A stretch of 64,000 nucleotides of DNA from Campylobacterales bacterium (GCA_050252455.1 JBFWKW010000001.1:161151-225150); one strand, 5' to 3'; positions 1 to 64,000 are shown, counted from the stretch's first letter. The notes: a model not told the origin generated them from the letters alone. Numbers and translations are program-made.

Positions 1-56
1 GACGGAGCCGTGTTCGAGATATTAATAGACGAATTTATAGAAAATTAAATTACTTC

Positions 57-65
57 TGTTATAAT
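57..65 (+). promoter_or_regulatory. candidate extended -10 promoter for tRNA-Ala
   Basis: TGTTATAAT at 57-65, about 20 nt upstream of the mature tRNA 5' end (86). No experimental support. Confidence 0.3.
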
Positions 66-85
66 TTTCGCCTCCCAAACATCGT

Positions 86-161
86 GGGGCATTAGCTCAG
101 CTGGGAGAGCGCAACGCTGGCAGCGTTGAGGTCAGCGGTTCGAACCCGCTATGCTCCACCA
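86..161 (+). tRNA. tRNA-Ala (anticodon GGC)
   Basis: 76-nt cloverleaf folded by hand: acceptor GGGGCAT/ATGCTCC with the G3:U70 alanine identity pair, D arm GCTC/GAGC, anticodon arm CAACG-CTGGCAG-CGTTG (GGC), T arm AGCGG-TTCGAAC-CCGCT, encoded CCA. Confidence 0.95.
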
Positions 162-223
162 ACCATCAACTTTTAATCCCCAATGACGATTTACTTTGTA
201 TACAACCAAAAAAAGGATTGAAT

Positions 224-817
224 ATGCAAGTAACCGAGAGTTCAAAATATCAATCATATATGATGAATATAAAAGCGTCTTTGAATGTAGGCGACGAGTC
301 CATAGTCGATAAAAACGGCTTAAGCGACGAAGCAAAAGAGAAAATAAAAAACGGTGAATTATCCGCAAAATCACTCTCAAATTCATATTTGTTTGAGTTT
401 AGCTTGACCGTAGAGAGCTATTCGAGTACATCGTTTGAAGCGCAAAACGGCATATTTGATATCAATAAAGTAAAGAGCCTAACGAAAAATTTGGAGCTTG
501 ACAAACTCGGCTACAAAGGCAAACCCATAGGCGATTTGACACCCGATGAAGCAAAAGAGCTTGTCGGCGAGGACGGGTTTTTTGGTGTCTCAAAAACATC
601 GGATAGGCTTGCAGACTTTGTTATTGCCGGAGGCGGCGACAATATCGATAAGTTAAAATCAGGAAGAGAGGGGATAATAAAAGGCTTCAAAGATGCGGAA
701 GCGCTGTGGGGTGAAAAACTCCCCGATATATCCTATGAAACCCTAGATAAAGCGCTTGAAAAAATAGATAAAAGAATAGAGGAGCTAGGCGGCAAAGCCT
801 TAGACGTTCAGGCCTAG
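224..817 (+). CDS. hypothetical protein (no family recognised)
   Basis: Long ORF. The track start at 218 is TTG; the ATG at 224 lies 6 nt after AAAGGA. No motif I can name. Confidence 0.55.
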   Translation: MQVTESSKYQSYMMNIKASLNVGDESIVDKNGLSDEAKEKIKNGELSAKSLSNSYLFEFSLTVESYSSTSFEAQNGIFDINKVKSLTKNLELDKLGYKGKPIGDLTPDEAKELVGEDGFFGVSKTSDRLADFVIAGGGDNIDKLKSGREGIIKGFKDAEALWGEKLPDISYETLDKALEKIDKRIEELGGKALDVQA

Positions 818-1635
818 CCTAGCGTCTTTACAAGCTCCTCGGCTATCTCTTTGTAATATGCTTTGTACTCTTCATCCGCATGAGCAACAGGCGGCGTGCC
901 CTCGTCGCTAAGTTCCCTTATTTGCATAAGAAGCGGTATTTGCCCAAGCAGTTTAACGCCGTAGTTTGCGGCAAGCATCTCACCCCCACCGCTCCCGAAG
1001 ATATCATATCTAGCTTTTGTATCCGGCGTTACAAAATAGCTCATATTTTCTACTATTCCGGCTATCGGCACTTTGATGTCTTGAAACATCCGTATCGCAC
1101 GACTCACATCATCAGTTGCCACCGCTTGCGGAGTAGTCACTAGTATGCCCGCCGATATTTTCATCTCTTGAGCGGTAGTGAGCTGTATATCGCCAGTCCC
1201 CGGGGGCATATCTATAACAAAATAATCAAGCTCGCCCCACTCCACATCCTCAATGAGTTGAACAAGAGCGCTTACCGCCACGGAGCTCCTCCATACAAGC
1301 GGCGTATCCGGTGTCGGAGTAGTGATGCCGACCGACATTATCTTGACTCCATAGTTTTCACTAGGGATTATCTTGTCATTTGCGCCCCATTTGAGCGTCT
1401 CATGTCTGATATTTAGAAGCCTTGGAATATCGGGGCCGTATATGTCGGCATCAAGAATACCCACTTTTTTGCCTAGCTGCGCAAGCGCTACGGCAAGATT
1501 AGCGCTTACCGTACTTTTGCCTACGCCGCCCTTGCCGCTTGTGACGGCTATAACGTGCTTCGCAAACTTTGCCCTATCGTTTGGTTTTTCAAAAGTGCCG
1601 TATGTAAGCGGTTTTTTAGCTTGAGACGGATTCAT
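814..1635 (-). CDS. Mrp/NBP35/ApbC-family P-loop ATPase (cysteine-free variant)
   Basis: Deviant Walker A VTSGKGGVGKST, DADIYGP, and ENMSYF...DIFG block typical of Mrp/ApbC. The usual CxxC in that block reads VTPDT and the whole protein has no Cys. ATG preceded by AGAGGTG. Confidence 0.85.
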   Translation of the reverse strand: MNPSQAKKPLTYGTFEKPNDRAKFAKHVIAVTSGKGGVGKSTVSANLAVALAQLGKKVGILDADIYGPDIPRLLNIRHETLKWGANDKIIPSENYGVKIMSVGITTPTPDTPLVWRSSVAVSALVQLIEDVEWGELDYFVIDMPPGTGDIQLTTAQEMKISAGILVTTPQAVATDDVSRAIRMFQDIKVPIAGIVENMSYFVTPDTKARYDIFGSGGGEMLAANYGVKLLGQIPLLMQIRELSDEGTPPVAHADEEYKAYYKEIAEELVKTLG

Positions 1636-2014
1636 TTTGCACCTCTTTTATGGCATTCTCTATTTTTCTTATGGCGCGCTTTGCTTTTATCGTCCACCCG
1701 CTCGTAGCGTCCTCTGCTTTTGGGAAATTATTTGCAAGCTCTTCATATACGACAAGTCTGCTTTCCATCAATTTTTTGATAACTTCCAGAGCTTCGACCA
1801 AACGCCCGTTCTCTTTTGCTACTTTTAGTAACTCACCGAACATTTTATGGTTATCTGTCAGCTTTATCTCTATACCCATCTTTTCGGATATACTCTTTAG
1901 CTCTGCATTGGTTATATATATACCGCTATAGTCGACCCCTAGAAGTTCATATAAGTAGAACCCCAAAGAGCTGGAAATTAAATTTTTATTATCATCAATA
2001 TTAGAAATATTCAT
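1616..2014 (-). CDS. hypothetical protein
   Basis: 132-aa ORF with normal composition. Its 3' end overlaps the mrp-like start by 20 nt (same strand, probable operon). Confidence 0.5.
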   Translation of the reverse strand: MNISNIDDNKNLISSSLGFYLYELLGVDYSGIYITNAELKSISEKMGIEIKLTDNHKMFGELLKVAKENGRLVEALEVIKKLMESRLVVYEELANNFPKAEDATSGWTIKAKRAIRKIENAIKEVQNESVSS

Positions 2015-2281
2015 AATAAGTCTCGCTTACAATTTGGCATTTTTTATAAAAAATCATCTTAACTAAAACATTATGAAAATACAAATAAATAGCTGTGATT
2101 TAAGCTATCCGAGCCTCCCCTTGCAAGCTTTTTTTATGGTGTTACTTATACTTATTTAAATAAAAATAATAATAACTTTAGTTAATACAATTAAGACTTC
2201 ATTAAGATAAGTTTACTTAAAATTTATTCCCTTGCAAAAAGCAAAAATTAAAAGTCAAGAAGAGCAATAAAAGGAGCGTTT

Positions 2282-3202
2282 ATGAGGAAGCTACTGGCAT
2301 CACTTTGCCTATTTTCTTCGGTTGCCGCTATCTCTGCACTGGCCGATGATATAACGATATCGGCCAAAGAAGCAAAAGAATTGGTAGGCAAACCGGGAGT
2401 CGTGTTTGTAAGCGGCGATAATGCGGACGTTTACGGACTTAATCACGTAGAGGGCTCTATGAATATGGACGCTCACCACCTTCACCACTCTGATATAACG
2501 GGACATTTGCACTGTGCTCCGCTTTATATGTGCGTTGAAGAGGCGGAACAGTTTATAGGTTCAAAAGGTATCGACAACGATACGCTTGTAATAGCTTATG
2601 ACGACTTCAAAGGTCCAAATGCTTCCGGTGTTTGGCATTTTTTCAAAAGCTACGGACACAATAAAGTAAAAATAGTAGACGGCGGCATAACACAACTGAA
2701 AAATGCAGGTGTAAAAATAGCCAAAGGCGCCGAACCAAAAGTAGCTGCAAAAACTTTCAAAATCGATCCTAAAAAAATCAATTACGACATAATAGTATCC
2801 AAAGAAGATATGCTAAAAGCCGTTAAGGACATTGAAGCAAACGGCGATAAATCAAAATATATGATTATCGATACAAGAAGAATCGAGGAAATTATAGGCG
2901 CCACAAAGCTTGACAACGTTGCACGCGGCGGGCACGTACCTAACGCCAAATTCATGGAGTGGACAAACTTTAGCGATGCGGCAAAAAAACTCTCTTATAA
3001 AACCGAAGACGAAATGAAGGCGGCTTTGGAAAAATTTGGCATCAGCAAAGACAAAACTATCTATACGTATTGCCACGTTGGAGCGGGAAGAGGCTCATAT
3101 ATAGCTACCGTGCTTGAAAAACTAGGCTATAAAAACGTGAAAGTCTATACCGGCTCATGGGACGAGTGGGGTAACGACTGGAACATGCCGATAAGACGAT
3201 GA
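2282..3202 (+). CDS. secreted tandem-rhodanese sulfurtransferase
   Basis: AAGGAG RBS. Signal peptide MRKLLASLCLFSSVAAISALA. Two rhodanese-like halves; C-terminal half carries the active-site loop CHVGAGRGS. Its stop overlaps an ATG of the next gene (ATGA at 3199-3202). Confidence 0.85.
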   Translation: MRKLLASLCLFSSVAAISALADDITISAKEAKELVGKPGVVFVSGDNADVYGLNHVEGSMNMDAHHLHHSDITGHLHCAPLYMCVEEAEQFIGSKGIDNDTLVIAYDDFKGPNASGVWHFFKSYGHNKVKIVDGGITQLKNAGVKIAKGAEPKVAAKTFKIDPKKINYDIIVSKEDMLKAVKDIEANGDKSKYMIIDTRRIEEIIGATKLDNVARGGHVPNAKFMEWTNFSDAAKKLSYKTEDEMKAALEKFGISKDKTIYTYCHVGAGRGSYIATVLEKLGYKNVKVYTGSWDEWGNDWNMPIRR

Positions 3203-3216
3203 GGGAGAAAGTAATA

Positions 3217-6096
3217 ATGGTAAAAAATAGAAGAGACTTTTTAAAAGCTTCGGGTCTAACGGCAGCACTAGTAGCCGGACAAGGTTCACTGTTTGCAAAA
3301 ACAAACGTAACTAAAGTCGAAAATGCAAAAGAGGCTTATCCTAATGCTAGCATGACGGAAAACCTATACAGAAATGAGTTTGCTTTCACTTACGGCAAAA
3401 AAGAAGAGCATGGTTTTGCATACCACTGCGTTAACTGTCAAGGTAACTGTGCGTGGGAAATCTGGTCAAACAACGGTGTTGTAACCAGAGAAAACCAATC
3501 CGCAAGATATCCGATAATCAACCCAAGCATCCCTGACTTCAACCCAAGGGGCTGTAACAAAGGTGTTGAGCACTCTCAGGTAATGTACGAAAAAGACAGA
3601 ATCCTCTACCCGATGAAAAGAATGGGCAAAAGAGGCGAAGGTAAATGGAAAAGAATCAGCTGGGATGAGGCAACTCAGGAAATAGCTCAAAAACTATACG
3701 ACACAATGATAGACCCTAAAAAAGGTCCCGGCGCAATCACGGTTCATGCCGGTACAGGTCTTTTGACGGAAGGTAGAAGGGGCGGACCTCTTAGATTCTC
3801 CACTCAGCTAGGCGCGGTAAGAATCTATCCTGCTTCATATCTGGGCGACATGTTCTCGGGTGCTGCGGTAGCTTACGGCGAAGGTAACATGGGCTGCACT
3901 TACGACTTTATGTATGGCGTAAACGTAGCCATTATGTGGGGTGCAAATCCATCTGCAACAAGAATACCTGACGCTCACTTCGTATGGGAAGGCAAATACA
4001 ACGGCGCTAAAATCGTTGTTATTACCCCTGAATTCAATGCTTCTGCATCAAGAGCGCACCTATGGGTACCGATCAAACCGGGTACGGACAACTACCTTGC
4101 GATGAGCATCATCCATGAGCTAATCAGCAAAAAACTTTATATGCCGCAAGCGGTAAAAACATACACAGACCTTCCTTTCCTTGTAAGAGTCGATAACAAA
4201 AAACTTCTAAGAAGAAGCGATATCGAGCATGCAAAAGACGACAAACAGCACCATAAGTTTGAAGAAGAGTTCTACACTTGGAATACAAAAACAAACTCTA
4301 TCGCGCCAATGCCGGGAAGCCACGGGAGCGACCTCTCAACCCTAAGACTAAAAGACAAAGGCTACGATATAGACCCTGCTCTTGAAGGTACTTGGGATGT
4401 CAAACTTCACGACGGCAAAACTGTAAAAGTAACAACTGTTTTTGAACTACTAAAAGTTGAAGCGGCCAAATTTACGGCTGAAAATACTCAAAAAATGACG
4501 GGTGTACACCCTTCTATAGTTGAAGAGCTGGCACGTGACATCGCAAAAGAAAACGTAGTAGAAATAACTACCGGCTTCTCTCTAAACAAATATTTCAACG
4601 GCATCCTAAACATCTGGAATATCGCTTCAATATGCGGTCTTACAGGTAGATACGGCCCTAGAGGCGGTCTAAATACCGAAAATGAATTCCAACTTTCCGG
4701 CCTAGAGACGCTATCGGGTCACGCAGGCAAGTACCAAGCAAGATTCGGCTCAGGCTTCTTTGGCGAGTTTATGTTCGGTAACGGTATGAAAGACTTTGAT
4801 AGATACTTCTCAGACGCAGACCTAAAAAGATCGCAAGGTATTGAGAAAAAAGAGTACAAAGCGATTATCGAGCAGATGGTAAAAGACGGTAAAGCGTTTG
4901 CCAACGATCCGAAAAAAGCGAAAAAAGCAAAACCGTTCTGGATGCCTGAAGTAGCGCTTTTGGTTGCCGACTCAAGATTTAGAAGAAACAAAGGTACTAC
5001 TTATAGAGAAGAATTCCTCAAGCTAACTAAATACTTTGCGTATGTAGACTATCGCATGAGCGAAACTGCAATATACGCAGACATCCTTCTTCCGGCAAAA
5101 TCTCACTACGAGGTATTTGACCTTAGAAGCTCACCTGGATACCACAGATTTACGAACCTTGCCCACCCTGTAGCAAACTTGAAACCTGTAGGCGAAGCAA
5201 AAGACGAGTGGAGCATATTTGAACTTCTATCGCTAAAACTTCAAGAAATAGCAAAAAAAGGGCCTGTACAAAAAGTAAAAGACCCAAGCTATACGAGAGA
5301 CGGCGTCAGAGAACTTGATAAGTTCCATGATGAATATACAAATCACGATGAAGAATCGGAAGGTCTACTTGAACCGTATCTTGGAAACGACAAACTAGCT
5401 GTAGAAGCAGCTCTTGATAAGTGTGAGCAGTATAGCCCGTACACTATAGAGAAAATGAAAAAATCAGGCGGCTTTCTCGTCCTAAACGAAAAAGCGGCTC
5501 AAACATCGCCTCTATATGCAGACAGACCGTACAATTCATGGGAAGATCAAATGTTTAAATTTGAGAAGTTCCACACACTAAGCGGTAGACAAACATTCTA
5601 TGTTGACCACGATATGTGGATTAAACTGGGAGTTACGGTCAATACGGCAAGAGAGAATATCGCCCCTGTAAGCAAAGCGTTCCCGTTCACAATGCTAACG
5701 CCGCACGCTAGATGGTCGATTCACGCGAACTATAAAAACTCTAAGTTCCTAATGAGACTTCAAAGAGGCAAGCCTTGGATTGCAATCAATGATAAAGTTG
5801 CAAAAATCAAGGGAATCAAAGACGGTGACGACGTAAGAATCTATAACAACATAGGGCAGTTCTTCGCGATGGCTAAAGTATCACACTCCGCGCCGATGGA
5901 TTCACTAGTAATCGAGGACGGCTGGGAACCGAATATGTTTAAAGGAATGAGAGGACCGAACGACGTAGTTCCTACCTCGCTGAACCTGCTTGAGATGGCA
6001 GACAACTGGGGACACCTAAAATTCGGTGGTCTTTGGGACGGTAACCAATACGCATACGATGCGGCCGTAAACATTGAAAAAGCTAAAAAAGCTTGA
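3217..6096 (+). CDS. molybdopterin oxidoreductase catalytic (alpha) subunit, NarG/SerA/PcrA/EbdA-like (type II DMSO reductase family), Tat-exported
   Basis: Twin-arginine signal NRRDFLKASGLTAALVAG. FS0 motif HCVNCQGNCAW...PRGCNKG (H-x3-C-x3-C...C). About 960 aa. ATG 3217 lies 9 nt after GGAG; alternative ATG at 3199. Confidence 0.9.
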   Translation: MVKNRRDFLKASGLTAALVAGQGSLFAKTNVTKVENAKEAYPNASMTENLYRNEFAFTYGKKEEHGFAYHCVNCQGNCAWEIWSNNGVVTRENQSARYPIINPSIPDFNPRGCNKGVEHSQVMYEKDRILYPMKRMGKRGEGKWKRISWDEATQEIAQKLYDTMIDPKKGPGAITVHAGTGLLTEGRRGGPLRFSTQLGAVRIYPASYLGDMFSGAAVAYGEGNMGCTYDFMYGVNVAIMWGANPSATRIPDAHFVWEGKYNGAKIVVITPEFNASASRAHLWVPIKPGTDNYLAMSIIHELISKKLYMPQAVKTYTDLPFLVRVDNKKLLRRSDIEHAKDDKQHHKFEEEFYTWNTKTNSIAPMPGSHGSDLSTLRLKDKGYDIDPALEGTWDVKLHDGKTVKVTTVFELLKVEAAKFTAENTQKMTGVHPSIVEELARDIAKENVVEITTGFSLNKYFNGILNIWNIASICGLTGRYGPRGGLNTENEFQLSGLETLSGHAGKYQARFGSGFFGEFMFGNGMKDFDRYFSDADLKRSQGIEKKEYKAIIEQMVKDGKAFANDPKKAKKAKPFWMPEVALLVADSRFRRNKGTTYREEFLKLTKYFAYVDYRMSETAIYADILLPAKSHYEVFDLRSSPGYHRFTNLAHPVANLKPVGEAKDEWSIFELLSLKLQEIAKKGPVQKVKDPSYTRDGVRELDKFHDEYTNHDEESEGLLEPYLGNDKLAVEAALDKCEQYSPYTIEKMKKSGGFLVLNEKAAQTSPLYADRPYNSWEDQMFKFEKFHTLSGRQTFYVDHDMWIKLGVTVNTARENIAPVSKAFPFTMLTPHARWSIHANYKNSKFLMRLQRGKPWIAINDKVAKIKGIKDGDDVRIYNNIGQFFAMAKVSHSAPMDSLVIEDGWEPNMFKGMRGPNDVVPTSLNLLEMADNWGHLKFGGLWDGNQYAYDAAVNIEKAKKA

Positions 6097-6113
6097 GAGC
6101 AGGAGAATAATAT

Positions 6114-7199
6114 ATGTCAGAAAATGTAACAACTAAAAGACAGTTAGCGATGGTCATGGACCTAAACAAATGTATCGGCTGTCAAACTTGTACCGTTGCC
6201 TGCAAAACGCAATGGACAAATAGAAACGGAAGAGATTATATGTACTGGAATAACGTCGAGACGTTTCCAGGTGTGGGCTATCCTAAAAACTGGCAGACAT
6301 CAGGCGGCGGATTTGACAATGAGGGCAATCTAAAAGAGGGTGTAATCCCTGAAATAGAAACAGGTTACGGTACGCCATGGGATTTTAACCACGACGAACT
6401 AGCCAAGGGCGTTGAATTTAAATCCAACGTCGCCCCTATCTGGGGACCAAACTGGGATGAAGACCAAGGTGCGGGCAACTTCCCGTCCGACAACTATTTC
6501 TTCTACATCCCAAGACTTTGCAACCACTGCGATAATCCAGGATGTCTTGCGGCGTGCCCAAGAGATGCGATATTCAAAAGAAGTCAAGACGGCGTAGTTC
6601 TTGTCGACCAAGACAGATGCCAAGGTTATAGATTTTGTATAGCGGGTTGCCCTTACAAAAAAATCTATTTCAACCCAAAAATTTCAAAATCAGAAAAATG
6701 TATTTTCTGTTTCCCACGCGTTGAAAAAGGTCTTCCAACCGCTTGTGCACAACAATGCGTAGGTAGAATCAGATTTTTAGGATTCCTAGATGACGAAGAG
6801 GGTCAAGTATACAAACTTGTCAAAAAATACAAAGTTGCTCTTCCATTAAGACCTGACGCAAATACCGGAGCAAACGTATACTATGTGCCGCCTGTAGCCG
6901 GACCGCTCAAATTTGACGCAAACGGCAAGCCTATTCCTGGTAGCGATAGGGTTCCTGCAGAGCAGCTAGAAGCGCTATTTGGCAAGGAAGTACACGCGGC
7001 AATCAAAACAATAAAAGACGAAATGGAAAAAAGAAAAGCTAGCGGTAAATCTGAGCTTCTCGACCTTCTAATCGCATACAAACACTCTGATATGTTCAGA
7101 CTGGATGCGGGATATTATGCGCATCACAACAACTCGCTAAAACCTGTAGACCACAGATACGATGCGGGTAAATTCACATCATTTAAGGCGGTGCACTAA
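6114..7199 (+). CDS. iron-sulfur (beta) subunit, NarH/SerB-like, 4 clusters
   Basis: CIGCQTCTVAC, CNHCDNPGCLAACP, CQGYRFCIAGCP (aromatic residue at the 3Fe-4S position), CIFC...CAQQC. No signal peptide, so probably a Tat hitch-hiker. Confidence 0.9.
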   Translation: MSENVTTKRQLAMVMDLNKCIGCQTCTVACKTQWTNRNGRDYMYWNNVETFPGVGYPKNWQTSGGGFDNEGNLKEGVIPEIETGYGTPWDFNHDELAKGVEFKSNVAPIWGPNWDEDQGAGNFPSDNYFFYIPRLCNHCDNPGCLAACPRDAIFKRSQDGVVLVDQDRCQGYRFCIAGCPYKKIYFNPKISKSEKCIFCFPRVEKGLPTACAQQCVGRIRFLGFLDDEEGQVYKLVKKYKVALPLRPDANTGANVYYVPPVAGPLKFDANGKPIPGSDRVPAEQLEALFGKEVHAAIKTIKDEMEKRKASGKSELLDLLIAYKHSDMFRLDAGYYAHHNNSLKPVDHRYDAGKFTSFKAVH

Positions 7200-8368
7200 T
7201 GAATAAAACTGTTAAGCTACTCACACTTACGGCGCTTGCAGGCATTAGCCTTACCGCCGCCGAATCGCTAACAGCGGTAAAAGCAGATAAACTAGACGCA
7301 TCTAAAGTAAAACTTGAAAGCGTAATGCTATACCCGCAAACGACTATCGGCAACAACGATAAAGACGCTACCGAGAAAATGAAAGGGCTAAAAGCCCTTG
7401 AAGCCAAAGCCGGCGTAGCCGTCAGCGGCAAAGAGATGATGGTTGTCGTAAAATGGAAAGACGCCACAAACTCAAAACAAAGTGCAACAAGCACAAAACT
7501 ATTCGGTGATAGCGTAGCGATACAATTCCCTGCGGCTTGTATGGAGGCGGACAAACTTCCATACATCGGAATGGGAAGCGAAGGTAGACAAGTAACCGTG
7601 CTTTTGCAAAAAAATGCCGATGCAATATATCCGGCTAGCGAAAAAGCCGACGTAACAATGCAACAAGCAAAACAAAATCTAAACCTATTCGGTGAAGAAC
7701 TTAAGAAAAAAGAAGCTGCGCAAAAAGCACTTAGCGGCAAATACGCAAAAGTTTTCGTATCTGAGGGCTTTAGATCTATGACCGAGGCAAGAGATGCCAA
7801 AGGCTACGATATGTCTATGAGCTACAAAGGTGGTGAGTGGACGGCGGTATTTAAAAAACCTCTTAACGACGATTACTCAAAATCTTGCGACGCAACGCCT
7901 ATGGCTATAGCTATTTGGGACGGCGCAAAAGACGGCAGAAACGGCAACAAATGGCTTTCAGGCTGGACTCCGATTAATGTTACCGGAAGCGCAAAAGCAA
8001 AAGCAGATATAGCAAAAATCACGGAGAAATCAAAAGGTAACGTAGCAAACGGTAAAAAACTTGCTGCAGACAACTGTGCCTCTTGCCACACTATGGGTGA
8101 TGCGAAAGCCCCTATGGCATACATGGCACCAGACCTTTCAAATATCGGTGGATATGCGACGGCGGGATACCTAAAAGAGTCTATCCTAAACCCAAATGCA
8201 GCGATAGTGCCTGGATATAACAAAAACGCGCATCCGGCAGGCGTTTGGTACAACGTAGACGATAAAGGCGCTAGAACTTCTACAATGCCTGCGTTTGACT
8301 ATCTAAAACCAAACGAAATTGACGATATAGTAGCGTATCTACAAACTCTAAAAGCGGGGGTTAAATAA
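7199..8368 (+). CDS. gamma subunit: EB_dh-like heme-b domain fused to C-terminal class I cytochrome c
   Basis: Signal peptide. PYIGMG and AIWDGAKDGRNGNKWLSGW blocks as in EbdC/SerC/DdhC-type gamma subunits. C-terminal CASCH plus distal TMPAF. TAATG overlap with beta. Confidence 0.85.
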   Translation: MNKTVKLLTLTALAGISLTAAESLTAVKADKLDASKVKLESVMLYPQTTIGNNDKDATEKMKGLKALEAKAGVAVSGKEMMVVVKWKDATNSKQSATSTKLFGDSVAIQFPAACMEADKLPYIGMGSEGRQVTVLLQKNADAIYPASEKADVTMQQAKQNLNLFGEELKKKEAAQKALSGKYAKVFVSEGFRSMTEARDAKGYDMSMSYKGGEWTAVFKKPLNDDYSKSCDATPMAIAIWDGAKDGRNGNKWLSGWTPINVTGSAKAKADIAKITEKSKGNVANGKKLAADNCASCHTMGDAKAPMAYMAPDLSNIGGYATAGYLKESILNPNAAIVPGYNKNAHPAGVWYNVDDKGARTSTMPAFDYLKPNEIDDIVAYLQTLKAGVK

Positions 8369-8763
8369 TGAAAAAAATACTACTTGCATCATTATTTGCG
8401 GGGCTTATTTCTAGTTCCGTATTTGCCGCTACGACAGCAGCCGAGGCTGAGGATATCAAGCCTATGGCGGGTGAAGTAGAAAAAAAAGGTGTTTTGGCAA
8501 CTGAAGAGTGTATCAAAAAAGGGCAATTCAAAGATTGCAAACTTGACACTACGGTTAACAGTCCGCTAGCTTTGTTTGTTCATAGCGAAGGGGTAACGTA
8601 CAAACTCGATACGGCAAACGTAGCGCTAAGAGATATGGACGGCGGTATAGGCAAAAACAACGTAACCATAATAGGGACACTTGGAAAAGACAATGTAATC
8701 AAAATGAGGGGATACAAAGCTCCTCCGCCTGAAGCAAAATCATTCTTCAAAGGCTGCCTCTAA
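8368..8763 (+). CDS. small secreted protein of unknown function, translationally coupled to gamma
   Basis: Signal peptide MKKILLASLFAGLISSSVFA. 131 aa with 3 Cys. TAATG overlap with the gamma stop. Confidence 0.6.
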   Translation: MKKILLASLFAGLISSSVFAATTAAEAEDIKPMAGEVEKKGVLATEECIKKGQFKDCKLDTTVNSPLALFVHSEGVTYKLDTANVALRDMDGGIGKNNVTIIGTLGKDNVIKMRGYKAPPPEAKSFFKGCL

Positions 8764-8773
8764 AATTCTTTAT

Positions 8774-8799
8774 ACAAAGGGGTCTCAAAGCCCCTTTGT
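8774..8799 (+). terminator. intra-operon stem-loop (attenuator/processing-site candidate)
   Basis: ACAAAGGGG-tctcaaag-CCCCTTTGT: perfect 9-bp stem with no following U-tract. Confidence 0.3.
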
Positions 8800-8840
8800 C
8801 CTATCCTTACACTCACTTTTTTCTCTAAGGTATCATCAAT

Positions 8841-9395
8841 ATGGACAATAAGCAAAGAGCTTTTATATATGCGTTTATGTCAACTGTTTTTTCCGATAAA
8901 CTCTCGAAAAAAGGGATTGAAGATTTAAAAAATAATCCTGATTTTTTAGATTTAATTGGAGAGAATGCAAAACGATATTTTGAAGAAAATGATATAGATA
9001 CGCTTGATGAAGAGTTGAACATAGACTTTACGAGCGCATTTTTGGCCAACTCCCACCCCGTAGAATCCTCAATAACCGATGCAAAGCATCAAATATCTAC
9101 CGGTCTTGAAAACCCCGTAATGAGCTTTTATATAGAAAGCGGTTTTGACGTAAATCTAAACAATACAAACCTACTGACCCCAGACCATATAGCTATAGAG
9201 CTCGGATTTATGCAAAATTTGGCGTTAAGCGAAGACATCAAGACACAAAAAGAGTTTATGCTAAAACATATACTCAAATGGATGATTCCATATTTTATAG
9301 GGGCAAAATCTTTGGTTGAAACTCCTTTTTATCTTGATTTCTTAGATTTTGCGACAGACTTCTTGCTCTCAGACTACGAGGCTCTAAATGTCTGA
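8841..9395 (+). CDS. TorD/NarJ-family redox-enzyme maturation chaperone (delta)
   Basis: 184 aa, cytoplasmic. TPDHIAIELGFMQ motif and the overall N-terminal Y..LS..F / C-terminal FY pattern of the NarJ/TorD family. Confidence 0.8.
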   Translation: MDNKQRAFIYAFMSTVFSDKLSKKGIEDLKNNPDFLDLIGENAKRYFEENDIDTLDEELNIDFTSAFLANSHPVESSITDAKHQISTGLENPVMSFYIESGFDVNLNNTNLLTPDHIAIELGFMQNLALSEDIKTQKEFMLKHILKWMIPYFIGAKSLVETPFYLDFLDFATDFLLSDYEALNV

Positions 9396-10467
9396 TTTTA
9401 GCCTCAATGTTGACACTCTAAAATGTCTCAGACAAGATTATGCCCACAATGAATGCAATATATGCATAGCGGCTTGTCCGGAGAAGGCCGTGGATGTCAA
9501 AAGAGCCAAAATAGCCATATCCGAAGATATCTGTACCCTTTGCCACGCCTGTGTCGGAGTATGCCCTACGGAGGCTATAGAATCTAGCAAATTTGACTCG
9601 AATTTATTTATAGCCAAAGAGATAGCCTTTGAACAAAACGAACTAAAACAAAAGCTTATCGGCGAAAAACTGACTTTGTCTTGCAAAGAACTGGGTGTGT
9701 GCCTTTCGGTATTTTCGTCTGAACACTTAATCACCCTTGCAATCAAAAGCTCAAGGATAATAGCGATAGATGTGAGCCCTTGCGCTGAATGCGACTTGAA
9801 CAAACAAGGAAAACTAAAGTCAATCATCGATACTAATATCAATGAGTCCACTAGCTTTTTGGATGAATTTGCAGATAAAAAAATAGAAATAAATACGCAA
9901 AAAAAGGTCGATAGAAGAGATTTTTTTAAAACTATATTCAAACGCACCGCAAACGTCGTAGATGAGATAAAAGAAGAGGGGCAAAGTAGGCCAAAAACAA
10001 AACTCCCGCTAAAAAGGATTTTGCTTAAAAATACCGTTAAGGATATCTTGGAGGAGAGCAATAGATTTGTCTTTGCAAACTATTCTTTTAGCGTCACAAA
10101 AACAATCAACAAAGCCTGTACAAACTGCAAAAGCTGCGTGGAGTTTTGTCCCACAAATGCGCTTTTTTATTCAAACGATTTTTCAAAAATATACTTTCAA
10201 AGCGGAAAATGCACGGATTGCGCCATATGCAACGATATATGTGAAGTAAATGCATTTGAAGACGGCTTTGAGCACGATATGGCAATGTTTGCTTTCGATA
10301 AGGCAAAAATAGCAATAGAACATGACCTAAAAGTATGTAAATCATGCAAAATGGCATTTGCGTCCAAAGAAGGCGAGGAGGAGTGTCCAAACTGCGTAGC
10401 GTATCAAAAAGATTTTGCACATATGTTTATGACCGCTGAAGAGCTAGAGGCAATGGGAAGAGGGTAG
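9388..10467 (+). CDS. multi-cluster 4Fe-4S ferredoxin-domain protein with C-terminal zinc ribbon
   Basis: CNICIAACP, CTLCHACVGVCP, CTNCKSCVEFCP, CTDCAICNDIC, then CKSC...CPNC. Overlaps the chaperone gene by 8 nt. Confidence 0.8.
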   Translation: MSDFSLNVDTLKCLRQDYAHNECNICIAACPEKAVDVKRAKIAISEDICTLCHACVGVCPTEAIESSKFDSNLFIAKEIAFEQNELKQKLIGEKLTLSCKELGVCLSVFSSEHLITLAIKSSRIIAIDVSPCAECDLNKQGKLKSIIDTNINESTSFLDEFADKKIEINTQKKVDRRDFFKTIFKRTANVVDEIKEEGQSRPKTKLPLKRILLKNTVKDILEESNRFVFANYSFSVTKTINKACTNCKSCVEFCPTNALFYSNDFSKIYFQSGKCTDCAICNDICEVNAFEDGFEHDMAMFAFDKAKIAIEHDLKVCKSCKMAFASKEGEEECPNCVAYQKDFAHMFMTAEELEAMGRG

Positions 10468-10480
10468 AAGCCCTCTACCC
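10462..10480 (+). terminator. stem-loop at the end of the molybdoenzyme operon
   Basis: GGGTAGA-agccc-TCTACCC spanning the stop codon. 7-bp stem with a weak T-run downstream. Confidence 0.4.
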
Positions 10481-10571
10481 TAAATAATTCTCAAATTTTC
10501 GGCAAAGCCCAAAATTAGGCCTTCAGCAGGCGGCTCTCGCGACTAGTCGCTCTTATAGAACTTCTGAGTAT

Positions 10572-10961
10572 TTAAGAGGTTTTAGAAAACTTATCGGAGT
10601 CTATCTCTATTACCGTGTGGACATTCCCGCGCGGCTCAAAATCAAAAGTGAGTTTCATCCATTTTGGAGCAAGTTTGGAGTAAAGGGTATCAAACACTTC
10701 ATTGGCTACATTTTCGTGCGAAATATGCCTATTTCTGAACGAATTAACGTATAGTTTAATAGCTTTTAATTCTACTACCCACTTATCCGGAGTATATTCG
10801 AGATATATTGTCCCAAAATCTGGATAACCGCTCCTAGGGCACAAGGCGGTAAACTCCGGCAGAGTAATTTTGATTACATAGTTTTTTGAATGCTCGTTGG
10901 GCCAAATTTCAAGGTCTTTTGAGACGTCAAACTCGGCTACTATCTTCTCTCCGTACTTCAC
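10572..10961 (-). CDS. queF: NADPH-dependent 7-cyano-7-deazaguanine reductase
   Basis: 129 aa. LPEFTALCPRSGYPDFG catalytic-Cys block and HISHE motif of type I QueF. GTG start shares 1 nt with the gyrB stop. Confidence 0.9.
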   Translation of the reverse strand: MKYGEKIVAEFDVSKDLEIWPNEHSKNYVIKITLPEFTALCPRSGYPDFGTIYLEYTPDKWVVELKAIKLYVNSFRNRHISHENVANEVFDTLYSKLAPKWMKLTFDFEPRGNVHTVIEIDSDKFSKTS

Positions 10962-13273
10962 TATACGTCCAAGTGTTTAACGTCTTTTGCGTGTTCTTCG
11001 ATATATTTTCGTCTAGGCTCGACTTCATCGCCCATAAACAGCGTAAATATACCGTCTGCATCGCTGATATTCTCGACCATTACTTTTACGAGTCTCCTGT
11101 TTTGTGGATTCATCGTAGTCTCCCAAAGCTGCTCGGGGTTCATCTCACCGAGACCTTTATATCTTTGGATATATGCCCCTTTTTTAGCTGCGTCTTCAAC
11201 CGCCGAGAGTACCTCAAACACATCTTTGCCGCCAAGGAGTGCGAGATTTTTCTCTTTTAGCTTGTTGTATATGTGTATCGCCTCTGCAAACAAGTGGTTT
11301 GTGAAGAGGTTATCGTCTATTATAATCTCCTCAAGACCTGCCGCCGTTTGGACAAATAGATGTATTTTTTCTTCATCTAGCGTTTTAGAGAGGATATTAA
11401 ACCCTATCTTTTTGATGTAGGCGTCAATGTCGGCAAAAAGAGCGTCGTTGTCAAGCGCCAAAAGCTCCTCATTTTCGATAAGTCTTTTAACGACCTCTAC
11501 AAGTGAGTAACGTTTTTTGAGCTCTTCTAGTATGTTTTTGTAATACGCCGTGACTCTTAGTATCTCTTTTATATCTTTATAGTCTTTTTCGTCGGCGCCT
11601 AGCGATTCAATGCCGTTTTCAATAAGAAAATCGCTAAGGGCGTTTGAGTCTTTGAGATATATCTCTTTTTTCCCTTTTTTGTATCTATAAAGCGGCGGTT
11701 GGGCTATATATACGTTTCCGTTGTGTATTAGCGGATTTAGGAAACGATAGAAGAACGTTAGAAGAAGCGTTTGAATATGGCTTCCGTCAACGTCGGCATC
11801 CGTCATAATGATTAGTTTGCCGTATCTTAGCTTCTCGGGGTCAAATTCATCGCCGATACCACAACCAAGAGCGGTAATGATATTTTTGATTTCATCCGAC
11901 TTTAGGATTTTCTCTAGTCCCGATTTTTCAACGTTTAGGATTTTTCCTTTTAGAGGGAGTATTGCCTGAAATACCCTGTTTCTGCCTTGCTTCGCACTTC
12001 CCCCCGCAGAGTCGCCCTCCACCAGATATAGCTCGGTAATAGCCGAATCTTTGCTTTGACAATCTGCAAGCTTGCCCGGAAGAGTTCCAACAGTCATCGA
12101 CTCTTTTTTACGGGTCAAATCCCTGGCTTTTTTGGCAGCTTCTCTACCTTTTGCGGCAAGAAGAGCTTTATTCATAATAGCTCTAGCTTCTATCGGATTT
12201 TCTTCAAAGTACTTAACTAGTTTTTCATATGCTAGTTTTTGTACAAGCGGACGAACATACGAGCTTCCCAGTTTACCTTTTGTTTGACCTTCAAACTGCG
12301 GCTCAGGGACGCGGACGGAGATTATCGCAACAAGACCCTCTCTGATGTCGTCACCCGTAACTTTTGTATCTTTTTCTCTGGCGTTTGCATTTGCCTCGAC
12401 ATATGCGGTAATTGCTCTTGTCAGACCCGCTCTAAAGCCGCTTTCGTGCGTACCGCCGTCGCCTGTTTTGATGTTATTGACGAAACTTAGTACTTTCTCA
12501 TCATAACTTTCGTTATAAAGTAGTGCGATATCGGCCTCTATATCTTCTAGCTTATCGCTAAAAGAGACTACTTTCGTTAGTGCCGTTCTTGTGCTTATAT
12601 CTTCGACAAATTGCGCGATACCGCCTTCAAATTTATAAACCTCTTTTACGCCGCTTCTTTCATCGGTTAATGTAATCGAGATTCTAGGATTTAGGTATGC
12701 AAGTTCTTTAAATCTTTTTGCAAGTATCTCAAATTGAAAATCTACGGTTTCAAATATTGTGCCATCAGGCCAAAACTCTACAATCGTACCGTTTTTCTTT
12801 GTGTCGCCGGTAATTTCAAGAACGTTTTGAGGGATACCTTTCTCAAAATCTTGCTCGTGAATTTTGCCGTTTTTGTGGATAGTAACATGTAGTTTTGTCG
12901 AAAGAGCATTAACTACCGAAATACCGACTCCGTGGAGACCGCCGGAAACTTTGTATGTATCTTTGTCAAACTTTCCACCTGCGTGAAGCACTGTAAGAAC
13001 AACGGTTGCCGCAGATATTCCCTCTGTCGGATGAATGTCTACCGGAATACCCCTACCGTTATCTTTTACGATTGCAGAGCCTGATTTTGTTAGCGTAACC
13101 TCGATAGTATCGCAGTATCCTGCCATAGATTCGTCGATGGAGTTGTCAACCGCTTCGTAAATAAGATGATGAAGACCGCCGATGCTGGTGTCGCCTATAT
13201 ACATACCCGGTCTTTTTCTGACCGCTTCCAAACCTTTTAAAACTTTAATATTACCGGCGCCGTATTCGCTCAT
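10961..13273 (-). CDS. gyrB: DNA gyrase subunit B
   Basis: 770 aa. YGAGNIKVLKGLEAVRKRPGMYIGD, GGLHGVG, EGDSAGGSAKQGR, PLKGKILNV and other canonical GyrB blocks. Confidence 0.97.
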   Translation of the reverse strand: MSEYGAGNIKVLKGLEAVRKRPGMYIGDTSIGGLHHLIYEAVDNSIDESMAGYCDTIEVTLTKSGSAIVKDNGRGIPVDIHPTEGISAATVVLTVLHAGGKFDKDTYKVSGGLHGVGISVVNALSTKLHVTIHKNGKIHEQDFEKGIPQNVLEITGDTKKNGTIVEFWPDGTIFETVDFQFEILAKRFKELAYLNPRISITLTDERSGVKEVYKFEGGIAQFVEDISTRTALTKVVSFSDKLEDIEADIALLYNESYDEKVLSFVNNIKTGDGGTHESGFRAGLTRAITAYVEANANAREKDTKVTGDDIREGLVAIISVRVPEPQFEGQTKGKLGSSYVRPLVQKLAYEKLVKYFEENPIEARAIMNKALLAAKGREAAKKARDLTRKKESMTVGTLPGKLADCQSKDSAITELYLVEGDSAGGSAKQGRNRVFQAILPLKGKILNVEKSGLEKILKSDEIKNIITALGCGIGDEFDPEKLRYGKLIIMTDADVDGSHIQTLLLTFFYRFLNPLIHNGNVYIAQPPLYRYKKGKKEIYLKDSNALSDFLIENGIESLGADEKDYKDIKEILRVTAYYKNILEELKKRYSLVEVVKRLIENEELLALDNDALFADIDAYIKKIGFNILSKTLDEEKIHLFVQTAAGLEEIIIDDNLFTNHLFAEAIHIYNKLKEKNLALLGGKDVFEVLSAVEDAAKKGAYIQRYKGLGEMNPEQLWETTMNPQNRRLVKVMVENISDADGIFTLFMGDEVEPRRKYIEEHAKDVKHLDV

Positions 13274-13318
13274 GAAACCTCTTTTACTACTTTGTTGCTA
13301 TTGTGTTTTGGTTATTAA

Positions 13319-14386
13319 TTATAAAAATATAGGCATTACTATAGTTATAAAATTGTCGCTTTTTAGTTCAAACGGCATATTCGGCTCGTTAAATCCTGCC
13401 GTAAACTCTTTTGAATCAATGCTAGATAGAAAATCAAGTATAAATCTTGAGTTAAAAGCTATTTGATATTCGCTTTCTACACTAGAGACAAATTCAACTT
13501 CCGTTTTTGCCTCCATATTTTCCTCAGACAAGCTTTCAAATATAATTTTATCTCTCATAAAAGTCATTTTTATCTCGTTTGAGATATTGCTTATTTGTTT
13601 GATAGCTTCGATGATTTTATCTTTTTGAAGAGTTTGAACGTATTTTAGTTCTTTTGGCAAAATCCTGTGATAATCAGGGAATTTTCCGTTAATTAGTTTT
13701 GTAAAGAACAAATATTGTTTTGTTTTGATAACTAGGTAGTTTTGGCTATAGAACATCTCTACGTCATCAAAAAATAGTTTTCCTATCTCTTGAATAGCTT
13801 TTTTAGGAATGATGATAGATAGCTCTTCTTTGTTTTGCTCGTCTAGTTGAACTATGGCTAGTCTTTTTGTATCGGTAGATACTATGTTTACGCCGCCTGT
13901 TTTTATGTCAAGTAGTGCGCCGTTTAGTTCGTATTTAGGATTATTGTTATCTATCGCAGGAGTGATTTTTTTGAATGCGCCTATTAATTTTACGGAGTTA
14001 AGACCAATTTTTGGAAGATGCTCATATTCAGGAAATTTAGGAAACTCTTTTGCATCAAATGTAGGCATTTTGAGCTTAGAGCCTTTTTGTTTTACGGTTA
14101 TGTTATTTTCGGAGTACTCTACAGTTATTTCTTCATCTTTTAGATTTCTTACATAATCGGCTATTTTTTTGCCGTTAGCAGTAGCAAATCCTTCTTCAAT
14201 TATATTTACATCTTCGTTTGTTATCTTAAGACCGATTTCATTATCGGTTCCTCTAAGAGTTAGTACTCCATCTTTTGCTTCTATGTAAACATGAGATGTT
14301 ATTTGGCTGTTATCTTTTTTTTCGATAAAAGGGATGATATTTGAGAGCATCTGCTCAAAGATCGTTTTGTTAACCGTAATTTTCAT
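13319..14386 (-). CDS. dnaN: DNA polymerase III beta sliding clamp
   Basis: Position between dnaA and gyrB, about 355 aa, three-domain clamp-like pattern. ATG 14386 lies 5 nt after AAGGAG; the track GTG at 14392 abuts the RBS. Confidence 0.93.
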   Translation of the reverse strand: MKITVNKTIFEQMLSNIIPFIEKKDNSQITSHVYIEAKDGVLTLRGTDNEIGLKITNEDVNIIEEGFATANGKKIADYVRNLKDEEITVEYSENNITVKQKGSKLKMPTFDAKEFPKFPEYEHLPKIGLNSVKLIGAFKKITPAIDNNNPKYELNGALLDIKTGGVNIVSTDTKRLAIVQLDEQNKEELSIIIPKKAIQEIGKLFFDDVEMFYSQNYLVIKTKQYLFFTKLINGKFPDYHRILPKELKYVQTLQKDKIIEAIKQISNISNEIKMTFMRDKIIFESLSEENMEAKTEVEFVSSVESEYQIAFNSRFILDFLSSIDSKEFTAGFNEPNMPFELKSDNFITIVMPIFL

Positions 14387-14522
14387 CTTCACTCCTTCTT
14401 ATTATTAAGAAATTTTAGTAGTAGTATTAGTATGGCGTGTTTAAGTGAAAAACTTTTGTCAGCGCCGTCTTATAAAGCCTAAAAACAATTTGTTTATTAT
14501 CCTTATTTTTCACTTAATTCAC
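14387..14522. promoter_or_regulatory. dnaA-dnaN intergenic DnaA-box-like cluster plus AT-rich tract
   Basis: TTCAC-core 9-mers: AGTGAAAAA (14444-14452, minus orientation), TTTTTCACT (14506-14514), TAATTCACT (14515-14523). AT-rich run at 14400-14435. Confidence 0.45.
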
Positions 14523-15851
14523 TTAAACTTCGTTTTTAATCTTTATTTTGTTTTTTAACTCTTCCAATTTTACTTCAAAATCTCTATCGTTTTTGATAGT
14601 TTCGTTGATTTTTTTGATAGAGTGGCTAACTGCCGTATGGTCTTTCATCCCAAAATAAGTTGCGATAATAGGCATTGAGTTTGGCGTTAGATTTCTAGCC
14701 AAATAAATAACTATTCTTCTTGCGTTTACTATTGACGTACTTCTTGATTTTGAGCGGATTTCGCTAGGCTTGATATTTAGCTCTTTTGACACTATCTCTA
14801 CGATATGGTCTATCGTAATATTTTCCCTTGTCTCTCTGAGCTGGTCTTTTAGGACATTTTTTGCAAATTCAAGGCTAATTTCTTGCCCCATCATCTTGGC
14901 AAATGCGTTTAGTTTGATGATAACACCCTCTATCTCTCTGATACTCTCACCGAGCGTTGCCGCTATATAGCCTACTACTTCGGAGTTTAGGTGTATACCG
15001 TTTAGCTCACATTTTTTGTTTACGATAGCTATTTTGGTCTCAAGCTCAGGCGGTGCGATGTCGGCGATAAGTCCCGATTCAAAGCGACTTTTTAGTCTCG
15101 CCTCAAGGCCTCCTATTTGTTTTGGATGTTTGTCCGAGGTCATTACTATCTGTTTGCCGTTTGATTGCAGTTCGTTGAAGGTGTGAAAAAACTCCTCTTG
15201 AGTCCCCTCTTTGTTGGACAAAAACTGTACATCGTCTATAAGCAGGGCATCGCAATTTCTATATTTTTCACGAAATCTATCCATCGTTTGGTTGCGCAAA
15301 TGCGATGTAAAATCGTTCATAAACTGCTCAATCGTGGCGTATATGACATTTTTACCATCACTCGTGATTTTGTTGCCGATGGCTTGCAAAAGGTGCGTTT
15401 TGCCCAGTCCCACACCACCGTAGATAAAAAGAGGATTGTATAGTTTGCCCGGTTTTTCGGCTACGGATATTGCCGCCGTGTGGGCAAATTTGTTGGAGGA
15501 GCCTACGACAAAACTATCAAAAGTCCATGAGGGATTAAGTATGGTGCTTTTACTTTTTTGAGAGATGGATATCGCATTGTCAAATTTTGCCGCCTCTTTT
15601 TTACTTTTTTTTGCGGCGCCGACGGCTACTTTGACCTCGGGCTTGATGCCTGTTTGGAGTTCAAAAAGGTGTGCTATTTTTGGACCGTATTTTGATTCTA
15701 CCCACTTAGCTACAAAAGGATTTGCAGCTTTGAGAATTACAAGGTCTGATTTGGATGCGTCCTCGTCAAATACGAGGCCTACCAAATAGTTTTCGTATTC
15801 GACCTCGGAGAGTTCCGCTTTAAGAAGTTTTCGGATAGTATCAAAAATCAT
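14523..15851 (-). CDS. dnaA: chromosomal replication initiator DnaA
   Basis: 442 aa. Walker A GGVGLGKTHLLQAIG, LLIDDVQFL, and C-terminal DNA-binding block HTAVSHSIKKI. Confidence 0.97.
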   Translation of the reverse strand: MIFDTIRKLLKAELSEVEYENYLVGLVFDEDASKSDLVILKAANPFVAKWVESKYGPKIAHLFELQTGIKPEVKVAVGAAKKSKKEAAKFDNAISISQKSKSTILNPSWTFDSFVVGSSNKFAHTAAISVAEKPGKLYNPLFIYGGVGLGKTHLLQAIGNKITSDGKNVIYATIEQFMNDFTSHLRNQTMDRFREKYRNCDALLIDDVQFLSNKEGTQEEFFHTFNELQSNGKQIVMTSDKHPKQIGGLEARLKSRFESGLIADIAPPELETKIAIVNKKCELNGIHLNSEVVGYIAATLGESIREIEGVIIKLNAFAKMMGQEISLEFAKNVLKDQLRETRENITIDHIVEIVSKELNIKPSEIRSKSRSTSIVNARRIVIYLARNLTPNSMPIIATYFGMKDHTAVSHSIKKINETIKNDRDFEVKLEELKNKIKIKNEV

Positions 15852-16086
15852 TAAGAGCCCTGTGAATAACGGTGTTAAAACTGTTTTCGATTGTAGCTGA
15901 AAATAGATGAAAGCATGCCTAAACGAGCAAAGCCCGTCTAGGCTACGCTAGCCGCTGTGGCACTAAAGCTAGCCACATTTGCGGCAGAAGAAGATTTTGA
16001 AATAAATATATCAAACTTTTCACATGTATGAGTTATTCACACCCGTGAAACATTATGTGAATAAAATGCGTTTTTAGGATGGAATT
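15852..16086. promoter_or_regulatory. candidate oriC: DnaA-box cluster between divergent dnaA and ruvC
   Basis: Three perfect TTATTCACA boxes (15861-15869 rc, 16033-16041, 16056-16064 rc) plus CTTTTCACA (16016-16024) and TGTTTCACG (16044-16052 rc). Gene orientation switches here. Confidence 0.6.
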
Positions 16087-16566
16087 TTGCTTATTTTGGG
16101 AATAGACCCCGGTACCATCAACTGCGGCTACTCTATTTTGAGGTTTGAAAAAAACAAAATTTCGCTTGTCGAGGCGGGACTGATAAAAATCAGATCAAGA
16201 GAGCTGCAACACCAAATAGCCGAGCTTGTCGAGGGGATTGATACGGTGTTAAAAGGCAGACAAATCGACGAGGTTGCGATAGAGGATATGTTCTACGCAC
16301 ACAATCCAAAAACGGTTATCAAGCTGGCGCAGTTTCGAGGTGCCTTGGCTTTAAAAATCATTCAAGAGATAGGCAATTTCTACGAGTACACGCCTTTGCA
16401 GGTCAAAAAAGCGCTCACCGGAAAGGCAAAGGCGGCAAAAGAGCAAGTGGCATACATGGTGAAGATGCTTTTGGGGCTTAAAGAGGAGATAAAACCGCTA
16501 GACATTACGGACGCAATAGCGGTGGCGATTACACATTCGCAGAGAGTTGGACTGAGGAGGAAATAG
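16087..16566 (+). CDS. ruvC: crossover junction endodeoxyribonuclease RuvC
   Basis: TTG start. [16 protein letters not shown] catalytic-Asp N-terminus. 159 aa. Confidence 0.9.
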
Positions 16567-17934
16567 ATGAACATAAAAATTTTATATCCGAGCGGCGATG
16601 AGTTCAAGCCGACCAATATTGCAGTATCGGCGGCAAGAACTTGCTATTTTGCTGGCGGACTCGTGGAGCCTCTTAAGAGTGAAGGGTGGGCGGCAAAAGA
16701 AAATCTCCTCTCTTCCATCTTTGAGGCGGGACATCATACTACGCTCCAACATGCGCATTTTACGATACTAATCGACGGAATGAGCCGCCATCTTATCTGG
16801 AGGCTTCTCCACTCTCACCCGTACTACAACTCAGAGCAGATAAGCCAGCGATACGCCAAGATGAAAGCCGAAAACTTCGTATATCCACAGGGGGGCGATA
16901 AAGAAGCGTGGGGCGCTTACTATGCAAAAGTGTTTGAAAACTATGAGCTTCTTGTTGAAAAACTAAAAGCCAAATTTGAAGAGATTTTGCCGAAATTCAA
17001 AAAAAAAGAGGCAATCAAAAAAGCTCAGGAGTTTGCTAGGTACCTTCTGCCGCAAGGGATGGGCGCGTATCTGTACCATACTATCAATCTAACGGTTGCG
17101 CTTCGTTATATAGCTTTGGCCAAAGAGCTGCCCGAGGCGAGGGGTGAGGCGGAGGAGTTTGTGAGTAAGCTCTCAAATGCCCTCTTGGAGATAGACCCTT
17201 CCTTGGCTCCTCTCATCGAGTACGCCAAGGGCGCAAAAGCCGGTTTTGCAGAGTTTGATATGGCGGAGCTCAAAAAAGATAAGGGTGTCAAAGAGAGTGA
17301 CAGCGTCAAGATATTTGATGTGGTAAATCCTTATCCGTATGAGGTAAACGCCAACTACTCCGATGTGCTCAGGCTCTCAAATTTAAGCATTGACGGTGCG
17401 TCGCTCGGGGGCTTCACCTCATATATGAAGCTATCTCTTTCGGCAGATGCACAAAACCAAAGACACAGGCGTTCAGTCGCCGTCCGTCCGAGTCTAGAGA
17501 AGATATACAAAAAAGAGTACTACATTCCGCCGATTATCGAAAGAGACGGCGAACTACTGGCTATTTACAAAGAGGCGATCGAGGGCGCTTATGAGTTTTT
17601 TGGCTCAGAGTGCGGCAAAATCGGCTTTTGCGAGGCGGTCTATGCCTTGCCAAACGCCCATATGATAGAGATAGTGGAGAGAAGCGATATGGCGAGCTTC
17701 AATCACAAAGCGCAGATGAGGCTATGTTTTAACGCCCAAGAGGAGATATACGACATCATCTATGCTCAAGTTGCAAAGCTTAGAAAAGAGGGCGTGAGGG
17801 GCGCGGATAAATTGCTGCCGCCGTGCACTCTGAGGAGCCAAAACGGAATATTTCCGACATGTCCCGAAGGGCCTAGATTTTGCGGCGTGAAGGTATGGAA
17901 AAAAAGCTTTGAAGAGCTAAAAAGAGAGTATTGA
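16567..17934 (+). CDS. thyX: tandem-duplicated flavin-dependent thymidylate synthase (ThyX-like), 455 aa
   Basis: N half: HHTTLQHAHFTILIDGMSRHLIWRLLHSH...SEQISQRY. C half: MKLSLSADAQNQRHRRS ... NHKAQMRLCFNAQEEI. Both halves resemble the ThyX fold motifs. Confidence 0.8.
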   Translation: MNIKILYPSGDEFKPTNIAVSAARTCYFAGGLVEPLKSEGWAAKENLLSSIFEAGHHTTLQHAHFTILIDGMSRHLIWRLLHSHPYYNSEQISQRYAKMKAENFVYPQGGDKEAWGAYYAKVFENYELLVEKLKAKFEEILPKFKKKEAIKKAQEFARYLLPQGMGAYLYHTINLTVALRYIALAKELPEARGEAEEFVSKLSNALLEIDPSLAPLIEYAKGAKAGFAEFDMAELKKDKGVKESDSVKIFDVVNPYPYEVNANYSDVLRLSNLSIDGASLGGFTSYMKLSLSADAQNQRHRRSVAVRPSLEKIYKKEYYIPPIIERDGELLAIYKEAIEGAYEFFGSECGKIGFCEAVYALPNAHMIEIVERSDMASFNHKAQMRLCFNAQEEIYDIIYAQVAKLRKEGVRGADKLLPPCTLRSQNGIFPTCPEGPRFCGVKVWKKSFEELKREY

Positions 17935-18314
17935 TGAGCCTAATAAAGGCGCTGCATCTTATCGGGGTGGCGTATTTCTTGGGTTTTTTGTTGCTTGATG
18001 CGTTTGTGATTCGTCGTTTTTTGGACGTTCAGTGCCACGATAAAAAACTGCTGTTTTACGAAAAAGCGAAGCTCTCTTTGTATATTTTTGCTGGACTTAT
18101 TGTGATTAGTGGCGTCTGGATGCTACTGGCCGGCGATTTGTGGAGTGTGCCGCTCATTTGGGTGAAGATAGCTTTTGCCTTTGCGGCGATAGCGATGTTT
18201 TTTCTCTCGGTGCCAATCGTAAAGAGACTCCCCAAGGGGGGCGTTCACTACTACTACGCTGTTGTTGCGGTTTTTGCCGTTACCTCTCTTGTCTTAGGCG
18301 CAAGCATACGCTAG
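17934..18314 (+). CDS. small integral membrane protein (4 predicted TM helices)
   Basis: Hydrophobic segments throughout. ATG 17934 overlaps the thyX TGA (TGATG); the track start at 17931 is TTG. Confidence 0.6.
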   Translation: MSLIKALHLIGVAYFLGFLLLDAFVIRRFLDVQCHDKKLLFYEKAKLSLYIFAGLIVISGVWMLLAGDLWSVPLIWVKIAFAFAAIAMFFLSVPIVKRLPKGGVHYYYAVVAVFAVTSLVLGASIR

Positions 18315-18485
18315 TGCTGTGTTTTCTTCACAAAAAATCGGTTTTTCGATGATTTTGTCTTCCAAATCTATATGATTATCGATGAGGAGCTCCTCTTCGC
18401 AATCGGCGCATACAAATACCGTTGTAGAGCCGTCTACCATGTATTTACTCAAGTTCTTCGTGCTTTCGCATAGATAACATTTCAT
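18294..18485 (-). CDS. small zinc-ribbon protein
   Basis: 63 aa with CYLC...CADC (CxxC-x20-CxxC). Lies immediately downstream of the acyltransferase gene on the same strand. Confidence 0.5.
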   Translation of the reverse strand: MKCYLCESTKNLSKYMVDGSTTVFVCADCEEELLIDNHIDLEDKIIEKPIFCEENTALAYACA

Positions 18486-18503
18486 AATATTTAATCCTTT
18501 TTG

Positions 18504-20225
18504 TTAAGATAAATTTCCCATATATCTCTCCCGTTTTGCAGGGAGGATTTTGTCTATTTCGACGATGATGAAGCCGTCGACGCAATCGCCGAAGTCGGGG
18601 TCAACCCCAAAATCGGTGAAATATACGCCGCCTGCCTCGCACAGCTCCGAATATTGCTTGAAGAGTGTCGGAACGGCGCATCCGTAGTTTTTGAGAAGAT
18701 TTTTGAGTTTCCTAAAATCCTCATCATAATTTTCAAACCCAAAATACGAGGCAAACTCCTCCTCTTCGTGGCGGCTCAGGACAAAAGGATTTTTGGAGGT
18801 TGCGTACTTCTTTGGAGCCGGAAAATAACGGGAGTAGAAGTACACAAGCAGTTTTTTCGCCTCATCCGGATAGCTGTTTGAGAGGCTGACGGGACCAAAC
18901 ATATATTTGACGAACGTGTGTTTTTTGAGGTATGCGCCGATGCCGTACCACAGATAATCAAGAGCCCTTGAGCCCCAGTATTTGGACTGAACGAAGCTGC
19001 GCCCAAGTTCTATGGAGTGAGGCAAAAACTCTTCAAAATCTTTTGAAAAAGTAAATAGCGAATTGGTATAAAATCCGTTAGCTCCGAATATGTCATATAT
19101 CTCTCGCCCTTGTCCGACGCGGTATGAGCCGACCACTTCGAGCTCCTTGTCATCCCAAAGCACTATATGGCGGTAATATTTGTCGTAATCGTCGGTGTCT
19201 CTTTGTCTTCCCGTTCCCTCGCCGACCTTGCGAAATGTCATCTCTCTTAGGCGGCCGACCTCTTTTAAAATAATAGATTTTTTGGCGTAGTCGTATAGAT
19301 ATATCATTTTGTCATCGGCAGTGCGCCCGAGTAATTCAGAGGCGGTTAGCTCGTCTCTAAGGTTTTTTCTCTCCTCTGGATGGGCGACATTTCGCTCCGT
19401 CTCAAACACCCCTTTTTTGCCTCTGGCGAGGGCGTAAAGATGTTTTCTTACAAGCTTTATTTTATGCTCTTTTGAGATTTTGAGCCCCGTGATATTGGCG
19501 GCAGGTATCGTCTCACCCACGACAAACTCTAGGCTCTTGCCTCTTTGTCTCATCATCTCGGTCGGAAGCAGCAGCATACCTAGAGGTTTGTAGACAGTAG
19601 AGGCGGCGTAAAACGCAAGTGAATTTTTGGCTTTTATGTAGACGGGGAGGACTGGAGCTTTGGACTTTTCGGCTAAAAACAAAAATCCGCTCTCCCATGC
19701 CGTATCACGTACACCCGCAGGTCTTGCACGGCTTACCTCGCCTGCAGGGAAGATGATGACCGCCTCCTCGTTTTTGAGGGCGGCGAGAATGTTTTTCATA
19801 TCCGTTCGGACAGAGCTTTTTTTGGTTATATCAAGACCCAAAAGAAGGCTTTGTAGGTTTGGAATACTCATCAAAATGTCGTTTGCCACGACTTTGACAT
19901 CGCTTCTCACCTCACGAACAAAGCGTATTAGGCTCAAGGCGTCAAGGGCGCCTAGCGGGTGATTGGCGATGATAAGCAGTTTGCCGGATGATGGGATATT
20001 GGCTTTTGAACGGCTGGAGAATTTGTAAGTAAAGTTGAGTTTTTCAAGTACTGCATCTATGAAGTCAAACCCTTCGGTTTCCTGATTTTTTGCCAAAAAG
20101 TCGTTGATTTCACGCTCTCTTAATAGCTTTCCAAGAGCGGCAGTGGAAAAATCGGTAAAAAATTTCGGGTATTTTTTGAAAAATGCCGGATTTTTGGTTG
20201 CAAGTATGTTTTTTACGCTTACCAT
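18504..20225 (-). CDS. bifunctional acyltransferase: N-terminal lysophospholipid-acyltransferase-like domain plus C-terminal OlsB/GNAT-type N-acyltransferase domain (OlsF-like)
   Basis: 573 aa. ANHPLGALDA acyltransferase motif in the N half. C half has FRKVGEGTGRQRDTDDYDKYYRHIVLWD...VVGSYRVG, typical of OlsB/hemolysin-like GNATs. Confidence 0.8.
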   Translation of the reverse strand: MVSVKNILATKNPAFFKKYPKFFTDFSTAALGKLLREREINDFLAKNQETEGFDFIDAVLEKLNFTYKFSSRSKANIPSSGKLLIIANHPLGALDALSLIRFVREVRSDVKVVANDILMSIPNLQSLLLGLDITKKSSVRTDMKNILAALKNEEAVIIFPAGEVSRARPAGVRDTAWESGFLFLAEKSKAPVLPVYIKAKNSLAFYAASTVYKPLGMLLLPTEMMRQRGKSLEFVVGETIPAANITGLKISKEHKIKLVRKHLYALARGKKGVFETERNVAHPEERKNLRDELTASELLGRTADDKMIYLYDYAKKSIILKEVGRLREMTFRKVGEGTGRQRDTDDYDKYYRHIVLWDDKELEVVGSYRVGQGREIYDIFGANGFYTNSLFTFSKDFEEFLPHSIELGRSFVQSKYWGSRALDYLWYGIGAYLKKHTFVKYMFGPVSLSNSYPDEAKKLLVYFYSRYFPAPKKYATSKNPFVLSRHEEEEFASYFGFENYDEDFRKLKNLLKNYGCAVPTLFKQYSELCEAGGVYFTDFGVDPDFGDCVDGFIIVEIDKILPAKRERYMGNLS

Positions 20226-20346
20226 CTCTTTTTTGTCTCCAAATTTAAACGCAACTATAAAATTTATTTATTACCGCTTCGTTGCAATTTGTCCTTTTAA
20301 AAGCGTTTAAGTAAAATAAGCCAAAAACAATATAAAGCGAAAATGT

Positions 20347-21540
20347 ATGTACATTCCAAGGAAAAGCAAGTTTGACCCCGATGAGAGCGGGCACTTTGGG
20401 GAGTTTGGCGGGAGATTTGTCCCTGAGACTTTGATGCCTCTGCTGATAGATTTGAACGAAGCGTACCAAAAAATAAGATTTGACGAAGAGTTTTGGAAGG
20501 AAGCGGACTATTATCTCAAGGAATATGTCGGTCGTCCGTCGCTTCTGACTTATGCTGCAAACATATCTGAGCAGCTGGGCGCAAAAATCTATCTCAAAAG
20601 AGAAGACCTCAACCACACCGGAAGCCACAAAATCAACAATGTCATCTTGCAGGCCCTTGTCGCAAAGAGGCTAGGCAAAACCAAGGTTATAGCGGAGACG
20701 GGAGCGGGTCAGCACGGTGTGGCTACGGCTACGGCTTGTGCGCTTTTTGGGCTTGAATGTGAAGTGTTTATGGGGGCAAAGGATGTTGCAAGGCAGGAGC
20801 TAAATGTCTTTCGTATGAAGCTTCTGGGCGCCAAGGTACACTCCGTGGAGTCGGGCTCCAAAACGCTCAAGGATGCCATGAACGACGCTATTCGCCACTG
20901 GGTGACAAACGCAAAAGATACATACTACATGATAGGTACCGTAGCGGGGCCGCATCCGTATCCGATGATGGTGCGAGACTTTCAGGCGGTGATAGGATAC
21001 GAGGCGAAGGCGCAAATACTAAAGCTTGAGGGGAGACTGCCGGACTATGCCATAGCGTGCATAGGCGGCGGTAGCAATGCAATGGGGCTTTTTAGCCACT
21101 TTTTGGAAGAGCCCACGGTGACTTGCATAGGCGTAGAAGCGGGCGGCATGGGTGTTGAGACAAAAGAGCACGGAGCTAGCCTACAAAAAGGTCGTGCGGG
21201 CGTGCTGCACGGGCAGATGAGCTATCTGCTCCAAGATGAGGACGGACAGATAGAGGAGGCATACTCCATATCGGCGGGGCTTGATTATCCAGGTATTGGA
21301 CCGGAACACGCATATTTGTATGAGAGTGGAGCAGCAAAATATGAAGCGGTGACCGATGAAGAGGCGCTGGAGGCATTCGTATGGCTATCCCGTGCCGAGG
21401 GGATTATTCCTGCGTTTGAGAGCTCTCACGCCGTAGCGCAACTCAAAAAAATGGATGTCAAAGGCAAGCTCATTATCGTCAACATCTCGGGGCGAGGCGA
21501 TAAAGATATGACGCAAGCAAAAGAGATATTGAAGTTCTAA
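20347..21540 (+). CDS. trpB: tryptophan synthase beta chain
   Basis: [14 protein letters not shown] and the PLP-Lys block [11 protein letters not shown]. 397 aa. Confidence 0.96.
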
Positions 21541-21541
21541 T

Positions 21542-22498
21542 ATGAAAAAAGCAGTTGTTCTACTCAATATGGGCGGCCCGTCAAATCTGGGCGAGGTGCG
21601 GACATTTCTAAAAAATATGTTTGCCGACACGAATATCTTGACCGTCAAAAGCTCGGCTCTTAGATGGTTTATCGGTACGATGATAGTGCTGACCCGTACA
21701 AAAAATGCACAGAGTCATTATCAGGAGATAGGCGGCTCGTCTCCTTTGCTACCGATAACACAGAAGCTATGCGCCAAACTTTCTAGTTTGATGGACGAGA
21801 AGGTGTATATAGCTATGCGATATGTACCGCCGTTTGCGAGTGAAACGGTGAAGGAGATGATGGAAGACGGCGTTGACGAAGTCGTGTTAATGCCTATGTA
21901 TCCGCATTATTCGACCACTACCACGAAATCGTCGATTGAAGATTTTTACAAGGCTGCCGTTGACGCGGGGTATCATCCGAAAATGCGCGTCATCGAGAGA
22001 TATTACAAAAAAAGGGCGCTCAACGAGCTAATCGTGGAGAAAATCAAAGAGGCCCTAGGTGGCGAAGATGCCGAGGAGTTTGACCTCGTATTTAGCGCAC
22101 ATTCGTTGCCGCAAAAGATAATAGATGCGGGAGATAGCTACCAAAAAGAGATAGAAGAGCATGTAGAGATACTTGAGGGGCTGCTCTACTCTGAGGGGAT
22201 ACATTTTCGCAAAACGCATCTCGCATATCAGTCAAAGCTCGGGCCAATGAAGTGGATAGGACCTTCTCTGGGTGAGACGCTAGAGAAAATAGCCGCTTCA
22301 AACAAAAAAACGGTTGTGTATCCGATAGCTTTTACAGTCGACAATGTCGAGACGGTGTATGAGCTGGACATCGAATATAGAGAGGTTGCCGAGAGCCTAA
22401 AAATAGAAGATTATAGGGTTGCTTCTTGCCCGAACGACGATGAGGAATTTGCGAGAGCGCTGATGGAAATAATAGACGATAAATTGGGGACAGAGTGA
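21542..22498 (+). CDS. hemH: ferrochelatase
   Basis: VVLLNMGGP N-terminus and FSAHSLPQKIIDAGDSYQ motif. 318 aa. Confidence 0.9.
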   Translation: MKKAVVLLNMGGPSNLGEVRTFLKNMFADTNILTVKSSALRWFIGTMIVLTRTKNAQSHYQEIGGSSPLLPITQKLCAKLSSLMDEKVYIAMRYVPPFASETVKEMMEDGVDEVVLMPMYPHYSTTTTKSSIEDFYKAAVDAGYHPKMRVIERYYKKRALNELIVEKIKEALGGEDAEEFDLVFSAHSLPQKIIDAGDSYQKEIEEHVEILEGLLYSEGIHFRKTHLAYQSKLGPMKWIGPSLGETLEKIAASNKKTVVYPIAFTVDNVETVYELDIEYREVAESLKIEDYRVASCPNDDEEFARALMEIIDDKLGTE

Positions 22499-23235
22499 AA
22501 GAGTTAGTAAGTTTTATAACATGCGGGTTTACGGATAAGGAGTTTAGCAAGGAGCTAGGCGCGGCACTAATCGAAGCCGGGAGCGATAGGTTGGAGCTTG
22601 GGATTCCTTTTTCAGACCCGGTGGCGGACGGTGCACTCATAGAAAAGGCGAGTCTTAGTGCGATAAGGGCTGGATTCAAAACAAAAGACGCCTTCGAGAT
22701 AGCCTCATATCTATCGCCAAAAGCTCCGACGTATTTTATGGGGTATTTCAACTCTTTTTTCTCGGGCGGCTTCGGCTCTTTTTGCGAGAAGGCGGCGGCA
22801 AGCGGTGTGAGAGGGTTTATTATCCCTGATTTGCCGTTTGAAGAGAGCGCAAGATATGCAAAAACAATGGAGGCAAACGCTCTGTCTAATATCTCGTTTT
22901 TGGCTGTTACGCATGCGGATGAACGAGTCGATATGGTAGCGCGCGCTTCAAAAGATTTTATTTATCTCGTAGCTTTCGCCGGTATTACGGGGGCGGATAA
23001 AAGCGAGGATTTGCAGCCGATTTTGCGCAAAGTCAAAAGCGTGACCGATACAAAAGTGTTTGTCGGATTTGGCGTTAACGAAAAAACCGCAAAAGCGAGA
23101 GTAGAGGGGGCGGATGGCGTCATAGTGGGTTCCGCATTCACAAAAATAGTGCTTGACGAGAGCCTGAGCGGCACACAAAAAATAGCAAAATGCGCAGAAC
23201 TTGCCAAGATAATCAAAGAGCAAATCAACGGATGA
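22495..23235 (+). CDS. trpA: tryptophan synthase alpha chain
   Basis: GTG start overlapping the hemH TGA. LELGIPFSDPVADGALIEKA motif. 246 aa. Confidence 0.9.
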   Translation: MKELVSFITCGFTDKEFSKELGAALIEAGSDRLELGIPFSDPVADGALIEKASLSAIRAGFKTKDAFEIASYLSPKAPTYFMGYFNSFFSGGFGSFCEKAAASGVRGFIIPDLPFEESARYAKTMEANALSNISFLAVTHADERVDMVARASKDFIYLVAFAGITGADKSEDLQPILRKVKSVTDTKVFVGFGVNEKTAKARVEGADGVIVGSAFTKIVLDESLSGTQKIAKCAELAKIIKEQING

Positions 23236-24335
23236 GACCCTCCGATAGGTTTTTTGAGACGAAGGATGATTTTCGAGGGGCTTTTGACAGGGATAGAGAC
23301 CGCATCATCCATTGCCACTCATTTCGTAATCTAGAGTACAAAACACAGGTATTTCTAAACTCCGAGGGTGATTACTTTCGCACCCGTCTCACCCACTCCA
23401 TCGAGGCAAGTCAGATTTCAAGGACGATAGCCAAAAATTTGGGGCTTAACGAATCTCTTGCCGAGGCAATAGCTCTTGCGCACGACATAGGGCATACCCC
23501 TTTTGGGCATATCGGCGGCGATACTCTGGATGAGTGCCTAAGGGATGCGGGGAGCGTGAACGGATTTGAGCATAACTATCAATCTTTTAGAGTTCTAACA
23601 AAGCTAGAGAGAAGATACAAGGGGTTTGACGGGCTCAATCTCACATTTGCCACGCTTGAGGGTGTGCTTAAGCACTCGGCGCCTTACAAAAAAAGCTTTT
23701 TGCCCTCTTCGTTTGATGAGATATTTGCCCTTGATAAACATCCGTCATTTGAGGCGATAGTGGTCGACAACTCCGATGGAATAGCTTATATTTCGGCGGA
23801 TATTGACGATGCCCTCAAGTACGCCCTAATAGAGGTAGATGAGCTAAAAGAGGGCTCCGCGCTAGTTAGAAGAATTGTAGAAAAGATAGAAGATGAAGAG
23901 AAAATAAGGCGCAACGACCCGCTTTTTAGGCACAGACTTTCAACCCATATAATTACCGAATTAATCTCAAATATCATAGAAAATTCATCGGCAAATAAGG
24001 CTGTTTTTGACTCATTTGGAGAGCCGGCATGCGGTGTATTCGGCGCAGAGGAAAAACCGCTAATACTTTTTGACGAAGAGATGTGGGCGCAGATAAAAGA
24101 GCTGAAAAGCTTACTGTATAAAAAAGTTTATAGACATGAGTCGATTATGCGTAAGATGTATATGGCAAAACAGTGCATAAAGGGGCTTTTTAAAGCGTTT
24201 ACGCAGGAGCCGGATATGTTGCCGCCGGAGTACAGGGCTAGACTTTTTAGCACAAATAAAAATAGGGTAATAGCTGATTTTATATCATCACTTTCGGATA
24301 GAAGCGCAATGAAGTTATATAGAGAGCTTTATTAA
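23232..24335 (+). CDS. dgt: dGTPase-like HD-domain triphosphohydrolase
   Basis: FDRDRDRIIHCHSFRNLEYKTQV, RLTHSIE, AHDIGHTPFGH. ATG 23232 forms an ATGA overlap with the trpA stop; the track start at 23190 lies inside trpA. Confidence 0.85.
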   Translation: MRPSDRFFETKDDFRGAFDRDRDRIIHCHSFRNLEYKTQVFLNSEGDYFRTRLTHSIEASQISRTIAKNLGLNESLAEAIALAHDIGHTPFGHIGGDTLDECLRDAGSVNGFEHNYQSFRVLTKLERRYKGFDGLNLTFATLEGVLKHSAPYKKSFLPSSFDEIFALDKHPSFEAIVVDNSDGIAYISADIDDALKYALIEVDELKEGSALVRRIVEKIEDEEKIRRNDPLFRHRLSTHIITELISNIIENSSANKAVFDSFGEPACGVFGAEEKPLILFDEEMWAQIKELKSLLYKKVYRHESIMRKMYMAKQCIKGLFKAFTQEPDMLPPEYRARLFSTNKNRVIADFISSLSDRSAMKLYRELY

Positions 24336-24337
24336 AA

Positions 24338-24359
24338 AAAAGGGGCGAAAACCCCTTTT
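24338..24359. terminator. bidirectional intrinsic terminator between dgt and flgE
   Basis: AAAAGGGG-cgaaaa-CCCCTTTT, with A/T runs on both sides. Confidence 0.7.
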
Positions 24360-24361
24360 AA

Positions 24362-26461
24362 TTATTGTTTGATTTGCAGAAGTACCTGTAGCATTTGGTC
24401 TGATGTCGTAATCGTTTTGGAGTTTGCTTGATAACCCCTTTGGATTACGATAAGTTCCGTTAGCGACTTAGAAAGGTCGACGTTACTCATCTCTAGTGCA
24501 GAGGAAAATACTGCCCCTCTACCGCCCGTTCCCGCTGCTCCTACGGTAGGATCCCCACTGTTTGCGCTTTGTGAAAATAGATTGCCGCCGTCAGCCATAA
24601 GACCTTCGTTGTTGGCAAATTTTGCCATCGCAATTTGAGCAAGCCCCATAGACCTACCGTTGGTGAAGCTACCTATAAGTACACCGTTTTGGTCTATTCT
24701 TACGCCGTCTAGGTCGCCTCCCGTATAGCCATCTTGACTTATCAATGAGGTTGCCGACTTTTGGTCGAAGCTTGTTAATCCGTCAAAGGCATTCGGCGTA
24801 CCGAAAGCTAGATTTATTTGTTGTCCAGCGGTTGAGCCATTGTTCCATGTTACGTTCAAGCTTTGCGGATTTACGCTGGCTAGCGAGCCGTTAGAGTTGA
24901 ACTGTACCGTGCCCCCGGTAAACATATTTTGATTCGGCGCCGTGCCGCCTAGGTCGCCTGGTTGAGGAACCGTAGCCGTCCACGACCAAACACTTTGCGA
25001 CTCTTTTCTAAACGCATACGTAATAGTGTGTTTAGAGCCGAGTGAGTCATATATATCGATACTCGAAGAGTGTGTCGCCGCATTGATAGCTTGCGATGTT
25101 TTCGTCGACGAGCCAGTAGGGAGTGTCCCCTCTAGTGCGTTAAATGTTTGCGTAAACAATGGACTAGGATTTACCGTGCCGTTTCCATCTATCGATGTTA
25201 CCGCCATGGTAAGCGTAGAACCTGACGGATTGGATAGCGAGTATTTACCGTCAGAGTTTACACTTACGAGTGCTCCGGTTGACGTTGCTTTTGCTTGCCA
25301 CTGTAGATAGGCTCTCAAATCTTCCGTGGTGTGGAAGTTTTTTGTTTGTCCTATCGATGTCGAGTCTGTTGCCGGATTTGCCGAGCCTGTTGTGTACTGA
25401 TATTTATACGCCGTCGTAGCTCCTGCCGTAGCTGCTGTAACGCCGGTAAGACCCGTTGTTGGCGTATTGACGGTTACCAATATATTTTTCTTGCTATCGC
25501 CGTCCATACTATTTGAGTTGGTATAGGTGATATTTGCACCGGATGCCGATGCACTCACGCCTGTTTGCGATGTGAAACTATTGATAAGTGACGCTATTTG
25601 CGATGCATTGTACGTGGTAGTGGAAACAGGAGGTCCCGCATAACCTATAGAACCGGTAATATTTATACCGTTAATGGTTAAGTCTACCGCCACTACGCCC
25701 GTTGCGGTTACACCCGTCGCATCGGTTACTTGAGCCGGCTCAAAGCCCATCCAAATACCCTGTCCGTCTTGTAGACTGAACGCTTTTCCGTTCGCGTCAA
25801 ATAGAGCCCCTAGGTCTTCCGGTTTTTGGTTTGTGGCGCTGTTCGCCAATGTAGGGTCGGCTATCGTTGTTGAGTCGGAGTCTAGAGCGTATATTTTGCC
25901 CATCTCATTTGTCGTTGTACCGGATACTAGGTTTGCCCTTAGCGTTACGTTCTCTGTCCCTTTGGCAGGAATAGTTAGACCCGGATCTATCTGTATGCTT
26001 GTGATTGGAAGAGTAGAGTCGATTTTGTCGTTTGCGTCCTTGACCCATCCTTGCACTATTAGACCGTTTCCGTCTACGAAGTTGCCGTATGCATCAAAAT
26101 AAAAATCTCCGGCTCTCGTGTACTTATACGACATACCTGCGTCCGGGCTCACTATGAAAAAGCCGTCACCCTCTATCGCAACGTCGGTAGTTTTGTCGGT
26201 AGTTTGCCTAGAGCCTTGAGAAAATATGTGCGTAACGGTGTTAACGCTGGCTCCCAAGCCGACTTGTAGTGAGTTTCGTCCACCTAGCGGGTCTTGTGGG
26301 GCGGTTGCTATCTTTGATGTTTGAGATAGCATATCCGCAAAGTTCGTTCTAGAGTATTTAAAGCCGACCGTATTTACGTTGGCGATATTGTTACCCTCGA
26401 CGTCCATTGCTACTTGGTGCGCCTGAAGTCCGCTGACTCCGGCCCAAAGAGATCTCATCAT
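24362..26461 (-). CDS. flgE: flagellar hook protein FlgE
   Basis: 699 aa. N-terminal SGLQAHQVAMDVEGNNIANVNTVGFK and C-terminal LEMSNVDLSKSLTELIVIQRGYQANSK rod/hook motifs. Confidence 0.9.
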   Translation of the reverse strand: MMRSLWAGVSGLQAHQVAMDVEGNNIANVNTVGFKYSRTNFADMLSQTSKIATAPQDPLGGRNSLQVGLGASVNTVTHIFSQGSRQTTDKTTDVAIEGDGFFIVSPDAGMSYKYTRAGDFYFDAYGNFVDGNGLIVQGWVKDANDKIDSTLPITSIQIDPGLTIPAKGTENVTLRANLVSGTTTNEMGKIYALDSDSTTIADPTLANSATNQKPEDLGALFDANGKAFSLQDGQGIWMGFEPAQVTDATGVTATGVVAVDLTINGINITGSIGYAGPPVSTTTYNASQIASLINSFTSQTGVSASASGANITYTNSNSMDGDSKKNILVTVNTPTTGLTGVTAATAGATTAYKYQYTTGSANPATDSTSIGQTKNFHTTEDLRAYLQWQAKATSTGALVSVNSDGKYSLSNPSGSTLTMAVTSIDGNGTVNPSPLFTQTFNALEGTLPTGSSTKTSQAINAATHSSSIDIYDSLGSKHTITYAFRKESQSVWSWTATVPQPGDLGGTAPNQNMFTGGTVQFNSNGSLASVNPQSLNVTWNNGSTAGQQINLAFGTPNAFDGLTSFDQKSATSLISQDGYTGGDLDGVRIDQNGVLIGSFTNGRSMGLAQIAMAKFANNEGLMADGGNLFSQSANSGDPTVGAAGTGGRGAVFSSALEMSNVDLSKSLTELIVIQRGYQANSKTITTSDQMLQVLLQIKQ

Positions 26462-26493
26462 TGCTGGATCCTTTTTTAGATTTTTTTGTTAAT

Positions 26494-26510
26494 AAGCAAC
26501 TATTATTCCG
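26494..26510 (-). promoter_or_regulatory. sigma54 (RpoN) promoter of flgE
   Basis: Minus-strand CGGAATAATAGTTGCTT: GG-N10-GC with the TTGCTT -12 element, about 35 nt upstream of the ATG. RBS AAGGA follows. Confidence 0.6.
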
Positions 26511-26537
26511 ACTAAGCGTGGTTTACTCACTATTTAC

Positions 26538-27725
26538 TTAGCCTCTTTTTAGGTTGATAGCCTTTTGTATCATTTGATCGGCGGTTGTTATTACCTTTGC
26601 GTTTGCGCTGTACGCTTTTTCCGTGATTATTAGACTTGTCATTGCCTCGGCTGCCGATACATTGCTCATTTCAAGTGTTTGACCGATTATTTTTGAGTTT
26701 TGTATGGTGTTTCCGTTTGCATCTTTGTAGAAAATAGCTTCGCCGCTATTGTCGGTCGAGCGAAATTCGCTATCTCCCAGTTTTTCCAATCCCTGCTCGT
26801 TTTGGAAGTGAAAAATAGGTATTTGGGCTACTATTGAGCTTTGCCCGTTGTCAAAAGAGGCTACTACCATTCCGTTGGAGTCAACCATATAATCTTTTAG
26901 ATAGCCGACGCCTATCGTAGGCTTTGCTGGTGTATCGGTATAGGTTACGCTTACGGTGTAAGTGCCGTCGGCAAGTAATGCGCCGTTTTCGTCTTTGCCG
27001 TCCCATGTTACCGAGTGTTGTCCTGCGCCTTGGGTAGACTGCGGCAAAGTCCTTACCACCGTACCCGTAGAATCCAATATCTCTATTCTGGCGGTCGTTT
27101 GTTTTGGCAATGTATAAGGGATTGTGGCGCTTGAACTTACCAAATCTACGGTGTAGCTCGGTATCGTAGCCATTACGGCCGCCGTTCCGGGGATGCCCGG
27201 GTGCGTCAGCTCTTTTGGAAGTTTAAGCGGTACTTGGCTGTTTGGGTTCGTAAGTAGGTTTGTAGAAGCTACGGATGTGGCGCTTACGCTTGCAGTTCCG
27301 TCTTTGTTTATGGTCATATTGCCTGAATACGTACCCAGAAGGAAGCTGCCGTTGCCGTTTAGGACATTGGAGTTTGCATCAACATAAAAATCGCCGGCTC
27401 TCGTATAATAAACACTATTATCGCCTGCTTTTTGGACGCCGAAAAATCCATTGCCGCCTATGGCAAGGTCAAGAGCTCTGTCCGTAGGCTGAAAGCTCCC
27501 TTGCTTCATGCTAAGGGCGGTAGTCTGCGCCGTAGAGCCGAGCCCCACTTCGTCCGCCCCCGTCATAGCTATCCCGTTTTTGTATTGGGATATTAATGTT
27601 GAAAATTCAGGTGTTGATGAGCGAAAGCCCACGGTATTGATGTTTGATATGTTGTTACCCCAAACGTCAAGGCCGAATTGCTGGGTTTTGACCCCGCTAA
27701 TACCTGTATAAAATGATGACATCAT
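26538..27725 (-). CDS. FlgE/FlgG-family hook-basal-body paralogue with an internal FlgD-Ig-like domain
   Basis: N-terminal SGVKTQQFGLDVWGNNISNINTVGF. C-terminal LEMSNVSAAEAMTSLIITEKAYSANAK. Central VTWDGKDENGALLADGTYTV resembles the FlgD C-terminal domain. Confidence 0.85.
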   Translation of the reverse strand: MMSSFYTGISGVKTQQFGLDVWGNNISNINTVGFRSSTPEFSTLISQYKNGIAMTGADEVGLGSTAQTTALSMKQGSFQPTDRALDLAIGGNGFFGVQKAGDNSVYYTRAGDFYVDANSNVLNGNGSFLLGTYSGNMTINKDGTASVSATSVASTNLLTNPNSQVPLKLPKELTHPGIPGTAAVMATIPSYTVDLVSSSATIPYTLPKQTTARIEILDSTGTVVRTLPQSTQGAGQHSVTWDGKDENGALLADGTYTVSVTYTDTPAKPTIGVGYLKDYMVDSNGMVVASFDNGQSSIVAQIPIFHFQNEQGLEKLGDSEFRSTDNSGEAIFYKDANGNTIQNSKIIGQTLEMSNVSAAEAMTSLIITEKAYSANAKVITTADQMIQKAINLKRG

Positions 27726-27730
27726 GTGAA

Positions 27731-28411
27731 TCAGCCTTCGTATATTTCTTTAATGCTTGACACTTCTACGTATTGGCTTCCGACTTTGAAGTATGCTGTG
27801 CCGTCTACTATCTTGACAGATTCTATCGGGTAAGCGCCGATTGTATTTTTGCCCGTCGTTCCGTCGGTTGCCGTGTATTCTACTTTGACGTAGTATGCGC
27901 CGTCGGCCACTGCCGCGCCGCCGTTATTTGTGCCATCCCAATCTATTTGGAATACACCTTTTGATTTTGCATCATCCCCGGCGTAAGTGAACGTTTTATA
28001 AGTCGTGTTGCCTGTGGAATCTACGATACTGACCGTTGCGGTTGTCGTATCTTTTGGGAGATAAACGTCGAACGTCCCTCCTTTGCCGCCCGATACGTTG
28101 AGAGCCGTTAATCCCGTATCCGCCATTTTGCCTATTGCCGATGACAGTGAGTAGTTAGCCGATGTTTTAAATGCGTTAGTCATATTTTCCATCGCCGTTT
28201 TGGTTGCATTTTGTGCTTCAAGGGCGGATAGCTGGCTCGTTTGGGTAAGCATTTTATCCGTATCCATCGGGCTCGTCGGATCTTGATATTGCAGCTCGAC
28301 CAAAAGCAGTTTCATGAAGGCCTGAGAGTCAAGCTCCGCCTTTGGATTTGTAGCCGTCGTGTTTGAGCCGCTTGTAACCGATGTATTGGTATTTGATACT
28401 GCTGATGCCAT
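27731..28411 (-). CDS. flgD: flagellar hook assembly/capping protein FlgD
   Basis: FMKLLLVELQYQDPTSPMD motif and IDWDGTNNGGAAVADGAYYV Ig-like domain. GGAG RBS. Confidence 0.9.
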   Translation of the reverse strand: MASAVSNTNTSVTSGSNTTATNPKAELDSQAFMKLLLVELQYQDPTSPMDTDKMLTQTSQLSALEAQNATKTAMENMTNAFKTSANYSLSSAIGKMADTGLTALNVSGGKGGTFDVYLPKDTTTATVSIVDSTGNTTYKTFTYAGDDAKSKGVFQIDWDGTNNGGAAVADGAYYVKVEYTATDGTTGKNTIGAYPIESVKIVDGTAYFKVGSQYVEVSSIKEIYEG

Positions 28412-28421
28412 TTTTCGCTCC

Positions 28422-29771
28422 TTACGCGTATTTAGGGTGTGGTACGATGATGTCTAGGCTCTCTATCTTGCCCATTTCGTCGTTGTTTATTTGGTATTTT
28501 TTTGCCGCTTCTTTTTGCCAGTTTTTGTTGTTTTGCTCTTTATTTTGATCCGAGAAGTTGAAGTTCATTTGCAGACTCACAAATCCTTGCGCCATTAGAT
28601 TTTGGCGGAACTCGTTGATATTTTGCATAAACATTTGCATGGTATCTTGGCTTGAGGTCACATTGACTATCAGATTTTGTCCTCTGCTAATGAGCGTAAC
28701 GTCCACCGCTCCAAGATTTTGGGGATTTAGTTCCATCGATACTTTCATCAAAGGCGGACGATAATTGTCTATCGTCTCTTTTATGTCCGATGAGAAATTT
28801 TTGAGAGCTTCGTTGGCAACCGCCATCTTCCCCTTGAGGTCGTTGTCGTTTTGCTTCGGGGCTTCCAAGAAAGCACTACTTACTTGCTCTTTTTTATTTA
28901 CGGGCTCGTCTTTTGGAATATCTTTTTTAAAAGAAAAGCCCTCGTTTTCAATGTCGCTTTTTTCTTTTTTTGCCTCCGGACTCAACTCTTTAAAAGCCGC
29001 CGCAAGAGCATTTTCGGTTTTGGAAGAGAGCTTTTCGCCCTCTTTTTTGCCCTCTTTTATCTCTTTATTTTTTTGAGTTATAGATTTATCGGCGCTATCG
29101 GCATTGTCTTTTTGCTTCAGATTTCCTTGAAGCAGTGTGGCAAGGCTAGGCGTTTCAGTTTTTTGTAGAGCTTGTTTATCCTCTTTTGGAAGCTCTTTTT
29201 TGTTTTTTTGTTCAGTTTGTAGCTGATTATCGGTTTTTAGCTCAGCCTGTATTTGCTTCTTGTCGCTCTGTTTTATTTTTGAAGATTCTGTTTTTTTTGC
29301 CTCCGCCGTCTCTTTGGCTTCAAACTCTTTTGCTGTTTTTGAATCTAGTTTTTCAACCGATAGTTTTTTGACCTCTACACCGCCGTCTTTTGCACTTTCA
29401 AGAAGTTTTTTGAGTGCGCTTTTTTCATGTTTTTTATCGTCTTCGCTATGTTTGGCGGCATTATCTCTTAACTCTTTGACGCTTTTTTCTATCGCCAGCT
29501 TGTCGTTTAGTTTTACTTGCGAGAGGAGGCTTTTGATGTTCAAAAGAGCGCTCTGGTCTATCTCATCCTCTTTTATCTGCGTGTTTTTGAGCTTAAGCGA
29601 GCCGTTTTTATCGAGCTCTATTTCCCCTTTTTTTGTCATTTCGAGGAGCTTTTTTACAAACTCTTTATTGTCTTTTACGTCTATTTTTCCGGCATTTAGT
29701 AGTCCGGCCAAAGCATTTGTTTTGCCTTTGCCTTTTGACGCTGTTTTTAGTGCGACGATTTGCTCGCTCAT
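28422..29771 (-). CDS. fliK: flagellar hook-length control protein FliK
   Basis: K/E-rich low-complexity centre. C-terminal Flg_hook-like block MELNPQNLGAVDVTLISRGQNLIVNV. ATG 29771 (MSEQIV) has a GGTGAG RBS; the longer track ORF would overlap typA. Confidence 0.8.
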   Translation of the reverse strand: MSEQIVALKTASKGKGKTNALAGLLNAGKIDVKDNKEFVKKLLEMTKKGEIELDKNGSLKLKNTQIKEDEIDQSALLNIKSLLSQVKLNDKLAIEKSVKELRDNAAKHSEDDKKHEKSALKKLLESAKDGGVEVKKLSVEKLDSKTAKEFEAKETAEAKKTESSKIKQSDKKQIQAELKTDNQLQTEQKNKKELPKEDKQALQKTETPSLATLLQGNLKQKDNADSADKSITQKNKEIKEGKKEGEKLSSKTENALAAAFKELSPEAKKEKSDIENEGFSFKKDIPKDEPVNKKEQVSSAFLEAPKQNDNDLKGKMAVANEALKNFSSDIKETIDNYRPPLMKVSMELNPQNLGAVDVTLISRGQNLIVNVTSSQDTMQMFMQNINEFRQNLMAQGFVSLQMNFNFSDQNKEQNNKNWQKEAAKKYQINNDEMGKIESLDIIVPHPKYA

Positions 29772-29801
29772 TTTGCTCACCTTAAATGGTTTTTTGAAGA
29801 C

Positions 29802-29819
29802 AAGCAAATAAAGTTCCAT
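29802..29819 (-). promoter_or_regulatory. sigma54 (RpoN) promoter of the fliK-flgD-flgE-paralogue operon
   Basis: Minus-strand ATGGAACTTTATTTGCTT: TGGAAC-N6-TTGCTT with GG-N10-GC spacing, about 30 nt upstream of the fliK ATG. Confidence 0.7.
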
Positions 29820-29885
29820 TCGCAGACAAAAAAGTGAAGCGGCTTTTGAATATAATTCGCAAAAAATTTTAAGATAGGGTAATTT

Positions 29886-31691
29886 ATGCAAGATATCAGA
29901 AACATAGCGGTCATCGCCCACGTTGACCACGGTAAAACGACGCTAGTCGACGGCCTCCTAAAGCAAGCAGGAACATTCAACGAAAGAGACAATGTTGAAG
30001 AAAGGGTGATGGACTCAAACCAACTTGAAAAAGAGAGAGGTATTACGATTCTCTCAAAAAATACCGCCATCAACTACAAAGGCAAAAAAATCAACATCAT
30101 CGACACTCCGGGACACGCCGACTTCGGCGGAGAGGTTGAGAGGGTTCTTAAGATGGTTGACGCCGTTTTGCTTCTTGTGGATGCGCAAGAGGGTGTTATG
30201 CCTCAAACAAAATTCGTCGTAAAAAAAGCGGTCGGACTAGGGCTCAAAATACTTCTAGTCGTAAACAAAATCGACAAACCTGCGGCAGAGCCTCTTAGAA
30301 TTCAAGATGAAGTGTTTGACCTTCTAGCTCAAATGGACGCTTCAGATGAGCAACTTGACTTCCCTGTTGTTTACGCAGCGGCAAGAAACGGTATGTCCAA
30401 GAAAAATCTAGAAGATGCAGACGGTGACCTAACTCCGCTATTTGATATGATACTAGCGCACACGCCAAAACCGACAGGCACGACAGACAATCCGCTTCAA
30501 CTTCAAGTATTTACCCTTGACTACGACAACTATGTGGGAAAAATCGGTATTAGCCGTATATTCAACGGTACGGTCAAGAAAAACCAATCTGTGGTCCTCG
30601 TAAAATCAGACGGTGAAAAAGTAAACGGCAGGGTAACGAAGCTAATCGGCTTTATGGGTCTAGCCAGAATGGAGATAGACGAAGCGCATGCGGGCGACAT
30701 CGTGGCTATCGCCGGATTTGAGACTATCGACGTGGGTGACAGCCTATGTGACCCGAACAATATCTTGCCTCTTGACCCTATGCACATCGAAGAGCCTACG
30801 ATGAGCGTCGTATTCTCGGTTAATGACTCTCCTCTTGCGGGAACTGAAGGCAAACACGTAACAAGCAACAAACTAAGAGAAAGACTTGAGTTTGAGATGA
30901 ATACAAACATCGCTATGAAGCTTGAAGCGGCAGAGGGTGAAGGTAAATTCCAAGTTTCAGGTAGGGGTGAGCTTCAAATTACAATCCTTGCCGAAAACAT
31001 GAGAAGAGAAGGTTTTGAGTTTGGTATTTCAAGACCGCAAGTTATCGTAAAAATCGAAAACGGTACAAAATGTGAGCCGTTTGAGCACCTTGTTGTTGAC
31101 GTGCCGGACGAGTTTAGCGGTACTATCATTGAAATCCTTGGCAAAAGAAAAGCTGAGATGAAATCTATGATACCGATGGGTGTCGGCCAAACAAGAATGG
31201 AGTTTGAAATCCCGGCACGTGCCCTTATCGGTCTTAGAACGCTTTTCCTTACGAGCACGAAAGGCGAGGGTGTTATGAACCACTCATTCCTTGAGTACAG
31301 ACCGTTTAACGGCGAAGTCGAGAGCAGAATGAACGGCGCACTTATCTCTATGGAAAACGGCGTAGCTACGGGATACTCTATATTCAACCTTCAAGATAGA
31401 GGCACGATGTTCCTAGGCCCTCAAACAAAAGTTTATGAGGGGATGATAATCGGCGAACACTCAAGAAGCAACGACCTTGAAGTGAACGTAACAAAAGAAA
31501 AACAACAATCAAATGTTCGTTCTTCAGGCGCAGATGAGGCTATCAAGCTTGTTCCGCCAAGAGAGATGAATCTTGAAAGAGCGCTTGAGTGGATAGAAGA
31601 TGACGAGCTTGTAGAGGTAACTCCTGTTAGCATCAGAATTAGAAAAAGATATCTTGATGCAAATAGCAGAAAAAGATTTGGTAAAAAGTAG
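29886..31691 (+). CDS. typA: translational GTPase TypA/BipA
   Basis: [37 protein letters not shown]. 601 aa. Confidence 0.96.
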
Positions 31692-31716
31692 TACAATCAG
31701 ATAAAGGGGGCTTAAA

Positions 31717-31953
31717 ATGGATGCAATGACTTTTTTTGTCGGTATCATCGCTTTTTGTATGGTTGTATTGACGGTAGTTGCGGTAGGTTTTTTGATTTCG
31801 CTGTCAAGAAGCGTAAAGTCGCTAGATGAAAAAGTTACATTGCTCGTATTTGAGCTCTCCCAGATACTTCCAAATATCCGTAAAACTACTCAAAACATTG
31901 CGGATATGAGCGGAGTATTAAATATATTCTCATTTTTCAAAAAATCCAAATAA
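31717..31953 (+). CDS. small membrane protein (DUF948-like: one TM plus a helical tail)
   Basis: 78 aa. N-terminal TM FFVGIIAFCMVVLTVVAVGFLI. RBS AAGGGGG. Confidence 0.55.
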   Translation: MDAMTFFVGIIAFCMVVLTVVAVGFLISLSRSVKSLDEKVTLLVFELSQILPNIRKTTQNIADMSGVLNIFSFFKKSK

Positions 31954-31960
31954 GGAGTTT

Positions 31961-32278
31961 ATGATGGATAGATCGGCTGTATGTATATTTGTGGGGGCGC
32001 TTGTAGGCGCTGCGGCAACTTACGGTGTTATGAAAAATAAAGACAAAATAGTAGAGAAATTTGAGGAGCTTGAGGGCAAACTTGAAGATACTCTAAAAAG
32101 CAAAGGCATGACTGCCGAAAAAGCTAAAGAGGTATACCAAAAGGTATCTGACAATGTTCATGCGTCAATGGATAAAATCAAAGAGATGCTACACTCTAAA
32201 AATATTGCGGATATGGACAAAGAGCAAATCCTAAAAGAAATCGAAGCCCTTAAAGCAAAAGTAGACAAATTATCTTAA
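31961..32278 (+). CDS. YtxH-like protein
   Basis: 105 aa. N-terminal FVGALVGAAATYGVM followed by a charged helical region. AAGGAG RBS. Confidence 0.55.
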   Translation: MMDRSAVCIFVGALVGAAATYGVMKNKDKIVEKFEELEGKLEDTLKSKGMTAEKAKEVYQKVSDNVHASMDKIKEMLHSKNIADMDKEQILKEIEALKAKVDKLS

Positions 32279-32281
32279 AAA

Positions 32282-32302
32282 AAGCGGACATCTCGTCCGC
32301 TT
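32282..32302 (+). terminator. intrinsic terminator
   Basis: AAGCGGAC-atctc-GTCCGCTT followed by AAGTTTTATTTT. Confidence 0.7.
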
Positions 32303-32348
32303 AAGTTTTATTTTGTTAAAATCCCGCTCTCATTTTATTAGTAGCAAT

Positions 32349-32425
32349 GGCAAGGTAGCTCAGCTGGTTAGAGCGCTGGTCTCATAAGCCGGAGGTCGAG
32401 GGTTCGAGTCCCTCTCTTGCTACCA
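32349..32425 (+). tRNA. tRNA with CAT anticodon (elongator Met, or Ile2 if lysidine-modified)
   Basis: 77-nt cloverleaf: GGCAAGG-TA-GCTC-AGCTGGTTA-GAGC-G-CTGGT-CTCATAA-GCCGG-AGGTC-GAGGG-TTCGAGT-CCCTC-TCTTGCT-A-CCA. It is not an initiator: no C1:A72 mismatch and no GGG/CCC anticodon stem. Confidence 0.9.
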
Positions 32426-32440
32426 CCCACATTAAAGTCT

Positions 32441-32509
32441 CAAAAACATCCCACAATTTATCTAATTTTTACCCCTATCTTTGTAAAATTACATACCAAA
32501 AACATCCCA
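32441..32509 (+). repeat. 13-bp direct repeat pair CAAAAACATCCCA
   Basis: Identical copies at 32441-32453 and 32497-32509, just 3' of the tRNA and upstream of a small ORF. Confidence 0.6.
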
Positions 32510-32566
32510 TCAAAGTTGGAGCGGTTTTTGCACGATTAACGTGAAATCTTTTTAGGAGGACGGCAA

Positions 32567-32737
32567 ATGAGAATAGCTTATGCCGAAGTGCTTCAGGGTT
32601 TTGAGTATGATGAGGAAAATTCATACTGGGTCAGGAAAGAGGATGGCAGAGCATTTCATCTACTTGAAAAAGATGAAAACGACATGGTAAAAATTGCCGA
32701 AGCCTGTGAAGATAGCGGAAACTACCAAATAGTTTAA
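32567..32737 (+). CDS. possible 56-aa acidic protein (below the ORF-track cutoff)
   Basis: ATG lies 6 nt after AGGAGGA. MRIAYAEVLQGFEYDEENSYWVRKEDGRAFHLLEKDENDMVKIAEACEDSGNYQIV. Followed by a hairpin. Confidence 0.4.
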   Translation: MRIAYAEVLQGFEYDEENSYWVRKEDGRAFHLLEKDENDMVKIAEACEDSGNYQIV

Positions 32738-32750
32738 GCTCCTAACTTTC

Positions 32751-32786
32751 AATGGTATAAAGTGGCGCATTACGCTTTATGCCATT
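32751..32786 (+). terminator. stem-loop after the small ORF
   Basis: AATGGTATAAAG-(12 nt)-CTTTATGCCATT: 12-bp stem with one G-U pair, followed by GCTTCTTTT. Confidence 0.45.
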
Positions 32787-32927
32787 GCTTCTTTTAACAA
32801 CTTCATTTACAAAAACTTATGCTACTTTTTGAAAATATATAATATAAAAAATTACAAAAATTAATATTTAATGTTCAGTTAATATTTCTTATCATAAAAT
32901 CGAATATTCTGTTTCTAAGGAGTGTTT

Positions 32928-33257
32928 ATGAATGGAATTAGGTTATATGCCGCTGGAGCGCTTTTGATATCGCTTACGACAATGTCGTACGCCGGTATAG
33001 AAGCGGGACAAAAGTTATATACCAAAGCCTGTAAAAATTGCCACGGTAATGGCGCAAAAGGCGCTGCAATGGCTACTCAAGAAGGTTGGGATAAGTGGTT
33101 TGCCAATGGAGCCTCTGCAATCATAGAGAGACACAAGGGTGATGCGAAAGCAAATGCATATTTCGGCGGCTCTAATTTTAAAGAGCAGATGCAAGATTTG
33201 CATGAGTTTTTAAAAGAATACGGCTCTGACAGCGGCAATACGCCGGGCTGCGGCTGA
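32928..33257 (+). CDS. secreted monoheme c-type cytochrome
   Basis: Signal peptide and a single CKNCHG heme site. ATG lies 5 nt after AAGGAG; the track start at 32922 is GTG. Confidence 0.85.
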   Translation: MNGIRLYAAGALLISLTTMSYAGIEAGQKLYTKACKNCHGNGAKGAAMATQEGWDKWFANGASAIIERHKGDAKANAYFGGSNFKEQMQDLHEFLKEYGSDSGNTPGCG

Positions 33258-33279
33258 TTAATCTAATAAAGGAGTGTTT

Positions 33280-34941
33280 ATGAAAAGAATAAGTGCATTT
33301 TCACTAGCTGCGATGCTAGCGACTTCATCTTTTGCTGCAGACGATATGGCTGCACTAAAAGCAGAATTAAACGAGCTAAAAGCTCAAATAGCGGAATTAA
33401 AGAAAGGCCAAGAGGTTACAGATCTTAAAACTCTTGCTGAGCAAGTAAAAGAGATAAAAGTAAGAACTGGTGGCGATAACGTCAAGTGGGATATAGATTA
33501 TAGGGCTAGCTATGATTACATAAGATATAACATGGCTGGCGCACAGACAATGTATGCGACTCCTACGGCCGCCCTTAATGGTGCTGCTCTGACTGGTATG
33601 GGATTTGGTGATGTATCGTCTAATTTTGGTTATCCAGCTGGCAGTGTTTATGCTAGTAGAATGGCTGCTGCAAATAATGCATCAAATCCTGCCTTGCTAA
33701 CGAATAGATTGATACTTGGTATGAAGGCTGCCCCAACTAAAGATGTAAGCTTTATAGGTAAGCTATCCATGAATAAAGCATTTGGCGATACTGCCAATCA
33801 TAGTCAATCAAATACTATGCCAGGCAATGCTAATTTTGATTGGATAACAAATGAAAATGCTCTTAACACTACTGTAAATGTAAAAGAAGCTTATTTTATA
33901 TACTTTGGCGATGCAGGCCCAGTATCATATACGGCTAGTATTGGTAGAAGACCATCGTATGATGGATTGCCTGGCAATATGAGAGAGGGTAATGCAAATG
34001 CCAATTCTCCTCTATCTCATTTAATTAATGTTGAGTATGATGGCGCAAGTTTTCTATTTAACCTAGAAAAGGTGACAAGCGTTCCTGGTATGAGTTTCAA
34101 GCTCTGCATGGGTAAAGGCCTTACAAATGCCAAGCCTAGATTCCAAATGGATGGAACAGACTACAGCAAAGATAAGACAAAAAATGGCGATGTTGATTTG
34201 TATGGCTTTATATTCGTGCCTTACGATGATGGTCAATATTCTGTTCATTCTATGTTCTTTAAAGCTAACAATATGATAGGTTATGCCCAGAGTGACATGT
34301 TTAATTATCAGGTAGCATATGCAAACTATGCACTAGCCAGAATGGCCGGGGCAAGTACATCAAATTTGAACGATTTGTCATATGCTTACAATAATGCGGC
34401 TAGCGCAATGCAATTTCGTAATACTGGAGCTTTAAATGGTGGCACCGTTGTTGCGATGGCAAACGGTATTGGTAATGGATGGAGCGATTTCCTTGACAAC
34501 ACTACGGCATTTGTAAGCTATGCATTTACAAAAACTCAGCCTAATGCAAATGGCATGCTGGGCACGACAGATCCTAAGTTTGGTAGCTCATGGTGGGTTG
34601 GTGTGCAAATGCCTGCCATGATTACAAAAGATGGCAAAATTGGCTTTGAATACAACAAGGGTTCAAAATATTGGAGAAGTGTAACATATGGTGAAGATAC
34701 GATGGTTGGCTCCAAGCTTGCAGCTAGAGGTAAGGCTTGGGAAGGTTACTACAGCCAACCGCTTACAAAAAATCTTGATATGCAACTAAGATATACGCAA
34801 ATTAGTTATGACTACACTGGAAGCAATGGTTTCTTTGGTGCCGAAGGTACTCCATATACAATGGATGAAGCCGTGTCAATGGGTATGAACCCTGTTAAAT
34901 CTGCATCTGACGCAAGAGCTTATATCAGATACAGATACTAA
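33280..34941 (+). CDS. outer-membrane beta-barrel protein (DUF3373-like) with N-terminal coiled coil
   Basis: Signal peptide ...SSFA, ALKAELNELKAQIAELKK coiled coil, alternating aromatic/Gly-rich pattern, C-terminal ...YIRYRY. Same AAGGAGTGTTTATGAA start context as the cytochrome gene. Confidence 0.7.
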   Translation: MKRISAFSLAAMLATSSFAADDMAALKAELNELKAQIAELKKGQEVTDLKTLAEQVKEIKVRTGGDNVKWDIDYRASYDYIRYNMAGAQTMYATPTAALNGAALTGMGFGDVSSNFGYPAGSVYASRMAAANNASNPALLTNRLILGMKAAPTKDVSFIGKLSMNKAFGDTANHSQSNTMPGNANFDWITNENALNTTVNVKEAYFIYFGDAGPVSYTASIGRRPSYDGLPGNMREGNANANSPLSHLINVEYDGASFLFNLEKVTSVPGMSFKLCMGKGLTNAKPRFQMDGTDYSKDKTKNGDVDLYGFIFVPYDDGQYSVHSMFFKANNMIGYAQSDMFNYQVAYANYALARMAGASTSNLNDLSYAYNNAASAMQFRNTGALNGGTVVAMANGIGNGWSDFLDNTTAFVSYAFTKTQPNANGMLGTTDPKFGSSWWVGVQMPAMITKDGKIGFEYNKGSKYWRSVTYGEDTMVGSKLAARGKAWEGYYSQPLTKNLDMQLRYTQISYDYTGSNGFFGAEGTPYTMDEAVSMGMNPVKSASDARAYIRYRY

Positions 34942-34948
34942 AAACTCT

Positions 34949-34972
34949 CTAGCGAGGCTTAGGCCTTGCTAG
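34949..34972. terminator. convergent stem-loop between the OMP gene and aroK
   Basis: CTAGCGAGGC-ttag-GCCTTGCTAG: 10-bp stem with one G-U pair. Overlaps the aroK stop. Confidence 0.5.
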
Positions 34973-35447
34973 AAACCTCTTTTAATACACTTTCAAACTC
35001 CATATTCGCATCCACTATCAACTCGGACTTTTGCGTATAGATAGGCTCTCTTATTTCAAATATTTTTTTAGCAAATTCTACATCAGCAAATAGCGGTCTT
35101 TTGTCAAACTCTTCGGCTTTTAGCCTCTCTAGCAAGGTCTCAAAATCAACTTTTAGATATATTGTTTTGCCTAGACTTGAGAAATCATCTATAACTGTTG
35201 GCATGCCGCCGCCCGTTGATATGACGGCATTTGAGACATTGGCACGCAGCCATTCGAAACATTTTTTTTCACACTCTCTGAAATACGTTTCACCTTTTTG
35301 TTCAAACATATCTCTGATTTTTTGCCCCTCAAAGCTCTCGATGAGTGCATCGGTATCGACAAAATATAGCCCTTTTTCTTTTGCAAGAGCTCGCCCTACG
35401 CTGCTTTTTCCGCTCCCCATAAATCCTATAAGCACAATGTTATTCAT
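34959..35447 (-). CDS. aroK: shikimate kinase
   Basis: MNNIVLIGFMGSGKSSVGR Walker A. 162 aa. ATGA overlap with the upstream gene stop; the track start at 35483 lies inside that gene. Confidence 0.9.
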   Translation of the reverse strand: MNNIVLIGFMGSGKSSVGRALAKEKGLYFVDTDALIESFEGQKIRDMFEQKGETYFRECEKKCFEWLRANVSNAVISTGGGMPTVIDDFSSLGKTIYLKVDFETLLERLKAEEFDKRPLFADVEFAKKIFEIREPIYTQKSELIVDANMEFESVLKEVSSKA

Positions 35448-35722
35448 TGTGATACCTTGATTGTTTTGAGCGGGTCCATACATTTTTCGATATCGTATGT
35501 CTTTTTGATACGTTCACCGTCTATCGTTTGATACTCTATGGTTATTTTCCTCACTTTTACCGACTCGACGGGTGGGGTGATGGTGATGGGCGCGAGTGGC
35601 TCAACCTTATTTATCTGAGACATGGATGCTTCCGCAAGGTTTTCTTTTTGCGGAGCTTTAAACGGGTTTTCTCTCGCAAACAGCGATAGTGAGAGCACTG
35701 CTAGCATAAGTGCTGTTCTCAT
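35444..35722 (-). CDS. small secreted protein
   Basis: 92 aa. Signal peptide MRTALMLAVLSLSLFA. ATGA overlaps on both sides, consistent with an operon. Confidence 0.6.
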   Translation of the reverse strand: MRTALMLAVLSLSLFARENPFKAPQKENLAEASMSQINKVEPLAPITITPPVESVKVRKITIEYQTIDGERIKKTYDIEKCMDPLKTIKVSQ

Positions 35723-35994
35723 TTGTCTCCTTCTAGTCTTTTTAGCTCAAAATACTCTTTTTGGTATTTGGCGTTTTGTTCTTTTAGTTTTTCTATTTCC
35801 GATTTGAGGTGGTCTCGTTGGTCTTCTAAGCTAAAAAGAGTGGATACGGAGTTTTGCCCAAATAATAATGAGCCTGTGTAGACGGCAAACAAAGCAACGA
35901 GACCAAAAAGAGCAACAAGCTTCCATACGCCGCTACTAAAATCAAATAGTTTGCGGCGTCTAGGACTTTCTAACTCCTCTAAAATCTCGTTCAT
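35719..35994 (-). CDS. FtsB/DivIC-like septum formation initiator
   Basis: 91 aa: one TM (WKLVALFGLVALFAVY) followed by a coiled coil (LKSEIEKLKEQNAKYQKEYFELK). Confidence 0.65.
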   Translation of the reverse strand: MNEILEELESPRRRKLFDFSSGVWKLVALFGLVALFAVYTGSLLFGQNSVSTLFSLEDQRDHLKSEIEKLKEQNAKYQKEYFELKRLEGDK

Positions 35995-35997
35995 ATT

Positions 35998-38312
<2,315 letters not shown>

Positions 38313-38408
38313 CGGGTTTGGGCCTTTTTGCGGGATTATAGGATTATGTTAACACTTGGACGCTTAAAGTAGGAAGCGGTAAAATCCGCCAAAAAAGACG
38401 GAAAAAAT

Positions 38409-39269
38409 ATGCCAAAAATAAGCGTTGCCCACTCGCCTGATGCAGATGATATTTTTATGTATTATGCCATTAAGTTTGGATGGGTGAATACCGGAGATTT
38501 GGAGTTTGACAACATCGCCCTTGACATCGAGACCTTAAACGAAGAGGCATTGAGAGGGACTTATGACGCCACGGCAATTAGCTTTGGCGCATATCCGTTT
38601 ATGAGAGACGACTACGCTTTGCTCCGCTGTGCAATGAGCTTTGGAGAGGGGTATGGGCCAAAGTTGGTCAAAAAAAGAGGTGCAAAGCTAAAAAAGAATT
38701 TCAAAGTGGCTCTAAGCGGAAAATACACGACAAATGCGATGCTTTTTCGAATAGCCTATCCTGACGCTCGTCCAATATATATGAACTTTCTCGAAATCGA
38801 AAAGGCAGTACTTGATGGCGTAGTCGATGCGGGAGTGCTCATTCATGAAGCGATACTGACATACTCGGATGAGCTGGAAGTGGAGCGCGAAATATTTGAT
38901 ATTTGGCAAGGGCTGGCGGGCGATATGCCGCTCCCTCTGGGGGGGATGGCGATTAGGCGCTCAATACCGCTTCTTAGGGCTATTAATATCGAAAATATAC
39001 TGCTTGACGCGGTGAGAATAGGTGTAAAAAACAAAGAGACCCTCAGTCGTATGCTTTTAGAGCGTGATCTCATCAGGGTGGATGCCAAAAAGCTGGAAAA
39101 ATACCTCTCGATGTACGCAAATGAACGCTCTGAAACGATAGATGAGACGTCGCTTGCGGCTATTGATAAGCTGTTTGAAATAGGATATAATCACGGCATT
39201 TACGACAAAAAATTAGATGCGGCGGCGATGATGTTGCCAAAAGAGTATGTCGATTATAGATTTAGTTAA
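38409..39269 (+). CDS. mqnD: 1,4-dihydroxy-6-naphthoate synthase-like (MqnD, futalosine menaquinone pathway)
   Basis: ISVAHSPDADDIFMYYAI, DIETLNEEAL, AISFGAY and GEGYGP match the MqnD pattern I recall (HSPCPND..F.., DI..LN). It could instead be the related MqnA. Confidence 0.65.
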   Translation: MPKISVAHSPDADDIFMYYAIKFGWVNTGDLEFDNIALDIETLNEEALRGTYDATAISFGAYPFMRDDYALLRCAMSFGEGYGPKLVKKRGAKLKKNFKVALSGKYTTNAMLFRIAYPDARPIYMNFLEIEKAVLDGVVDAGVLIHEAILTYSDELEVEREIFDIWQGLAGDMPLPLGGMAIRRSIPLLRAINIENILLDAVRIGVKNKETLSRMLLERDLIRVDAKKLEKYLSMYANERSETIDETSLAAIDKLFEIGYNHGIYDKKLDAAAMMLPKEYVDYRFS

Positions 39270-39278
39270 GGGGATAGG

Positions 39279-39545
39279 GTGGAAGCTAAGCTGATGGCGT
39301 TAACCGTAGAGACGCTAAAAATTACGCTTATAATCTCTATGCCGCTCCTCCTCGCCGGACTTCTCGCCGGACTTGTAGTAAGTATATTTCAGGCCACTAC
39401 GCAAATCAATGAGGCGACCCTCTCTTTTTTGCCAAAAATTGTCCTTACCGGTGTCGTTATGCTCTTTACGATGCCGTGGATGATGAATGAACTGATTGAC
39501 TTTACGACCCGCATTATCCGTATGATTCCCACCTTCGTCTTCTGA
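39279..39545 (+). CDS. fliQ: flagellar export apparatus protein FliQ
   Basis: 88 aa. SIFQATTQINEATLSFLPKI core motif. GTG start. Confidence 0.9.
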   Translation: MEAKLMALTVETLKITLIISMPLLLAGLLAGLVVSIFQATTQINEATLSFLPKIVLTGVVMLFTMPWMMNELIDFTTRIIRMIPTFVF

Positions 39546-40327
39546 TGCGCAAAAAAACTATCGATTTTTCAAAATACTCTTCCATCCGTCTAGGGCCAAC
39601 CCTCGAAGTGAACGTTATCGAAAACGAAGCCGATGCGGCAGCGTTTGACGGTGTTATTATCGGCGGCGCATATAATCTAATAGTGACGGGCAAAAATCAA
39701 AACTTAGCGGTTTTGGGCGAAGAGTATGAGTATATCAGACTTGAGGATGACAGGCTTTATGTCGGTGCCGCTATGAGCGGCGGGCGAGTATTTAGCTTTG
39801 CAAAAAAAAATGACTTGGCGGGTTTTGAGTTTCTTGGCGGATTGCCGGGAACTATCGGTGGTATGCTATCAATGAATGCCGGGCTTAAAGGGCAAGAGAT
39901 GTTTAATAATATCGTTGCCGTAAAATTTGCCGACGGTTATAAAAAAAAGAGTGAAATAGAGCACGGATATAGATTTGCAAATCTTGGGGGTATAGCTCTT
40001 GAAGCTGTATTCGACGCAGGTAAAAAAGGGTTTGATGAGGCGCTGTTTGAGGAGCTAAAAAATGCTCGTAAAAATCAACCAAAAAATCCTAGTGCCGGAA
40101 GCTGCTTCAAAAATCCTCCCAACGACTACGCCGGAAAACTGCTTGAAGAGGCAGGAATGAAAGGTTGTCAAATAGGCGGTATGGCTTTTAGTGAAGTTCA
40201 TGCAAATTTTCTTGTAAATTTGGGTGATGGGAAAGTGGAGGATGCGCTAGAACTTATAGAACTAGCGCAAAAAAAAGTCATGGAAAAGTCAAGAGTCAAA
40301 TTGGAGCTTGAGGTAAAAATAGTTTAG
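39545..40327 (+). CDS. murB: UDP-N-acetylenolpyruvoylglucosamine reductase (short type)
   Basis: 260 aa. GGLPGTIGG and PSAGSCFKNP motifs. TGATG overlap with fliQ. Confidence 0.9.
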   Translation: MRKKTIDFSKYSSIRLGPTLEVNVIENEADAAAFDGVIIGGAYNLIVTGKNQNLAVLGEEYEYIRLEDDRLYVGAAMSGGRVFSFAKKNDLAGFEFLGGLPGTIGGMLSMNAGLKGQEMFNNIVAVKFADGYKKKSEIEHGYRFANLGGIALEAVFDAGKKGFDEALFEELKNARKNQPKNPSAGSCFKNPPNDYAGKLLEEAGMKGCQIGGMAFSEVHANFLVNLGDGKVEDALELIELAQKKVMEKSRVKLELEVKIV

Positions 40328-40338
40328 AATAAACTACT

Positions 40339-40355
40339 CCGCCGCACGAGGCGGC
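40339..40355. terminator. GC-rich stem-loop between convergent murB and tpx
   Basis: CCGCC-gcacga-GGCGG (alternative register GCCGC/GCGGC) followed by GGTTTTT. The stem is only 5 bp. Confidence 0.4.
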
Positions 40356-40364
40356 AGGTTTTTG

Positions 40365-40910
40365 TTAGTGGCAACCGCCGCCGCAGCAAGATGAACCTGT
40401 AGCGCCAGCAGCTTTTGCAGCTTCAAGAGCAGCTTCATAGTTTGGCTCAGCAGTTACTTCGCTTACAAGTTCTTTGTAAACTACAGTTCCCGCTTTGTCA
40501 ACCACGAATATTGCTCTAGCCGTAAGACCCCTAAGAACGCCTTCGCCTATTAGCACGCCGTAAGCTTTTGCAAATTCTTTGCCTCTAAAGTCTGAACATA
40601 CGTCAAGATTTTCGATACCTTCAGTTGTACAAAATCTACCTGCTGCAAATGGAAGGTCCATAGATACGATTTGGATTTTTGCACCGTTGATTTTTGATGC
40701 GTCAACATTGAATCTTCTAGTCTCAGCCGCACATACAGCAGTGTCAAGTGACGGAACAGCTACTATTACTTGGATACAATCGCTTGCCCCGCCTACTACT
40801 ACGTCTGCAAGACCTTTGTTTGGAAGAGTGATTGCAGGAGCTTTATCTCCTACTTTTATCTCTGTTCCCTCTAGATTTACCGGACTACCTTTGAAAAGTA
40901 CTGATGCCAT
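40365..40910 (-). CDS. tpx: thiol peroxidase Tpx with a Cys-rich C-terminal extension
   Basis: PSLDTAVCAAETRRFN peroxidatic-Cys block. About 15 extra residues ...GATGSSCCGGGCH at the C-terminus. AAGGAG RBS. Confidence 0.9.
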   Translation of the reverse strand: MASVLFKGSPVNLEGTEIKVGDKAPAITLPNKGLADVVVGGASDCIQVIVAVPSLDTAVCAAETRRFNVDASKINGAKIQIVSMDLPFAAGRFCTTEGIENLDVCSDFRGKEFAKAYGVLIGEGVLRGLTARAIFVVDKAGTVVYKELVSEVTAEPNYEAALEAAKAAGATGSSCCGGGCH

Positions 40911-40972
40911 TGTTTATCTCCTTGTTTTTTGATAACTGCTCAAATTGTAGGCTAAAAAAGATAAAATTAGTC

Positions 40973-41959
40973 TTAATTAAAATTTGCTCTTGACGCAACG
41001 TCAAAATCTGCATAATTTTTGAACATTTTTTCTTTGTAAGCCTCTACGCCAACCCTGCCTACCATAGCCGCATTATCTGAGCAAAATTCCATTTTTGGAA
41101 AAATGAGCTCAAATTTGTGCTTCTTAGAGAGTATATCAAGTTCGCTTCTTAATCGCTTATTTGCGGCCGCACCACCCACTATGCCGAGGAGTTTTGGTGG
41201 ATTAGTTTTTATTATTTGTCTGATTTTAAATATCATATGAGCTACTGCTACTTTTTGAAACGAGGCCGCAAGGTCTGCTTTTTTCTGCTCGTTCATATCG
41301 CCCACTTCCTCTATCTTGAGTCTAAAGGCATTTTTGAGCCCGGAATAGCTAAACGCAAGCCTGTTGTCTTGAAGCGCTATTGGAAGTTCGTAGACGTTCT
41401 CATCCCCTTTTGCCGCCCACTCTTCGATGAGGGGGCCGCCCGGATAGCCAAGTCCTAGCATTTTTGCCGCCTTATCAAAGCTCTCGCCAAAGCTGTCGTC
41501 CATTGTTTTTGCGACTAGCTCCACATCGCCCATGTTTTGCACTTTCATATATTGGGTGTGACCGCCGGATACTAGCAAAACGTCAAGCGGCAACGTAGAC
41601 TCATGCTCTATAAAAAGCGAATAAATATGCCCGACTAGGTGATTTACGGGGATGAGTGGAACATCTAGCGCTATTGCGACGCTTTTTGCCATAGAAACCC
41701 CTTCGACGAGAGAGACCACAAGCCCTGGTTCATTAGTCACGGCTACCGCTTTGACGCTTGGTAGATAGTCGCCGACGGACTCCAAAAGTTTTGGCAATGC
41801 AAGGGCATGCAAACGGCTAGCAAGCTCAGGTACTACACCACCATATACGCTATGCTCTGCGTCTTGCGAGATTTTGCGGTGAAAGATTAGCTTTTTACTC
41901 TCTATGTCGGTAAGAGCTATTGCGCTATCGTCGCAGCTTGATTCTATGGAGAGTATCAT
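40973..41959 (-). CDS. tsaD: tRNA N6-adenosine threonylcarbamoyltransferase
   Basis: MILSIESSCDDSAIAL, VSGGHTQ. ATG 41959 makes an ATGA overlap with the upstream stop; the track start at 41971 adds MDKR. Confidence 0.92.
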   Translation of the reverse strand: MILSIESSCDDSAIALTDIESKKLIFHRKISQDAEHSVYGGVVPELASRLHALALPKLLESVGDYLPSVKAVAVTNEPGLVVSLVEGVSMAKSVAIALDVPLIPVNHLVGHIYSLFIEHESTLPLDVLLVSGGHTQYMKVQNMGDVELVAKTMDDSFGESFDKAAKMLGLGYPGGPLIEEWAAKGDENVYELPIALQDNRLAFSYSGLKNAFRLKIEEVGDMNEQKKADLAASFQKVAVAHMIFKIRQIIKTNPPKLLGIVGGAAANKRLRSELDILSKKHKFELIFPKMEFCSDNAAMVGRVGVEAYKEKMFKNYADFDVASRANFN

Positions 41960-42501
41960 GCGCTTATCCATTCAAGCGCAAAAGGCCATGCGCCATATCC
42001 GCTATCGGAGTTTAGGTGTCCGGCATCTTTAATAATCTTCATCTCACAACCAAGCTCCTTTTGTAGCTCTTTTGCCTCGTCTACATCCATATATTTGTCG
42101 TTTGTGCTTGCCACAAAAAGTGCATCGTCTGAAAGGGTAGTCGCTTTTGGATAGGGAAAAAAGGTATCTATTGCCTTGATATTCGTGCTTCTGGCGGGCG
42201 GGGCAACTAGCAAGACTTTTTCAAATTTGGCTTCGGGATGCGCCTTTGCGTACCAAAACCAGAGCATATTGCCAAGCGAGTGACATACTATTCTGTCCGG
42301 TTTGAACGAGTCTATTATCTGTTCTAGGCTTTCAAGCCAAACTTTTTTGCGTGGGGTGTGCATAAACGGAAGTTGCGGGAAATATACGGGGTAACCCGCT
42401 TTTGCAAGCTCTGCGGCAAGCCAATTTTGCCAATGCGGGAAGTCGCTCCCGCCCCAGCCGTGGAGGATTAGTATTTTAGGCTTTAAGAGCGCTTCTTGCA
42501 T
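41956..42501 (-). CDS. alpha/beta-fold serine hydrolase (YdeN/RBBP9-like)
   Basis: 181 aa. ILILHGWGGS and the nucleophile elbow CHSLGN. Confidence 0.7.
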   Translation of the reverse strand: MQEALLKPKILILHGWGGSDFPHWQNWLAAELAKAGYPVYFPQLPFMHTPRKKVWLESLEQIIDSFKPDRIVCHSLGNMLWFWYAKAHPEAKFEKVLLVAPPARSTNIKAIDTFFPYPKATTLSDDALFVASTNDKYMDVDEAKELQKELGCEMKIIKDAGHLNSDSGYGAWPFALEWISA

Positions 42502-43567
42502 ATTCTCTTACCTCTTTGTCAAGCTCAAACACGTCGTCTATATTTGCCGTTTTTGCTCCATCGTATTTTTCGCATGCCGCAAAAATAGTATTTGCTATCT
42601 CTCCAAAAGCTATTTTTTCATCCAAAAATGCGGCTACCGCTATTTCGTTGGCGGCATTTAGCACAAGGGCCAGGCACGGGTTTGTCAAAAGCTCGTTTTT
42701 GAGTCTCCAAGCCGGGTATCTCACCTTTTCTATGGCTCTAAACTCCAGTGCTCCGAGCCTGAGCAAATCTACGGAACCAAATAAATTTGGCGTTGCCTTG
42801 CCTGTGAGGGCATACGAGATAGGGAGCCTCATATCCGGCTCGCTCATCTGTGCCGTCGTCACTCCGTCGTCAAACTCTATCATGGCGTGTATCGTGGAGC
42901 TAGTCTCTATGATGGCGTCATATGATATATCTTTGCCAAACAGCCAATACGCTTCGATAATCTCGAACAACTTGTTTACCATTGTGGCACTATCGACCGT
43001 GATTTTGCGACCCATAGTCCAGTTGGGGTGTCGCAGGACATCACTCACGCTTGAGGCATGGATTTCGGATAGTGGGGCATCTCTGAGTGCGCCGCCGCTT
43101 GCCGTTATCGTCATTTTTTTGAGCTTACCGATGCCTCGGTTTAGATACCAAAGGGCGAAGTGCTCGCTATCTACGGGGGTGATTTTGGAGGTGTCGATGA
43201 ACTGTCCGGCCGCTACGAGAGATTCTTTATTGGCAAGGGCTACCTCTTTGCCTAGTTCTATGCACTCTAGTGTTGAGCGAAGCCCTGCGAAACCGACTAT
43301 TGCGTTGAGGGCTTTTTGGGATGTTGTTTTTAAGAGAGCTTCGCTTAACCCTTCAGCCCCGTAGAAAATCTGAGCGCCCATATAGTTTTGCCCTAGTGAG
43401 CCGTCATTTTTTTCTATGCAGGCATATTTTGGACGGAATTTTTCTATCTGTTTTTTGAGAAGCTCTGAGTTGTTCCCGGCGCAGAGAAGCTCTACCTCTA
43501 TCTGCTCCCTCTCGCACACGTCAAGGGTGTTTACCCCTATGGAGCCGGTGGAGCCGAGAATTATCAA
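42476..43567 (-). CDS. dxr: 1-deoxy-D-xylulose 5-phosphate reductoisomerase
   Basis: IILGSTGSIGVNTLDV, LANKESLV, NAANE. TTG start overlapping the cdsA stop. Confidence 0.93.
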   Translation of the reverse strand: MIILGSTGSIGVNTLDVCEREQIEVELLCAGNNSELLKKQIEKFRPKYACIEKNDGSLGQNYMGAQIFYGAEGLSEALLKTTSQKALNAIVGFAGLRSTLECIELGKEVALANKESLVAAGQFIDTSKITPVDSEHFALWYLNRGIGKLKKMTITASGGALRDAPLSEIHASSVSDVLRHPNWTMGRKITVDSATMVNKLFEIIEAYWLFGKDISYDAIIETSSTIHAMIEFDDGVTTAQMSEPDMRLPISYALTGKATPNLFGSVDLLRLGALEFRAIEKVRYPAWRLKNELLTNPCLALVLNAANEIAVAAFLDEKIAFGEIANTIFAACEKYDGAKTANIDDVFELDKEVREYARSALKA

Positions 43568-44358
43568 TAAAGACCTCTAAGCAGCACCACCATTGCCACC
43601 GCACCGAACAGATGACCGTCTAGTCTATCTAGCACGCCGCCGTGCCCCGGGAGGAAATTGCCGCTATCTTTGACATCGGCATGTCTTTTTAGCGAGGACT
43701 CGAATAGGTCGCCGAATATCGAGGCTGTCGATACGGCAAAAGAGATAATAAGCGCTTTAAAAAACGGCAAAAAGGCCATACCCATTAGTGTTCCTACAAT
43801 ACTCGCCACAAGTATACCGCCAAGCACTCCCTCAAGAGTTTTGTTCGGGCTTGCCGGAGAGAACGGTACTTTGCCGACCGCTTTGCCTGTGAAAAACGCA
43901 GCCGTATCGGTGACCGCTACGATAACTATAAGCCAAAATAGCGATGCCATTCCGTAGTCTTTGTACAAAGAGAGCATAAACAGCATCGGCGCGGTCGGAT
44001 ACAAAAAGACCATAAGGTTTCTGGCCCCTTTTTGGCTCTCCGATTCATCCAGGAAGCCCACTCTATTTTTGAACGCCAAATATCCTGCATATATCAAAAG
44101 TACGAAAAAAACCAAATCTTCTGGGTCGGTCATAAAATAGGCCGCAAGCCATATCAAAATTGCAATAGGGTATAGCGACATTTTTTGGAGTTTAAATAGC
44201 TTGTTTGCCTCTATAAAACCGAGGAAATAAAATACTCCCATAAATGCCCATGTCAGGAAGTAGTTGTCTATAAGGATGACGCCTACCGTGACACCTATAA
44301 GTATGAATGCCGTCATGTAACGTTCTTTTGAAGCGTTCAAAAAATGCGGGGTTTGCAA
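43564..44358 (-). CDS. cdsA: phosphatidate cytidylyltransferase
   Basis: Polytopic membrane protein with FGDLFESSLKRHADVKDSGNFLPGHGGVLDRLD signature. The start (TTG 44358 or ATG 44316) is uncertain. Confidence 0.9.
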   Translation of the reverse strand: MQTPHFLNASKERYMTAFILIGVTVGVILIDNYFLTWAFMGVFYFLGFIEANKLFKLQKMSLYPIAILIWLAAYFMTDPEDLVFFVLLIYAGYLAFKNRVGFLDESESQKGARNLMVFLYPTAPMLFMLSLYKDYGMASLFWLIVIVAVTDTAAFFTGKAVGKVPFSPASPNKTLEGVLGGILVASIVGTLMGMAFLPFFKALIISFAVSTASIFGDLFESSLKRHADVKDSGNFLPGHGGVLDRLDGHLFGAVAMVVLLRGLY

Positions 44359-44381
44359 CTAAATTGTCCTTGTTAAAACTT

Positions 44382-44687
44382 TTAAACTTTTAAATCTAAT
44401 ATATGGTCGGATTTGTAAGGCTCTTTGGCCTCTTCTTCATCTTTTTTTTCTCTTTTTTGCTCTTTGTATTGCTCGTTGTTCTTACCGCCGTCGGCATCTG
44501 CATTTATCTTTTGAGAGCCGTCCGATTCGATAACGGGCTCGATTTTTGGCTCTTTTTCTTGTTCTGCCTGCATAGCCACGAAAGCCTGCATATCAAACCT
44601 CTGCGCAACCCCTTGGTGGAGTTGTGAGACAAGCGGCGCGGCTTGGTTGACGTATATCTGGGAACCAACAGGCGTGACGGCTGCCAT
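44382..44687 (-). CDS. hypothetical charged protein
   Basis: 101 aa. AAGGAA RBS and a K/E-rich C-terminal half. No family recognised. Confidence 0.5.
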   Translation of the reverse strand: MAAVTPVGSQIYVNQAAPLVSQLHQGVAQRFDMQAFVAMQAEQEKEPKIEPVIESDGSQKINADADGGKNNEQYKEQKREKKDEEEAKEPYKSDHILDLKV

Positions 44688-44690
44688 GTC

Positions 44691-46004
44691 CTATTCCTTT
44701 TTTACCGTTAATGTCTTATAGTTGACATAGTTGACGTTTGCCCCCTCTACGGGAGATACGTCTCTCCTTTTTGCATAATCCACAGCGTAGGAGCCGCTTT
44801 GTGACACGGAAAGCTCGACACACATCTTTGCGGCAAACAAGATAACGTCATTCGGAACCTTTTGTTTGTCGGTATGTAAAATAGTATGCGCTGAAGGCAA
44901 ATCTTTTATATGAAACCAAAAGTCATTTGAACGGGCTAATTTTAGCAATTTTTCATTTCCTTTTCGGTTTTTTCCGGTACTGATTTTGTAATCTTTGTAG
45001 AAAACCTCGAAAATATCGCTCGCCTCATCCCGTTTTTCGGCCCCTTTTTGCCTTTGGGTAAAGAGCCTTACCCCGTCTTCATCGGCGGCGGAAGCCACTG
45101 CAGACCTCTGTGCCTTAAGAAAACTGAGACGCTCACCTACTGATTCTTTTTCTTTGTATATTCCATCGGCTTTTCGGCGTAGTTTTTTAGCCTTTTGATA
45201 AAAAAAGTTCAAAATCTCTTTTTGACTTCTAAAATCAGGGAGTTCGACGGTAGTGTCCGCTCCGTCAAAATCTTTTAGCGTAACGCTTTTTTGGTGCGGG
45301 GTCACTAGGTGGGCGTTCGCACAGAGCAAATCCCCTATTTTCAAGGCTTCGTCTGATTTTTGCACAAGGTCGCCGGGCTCCTCAAAGGTGGCTAGTAGCT
45401 CTTCAAGTTTTTCTATTTTTTTATCTATTTGGGCTATTTTTTGGTTTTTTAGGTTGTCAAGACGGTTTTTTTGTTTTTGCGAGAGCATGTTTTCTAGGTA
45501 CTCATCTACATCGCCGACATCTATATCCGAAAATGCAAAAGGGGGCGGAGGCGGTGCGGCATATGTCTGTCCGATACGAAGGTCTCGTACGCCGCTTGTC
45601 TCGTATCTGAGGGCAGAAATGATGACGCCCTTGTCGTCCGTGATTACCGCATTTGCGCTTTTGCCTGTCAGCTCCAAGATAAGAGCCGTTTTTTGCTCTT
45701 TGTAGCCCAGCTTTGAAGATGCGCGGATAAATATTATTTTATCGCTACCCGATAGCTCTATGCCGTCTATGTCGCATTTTGAAAAATATTTTGAGAGTGC
45801 GGCGTCAAATGGAGCTTTGTACTCTTTTGGGGCGGTTTTTTCGTTTTTGAATATGAAGTTGTGTCCGCGCGTCAAATCAAAAAAATATGTCTCATCTCTT
45901 GAAAACTCGACCTTTAGCACGGAGTCGGCGACCCTCGAGACACGGTTTAGCTTTTTTTCGTTTTGAAGTTTGGTTGCAAGGGCTTTTAGTACGGCGTATT
46001 TCAT
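44691..46004 (-). CDS. NFACT-family protein (FbpA/RqcH-like, DUF814-containing)
   Basis: 437 aa. N-terminal NFACT-N-like region, central coiled coil, C-terminal NDFWFHIKDLPSAHTILH (DUF814-type). Confidence 0.75.
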   Translation of the reverse strand: MKYAVLKALATKLQNEKKLNRVSRVADSVLKVEFSRDETYFFDLTRGHNFIFKNEKTAPKEYKAPFDAALSKYFSKCDIDGIELSGSDKIIFIRASSKLGYKEQKTALILELTGKSANAVITDDKGVIISALRYETSGVRDLRIGQTYAAPPPPPFAFSDIDVGDVDEYLENMLSQKQKNRLDNLKNQKIAQIDKKIEKLEELLATFEEPGDLVQKSDEALKIGDLLCANAHLVTPHQKSVTLKDFDGADTTVELPDFRSQKEILNFFYQKAKKLRRKADGIYKEKESVGERLSFLKAQRSAVASAADEDGVRLFTQRQKGAEKRDEASDIFEVFYKDYKISTGKNRKGNEKLLKLARSNDFWFHIKDLPSAHTILHTDKQKVPNDVILFAAKMCVELSVSQSGSYAVDYAKRRDVSPVEGANVNYVNYKTLTVKKE

Positions 46005-46075
46005 ACCGTAATTTTACCGATAAAAGCCAAAATCGGCTAAAATTGCGACAAATAAGAGCATTTAAAGGTACAAAA

Positions 46076-47338
46076 ATGGGACAAACGATAACTGAAAAAA
46101 TTTTTAGCGACCACGCGGGCAAAGCGGTAAAGGCGGGCGATATCGTAAGAGTAAAAGTCGATATGACGATAGGCAATGACATCACTACGCCGTTGTCGAT
46201 AAGGGCGTTTGAAGAATCAGGGGCGACGAAGCTAGCAAATCCCGACGGCTTTTGTATAGTCATGGACCACTTCATCCCGGCAAAAGACATAGCAAGTGCC
46301 AATCAGGCTCGTATCAGCCGTGATTTTGCCGCCAAGCACGGTATGAAAAACTTCTTTGACGAAAAAGATATGGGTATCGAGCACGCACTCTTGCCTGAAA
46401 AAGGGATGGTAGTGCCGGGGGATGTCATCATAGGCGCAGACAGCCACACCTGTACGCACGGAGCTCTCGGCGCATTCTCTACGGGTATGGGAAGCACCGA
46501 CCTAGCTTTCACGATGATAACGGGCGAAAACTGGTTCAAAGTACCTGAGACTATCAAAGTGGTATTCTCTGGCAAACCAAAAGAGTATGTCACGGGCAAA
46601 GACCTAATCCTGGAAATCATCCGAATGATAGGGGTGGACGGCGCACTATACAAAGCGCTTGAATTCACGGGCGATACTATCCAATACCTAAGCATGGACG
46701 ATAGATTTAGCCTTTGCAATATGGCTATAGAGGCTGGAGCGAAAAACGGAATAGTTGCGGTAGACGACATCACAAAAGCATTTCTAGCTGACAAAACACT
46801 AGCTCGTGAGCCAAAATATTTCTACTCCGACGCAGATGCCGAGTATTGCCAAGTGCTTGAGATAGATGTAGCCTCTCTTGAGCCTGTCATCGCATATCCA
46901 TTCTTGCCAAGCAACGGCAAACCTCTTAGCCAAGCGGTAGCGGACAAAATCAAGATAGACCAAGCATTCATCGGCTCTTGCACCAATGGCAGACTAAGCG
47001 ACCTTGAAATGGCGGCAAAGATATTAAAAGGCAAAAAAGTAGCTCCCCATGTGAGGCTAATCATCACCCCTGCAACGCAAAAAATAGCTCTTCAAGCTTA
47101 TAAACTGGGCTTCGTAGATATATTCGTAGAAGCGGGAGCGGTATTTTCAAACCCAACATGCGGCGCATGTCTAGGCGGATATATGGGAATTTTGGGCGAT
47201 GGCGAGAGGGCGATAGCCACGACAAATAGAAACTTTGTAGGCAGAATGGGCGCCAGAACATCTGAAGTGTATTTGGCAAATTCGGCAATCGCTGCGGCTA
47301 GTGCGATAGCCGGGTATATCGTGGGGCCGCAAAACTAA
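46076..47338 (+). CDS. leuC: 3-isopropylmalate dehydratase large subunit (420-aa type)
   Basis: MGQTITEKIF start, GADSHTCTHGALGAF, GSCTNGRLSDL. The track N-terminal extension (45887) overlaps the NFACT gene and is rejected. Confidence 0.93.
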   Translation: MGQTITEKIFSDHAGKAVKAGDIVRVKVDMTIGNDITTPLSIRAFEESGATKLANPDGFCIVMDHFIPAKDIASANQARISRDFAAKHGMKNFFDEKDMGIEHALLPEKGMVVPGDVIIGADSHTCTHGALGAFSTGMGSTDLAFTMITGENWFKVPETIKVVFSGKPKEYVTGKDLILEIIRMIGVDGALYKALEFTGDTIQYLSMDDRFSLCNMAIEAGAKNGIVAVDDITKAFLADKTLAREPKYFYSDADAEYCQVLEIDVASLEPVIAYPFLPSNGKPLSQAVADKIKIDQAFIGSCTNGRLSDLEMAAKILKGKKVAPHVRLIITPATQKIALQAYKLGFVDIFVEAGAVFSNPTCGACLGGYMGILGDGERAIATTNRNFVGRMGARTSEVYLANSAIAAASAIAGYIVGPQN

Positions 47339-47355
47339 TTTTTAGGAGAGTAAAA

Positions 47356-47853
47356 ATGAAAAAAGTACTTATGCTATTGATTTTTCTTACCGGTATTTTA
47401 AGTGCGGAGCCTGATAAAAAGTTTTTGAAATTTGTTTTAGATTCAGTTCATGGAAGAAATTTTGTTGGTTGCGATAATGCCATATCTGAAGTATTTGCAC
47501 ATATAGGTGGACAAGAAATAAGAGTTGATACTCCTGTAAATCCTGATGCAAAAGATAGCATTAGAATAACGAGTTCATACGGTTCAAAGGGTGATAATAT
47601 CTTTTTGGATGTTTTGGTTAGAAAAGCCAATAAGGTGTGCACGGTTTCGCAAACGGCCATGTATACTGATAATAAAAGCTGTACAGCAAAACTCGAGGAA
47701 GTACCATCTTTTAAGTTTAAGGCCGAAACAAACGATATGATTTGGTCTAAAAATGACGGAGGGGTAAATATGTTATTGCTACCCCTAAATGGGTCATGCG
47801 TAACAATCTTCACATTAATGTCTAGTTATTCTGTCGATAAAAATAAGCGTTAG
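47356..47853 (+). CDS. secreted hypothetical protein (AT-rich gene)
   Basis: Signal peptide MKKVLMLLIFLTGILSA. 165 aa. Visibly lower GC than the flanks. AGGAGAG RBS. Confidence 0.6.
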   Translation: MKKVLMLLIFLTGILSAEPDKKFLKFVLDSVHGRNFVGCDNAISEVFAHIGGQEIRVDTPVNPDAKDSIRITSSYGSKGDNIFLDVLVRKANKVCTVSQTAMYTDNKSCTAKLEEVPSFKFKAETNDMIWSKNDGGVNMLLLPLNGSCVTIFTLMSSYSVDKNKR

Positions 47854-47854
47854 T

Positions 47855-48211
47855 TTAATAAAAATCCCCATCATCACTAAGCACCACAAGCCCTTCTAGC
47901 TCGGCGGTTGCCATGATGATGCAATCAATCGAGCTTCGTATCGTCTTGCCTCTTTTTCTGGCGTCAAAGTAGATTTTGGCAGCGAGTTTGAATGTCTCTA
48001 GGCTCGGGTGATATATCTTTTGAGTTGATAAGTATTTATCTAGTAGTTCAAACTCTTTTTGGTTTTTTGCGCCTTGTAGTATCTCTTGGTATGTCAGCGA
48101 CGAGATGCCGTACGGTACGCTGTTTGTCTCGGCGTGTTCGAATATGGCGGTGTTTTTGGTCTGGATGCCTCGTAGATGGTTGATAAGTACGGAGGTGTCG
48201 ACTAGGTACAC
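47855..48211 (-). CDS. vapC: PIN-domain toxin VapC
   Basis: 118 aa. LVDTSVLI N-terminal acidic site and C-terminal VLSDDGDF. GTG start sharing 1 nt with the vapB stop. Confidence 0.85.
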   Translation of the reverse strand: MYLVDTSVLINHLRGIQTKNTAIFEHAETNSVPYGISSLTYQEILQGAKNQKEFELLDKYLSTQKIYHPSLETFKLAAKIYFDARKRGKTIRSSIDCIIMATAELEGLVVLSDDGDFY

Positions 48212-48411
48212 TATCTAGCCGCCCTCATCGCCTTGTAGTCGTACCCGTCGGCAAACTCTATTTTGCCTTTCAAGTCCATCATTGAGAGCCTTTTGTGGTT
48301 TGCGACAAACTCTTTTAGTGCTTCGTTGACTATGTCTTTTTTGGTTTTCAGACTCGTGTATTTCATTGCTTCTTGTACGAGTGTGTCGTTTAGTTCTATA
48401 TTTGTTCTCAT
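48211..48411 (-). CDS. vapB: VapB-family antitoxin
   Basis: 66 aa. MRTNIELNDTLVQEAMKYTSLKTKKDIVNEALKEFV matches the VapB antitoxin pattern. Confidence 0.8.
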   Translation of the reverse strand: MRTNIELNDTLVQEAMKYTSLKTKKDIVNEALKEFVANHKRLSMMDLKGKIEFADGYDYKAMRAAR

Positions 48412-48441
48412 GGTGTATGCCTATGTGTATATTTATGTGTA
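48412..48441 (-). promoter_or_regulatory. candidate VapB operator (direct repeats)
   Basis: TATGTGTA at 48422-48429 and 48434-48441 (12-bp phase), plus GTGTATG at 48413-48419, immediately upstream of vapB. Confidence 0.35.
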
Positions 48442-48497
48442 AGCTTATGTTTTTAATGCTAAAGTCTTGCTGAATATTTTTGGACAAAAGGCATTTG

Positions 48498-49322
48498 ATG
48501 AACTTTACACAAATGATAGGCATAGGCGTAGCCGGGAACTTCACGGGGCATTTGGAGCAAGCGGGGGAGAGTGCGGATTTTGTTGGGGTTGTGACGGCTG
48601 AGGAGGATGCGCCAAAGGGGATATTTCCTTTTTATCTGCCGCTCCATCCGTCGAGTCATCTAGCCGTCTATCCGCTCTCCTCCCATGAAATAAGCATGCC
48701 AAACGAGCATGACAATCTCCAAGCAGAGCCGGAAGTGGCGGTGGTGTGCGATATAGTCTATGACGACGGCAAGGTGGCGGCGCTAAAGCCGAGGTTTTTT
48801 GGGGCCTACAATGACTGCTCAATCCGCAGAGAAGGCGCTCGCAAAATCAGCGACAAGAAAAATTGGGGTGCAAACTCCAAAGGGATAGCCAAAAAACTTA
48901 TCAAAGTAGATAGCTTCCAAAAAGGTGGGATGATGGACGAATACCGCATCGCCTGCTACCTCAAAAGAGACGGCAAGCTACACGCATACGGGATAGACTC
49001 CGCCGTGTCTTCATATAGCTATTTTCACGGCAAACTGCTTGAGTGGATAGTGGATAGGATAAACAACCAACAAGACGGCGGTCCGCTTGAAAATGTGGGC
49101 GAGTTAATCCGTGAGTGCGGATATCCAAATGAGATGATAATAAGCATAGGGGCCACGAGATACACGGAGTTTGGCGAGAGCGGTTATCTGCAAAAAAATG
49201 ATGAAGTCTATACCGTACTATATCCGTCCGAAGTGTATGGCGAAGACGAAATAAGGGAGATGGTGACGCAAGGCAACACGGAAGCTGACGGTTTATCCGT
49301 TTTGCACCAGATAGTTAGATAA
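48498..49322 (+). CDS. hypothetical enzyme, distantly FAH (fumarylacetoacetate hydrolase)-fold-like
   Basis: IGIGVAGNFTGHLEQAG resembles the GxNYxxH..E block of FAH-family proteins (a weak, by-eye match). ATG 48498 lies 7 nt after AAAGG; the track TTG is at 48480. Confidence 0.55.
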   Translation: MNFTQMIGIGVAGNFTGHLEQAGESADFVGVVTAEEDAPKGIFPFYLPLHPSSHLAVYPLSSHEISMPNEHDNLQAEPEVAVVCDIVYDDGKVAALKPRFFGAYNDCSIRREGARKISDKKNWGANSKGIAKKLIKVDSFQKGGMMDEYRIACYLKRDGKLHAYGIDSAVSSYSYFHGKLLEWIVDRINNQQDGGPLENVGELIRECGYPNEMIISIGATRYTEFGESGYLQKNDEVYTVLYPSEVYGEDEIREMVTQGNTEADGLSVLHQIVR

Positions 49323-49378
49323 ATATTCCCTGCTTTTTGGTTACAATCTAAGAGATAGATTTTTTGCCGGAGTGCAAA

Positions 49379-51133
49379 ATGAGTGAAAATAAAAGTATCA
49401 GATACGGCGATTTTCTAAAAGAAGTCAGCGTAAACCATGTCCATCTAAGCTACAACGATTTGGCTCCGAAAGAGGGGGCAAAACCGCAGCAAAAAATAAA
49501 ACTCCGCTCCATAGATATATACCGACTTTTGACGCCGTACGTTTCGGTTCGTTTTTTTGAGCAACTAAAAGCGGTTGCGCCGCTCGCTTTGTATATGGTG
49601 CTTTTCCAGATATTTATACTCAGGCAACCGGTCGCAGACGCCGCTATTATCGGTATCGGGCTTGGAGCGGTGATTGTCGGGTTGATGTTTTTTATGGAGG
49701 GGCTCAAGCAGGGACTTATGCCTTTTGGCGAATCCATAGGAAACACGCTTCCAAAAAAAGTCGGATTGACGACGGTATTGCTGATAGCTTTTTTGCTCGG
49801 CATAGGGGTGACTTTTGCGGAGCCTGCTATCGGTGCGCTAAAAGCGGCGGGCTCACTCGTCAAACCAGAAAAAGCCCCGTATCTATACGCACTCCTTAAT
49901 GACTATTCCGGGGCGCTTGTGCTGTGCGTGGGTGTCGGCGTCGGTGTTGCTGCCGTAGTCGGTACGATGCGCTTTTTGTACGGCTGGGGGCTAAAACCGC
50001 TTATTTATATGACCGTTATCCCGTCTCTTGCGATGAGTGCGTACTTCAACATGAATGAGTATTTGGCTCCAATACTCGGTCTTGCTTGGGATTGCGGAGG
50101 GGTGACGACGGGGCCCGTGACCGTGCCGCTGGTGCTTGCACTTGGCATAGGGATAGCCTCTGCGGCAGGCAAGGGGGACTCCTCGCTCTCAGGCTTTGGT
50201 ATCGTGACGCTCGCATCCGTGTTTCCGGTTATGGCGGTAATGTTTCTGGGGCTTTATGTGTACTTTAGCGTAACCCCGCAAGAGATAGTAGCCGCCGCAG
50301 CTACAACGGCTATTGCAGCGGGACATATCGCAAAACCGTGGTATTCTACAAGTCCTTATGAAGAGATGGTACTGGGTGTTCGGGCTATCGTTCCGCTCGT
50401 TATTTTCTTGATGCTCATAATGAAAGTATTGCTCAAAGAAAAAATCAAAAATGCAGGGACAATCACGTACGGCATAGTGCTTGCCGTGCTTGGCATGATG
50501 ATATTCAATGTCGGGCTTACATATGGGCTTTCAAAGCTTGGAGGACAGTCCGGCTCACTCATCCCCGCCGCATTTCATACGATAGAGACCCAAAACGGCG
50601 TGCTGGAGGCTCTTTATCCTTATTTTGCCGGGATTACTGCGGCAATATTTTTTGCTTTTGTGCTGGGCTTTGGGGCTACTCTGGCGGAGCCCGCTCTCAA
50701 CGCTCTTGGGCTAACGGTGCAAAACCTAACAAACGGCGTTTTCAAAAAATCGGCTCTTATGTATTCCGTATCCGTCGGTGTTGCACTGGGTATTACGGTT
50801 GGGGTGCTCAAAATAATCTACGAAATCCCGCTCACATATCTACTGCTCCCATCTTATGCCGTTGGGCTCGCTCTTACGTATTTCTCTACCGAGGAGTTTG
50901 TCAATATAGCGTGGGATAGTGCAGGGGTGACTACGGGACCTATCACTGTTCCGCTCGTGCTTGCCATGGGATTGGGGTTTGGCAACGCGTTAAATGCGGT
51001 GGATGGGTTTGGGATATTGGCGATGGCTTCGATATGTCCGATAATCGCCGTGCTTGCGATGGGTATTTATGCGAGGTTTAGCGCCGGAGAGTTTTCGGCA
51101 GAACCAGAGACTATAACGGCGGAGGGTAAATAG
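49379..51133 (+). CDS. polytopic membrane protein, internal duplication of a DUF1538-like unit
   Basis: WDCGGVTTGPVTVPLVLALGIG in the first half and WDSAGVTTGPITVPLVLAMGLG in the second, with many TM segments. ATG lies 6 nt after GGAG. Confidence 0.8.
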   Translation: MSENKSIRYGDFLKEVSVNHVHLSYNDLAPKEGAKPQQKIKLRSIDIYRLLTPYVSVRFFEQLKAVAPLALYMVLFQIFILRQPVADAAIIGIGLGAVIVGLMFFMEGLKQGLMPFGESIGNTLPKKVGLTTVLLIAFLLGIGVTFAEPAIGALKAAGSLVKPEKAPYLYALLNDYSGALVLCVGVGVGVAAVVGTMRFLYGWGLKPLIYMTVIPSLAMSAYFNMNEYLAPILGLAWDCGGVTTGPVTVPLVLALGIGIASAAGKGDSSLSGFGIVTLASVFPVMAVMFLGLYVYFSVTPQEIVAAAATTAIAAGHIAKPWYSTSPYEEMVLGVRAIVPLVIFLMLIMKVLLKEKIKNAGTITYGIVLAVLGMMIFNVGLTYGLSKLGGQSGSLIPAAFHTIETQNGVLEALYPYFAGITAAIFFAFVLGFGATLAEPALNALGLTVQNLTNGVFKKSALMYSVSVGVALGITVGVLKIIYEIPLTYLLLPSYAVGLALTYFSTEEFVNIAWDSAGVTTGPITVPLVLAMGLGFGNALNAVDGFGILAMASICPIIAVLAMGIYARFSAGEFSAEPETITAEGK

Positions 51134-51511
51134 ATGATACAAGGCAAGCGACAGGTTACGATTTTGACCGACCTTGAGCTAATCACCTGCATAGTCCAAA
51201 AAGGCTTTGCCGATGAGATAGTCAAGGCGGCTTATGAGGCGGGGGCGCAAGGGGCTACGGTCAACTACGCTCACGGCTCGGGTGTCAGAGAGAAGCTAGG
51301 AATATTCGGTGTTGCGGTAGAGGCGGAAAAAGAGATAATCCAGATAGTCGTAGCCAGCGAGCAAGTCAACCGCGTATTTGACGCTATGTATTTGGCGGGC
51401 AAGCTCGATACTCCGGGAATGGGGTTTATGTATGTGACCAAACTGCAAAAAGCCGCGACATATATACCGCAAGAGGTATTGGAAAAAATAGAGGCAAAAA
51501 ACCGTGTATAG
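51134..51511 (+). CDS. PII-like signal-transduction protein (divergent)
   Basis: 125 aa. LITCIVQKGFADEIVKAAYEAGAQGATV...EIIQIVV...GMGFMYV follows the GlnB beta-alpha-beta pattern, but with a short T-loop lacking the Tyr51 context. ATG abuts the upstream stop. Confidence 0.7.
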   Translation: MIQGKRQVTILTDLELITCIVQKGFADEIVKAAYEAGAQGATVNYAHGSGVREKLGIFGVAVEAEKEIIQIVVASEQVNRVFDAMYLAGKLDTPGMGFMYVTKLQKAATYIPQEVLEKIEAKNRV

Positions 51512-51812
51512 TCATAAAAAAATGAGCCTTATTACCGCAATACTCCCTATGTCTACGACTATGCCGATTATTAGAGAGCTGCATGCCATGGGGATATATA
51601 CCGCCAACAAAAGTACGGCAAGGGGCAGCAGTAGCACAAGCCAAAGGCACGACGTAGAGATGGAAGTGATGACCGTGCTTGTGGAAGAGGCAAAAGCCGA
51701 TGAGGTGTTCGGGCTTGTTTATGAGCGCGGCGGATTAGACAAGCCTAGCCACGGGATGATATTTCAATCCGCCGTGTCGTTAGCCAGCGAGTACACTCTT
51801 CCAAGTGAGTAG
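51504..51812 (+). CDS. second PII-like protein (more divergent)
   Basis: 102 aa. LITAILPMSTTMPIIRELHAMGIYTA...MTVLVEEAKADEVF...GMIFQSAV. GTG start lies 9 nt after GAGG and overlaps the upstream stop. Confidence 0.6.
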   Translation: MYSHKKMSLITAILPMSTTMPIIRELHAMGIYTANKSTARGSSSTSQRHDVEMEVMTVLVEEAKADEVFGLVYERGGLDKPSHGMIFQSAVSLASEYTLPSE

Positions 51813-52262
51813 TTTAACTTCATATCTCACACTGGCATAAGCCGGAGATGGCGAGGGCAAAAGGGAAGTCGGCAACCCTATATGTCCAAAATGCTTTTTG
51901 TAAAGCGTCTGAGCGGTGCGCCCCGTAAAAAATATCCGCTTTATGGCAGGGTAGCCACGAAGAAGCTCTTCTATATCGTTTGGGATAGCTTTTTTTAGGT
52001 TTGAATCAGCCGAATTTGTCCGCTCGCATGAGGCTATCACATCCCAAAGGGCGATTTTTGCCTTTTGCAGTAGCTCTATCCTCTGTTCTTTCGAATCGGA
52101 TGGCACGCCGTATATCTGGGACAATATCTTCCAAAACTGATTTTTCGGGTGGGCGTAATAAAACTGCTCTTCAAATGATTTTAAAGACGGAAAACTTCCC
52201 AAAATTAGGGTCTCGCTATCCTCAAAGACAATGGGTGCAAGGGGGTGAAAAACTCTATTCAT
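51780..52262 (-). CDS. DNA-deoxyinosine (hypoxanthine) glycosylase, UDG superfamily
   Basis: 160 aa. LILGSFPSLKSFEEQFYYAHPKNQFW motif. Confidence 0.7.
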   Translation of the reverse strand: MNRVFHPLAPIVFEDSETLILGSFPSLKSFEEQFYYAHPKNQFWKILSQIYGVPSDSKEQRIELLQKAKIALWDVIASCERTNSADSNLKKAIPNDIEELLRGYPAIKRIFFTGRTAQTLYKKHFGHIGLPTSLLPSPSPAYASVRYEVKLLTWKSVLAG

Positions 52263-52286
52263 AAGAGTAAGTATATAATTGCCGCC

Positions 52287-52844
52287 ATGAATTTAGAAAT
52301 ATTATTAATAGCCGTAGGGCTTGCAATGGACGCCGCAGCCGTATCCATGGCGATAGGCGCTAGACATAAAAATATAGGTCGTGCCGCTATTTTAAAGCCG
52401 TCGGCTATGTTTGGTTTTTTTCAGGGGTTGATGCCGCTTATCGGCTTTGTCGTGGCTTTGTCGTTTGCCGGCATGGTAGAGGCGTATGACCACTATATCT
52501 CATTTGTAATATTGGCCGCTCTTGGCGGTAAGATGATATATGAGGGATTTGGCGAGGATGACGAACAAAAAGAGGTCGGGCTTGGGTTTCGGCTCCTCAT
52601 TGTACTTGCTATTGCAACAAGTATAGATGCGCTTGCCGTAGGCGTTACGTTGGCGTTTTTGGAGCAAAATATATTTTTGTCGGCTTTTGTTATTGCCGTT
52701 GTGACTTTCGCTATATCTGCCGCCTCGGTCGTCATCGGACACAAGATAGGGGAGAGGCTTGAGAGTAAAGCCGAGATATTCGGCGGAGCCGTTCTTATTT
52801 TGATCGGCTCAAAAATACTGCTGGAGCACCTCGGGATTATTTGA
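52287..52844 (+). CDS. mntP: manganese efflux pump MntP
   Basis: MNLEILLIAVGLAMDAAAVSM and a second ATSIDALAVG repeat. 185 aa. The track GTG at 52245 is rejected because its RBS abuts the codon. Confidence 0.85.
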   Translation: MNLEILLIAVGLAMDAAAVSMAIGARHKNIGRAAILKPSAMFGFFQGLMPLIGFVVALSFAGMVEAYDHYISFVILAALGGKMIYEGFGEDDEQKEVGLGFRLLIVLAIATSIDALAVGVTLAFLEQNIFLSAFVIAVVTFAISAASVVIGHKIGERLESKAEIFGGAVLILIGSKILLEHLGII

Positions 52845-53193
52845 GGGTTGCCACAAATGAAGCTATCTCTTCTTTGTCCGCTTCGCTAAGCGTTGCAAAA
52901 TCGGCTCTTAGCTGTACCCCCTCACCGAATATCCCCTCTTTGTGGGATTTGATTTTTGAGAGTGCGGCCTCTTTTGTTAGCCCTGTGATTTTCGGGTAGC
53001 CGCCGCTTCCTTCCCCTTTTATTCCATGGCACATTGCACATTTAGCACCGTATAGTATCTGCGATTTTTCGGCTTTTTTTGCCGCGTCAGCCGCCTGAGG
53101 CTCCATGTACGAGAACACCACCTTGTCCACAAAAACAAGAAACGGCAGAAAAATAATTATTGCTACTATAAGTTTGTAATGTCTTTTGAGCAC
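52837..53193 (-). CDS. membrane-anchored monoheme cytochrome c
   Basis: N-terminal TM LIVAIIIFLPFLVFV and a single CAMCHG site. GTG start directly after the purT stop. Confidence 0.75.
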   Translation of the reverse strand: MLKRHYKLIVAIIIFLPFLVFVDKVVFSYMEPQAADAAKKAEKSQILYGAKCAMCHGIKGEGSGGYPKITGLTKEAALSKIKSHKEGIFGEGVQLRADFATLSEADKEEIASFVATLK

Positions 53194-54360
53194 TTATTTT
53201 TCCGTTATTTTTTCTACTAGCTTCGCCGCTTTATCTTTTGCAGTTTCTGCATTTTCATCTGCCACAAGCACGACTGCCATTCTACGTCCCACGTGACTTT
53301 CAGGTTTGCCGAATATTCTTACCTCTGAGCTCTCGGTAAATAGTTCATTTGGAACGTCAAATTTCGGCTCGTGTGATTCGCCTTTGGCTTTGTATGCCGC
53401 GCTCGCTCCAGGAGTCAAAAATCTATGGGCAAGAGGCAGCCCAAGTACCGCTCTTAGATGCAGAGCAAACTCGGTTACGCTTTGTGTTATCATCGTTACC
53501 ATGCCCGTATCGTGCGGTCTAGGGCTCACTTCGCTGAAATACACTTCATCTCCTGCGACAAACAGCTCAACGCCGAATATCCCTCTGCCGCCTAGCCCGT
53601 CCGTCACCGTCTTTGCTATATGTTTTGCCTTCTCTAGTGCGCTCTCGCTCATCGCCATCGGCTGCCATGAGTAGATATAATCACCGTCTTTTTGGATATG
53701 CCCTATCGGCTCACAAAATACCGTCTCATTTTCAGTTCTGGCGGTTAGAAGCGTGATTTCATAGTCAAAACGGATAAATTCCTCGACTATTATCTCGCTA
53801 GCATCTCCTCTCGCCTCTTTGGCGTGTTCAAAGCACTTTGAGACCTCCTCCGGCGCACGACAAACACTTTGTCCATGACCCGAACTACTCATAACGGGCT
53901 TGATGACGCATGGATACCCCATCTCATCCGCCGCAGCTTTTAGCTCTTCTTCAGTTTTTGCGAACTTAAACCCGCTTGTTTTTAGTCCCAGTTCCACCGC
54001 CGCAAACTCTCGTATCCCCTTGCGGTTCATAGTTAGGCTCACCGCTTTTGCGTTCGGGATTACGTGAAATCCCTCTTTTTCGGCGTCAAAAAGCGCATCG
54101 ATGTTGATTGCCTCGACTTCGGGTAGGATATATGTCGGATTTTCCGCCCTTATGACGCGAAGCAGCTCCTCTTTGTTTTTCATATCTATCGCATACGCTT
54201 TTGTAGCGACTAGCTGTGCGGGGGCATTCTCGTATTTGTCGACCGCTACGACTTCACATCCAAGACGCAAAGCTTCGATAGCCACCTCGCGACCTAGCTC
54301 GCCCGAGCCTAGCAGCATTATTTTGATAGAACCGCTTTTAAAAGGTGTCGTAAAAACCAT
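53194..54360 (-). CDS. purT: formate-dependent phosphoribosylglycinamide formyltransferase
   Basis: 388 aa. [16 protein letters not shown] and the ATP-grasp blocks typical of PurT. Confidence 0.92.
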
Positions 54361-54490
54361 TTTTTCCCTTTTGAAAAATTTGTTTGTATTTTAGCTATTT
54401 CGTACAAAAAATATTTTTTAGGAAATTTTACTATTAAATAAGATTTCTTTTTGTAAACTGAAAAATATCAATCAAAAAAGGAGCTTGACG

Positions 54491-55000
54491 ATGGGATCAT
54501 TCGGTAGAAGTATCGTAAAAGGAAATGTTGAAGAGATAGTAGCTTTGCTAAATAGGGCTTACGCCGATGAGTGGCTCGCTCATTATCAATACTGGGTAGG
54601 CTCAAAAGTCGTAAAAGGAATTATGAAAGAGGCGGTAATAGCCGAGCTGGTACAACATGCGGCAGATGAGCTACGACACGCTACGATGGTAGCGGATAGA
54701 ATAATACAGCTTGGCGGAACGCCGCTACTTCACCCGAAAGATTGGCTGACAAATACGATATGCGGCTATGATGCTCCGGAAAATCCGCAAGTGCTTGAGG
54801 TACTAGCCCAAAATATCAAAGGTGAGCAGTGTGCCATAAGCGTGTATGAGAGACTTGCCGAGCTGACAAAAGACAAAGACATAGTCACGTTCAATATTGC
54901 CAATCAGATAATGGCGGATGAGGTGCTACACGAAGAGGAGCTTCAAGCGCTTCAAGAAGATATACAAGGCTTTATCGATAGCTTCAAAGGGAAGGTGTGA
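54491..55000 (+). CDS. ferritin-like di-iron protein (Dps-like/bacterioferritin-like)
   Basis: EWLAHYQYW, ADELRH and DEVLHEEE (two ExxH motifs). ATG lies 7 nt after AAGGAG. Confidence 0.7.
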   Translation: MGSFGRSIVKGNVEEIVALLNRAYADEWLAHYQYWVGSKVVKGIMKEAVIAELVQHAADELRHATMVADRIIQLGGTPLLHPKDWLTNTICGYDAPENPQVLEVLAQNIKGEQCAISVYERLAELTKDKDIVTFNIANQIMADEVLHEEELQALQEDIQGFIDSFKGKV

Positions 55001-55422
55001 GAAAACTTCTCCTTCTCCCTTTTCTGTTGGCTCCCCTTTTTGCCGCAGAGCCGACAGCTGACGCTATAGAGGCCGTCAAAAAAGGTGACGCAAAAGCCGT
55101 TGCCTATTTGGTTAAGACAAAAGAAGAGGCAAATGCGGCTCTGCCAAACGGTAAAAATCTCCTTATGCTCTCCGTCTGGGAGGGCAAAAAAGATGTTGCG
55201 TTGTATCTCATATCAAAGGGAGCCGACGTCAATGCGGCGGACAAGGACGGGAAGACGCCGCTGATGCTTGCCGTGTGGCGTGAAAATCTGGAACTTGCAA
55301 AACTACTGGTCTCAAAAGGGGCTGATTATAAAGTCAAAAACAAAGAGGGGCTTGGGGTGGCCGAAATCGCAGAGCTGACGGGCGACGGCGACCTGATAGA
55401 TTATATAAACTCTCTAAAATAG
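54997..55422 (+). CDS. secreted ankyrin-repeat protein
   Basis: Signal peptide MRKLLLLPFLLAPLFA. Repeats of G.TPLM.A......LA..L...GAD. GTGA overlap with the ferritin-like gene. Confidence 0.8.
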   Translation: MRKLLLLPFLLAPLFAAEPTADAIEAVKKGDAKAVAYLVKTKEEANAALPNGKNLLMLSVWEGKKDVALYLISKGADVNAADKDGKTPLMLAVWRENLELAKLLVSKGADYKVKNKEGLGVAEIAELTGDGDLIDYINSLK

Positions 55423-58059
55423 TTATTCTTCGGGCGTAAATTCGGCTAGTTCAATGCTAAATTCCGCTCCGCTTTCACCGTTGGCTGCGCTTAGCTTGCC
55501 ACCCATCTTTTTTTCTATGATTGTTTTGCTAAGAGAGAGTCCTATGCCGGTTCCGTGCTCCCCTTTGGTACTGAAATAAGGCTCAAACAGCTTGTTGCTA
55601 GATAGTATCTGCTCATCTATGCCGCCTGCGTTATCGGATATTTTTATCAGCACGTTTTCGTTTTGTCTGGATGCCTCTATATGAATCATTTTTTGCTTTA
55701 TATCTTTGCTTGCAAGGGCATCTTTGGCGTTGTTGACGATATTTAGAATTACCTGCTTAAATTCGCTTTCAAAGCCTGATATCATTATGTCATCATCTAC
55801 ATTCACGCTTAAGGCTATGCCCTCTTTGTCGAGTTGTTTTTTTATGATAGAGATAACGGCATTTACGGCCCTTTTGAGCGTAAAAACAGTTTTTGAAGTC
55901 GACGGTTTGTAAAAACTTCTAAAATCCTCGATTGTTTGGTTCATAAAAGATACTTGCTCACCGGCATCTTTTTTGAATTTTTCCATCGATTCCTTCGTCA
56001 AATCGCCAAAATCATACCCCATTTTTACATCTTGAATCATTAGCCAAATGGCGTTAAGCGGCTGTTTCCATTGATGCGCTATGGCCCCTATCATTGCACC
56101 CATTTCGGCAAGCTTGTTTTGCTGGATGATAAACGCCTGAGCCGCCTCCCTCTCCCGTTGGAGCTTTTTTAGCTCTGTGATATCTTTCCACGTACACAAA
56201 ATAACATCTTGTTCATGCCATACCATAGGAGCTAGCATTACTTCCATCAGTTTTTGAGCGTCATATTTGGTGATGTATGTCCATTCGTAATATTGGGTTT
56301 GTCCTCTCATTACTTGCTCAAAAAACATCTTGGAGGCATTTTCGCTAAACAATCCGTATTCCGGCTGTATATCCGGCGAAATATCCGCATTGGTTTTCCC
56401 TCTTAGCTCGTCCGCACCGTAGCCCAGCATTTTTGCCGCCGCCGGATTACACTCCAAGAATTCCCCCTTGGAGGATATAATAATCATCCCCTCGGGACTT
56501 TTTTCAAAGACGGTTCCGAATGTTTTTTCGCTTTCTACCCTTTTTGACATTTCAGATTGCGCTTTTTGTTCTAGCTGTCCGTTGAGTATTCTAAGGCTCT
56601 CTTCTAGCTTGATTCTATCGGTTATATCTCTAAAGACGGTTACGGAACCTATGAGTACACCGTCCTCCCAAAGAGGAGAGGCGATAATATCGGCAGCAAA
56701 AATATCGCCGTTTTTCCTTGCAAAATAGTCTATCCCCGCGTATTTTTCACCTTTTTTTATGGCGTTGTATATCGGGCAATCTTTGATATCCATATTGCCG
56801 TTTTTGCCGTGATGATGAAACAGATAGTGAGATGCCTGCCCCATGCACTCATCGCCTGAAAAGCCAAGAATGGACTGTGCGGATTTGTTGATATATTCTA
56901 TTTTTCCTTCGGCGTCAAGGATGTATAGTCCCTCGCCCATTGTTTGCGTCACCGTCGCAAGCTTGTTTTTTACGGCGTTCATTTTTTTGCGTATATAGCT
57001 TATCCATAATAGCGCCACAAATAGTGCAAGTAAGACAAACGAGAAGTATACGGCCTGACGCAGTAGGCTCTCCTCTATCGAGTCAAGTTCGGGAGCTTTG
57101 ACAAAAGACAATAAAAGCGAAGTGTATTTACTTTCGGTATCGGCAATAGGGATAATCGTAGCTACATATTTTACCCCCTCATCTTCCATGGCGTACGATG
57201 TGGCGACACCTCGTTCTATTGAGTCTTTAGCGTCTTGGTTTGTGCCCAGAGAATTGATTAGCCGTTGCGTGTGAGAGGAAATACCTTTTTCTTTGTTTTG
57301 GTGTTTGGCCGTATTTTCTATTATCCACTTGCCGCCAAGATTTACCGTTATGTACGAGATTTTATTTTTATCAAATAGCTTTGGGAGCGCCTGTTCGCTT
57401 TTTACCGCCAATACGTATTCGTTTTCTTCGTATAGCTTTGCGAGTTCCTCTTTTAGCGCGTCAAACGGCTGTCCTATGTCTACGCTGCCGACGTGCTTGC
57501 CGTTGTACTCGATAGGAAATACGTTTCTAAACGATAGGGCTATCTTTCCGCTTTCAAAACCGAAAACAGCCTTATTGTACTTATTTGCGGCAACTATTGA
57601 CGGTCTTGTTGCATTGAGTGAATCACCGTATAGTTCGGGGGAGTGAAATCTCAAAAAAGAGTTGTTTTGCTTATCTTGGAAGTGAAATTGTCTGACGTTT
57701 TTTGTCCATAGTTTGTAATAGACCGGCAAAAGGAGCTTGTATAATGCGGCTCTAGCCTCCGATTTCTCTTGCTCGTTGCCGTAGTTTGAGACATCTAGCA
57801 GTCGACCGACTTCCGGTTTTTGGACGTGGGTATCGAAGTATGCCGTAATGCCTATGCCGTTCATGTTTGAGATGGTATCCCAGGCTACCCTCTGTCTCTC
57901 CGTCTGCCTCTCGAGAAATATACGTATGTGCTCATTTTTGTCGAGGAGCATATATGAATAGCCCACAATCCACATGGCTACGACAAAAAACAAAGATGCA
58001 AAAAACAAAGGGAGCGAAATATATCGCTTATCTAGTGTAGGCAGGCTAGGAATTCTCAT
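55423..58059 (-). CDS. sensor histidine kinase: large extracytoplasmic domain, 2 PAS domains, HisKA, HATPase
   Basis: 878 aa. Two TM segments flank about 300 aa. PAS-like MGEGLYILDAEGKIEYIN. H-box IAHQWKQPLNAI. GTGIGLSL G2 box. Confidence 0.85.
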   Translation of the reverse strand: MRIPSLPTLDKRYISLPLFFASLFFVVAMWIVGYSYMLLDKNEHIRIFLERQTERQRVAWDTISNMNGIGITAYFDTHVQKPEVGRLLDVSNYGNEQEKSEARAALYKLLLPVYYKLWTKNVRQFHFQDKQNNSFLRFHSPELYGDSLNATRPSIVAANKYNKAVFGFESGKIALSFRNVFPIEYNGKHVGSVDIGQPFDALKEELAKLYEENEYVLAVKSEQALPKLFDKNKISYITVNLGGKWIIENTAKHQNKEKGISSHTQRLINSLGTNQDAKDSIERGVATSYAMEDEGVKYVATIIPIADTESKYTSLLLSFVKAPELDSIEESLLRQAVYFSFVLLALFVALLWISYIRKKMNAVKNKLATVTQTMGEGLYILDAEGKIEYINKSAQSILGFSGDECMGQASHYLFHHHGKNGNMDIKDCPIYNAIKKGEKYAGIDYFARKNGDIFAADIIASPLWEDGVLIGSVTVFRDITDRIKLEESLRILNGQLEQKAQSEMSKRVESEKTFGTVFEKSPEGMIIISSKGEFLECNPAAAKMLGYGADELRGKTNADISPDIQPEYGLFSENASKMFFEQVMRGQTQYYEWTYITKYDAQKLMEVMLAPMVWHEQDVILCTWKDITELKKLQREREAAQAFIIQQNKLAEMGAMIGAIAHQWKQPLNAIWLMIQDVKMGYDFGDLTKESMEKFKKDAGEQVSFMNQTIEDFRSFYKPSTSKTVFTLKRAVNAVISIIKKQLDKEGIALSVNVDDDIMISGFESEFKQVILNIVNNAKDALASKDIKQKMIHIEASRQNENVLIKISDNAGGIDEQILSSNKLFEPYFSTKGEHGTGIGLSLSKTIIEKKMGGKLSAANGESGAEFSIELAEFTPEE

Positions 58060-58166
58060 AAAATATCCGCATATAATTATTATTTATTATACTGGATAGT
58101 TTATTTGGCTAGGCGCAACGGTATGGAATAAGTTGCTAAAATAACAAAAAACTTTTCGGGAAGACG

Positions 58167-59828
58167 ATGAAAAAATACTTTTTGGCAGGAATAGGCGCGG
58201 TAGTTGTAGCCGTAATTTTAGTATTTAGCTTTGATTCGCAGGCAAAGGTCACGGAGGGCAATGTTGGCGGCTTTACGGTGGCTAGCTACAACGTAGAGAA
58301 CTTATTTGACATGGTCGCAAACGGCAGTGAATATCCGGAATATATACCAAATTTCAAAGGCTGGGATGAAAAGGCGCATGCTACAAAGCTAGCCAATACT
58401 GCACATGTAATCAAGGATATAAATGCAGATATCATGGCTCTGCAAGAGGTGGAAAATGAAAACGCCCTAAAAGAGCTGCTTGTCCAGCTAAAAAAAGAGG
58501 GTGTAAGCTACCCGTATTATGTAATCACCAAAAACGAAAAAACGGCGGTACAAAACGTCATTATCTCTAAATTTAAAATCACTTCGCATAAGGAGATAGA
58601 GCTGCCAAGACAGTATAGGGACAGGCCGATACTAAAAGCCGTCGTGCAAATAGGTGCGAACGAGCTAGTAGTGTATGCCAACCACTGGAAGGCGAAAACA
58701 GGGCCGGAGAGCAAGAGAATCGAGTATGCCAATGCGCTTGCGGCCGATATTGCCAAGTTGTCCGAAGATACGGACTTTGTGTTGCTTGGGGATTTTAACT
58801 CCAACTACAATGAGATGGAGAGCTTTGCAAACGACAAAAAACTCAACGATACAAACGGCTTAACCGGAATCAACCACATCATCAAGACGGCAAAATCGAC
58901 CCCAAATACGAAACTGCAAATGGCGGACAAAGTGGACGTGATAGCAAATGCAAAAAGCGGCTATATGTACAATTTGTGGCTGGAGCTTCCAAAATACGAG
59001 CGTGTTAGCGAATGGTTTGCAAAGGACAAAAACACCCCCGATAACATCATAGTTCCAAGGGCTATGTTTGATAAAAAAGGGATATCGTATGACGACGGCA
59101 GCTTCAAGGTATTTGCACCCTCTTATCTTCTCAAAAACGGCAGAGCCTTCAGATGGGAGAGCGGCGGCAAAAGCAAGAAGTTTAGCGTGCCACAGGGATA
59201 TTCGGACCATCTTCCGGTAATTGCGAAGTTTCGTGTAGGGCCGTTTGATGCAAAAGACGATACGAAAGTACCGCAGGCAAGTAAAGCCCAAAATGCGCAG
59301 ATGCCGATAAAGACCGTCAACATATCGGAGCTTTATTCTATGGGCGGGAATGTAGATGTGCTCGTCAAAAATGCGGCCGTCGTATATAAGCATCAAGATA
59401 GCCTTGTTATAAAACAAAAAAACGGTCGTGCGATATTTGTATACAGGGCTCCGGCGGAGATGCAAATCGGCGGGGTATATGATGTGAGAATAGGGGCTAT
59501 AGAGGACTATCACGGGCTAAAAGAGGCAAAAAATATCATAGACCATAAAAAGACGGGGGAAATCAACCCCTCTTCTTTGATGATAGGTGCAAACTTCGAC
59601 CTTTCCGATAAGGGTCTTCAAAATGAGATAGTTAGCGGAGTTACGGGTCTTTTTAGCAAGGGCAAGTTTGTTTACGGTGATGGCAAAGAGATAAAAATGT
59701 ATTTTAGAGACAAGACGTTAAAGCCGAAAAATCTGACCCAAATTACCCTAAAGTCTGCTCATATCGGTTTTTACAATGAGCCGCAAATTATTATTTACAA
59801 GCAAGACGACTTTGAGATTGTGAAATAG
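58167..59828 (+). CDS. secreted endonuclease/exonuclease/phosphatase (EEP)-family nuclease with a C-terminal OB-like extension
   Basis: N-terminal TM/signal. FTVASYNVENLFD, ALQEVEN, LLGDFNS, YSDHLPV. About 170 extra C-terminal residues. Confidence 0.8.
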   Translation: MKKYFLAGIGAVVVAVILVFSFDSQAKVTEGNVGGFTVASYNVENLFDMVANGSEYPEYIPNFKGWDEKAHATKLANTAHVIKDINADIMALQEVENENALKELLVQLKKEGVSYPYYVITKNEKTAVQNVIISKFKITSHKEIELPRQYRDRPILKAVVQIGANELVVYANHWKAKTGPESKRIEYANALAADIAKLSEDTDFVLLGDFNSNYNEMESFANDKKLNDTNGLTGINHIIKTAKSTPNTKLQMADKVDVIANAKSGYMYNLWLELPKYERVSEWFAKDKNTPDNIIVPRAMFDKKGISYDDGSFKVFAPSYLLKNGRAFRWESGGKSKKFSVPQGYSDHLPVIAKFRVGPFDAKDDTKVPQASKAQNAQMPIKTVNISELYSMGGNVDVLVKNAAVVYKHQDSLVIKQKNGRAIFVYRAPAEMQIGGVYDVRIGAIEDYHGLKEAKNIIDHKKTGEINPSSLMIGANFDLSDKGLQNEIVSGVTGLFSKGKFVYGDGKEIKMYFRDKTLKPKNLTQITLKSAHIGFYNEPQIIIYKQDDFEIVK

Positions 59829-60911
59829 CTAGCTTTGAAGCCTGTATTCAAAGATATTTTTGCCACCCTCATATTCTAAAGATATTTGGATTCGGTATTT
59901 TTCCGTTATCTCTTTAACTATGTGAAGTCCTATGCCGTGCCCTTGTTTGCCCTCCGATTCCCTCTCGAACCTCTCAAAAATGGCAGTTTTATTTTTGATG
60001 GGTCTCCCCTCGTTTGCGAAGCTCATCACTATTTCCGTTCCGTCTAGTTTCAACTTTATATAAATAGGGGCTTGTTGCTTTCCGTACTTTATGGCATTGG
60101 AGATATTGTTGTCGATTAGGTATTCGATTTCCGTTTTATTGATATCAAACCAAATATGATCCTCTATGTCGGCTATTATCTCTTTGTCGTTTACGGCGGC
60201 GACTATCGAGAACATTTTTATTCTCTCCCGCAAAATCGCAGAAATATCGAGCATATCCTTTAAAAATTCGACATAGTCACGCTGAGCCTGATATGCCAGG
60301 TTGTCGTATATGTGCTCCATGAGTGTTACGGAGGAGCTTATTTGTTCTTTTATCTCTTTTGACTCTTCGCCGAGCATTTGTTGTGATATTTTGATTACGG
60401 CAATCGGCGTTCGCACTTGATGGATTGAGTTACTAGTGAAGGTTTTGAAATTATCAAGCAGCTCTTTGTTTTTGGCGGCAGAGGCTTTGAGGGAGTCTAA
60501 TAGGCTATTGTATATTTGTATTGTAGTGGCGATTTCATCGTCTTTGCATATTAGTTTTGGAGGGGCGCAGTTCTCCCCTTTTTCCATTTTGCTTTTTAGT
60601 TCGGCGAGCGGTTTTATTATTCTTATGTAGGCTATTGCCAGAGAGAAAACAAGCATTGATAGTGAAAGCATCAAAAATGCGGACATTTTGAGCCGCAGCG
60701 CCGCAAGTTCGCTTTCCCATTTTTGCGATATGTTTGGTTGTCCCTTGCGTGCCTCGTCTTGCGAGCGTATAGATAGTACGTTGATTTTTGAGGTAAGTTC
60801 CATTTTTTGAAAGAGCAGGTCCCTGCTTGTCTGATAGCTAAAATACGTAAACAAAAAAAGAACTGCCGTGGATGAGATAACCAAAAGCAAAAATAGCCGC
60901 TTGATGCTCAC
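59829..60911 (-). CDS. membrane sensor histidine kinase
   Basis: 360 aa with 2 TM segments. H-box NSIHQVRTPIAVI, N-box DNNISNAIKYG, GHGIGLHI. GTG start. Confidence 0.8.
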   Translation of the reverse strand: MSIKRLFLLLVISSTAVLFLFTYFSYQTSRDLLFQKMELTSKINVLSIRSQDEARKGQPNISQKWESELAALRLKMSAFLMLSLSMLVFSLAIAYIRIIKPLAELKSKMEKGENCAPPKLICKDDEIATTIQIYNSLLDSLKASAAKNKELLDNFKTFTSNSIHQVRTPIAVIKISQQMLGEESKEIKEQISSSVTLMEHIYDNLAYQAQRDYVEFLKDMLDISAILRERIKMFSIVAAVNDKEIIADIEDHIWFDINKTEIEYLIDNNISNAIKYGKQQAPIYIKLKLDGTEIVMSFANEGRPIKNKTAIFERFERESEGKQGHGIGLHIVKEITEKYRIQISLEYEGGKNIFEYRLQS

Positions 60912-60922
60912 CTAAAATCTTT

Positions 60923-61558
60923 TCACTTTATGAAATATCCCATATCTCTACGATTTTCTATGAGCTTGACGGGGATTTTTTTGCTTAGGCGCATTACGAG
61001 TTGTCTGATGTGCGGCGTGTCGTCGTTACCCCATATGGCATAGCTTATTTGGTCAAAACCCACCAGCTTGCCTCTATTTGCTACCAAAAGATGAATCAAT
61101 TTGCTCTCATTTTTGGTAAGGTCAATCTCTTCTGCGCCGTAAAATAGTTTGTGGCTTGTTTTATCATATGAGAGGTCTCCGGCAAGCTGTATCATTTCGC
61201 TTCTTTTTTGTGTCATTGCCAGGATTTTTAGCTCTAGCTCTTTGACGTCGAAAGGTTTTTTGACATAGTCGGAGCAGCCGAGCTTGAAGCCGTTGAGTAC
61301 GTCTTTTGTTTCGGTGTAAGCGCTAATGAGTATTACCGGTGTTTTCGGGTCTGAGTTTTTGATGAATTCCAGTATCTCAAAGCCGTTGAAATCGGGAACG
61401 TTGATGTCAAGGACAAAAGCGTCGAAGTCGTATAGATTTGCACTCTCTAGCAGTGTTCTACCGTCCTCGAAATCTACAACCTCAAACCCTCTTTTGGTCA
61501 GGTAAGAGCTGATATTTCTTCTAAGTAAAACCTCGTCTTCCAAAAGTAATATTTTCAT
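60923..61558 (-). CDS. OmpR-family response regulator
   Basis: REC domain (ILLLEDE...VLDINVPDFNG...KPF) plus a winged-helix output domain (LTKNESKLIHLL...). 211 aa. Confidence 0.9.
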   Translation of the reverse strand: MKILLLEDEVLLRRNISSYLTKRGFEVVDFEDGRTLLESANLYDFDAFVLDINVPDFNGFEILEFIKNSDPKTPVILISAYTETKDVLNGFKLGCSDYVKKPFDVKELELKILAMTQKRSEMIQLAGDLSYDKTSHKLFYGAEEIDLTKNESKLIHLLVANRGKLVGFDQISYAIWGNDDTPHIRQLVMRLSKKIPVKLIENRRDMGYFIK

Positions 61559-62583
61559 TTTTGCTCTCCAAAACAGACTTTAAAAGATACGGAATCATCT
61601 TCGTTTGTAACGGTAATTTTAGCCCCATTGTACTCACATATTTTTAGTGTTATGTGAAGCCCAAGTCCTAGGCCGCTGCTCTCTTTTGACCCTTTGTAGA
61701 ATTCTTCGAATAGTTTAACCGAATTTTCTATACGTCTACATCTATTTTCAGCCTCAAAGCAAGGTTGCCCCTCTTTTTGCGACACTCTTATTTTGATACT
61801 CGTATTTCCGACGGAGTGTTTGGCGGCATTTGACAGTAGATTGTCCACCACCCTCTCTAGCTCCGATTCGGCCCAGAATATAGAGATTTCGTTGTCTATA
61901 CTCTCTAGTTCAAATGAGCATTTATACGCCGCGGCGAGCACCTTTAGATACTCCGCCCTGCTTTTGACAAATTCGCCTAGCGGTATCATTTTTTTATCCG
62001 AGTCTTGTCTGTATGAGCCCAAAAAGTAGGCCATATTTTTGTAGACGCCTTGCAGCGTTGTCGAAGCCGAGGCTATCGAGTCAACGTATTCACTCTCCCC
62101 ATAGTCCATTTTTTGCATTTGAAGGCTCGTGTCTATGACCGATAGCGGTATGATGAACTCATGGGCGGCCATCTTAAGCAGGAAGTCAAGCGAATTTGTT
62201 AGTCTCGATATTTCAAGATGGGTTTTTACCCTTGCGACGACTTCGGCCGTACTAAACGGTTTTGATATGTAGTCGACAGCCCCCTCTTTAAAGGCTTTTA
62301 GCTTGGTTTCGTCGTCGTTTAGAGCGGTCAAGAATATGACGGGGGTGTTCTCTAGCCCTTTTATGTTTTTTAGCTTTTGAAATACCTCAAAGCCGTCCAT
62401 TTGTGGCATCATAATATCAAGCAAAACCAAGTCAGGTCTTATTTCCGTTGCTACATTTAGGCCGCTTTCCCCGCTCCTGGCAAAAAACAGCTCGTAGTTT
62501 AGATTTGCCAAAGAATCTTCCAATACGGATAGATTCATAGGGCTGTCGTCTACTATTAGAATTTTTTGCTTTACAACGCTCAT
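61555..62583 (-). CDS. REC-domain / histidine-kinase hybrid (N-terminal receiver, C-terminal DHp-HATPase)
   Basis: ILIVDDSPMN...LLDIMMPQMDG...SKPF, then MAAHEFIIPLSVI, LLSNAAKHS, GLGLGLHI. ATGA overlaps on both sides. Confidence 0.8.
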   Translation of the reverse strand: MSVVKQKILIVDDSPMNLSVLEDSLANLNYELFFARSGESGLNVATEIRPDLVLLDIMMPQMDGFEVFQKLKNIKGLENTPVIFLTALNDDETKLKAFKEGAVDYISKPFSTAEVVARVKTHLEISRLTNSLDFLLKMAAHEFIIPLSVIDTSLQMQKMDYGESEYVDSIASASTTLQGVYKNMAYFLGSYRQDSDKKMIPLGEFVKSRAEYLKVLAAAYKCSFELESIDNEISIFWAESELERVVDNLLSNAAKHSVGNTSIKIRVSQKEGQPCFEAENRCRRIENSVKLFEEFYKGSKESSGLGLGLHITLKICEYNGAKITVTNEDDSVSFKVCFGEQK

Positions 62584-64000
62584 ATCATCCCCTTTTCTTT
62601 TTCAAAACGTATTACTTCGTTTACAACCCCATCCATATCGAATAAGTCGGCAAAGTGCGATAGCCTGGCCTTGAGGGCTTCGCTTTTTATTTCCGATATG
62701 CTTTGTTTGAGGGCGCTAATGCGGCCTTGCCTGGCGTATTCGAGTATTTCATCTTTTATTTTTGAGTCTATGTCCGGCTCGGCGGCATATTTTACATCTT
62801 TGTACGAGTCGATATTTGTGTGCTGGCGCACATCGTCCGATGGCTCAAGGTATAGGTCAAAATAAAACCTGGTTCCAACGCCTATTTCTGACTCTACCGA
62901 TATTTCGGAGTCCATGGCGGCAAGATAACTCTTAACGATAAAAAGACCGAGTCCGTTTCCGCCGAGCTGCTTGGTTTCGACTTGAACAAACGGTTCAAAT
63001 ATCTTTGCAAGATTGCTTTTTGCTATTCCCTTGCCGCTATCTGATACCTCAAACCTGTAGCGGTTTTTTGAGGCGCTTGCTATCAGCAGCTTGACCTCAC
63101 CGCCGCCGTCCGTGAAATTTATCGCATTTGACAATAGGTTTGAGAGCGCTCTCGTTAGCTTCTGCTTATCGCCGAAGACTCCGATGTTGCCGTTAATTTC
63201 ACAGGAGATATCGAGTTTGATATTTTTCTGGGTAGCAAGAGGGGTAAAAAGTGCCGCAAGATTGGTCTTTAGCTCGTCGATATAGAATTTTTCGCGATAT
63301 AGTTTTATTTTGCCGGACTCTATTCTGGCGATATCGGTCATATCCGAGGCTATATCCAGTATGTAATATGCGGAGCTTAGCATCGATTCTAACTGCTTTT
63401 TCTTTTTCTCATCCATGGATTCGTCGTTTGCGAGTATCGAAGCAAAGCCGATTATGGAGTTTAGGGGCGTTTTGATGTCGTGCGCCATATTTGACAGAAA
63501 GAGGCTTTTTGACTCATTGGCCGCTTTTAGCCTCTCCGTTTTCTCGCAAACGATACTTTCTAGGTTTCTATTTAGCTCAAGCAGCTCCCGTCTCGCCGTT
63601 TCCTTTTGTCTATCTATCCGCCACAACACCCCGACCAATATGATTAATATAAGATTTATTGCCAATATAACGAAGTTGAGGCTGTCTAGTTTTTCCAAGA
63701 GGGCGGCATGTCTGAAAGTCACTTTTCCCCATCTTGAATTTTCAAACTCTTCAAGTAGCAAAGAGACCTCTTTTTTTAGCGCCGCCATTTGCTCTTTGTT
63801 TTTTGATTTTGCCTGATTGTCGTTGTCGGATGCCTGCTCTTTAGCTATTGAGACCATAAGCATTAGTTTATGTCTAGTTTGGTTGATAATGTCGCTTCCG
63901 GCAAAATCTTCACCGTTTACGATGCCAATAGTCGCCCTTAGCGTCTCGATTGAGTTGTCTAGTTTTGTTATATTATTTTCCGTAACACCTTCCGTAAACG
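62580..64000 (-). CDS. membrane sensor histidine kinase, 5' end outside the window
   Basis: The frame stays open from 63863 to the window edge (…TRHKLMLMVSIAKEQ). TM LNFVILAINLILIILVGVLW, H-box NMAHDIKTPLNSI, GNGLGLFI, plus about 100 aa of C-terminal extension. Confidence 0.8.
   Translation of the reverse strand, partial: FTEGVTENNITKLDNSIETLRATIGIVNGEDFAGSDIINQTRHKLMLMVSIAKEQASDNDNQAKSKNKEQMAALKKEVSLLLEEFENSRWGKVTFRHAALLEKLDSLNFVILAINLILIILVGVLWRIDRQKETARRELLELNRNLESIVCEKTERLKAANESKSLFLSNMAHDIKTPLNSIIGFASILANDESMDEKKKKQLESMLSSAYYILDIASDMTDIARIESGKIKLYREKFYIDELKTNLAALFTPLATQKNIKLDISCEINGNIGVFGDKQKLTRALSNLLSNAINFTDGGGEVKLLIASASKNRYRFEVSDSGKGIAKSNLAKIFEPFVQVETKQLGGNGLGLFIVKSYLAAMDSEISVESEIGVGTRFYFDLYLEPSDDVRQHTNIDSYKDVKYAAEPDIDSKIKDEILEYARQGRISALKQSISEIKSEALKARLSHFADLFDMDGVVNEVIRFEKEKGMI

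Follow-up and report, generated by a model that had tools for sequence, protein, structure and literature searches.

The locus at positions 814 to 10467 of a 64,000-nucleotide stretch of Campylobacterales bacterium DNA (GCA_050252455.1 JBFWKW010000001.1:161151-225150; hereafter, the window) raises the question of what a periplasmic molybdenum enzyme acts upon when its genes are joined to those of a secreted rhodanese and a small secreted cysteine-containing protein. An earlier note, made from the sequence, had viewed these genes as an orphan and perhaps acquired operon, whose substrate might be sulfane sulfur or a chalcogen species.

Layout and conservation of the locus

The locus comprises nine genes, of which a seven-gene operon forms the core. 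Its features, with the evidence for each, are as follows.

814..1635, minus strand: Mrp/ApbC/NUBPL-type P-loop Fe-S cluster carrier ATPase, 273 aa (Pfam, NCBIfam, synteny)
1616..2014, minus strand: 132-aa protein without known family, predicted cytoplasmic (co-conserved with the locus)
2282..3202, plus strand: secreted tandem-domain rhodanese sulfurtransferase, 306 aa (Pfam Rhodanese, solved-structure comparison, synteny)
3199..6096, plus strand: Tat-exported Mo-bisPGD catalytic subunit alpha, 965 aa (Pfam, NCBIfam, alignment, NJ trees)
6114..7199, plus strand: beta subunit, 361 aa (TIGR03478, Cys pattern)
7199..8368, plus strand: gamma subunit, 389 aa, signal peptide, EB_dh and class I cytochrome c (Pfam, alignment)
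8368..8763, plus strand: 131-aa secreted protein of a new family, proposed swinging-arm carrier (family alignment, AF2 model)
8774..8799, plus strand: 10-bp hairpin between structural and maturation genes (folding energy, conservation)
8841..9395, plus strand: TorD/NarJ-family chaperone, 184 aa, cytoplasmic (Pfam, NCBIfam)
9388..10467, plus strand: poly-ferredoxin, 359 aa, cytoplasmic (Fe-S motif count, Pfam/NCBIfam)

The open reading frames and plus-strand orientation of the operon (2282-10467) are exactly those first described, and the gene junctions agree base by base (ATGA at 3199-3202, TAATG at 7197-7201 and 8366-8370, and ATGTCTGA at 9388-9395). The close coupling of the genes on one strand therefore stands, with seven genes in place of the eight originally counted. 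The ATGA overlap is uncertain because the true start of alpha may be Met7 (3217), many relatives aligning only from residue 7 to 11 onward. Profile matches return the same domain assignments for the rhodanese, alpha, beta, gamma, chaperone, and ferredoxin as had been read from the sequence. The hairpin at 8774..8799 (-15.4 kcal/mol, z = -4.3) has a strong counterpart at the equivalent position between structural and maturation genes in nearly all related loci and is likely an attenuator or mRNA-stability element.

The gene set, including the divergent Mrp/ApbC-like and 132-aa genes (814-2014), is syntenic in 46 Campylobacterota loci, a distribution at odds with the label "orphan." The suspected rhodanese-alpha linkage is conserved throughout, with the rhodanese gene immediately preceding that of alpha at all 46 loci. 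Gamma, carrier, chaperone, and ferredoxin occur in every related locus whose contig is long enough, the chaperone being kept in 35 loci and the poly-ferredoxin in 33. Synteny extends the conserved unit leftward to 814 through the divergent gene pair: of 47 related loci, 39, among them the distant L049, have a divergent mrp-like gene upstream, and 41 have a homologue of the 132-aa protein in the mrp-rhodanese interval. The Mrp/ApbC-like protein (Pfam ParA/NUBPL, 317 bits; NCBIfam MrpORP, 277, and ApbC, 269, both below cut-offs) is likely a cytoplasmic assembly factor, and the 132-aa protein had no match in a Pfam and NCBIfam profile search.

These patterns also speak against the suggested status as an acquired module. 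The locus and its divergent partner genes are retained across families, the queF-gyrB neighborhood is the same in close relatives, and the G+C content of the locus (0.425) is near that of the window (0.437). The head-on orientation toward a replication origin near 15.9-16.06 kb is plausible, given three TTATTCACA boxes and the minus-strand placement of dnaA-dnaN-gyrB.

The alpha/rhodanese/carrier trio is also found in Sulfuricaulis and Muproteobacteria, both of the Gammaproteobacteria, where the genes are arranged differently. In these loci, a TsuA/YeeE-DsrE fusion, whose TsuA/YeeE part is thiosulfate-transporter-like, is followed by a carrier with a predicted selenocysteine (Sec), a tandem rhodanese, a TlpA/ResA-like protein, alpha, beta, and a gamma subunit with CxxCH.

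A divergent type II molybdenum enzyme

The alpha subunit matches the Pfam Molybdopterin and Molydop_binding models and bears an RRDFLK Tat motif. Its FS0 motif, HCVNCQGNC...PRGC (H-x3-C-x3-C...C), aligns with those of NarG, pNarG, PcrA, ClrA, and DdhA, and D217 (YLGDMFSG) occupies the column of the aspartate invariant in all reference alphas (NarG, PcrA, ClrA, and DdhA); from the solved NarG, PcrA, and EbdA structures, we take D217 to be a Mo ligand. The aligned FS0 and Asp positions, along with profile matches, uphold the original assignment of alpha to the type II (NarG/Ser/Clr/Ddh/Ebd-like) group. The best-matching model, TIGR03479 (DMSO_red_II_alp), covers alpha at full length with 796 bits, short of its cut-off of 985; scores elsewhere are 717 for L049, 974 for a gammaproteobacterial alpha, 1347 for ClrA, 1424 for DdhA, and 1452 for pNarG.

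In NJ trees, which left out SerA, EbdA, and C25dh sequences, alpha forms a clade of its own that is sister to the dimethylsulfide dehydrogenase (Ddh) clade (bootstrap, 84-98%). The phylogeny that the earlier note had called for thus yields a separate clade, not one nested in the Ddh, Clr, Pcr, or nitrate reductase clade. Identities are 40% with DdhA of R. sulfidophilum, 36% with ClrA, and 32% with PcrA. Sister to the Campylobacterota alphas are those of the Gammaproteobacteria (bootstrap, 99.5%), for which identity with DdhA is 51%. Judged by its sequence, the window alpha is a divergent sister lineage within the type II group.

Several established identities were considered and rejected. A (per)chlorate reductase is contradicted by the position of alpha outside the Clr and Pcr clades and by the lack of a nearby cld gene, which was found neither in the window (tblastn E>1), as had been claimed, nor in the 46 related loci. 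Alpha falls outside the nitrate reductase clade as well, and it is not an ethylbenzene dehydrogenase because its score on the EbdA equivalog model, 350 bits, falls far below the cut-off of 2000. Membership in the Ddh clade itself was dismissed on the sister position and the 40% identity. Automatic pipelines label alphas of this clade narG/nxrA, serA/clrA, or ddhA (ddhA at JGI), so that nitrate reduction, nitrite oxidation, or DMS oxidation claimed for these groups from metagenomes may be mistaken.

Kinship with DdhA raises the alternative, which we consider quite unlikely, of a Ddh-like dehydrogenase of free volatile organosulfur (dimethylsulfide, methanethiol, or similar), with the rhodanese and small protein being accessory or protective. 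The sister relationship, the greater DdhA identity of the gammaproteobacterial alpha, and the JGI annotation of members as ddhA all fit such an enzyme, but the Campylobacterota alpha is more distant, with a long branch and a score below the TIGR03479 cut-off. Moreover, the gene order of the ddh operon is ddhABDC, which includes neither a rhodanese nor a carrier; a Rhodovulum DdhA-type protein recovered by a ClrA-based search shows none of these partners; and the strict three-way linkage in two lineages points to a joint function.

Beta scores 503 bits on TIGR03478 (cut-off, 481), and its Cys groups (4+4+3+4) correspond to three [4Fe-4S] clusters and a 3-Cys group (C169, C175, and C179) for [3Fe-4S]. 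The chaperone matches Pfam Nitrate_red_del (39 bits) and, below their cut-offs, NCBIfam TorD (48 bits) and TIGR03482 (32 bits). The poly-ferredoxin, with three CxxCxxCxxxC motifs, one variant motif, and a C-terminal CxxC..CxxC, is likely a NapF-like maturation or redox helper.

The rhodanese and a proposed carrier with a Cys/Sec tail

The rhodanese matches Pfam Rhodanese in two stretches (94.5 bits), with the catalytic Cys264 in a YCHVGAGR loop of the C-terminal domain. Residues C264, G267, G269, and R270 are invariant, the gammaproteobacterial orthologues included, such that both lineages have a C-x-x-G-x-G-R loop, which we take to be distinct from the classical CRxGx[RT] and CG[ST]GVT forms. 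The nearest solved structures are tandem thiosulfate/3-mercaptopyruvate sulfurtransferases, and there is a weak match (55 bits; cut-off, 200) to ExtH of a selenite/tellurite reduction operon.

HMM searches, as earlier suggested for gamma and the 131-aa protein, assign gamma to EB_dh and Cytochrom_C and return no Pfam or NCBIfam family for the 131-aa protein, which also lacks a PDB match. By these searches, it belongs to a new, unannotated family, and a small one, with 64 clusters among 1.84 billion representatives. The protein contains a Cys48/Cys57 pair, an APPPE proline stalk, and a C-terminal KSFFKGCL with Cys130. This tail is invariant in 38 loci, whereas the remaining carrier sequence is only 31-45% identical. 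The AF2 model (pLDDT 71.5) is OB-fold-like, though matches to OB folds are weak (best Foldseek E = 0.03), and the tail on its proline stalk is modeled at low confidence, in keeping with a mobile arm.

In 17 other loci (3 + 14 independent), the codon for the tail Cys is TGA, reading G-TGA-CTN-stop, as opposed to TGC in the window gene. A conserved hairpin lies 13-16 nt downstream in the TGA loci and displays a compensatory U-A/C-G change (7 sequences versus 7); an Rfam search for SECIS had no match. Because TGA replaces the Cys codon and is followed by Leu, a stop, and the conserved hairpin, the tail residue is predicted to be a selenocysteine/cysteine pair across the family, which would add a new selenoprotein family. 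The substitution and covarying hairpin argue that this residue is a reactive nucleophile. Carrier relatives outside the Mo operon adjoin rhodanese genes (L048, L051, and L054) or a DsrE-like gene (L055). Some (L057/L058) have neither a Mo enzyme nor a rhodanese nearby, which counts against the explanation that we favor. A SoxY-type carrier was rejected, given the absence of Pfam, NCBIfam, and PDB matches, the OB-like model, and an FFKGCL tail instead of GGCGG.

It is very unlikely that the 131-aa protein is no substrate carrier at all but serves as a fourth subunit with a structural or regulatory task, or as a chaperone that binds metal through Cys48, Cys57, His72, and Cys130. Its model resembles OB-fold metallochaperones (SilF/CusF and CcmE), among other OB folds, the four potential ligands are conserved in the Campylobacterota set, and Sec is able to ligate metal. 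However, distant members lack His72, the family accompanies rhodanese or DsrE genes even where there is no Mo enzyme, and the low-confidence stalk better fits a mobile arm.

The gamma subunit and its proposed electron route

Gamma consists of an EB_dh domain (residues 50-251; 59.7 bits; Pfam cut-off, 33.3) and a Cytochrom_C domain (residues 282-385) that has one CASCH, at residue 293, and TSTMP; on TIGR03477, it scores 65 bits against a cut-off of 170. M125 and K251, at the heme b ligand positions, also occur unchanged in ClrC and in the gamma subunit of Haloferax Nar. The heme b/cytochrome c fusion noticed at the outset is a genuine feature, found in each of the 38 related gamma ORFs and also in L061 from a second lineage.

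The Met/Lys heme b of the type II group and class I cytochromes c have potentials near +200 to +300 mV, and this route is therefore too positive for persulfide or polysulfide reduction. For low-potential sulfur, such cofactors argue against the analogy once drawn with the reductive Sud/Psr system of Wolinella. Consistent with an oxidative direction, the closest characterized relative, DdhA, is a dehydrogenase that adds oxygen to a sulfur atom, with cytochrome c as the electron acceptor; against it, there are type II enzymes that take electrons from cytochrome c (Clr and Ser).

Such enzymes make it conceivable, though unlikely, that the locus encodes a respiratory or detoxifying reductase of a high-potential chalcogen (selenate, selenite, tellurite, or tetrathionate/polythionates) fed by the cytochrome c pool, with the rhodanese and Cys/Sec carrier binding or trapping a reactive product or substrate. 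Within the same group, Clr and Ser are cytochrome c-fed reductases, and Ideonella has a separate cytochrome c gene after clrC. Thiols and selenols react easily with selenite and tetrathionate, and the weak resemblance of the rhodanese to ExtH would also fit. This alternative is opposed by the position of alpha outside the Clr and Pcr clades, the scarcity of such oxidants in the sulfidic habitats of the hosts, the conservation of the locus as a core feature in two lineages of sulfur oxidizers, and gammaproteobacterial neighbor genes of the sulfur-relay type.

Proposed oxidation of carrier-bound sulfane sulfur

The reading that we prefer, at somewhat less than even confidence, is that the rhodanese-loaded carrier presents sulfane sulfur to the Mo site for oxidation, with electrons passing to cytochrome c. 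More tentatively, this may be the first Mo-bisPGD enzyme of its sort, one with a protein-tethered persulfide as substrate and a dedicated rhodanese-loaded Cys/Sec arm. The earlier guess of a sulfane-sulfur substrate gains backing from the Sec/Cys tail, the carrier-rhodanese linkage outside the operon, and the gammaproteobacterial sulfur-handling genes.

In the proposed mechanism, a persulfide would form on rhodanese Cys264 from sulfane sulfur (thiosulfate, polysulfide/S0, or sulfide-derived persulfide), and its sulfur would be handed to the Cys (or Sec) near the end of the 131-aa carrier, whose flexible tail would reach into the substrate funnel of alpha. There, Mo(VI)=O would put water-derived oxygen on the terminal sulfur in two-electron steps, releasing carrier-bound sulfinate/sulfonate or free sulfite as products and regenerating the carrier. 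Electrons would run through FS0-FS4 to heme b, the fused heme c, and a soluble cytochrome c, with cbb3 oxidase or denitrification enzymes as the final sinks. The system would then be a functional analogue of SoxCD/SoxYZ assembled from unrelated parts.

The hosts of the locus are sulfur oxidizers. Sulfurovum-like bins from Frasassi, among them FS08-3, from which L045 derives, were reported without SoxAX, SoxB, and SoxYZ, and the Sulfuricurvum PC08-66 bin (P0107) was reported without SoxCD (PMC4288042). An alpha homologue with 70% identity (P0010) occurs in Nitrosophilus alvini, for which H2 is the sole electron donor for growth, with no growth on sulfide, S0, or thiosulfate, and which makes unusual use of thiosulfate as an acceptor and sulfite as a sulfur source (PMC7728183). 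As this organism hosts an alpha homologue, its donor range was counted against a sulfur-oxidation reading.

Its use of thiosulfate and sulfite is also among the observations favoring another, rather improbable, function: the rhodanese splits thiosulfate into sulfite and persulfide, and the Mo enzyme is a sulfite dehydrogenase that makes sulfate and passes the electrons to cytochrome c. In this scheme, the 131-aa protein would only take up the sulfane sulfur and carry it off, staying outside the Mo site. The thiosulfate/3-mercaptopyruvate sulfurtransferase class of the rhodanese, the TsuA/YeeE-like thiosulfate transporter-DsrE fusion in the gammaproteobacterial locus, and the oxygen-atom transfer to oxyanions typical for this enzyme group are in accord with such a role. 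It leaves unexplained the translational coupling of carrier and gamma (TAATG) and the long stalk and invariant eight-residue tail of the carrier, and we know of no sulfite-oxidizing type II enzyme.

If oxidation of carrier-bound sulfane sulfur is indeed the function, a Sox-independent periplasmic oxidation of zero-valent sulfur would exist in Campylobacterota and Acidiferrobacterales-like Gammaproteobacteria, oxidation of stored or external S0 would extend to many organisms deemed incapable of it for want of SoxCD or the whole Sox system, and the chemistry of the DMSO reductase superfamily would widen to protein-bound substrates. In sulfidic caves, vents, seeps, and aquifers, the dominant bacteria are Sulfurovum, Sulfurimonas/Sulfuricurvum-like organisms, and their relatives, and the way in which those lacking SoxCD or all of Sox process zero-valent sulfur bears on sulfur deposition and acid production (e.g., by the Frasassi bins [PMC4288042]). 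For this task, a Mo enzyme that is conserved, abundant, and as yet unnamed, and that comes with a dedicated sulfurtransferase and carrier, makes a concrete, testable candidate.

Comparison with known systems

The Ddh system of Rhodovulum sulfidophilum shares with the window a periplasmic alpha that is exported by Tat and has both FS0 and an Asp ligand, a NarH-like beta, an EB_dh heme b gamma, and a TorD-like chaperone. The alphas differ in TIGR03479 score (1424 versus 796 bits) and are 40% identical, and the gamma-cytochrome c fusion and obligatory rhodanese and Cys/Sec-tail neighbors are features of the window system. Its substrate is probably protein bound, unlike the free thioether of Ddh. 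ClrABC, SerABC, and PcrAB have the same subunit plan and cofactors, and clrC and the separate cytochrome c gene of Ideonella correspond to parts that are joined in the window gamma. Unlike these systems, the window locus has no cld and no mobile-element context, and its alpha lies outside the ClrA and PcrA clades.

In Sud/PsrABC of Wolinella succinogenes, also a member of the Campylobacterota, a periplasmic rhodanese-type protein feeds a Mo-bisPGD enzyme. Psr, however, is quinol linked, membrane anchored, and reductive, belongs to another subfamily (PhsA/Psr-type models give only 121 bits on the window alpha), and has no reactive-tail carrier, and the high-potential heme b/heme c route of the window system is ill-suited to polysulfide reduction. 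DsrC/TusE and the arms of thioredoxin reductases have a Cys or Sec near a flexible C terminus that shuttles sulfur or electrons into a partner active site; they are cytoplasmic and unrelated in sequence and fold, whereas the window protein is secreted.

SoxCD/SoxYZ likewise pairs, in adjacent genes, a periplasmic Mo enzyme and c-type cytochrome with a small carrier that binds sulfur on a C-terminal Cys. No locus gene matched a Sox family, save for a weak SoxX-like score of the heme c domain (32 bits; cut-off, 61), and the resemblance of the 131-aa protein to SoxY is functional only. SoxC has a sulfite-oxidase fold and SoxY is an Ig-like protein with a GGCGG end; the proteins of the window system are unrelated to these, combining a Mo-bisPGD enzyme with an OB-like carrier that ends in FFKGC(U)L.

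Operon structure and genomic setting

The operon consists of seven plus-strand genes in the ORF list, not the eight claimed in the earlier note, whose own components also number seven. The gene coordinates reported there match the ORF list exactly, all of its domain calls agree with Pfam and NCBIfam, and its four junctions read as described (ATGA at 3199, TAATG at 7197 and 8366, and ATGTCTGA at 9388). Many relatives of the alpha subunit align only from residue 7 to 11, and the start of alpha may be Met7 (3217), which makes the ATGA overlap uncertain.

Genes of the operon and its divergent upstream neighbors
2282-3202, plus strand: rhodanese with tandem domains (Pfam/NCBIfam)
From 3199, or 3217, plus strand: alpha subunit, Molybdopterin/Molydop_binding, with RRDFLK
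Plus strand: beta subunit, above the TIGR03478 cut-off, Cys groups 4+4+3+4
Plus strand: gamma subunit, EB_dh at residues 50-251 and Cytochrom_C at residues 282-385
8368-8763, plus strand: 131-aa secreted protein
Plus strand: chaperone, Nitrate_red_del
Plus strand: ferredoxin, a multi-4Fe-4S protein with four cluster motifs and a C-terminal CxxC..CxxC
814-1635, divergent: Mrp/ApbC/NUBPL-type Fe-S carrier ATPase
1616-2014, divergent: 132-aa protein without family

The locus is neither an orphan, as the earlier note had it, nor rare, given the 46 syntenic Campylobacterota loci recovered from a scan of species-representative genomes. The rhodanese gene lies directly upstream of alpha in all 46, so that the linkage whose survey the note had proposed is kept, and the beta, gamma, 131-aa, chaperone, and ferredoxin genes come next in unchanged order in every locus whose contig reaches far enough. 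Alpha has at least 120 cluster representatives at 65 to 82% identity, with named sources in Sulfurovaceae, Sulfurimonadaceae, Sulfuricurvum, Nitrosophilus alvini, N. kaiyonis, and Sulfurospirillum arcachonense, and a Nitratiruptor metagenome-assembled genome holds a complete locus (L015). The Mrp-type and 132-aa genes are arranged as in the window in about 40 of the 47 related loci, among them L049, the most distant one in Campylobacterales, and the downstream queF-gyrB-dnaN-dnaA genes are common to the closest relatives only. The G+C content of the locus (0.425) matches that of the window (0.437). Neither composition nor synteny supports a recent horizontal acquisition or the suggestion of an acquired module.

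Two related loci depart from this pattern: in L043 (9443-13094), the alpha and beta matches are in pieces 120 to 200 bases apart (masked or interrupted), and in L012 (1378-5439), a single long ORF takes in both; assembly faults may account for either case. A gene for a leucine-rich repeat variant (LRV) protein (e.g., L035 8036-8602, minus strand, 188 aa) lies between the 132-aa and rhodanese genes in 31 related loci and is absent from the window; a HEAT-repeat gene is also present in the Haloferax pNar cluster (L052). The N-terminal domain of the rhodanese contains, at residues 64-85, a His-rich/Cys segment (AHHLHHSD..G.M.C.PLY.C) that is invariant in Campylobacterota proteins and absent from the gammaproteobacterial orthologues, and that may bind metal or serve as a second sulfur site. 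A 555-aa DUF3373 protein is encoded at 33274-34941, and 16 related loci have a homologue no more than 10 kb from the operon (e.g., L034 1231-2964). This protein could be an outer-membrane protein tied to the molybdoenzyme system, or the genes may be neighbors by coincidence of synteny.

The dnaA, dnaN, and gyrB genes are on the minus strand (10961-15851), running leftwards from the dnaA-ruvC intergenic region (15852-16086), within which three TTATTCACA DnaA-box-like sites (15861, 16033, and 16056) occupy 15861-16064. This intergenic region is a likely oriC. An origin near 15.9 kb, with the operon head-on to the fork, is thus plausible from these genes and boxes, but the orientation says nothing about acquisition. 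Elsewhere in the window are a 455-aa ORF (16567-17934) with two Thy1 (ThyX) stretches and about twice the usual ThyX length, two tRNA genes (86-158 and 32349-32422), and a flagellar hook block (24362-29930; flgE, flgD-like, and fliK); the remaining genes are housekeeping (recA, eno, dxr, tsaD, purT, aconitase family, and sensor kinases).

Alpha and gamma subunits

Among proteins of solved structure, the best relatives of alpha are PcrA (395 bits), EbdA (322), NarG (182), and NxrA (128). Reference sequences came from annotated plasmids for ClrA (Ideonella), pNarG (Haloferax), and NarG (E. coli), from a ClrA-seeded search for DdhA (a Ddh-type protein of Rhodovulum sulfidophilum), and from hand transcription of a PDB alignment for PcrA; alpha is 40% identical to DdhA, 36% to ClrA, 32% to PcrA, 29% to pNarG, and 26% to NarG. 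The phylogenetic placement suggested in the earlier note was made by neighbor joining with few references, SerA, EbdA, and C25dh being left out (200 bootstraps in the first tree), and it puts the Campylobacterota alphas in one clade of their own (100%), outside those of ClrA, PcrA, and NarG. This clade has the Ddh clade as its sister (84%) and lies inside the Ddh/Clr group (100%), to the exclusion of PcrA and pNarG. Alpha retains the FS0 motif and the Asp ligand position. By TIGR03479, a curated model for alpha subunits of the type II group, alpha reaches 796 bits and misses the cut-off of 985, versus 1347 to 1452 for ClrA, DdhA, and pNarG; the EbdA equivalog model gives 350 bits against a cut-off of 2000. 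The TIGR03479 score and the tree position indicate that alpha is, by sequence, a divergent lineage of the type II group that belongs to none of the characterized clades placed in the tree.

A perchlorate or chlorate reductase is rejected on the low identity (32 to 36%), the position of alpha outside those clades, and the absence of cld from the window, as the earlier note had it, and from 46 related loci. A membrane Nar or Nxr is rejected on the Tat signal, the EB_dh-type gamma, and the 26% identity to NarG. Database entries for alpha read "molybdopterin-dependent oxidoreductase" or, at JGI, narG/nxrA, CISM reductase, and type II DMSO reductase; automatic names also include nitrate reductase/nitrite oxidoreductase alpha, CISM reductase alpha, and dimethylsulfide dehydrogenase alpha, and one homologue of the 131-aa protein is named RimM. 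These automatic names are likely misannotations. The full-text literature searched, outside which most subscription journals lie, turned up no account of the locus, the 131-aa family, or a rhodanese-linked type II enzyme.

Gamma shares Met125 (PYIGMG) and Lys251 (GNKW) invariantly with ClrC and with the gamma subunit of Haloferax Nar; going by EbdC, we take these two residues to sit where haem b is ligated. CASCH and TSTMP occur in the C-terminal domain. Each of the 38 related gammas is a single ORF of 393 to 436 residues (479 in one case) whose one CxxCH falls near residue 300 to 340, and the gammaproteobacterial-type locus L061 likewise has one ORF with one CxxCH, showing that the fusion is genuine and not an assembly artefact. 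In Ideonella, a separate cytochrome c gene follows clrC; the window gamma unites in one protein two parts that act together there as well.

A proposed carrier protein with a Sec/Cys tail

The domain-model searches proposed for gamma and the 131-aa protein recovered the gamma domains and gave no match for the 131-aa protein in Pfam, NCBIfam, or PDB. This protein, termed the carrier for its proposed swinging-arm role, has a predicted signal peptide, and its family comprises only 64 clusters among 1.84 billion representatives in a profile search. Homologues in 38 loci are 31 to 45% identical overall, all ending in ..APPPP.KSFFKGCL. AlphaFold (pLDDT 71.5) predicts a small beta-barrel whose tail is modeled with low confidence, and Foldseek returns weak OB-fold matches only (e.g., PriB, Ten1, SilF, CcmE, and RPA), making an OB fold a weak assignment from the model. 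Homology to SoxY, DsrC, TusA, or any known family was not found in Pfam, NCBIfam, or PDB sequence searches or with Foldseek (best E = 0.03).

The carrier ends in KGC plus one or two residues in 35 of 63 representatives, and four others end just ahead of the Cys. In three of these four, the codons at that place are GGC TGA CTN TAA, i.e., Gly-Sec-Leu-stop. A metagenome scan seeded with one Sec-type member added 14 loci with G+C contents of 0.48 to 0.67, all with GKKEFFKG-TGA-CTN-stop. From these ends, the tail position reads as a selenocysteine/cysteine pair, which classically marks a redox-active nucleophile; in the window, the gene is of the Cys form.

A GC-rich hairpin lies 13 to 16 bases downstream in those 14 loci, one of its pairs being U-A in 7 and C-G in 7. 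Nearly all Cys-type loci (L001-L046) also have a strong hairpin, of variable sequence, after the carrier stop codon and before the chaperone gene, and a post-stop hairpin alone is therefore no proof of a SECIS element; the covarying hairpin of the Sec lineage is better evidence. An Rfam search for SECIS or other RNAs returned two tRNAs only. The window hairpin (8774-8799, 10 bp, z = -4.3) parts the five exported-protein genes from the chaperone and ferredoxin genes. We infer that it is an attenuator or stabilizer; it may allow the structural and maturation genes to be expressed at different levels, or be a SECIS relic.

Outside the Mo operon, carrier genes adjoin rhodanese-domain genes (L051 and L054), a divergent gene for an ArsR-HTH/rhodanese regulator (L048 and L069), or a DsrE-like gene whose DsrE match is weak (L055). 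The tandem-duplicated member in L057/58 has neither a rhodanese nor a DsrE-like gene nearby. Such duplicated proteins (P0182 and P0197; L057 4222-4797) have a single FFKGC tail, and they are encoded close to a small cytochrome c gene, with no Mo enzyme or rhodanese gene in the vicinity.

A second lineage in Gammaproteobacteria

By exact-sequence look-up, proteins of the high-G+C loci belong to Candidatus Muproteobacteria and Sulfuricaulis, which are sulfur-oxidizing Gammaproteobacteria. The 14 loci have the gene order listed here.

Genes of the high-G+C loci, in order
TsuA/YeeE-like thiosulfate-transporter domain fused to DsrE/TusD
Sec-type carrier
Tandem rhodanese, 31 to 35% identical to that of the window, same C-x-x-G-x-G-R loop
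TlpA/ResA-like thiol-disulfide oxidoreductase, between the rhodanese and alpha genes
Tat alpha, 46% identical to that of the window
Beta, 58 to 61% identical to that of the window
Gamma, EB_dh then CTVCH

The TsuA/YeeE-DsrE/TusD fusion, directly upstream of the Sec carrier, has 518 aa in L064 (4423-5979) and homologues in 9 loci. The gammaproteobacterial and Campylobacterota alphas group together with 99.5% bootstrap support, and the joint clade is sister to Ddh (98%, neighbor joining). The rhodanese, the Cys/Sec-tailed protein, and alpha/beta/gamma(b+c) are thus kept in two distant lineages despite reshuffling, which is strong evidence that these parts work together.

Proposed function

The sequences show which parts there are, their cofactor motifs, the reactive tail, and their joint inheritance. 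Tat export is predicted for alpha, with beta as passenger, and Sec signals are predicted on the rhodanese, gamma, and carrier. Tentatively, at somewhat under an even chance, a rhodanese-loaded carrier would present sulfur to the molybdoenzyme for oxidation. The rhodanese would form a persulfide and hand its sulfur to the carrier tail, which, on its stalk, would reach the Mo site of alpha; the terminal sulfur would be oxidized by oxygen-atom transfer from water, and electrons would pass along the Fe-S chain to haem b, then to haem c and on to the cytochrome c pool.

We favor oxidation over reduction because alpha is sister to Ddh, a sulfur-oxygenating dehydrogenase, because a Met/Lys haem b with a class I cytochrome c is high-potential in the type II group and cannot drive persulfide or polysulfide reduction, and because of the life style of the hosts. 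Oxidation is also favored by the Sox genes reported missing from the bins that are the source of L045 and P0107: SoxAX, B, and YZ from the Frasassi Sulfurovum-like bins and SoxCD from the Sulfuricurvum bin (PMC4288042). The "Nar" listed for Sulfuricurvum in the same paper is possibly this molybdoenzyme (PMC4288042). The sulfur-oxidation reading is weakened by N. alvini, which has an alpha homologue and grew on H2 only, not with sulfide, S0, or thiosulfate as donors; this organism is peculiar in that it respires thiosulfate and assimilates sulfite (PMC7728183).

Also counting against the sulfur-carrier reading, alpha of the gammaproteobacterial loci shares 51% identity with DdhA. Cytochrome c-fed reductases also exist in the type II group, and for these two reasons four rivals are kept. 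A sulfite dehydrogenase coupled to thiosulfate cleavage and an enzyme that reduces selenium, tellurium, or polythionate species are unlikely to the same degree. A Ddh-like dehydrogenase acting on free organosulfur compounds is distinctly unlikely, and a non-carrier role for the 131-aa protein is very unlikely. The preferred arrangement of rhodanese, carrier, and Mo enzyme would follow the same logic as soxCD-soxYZ, but it has a different ancestry.
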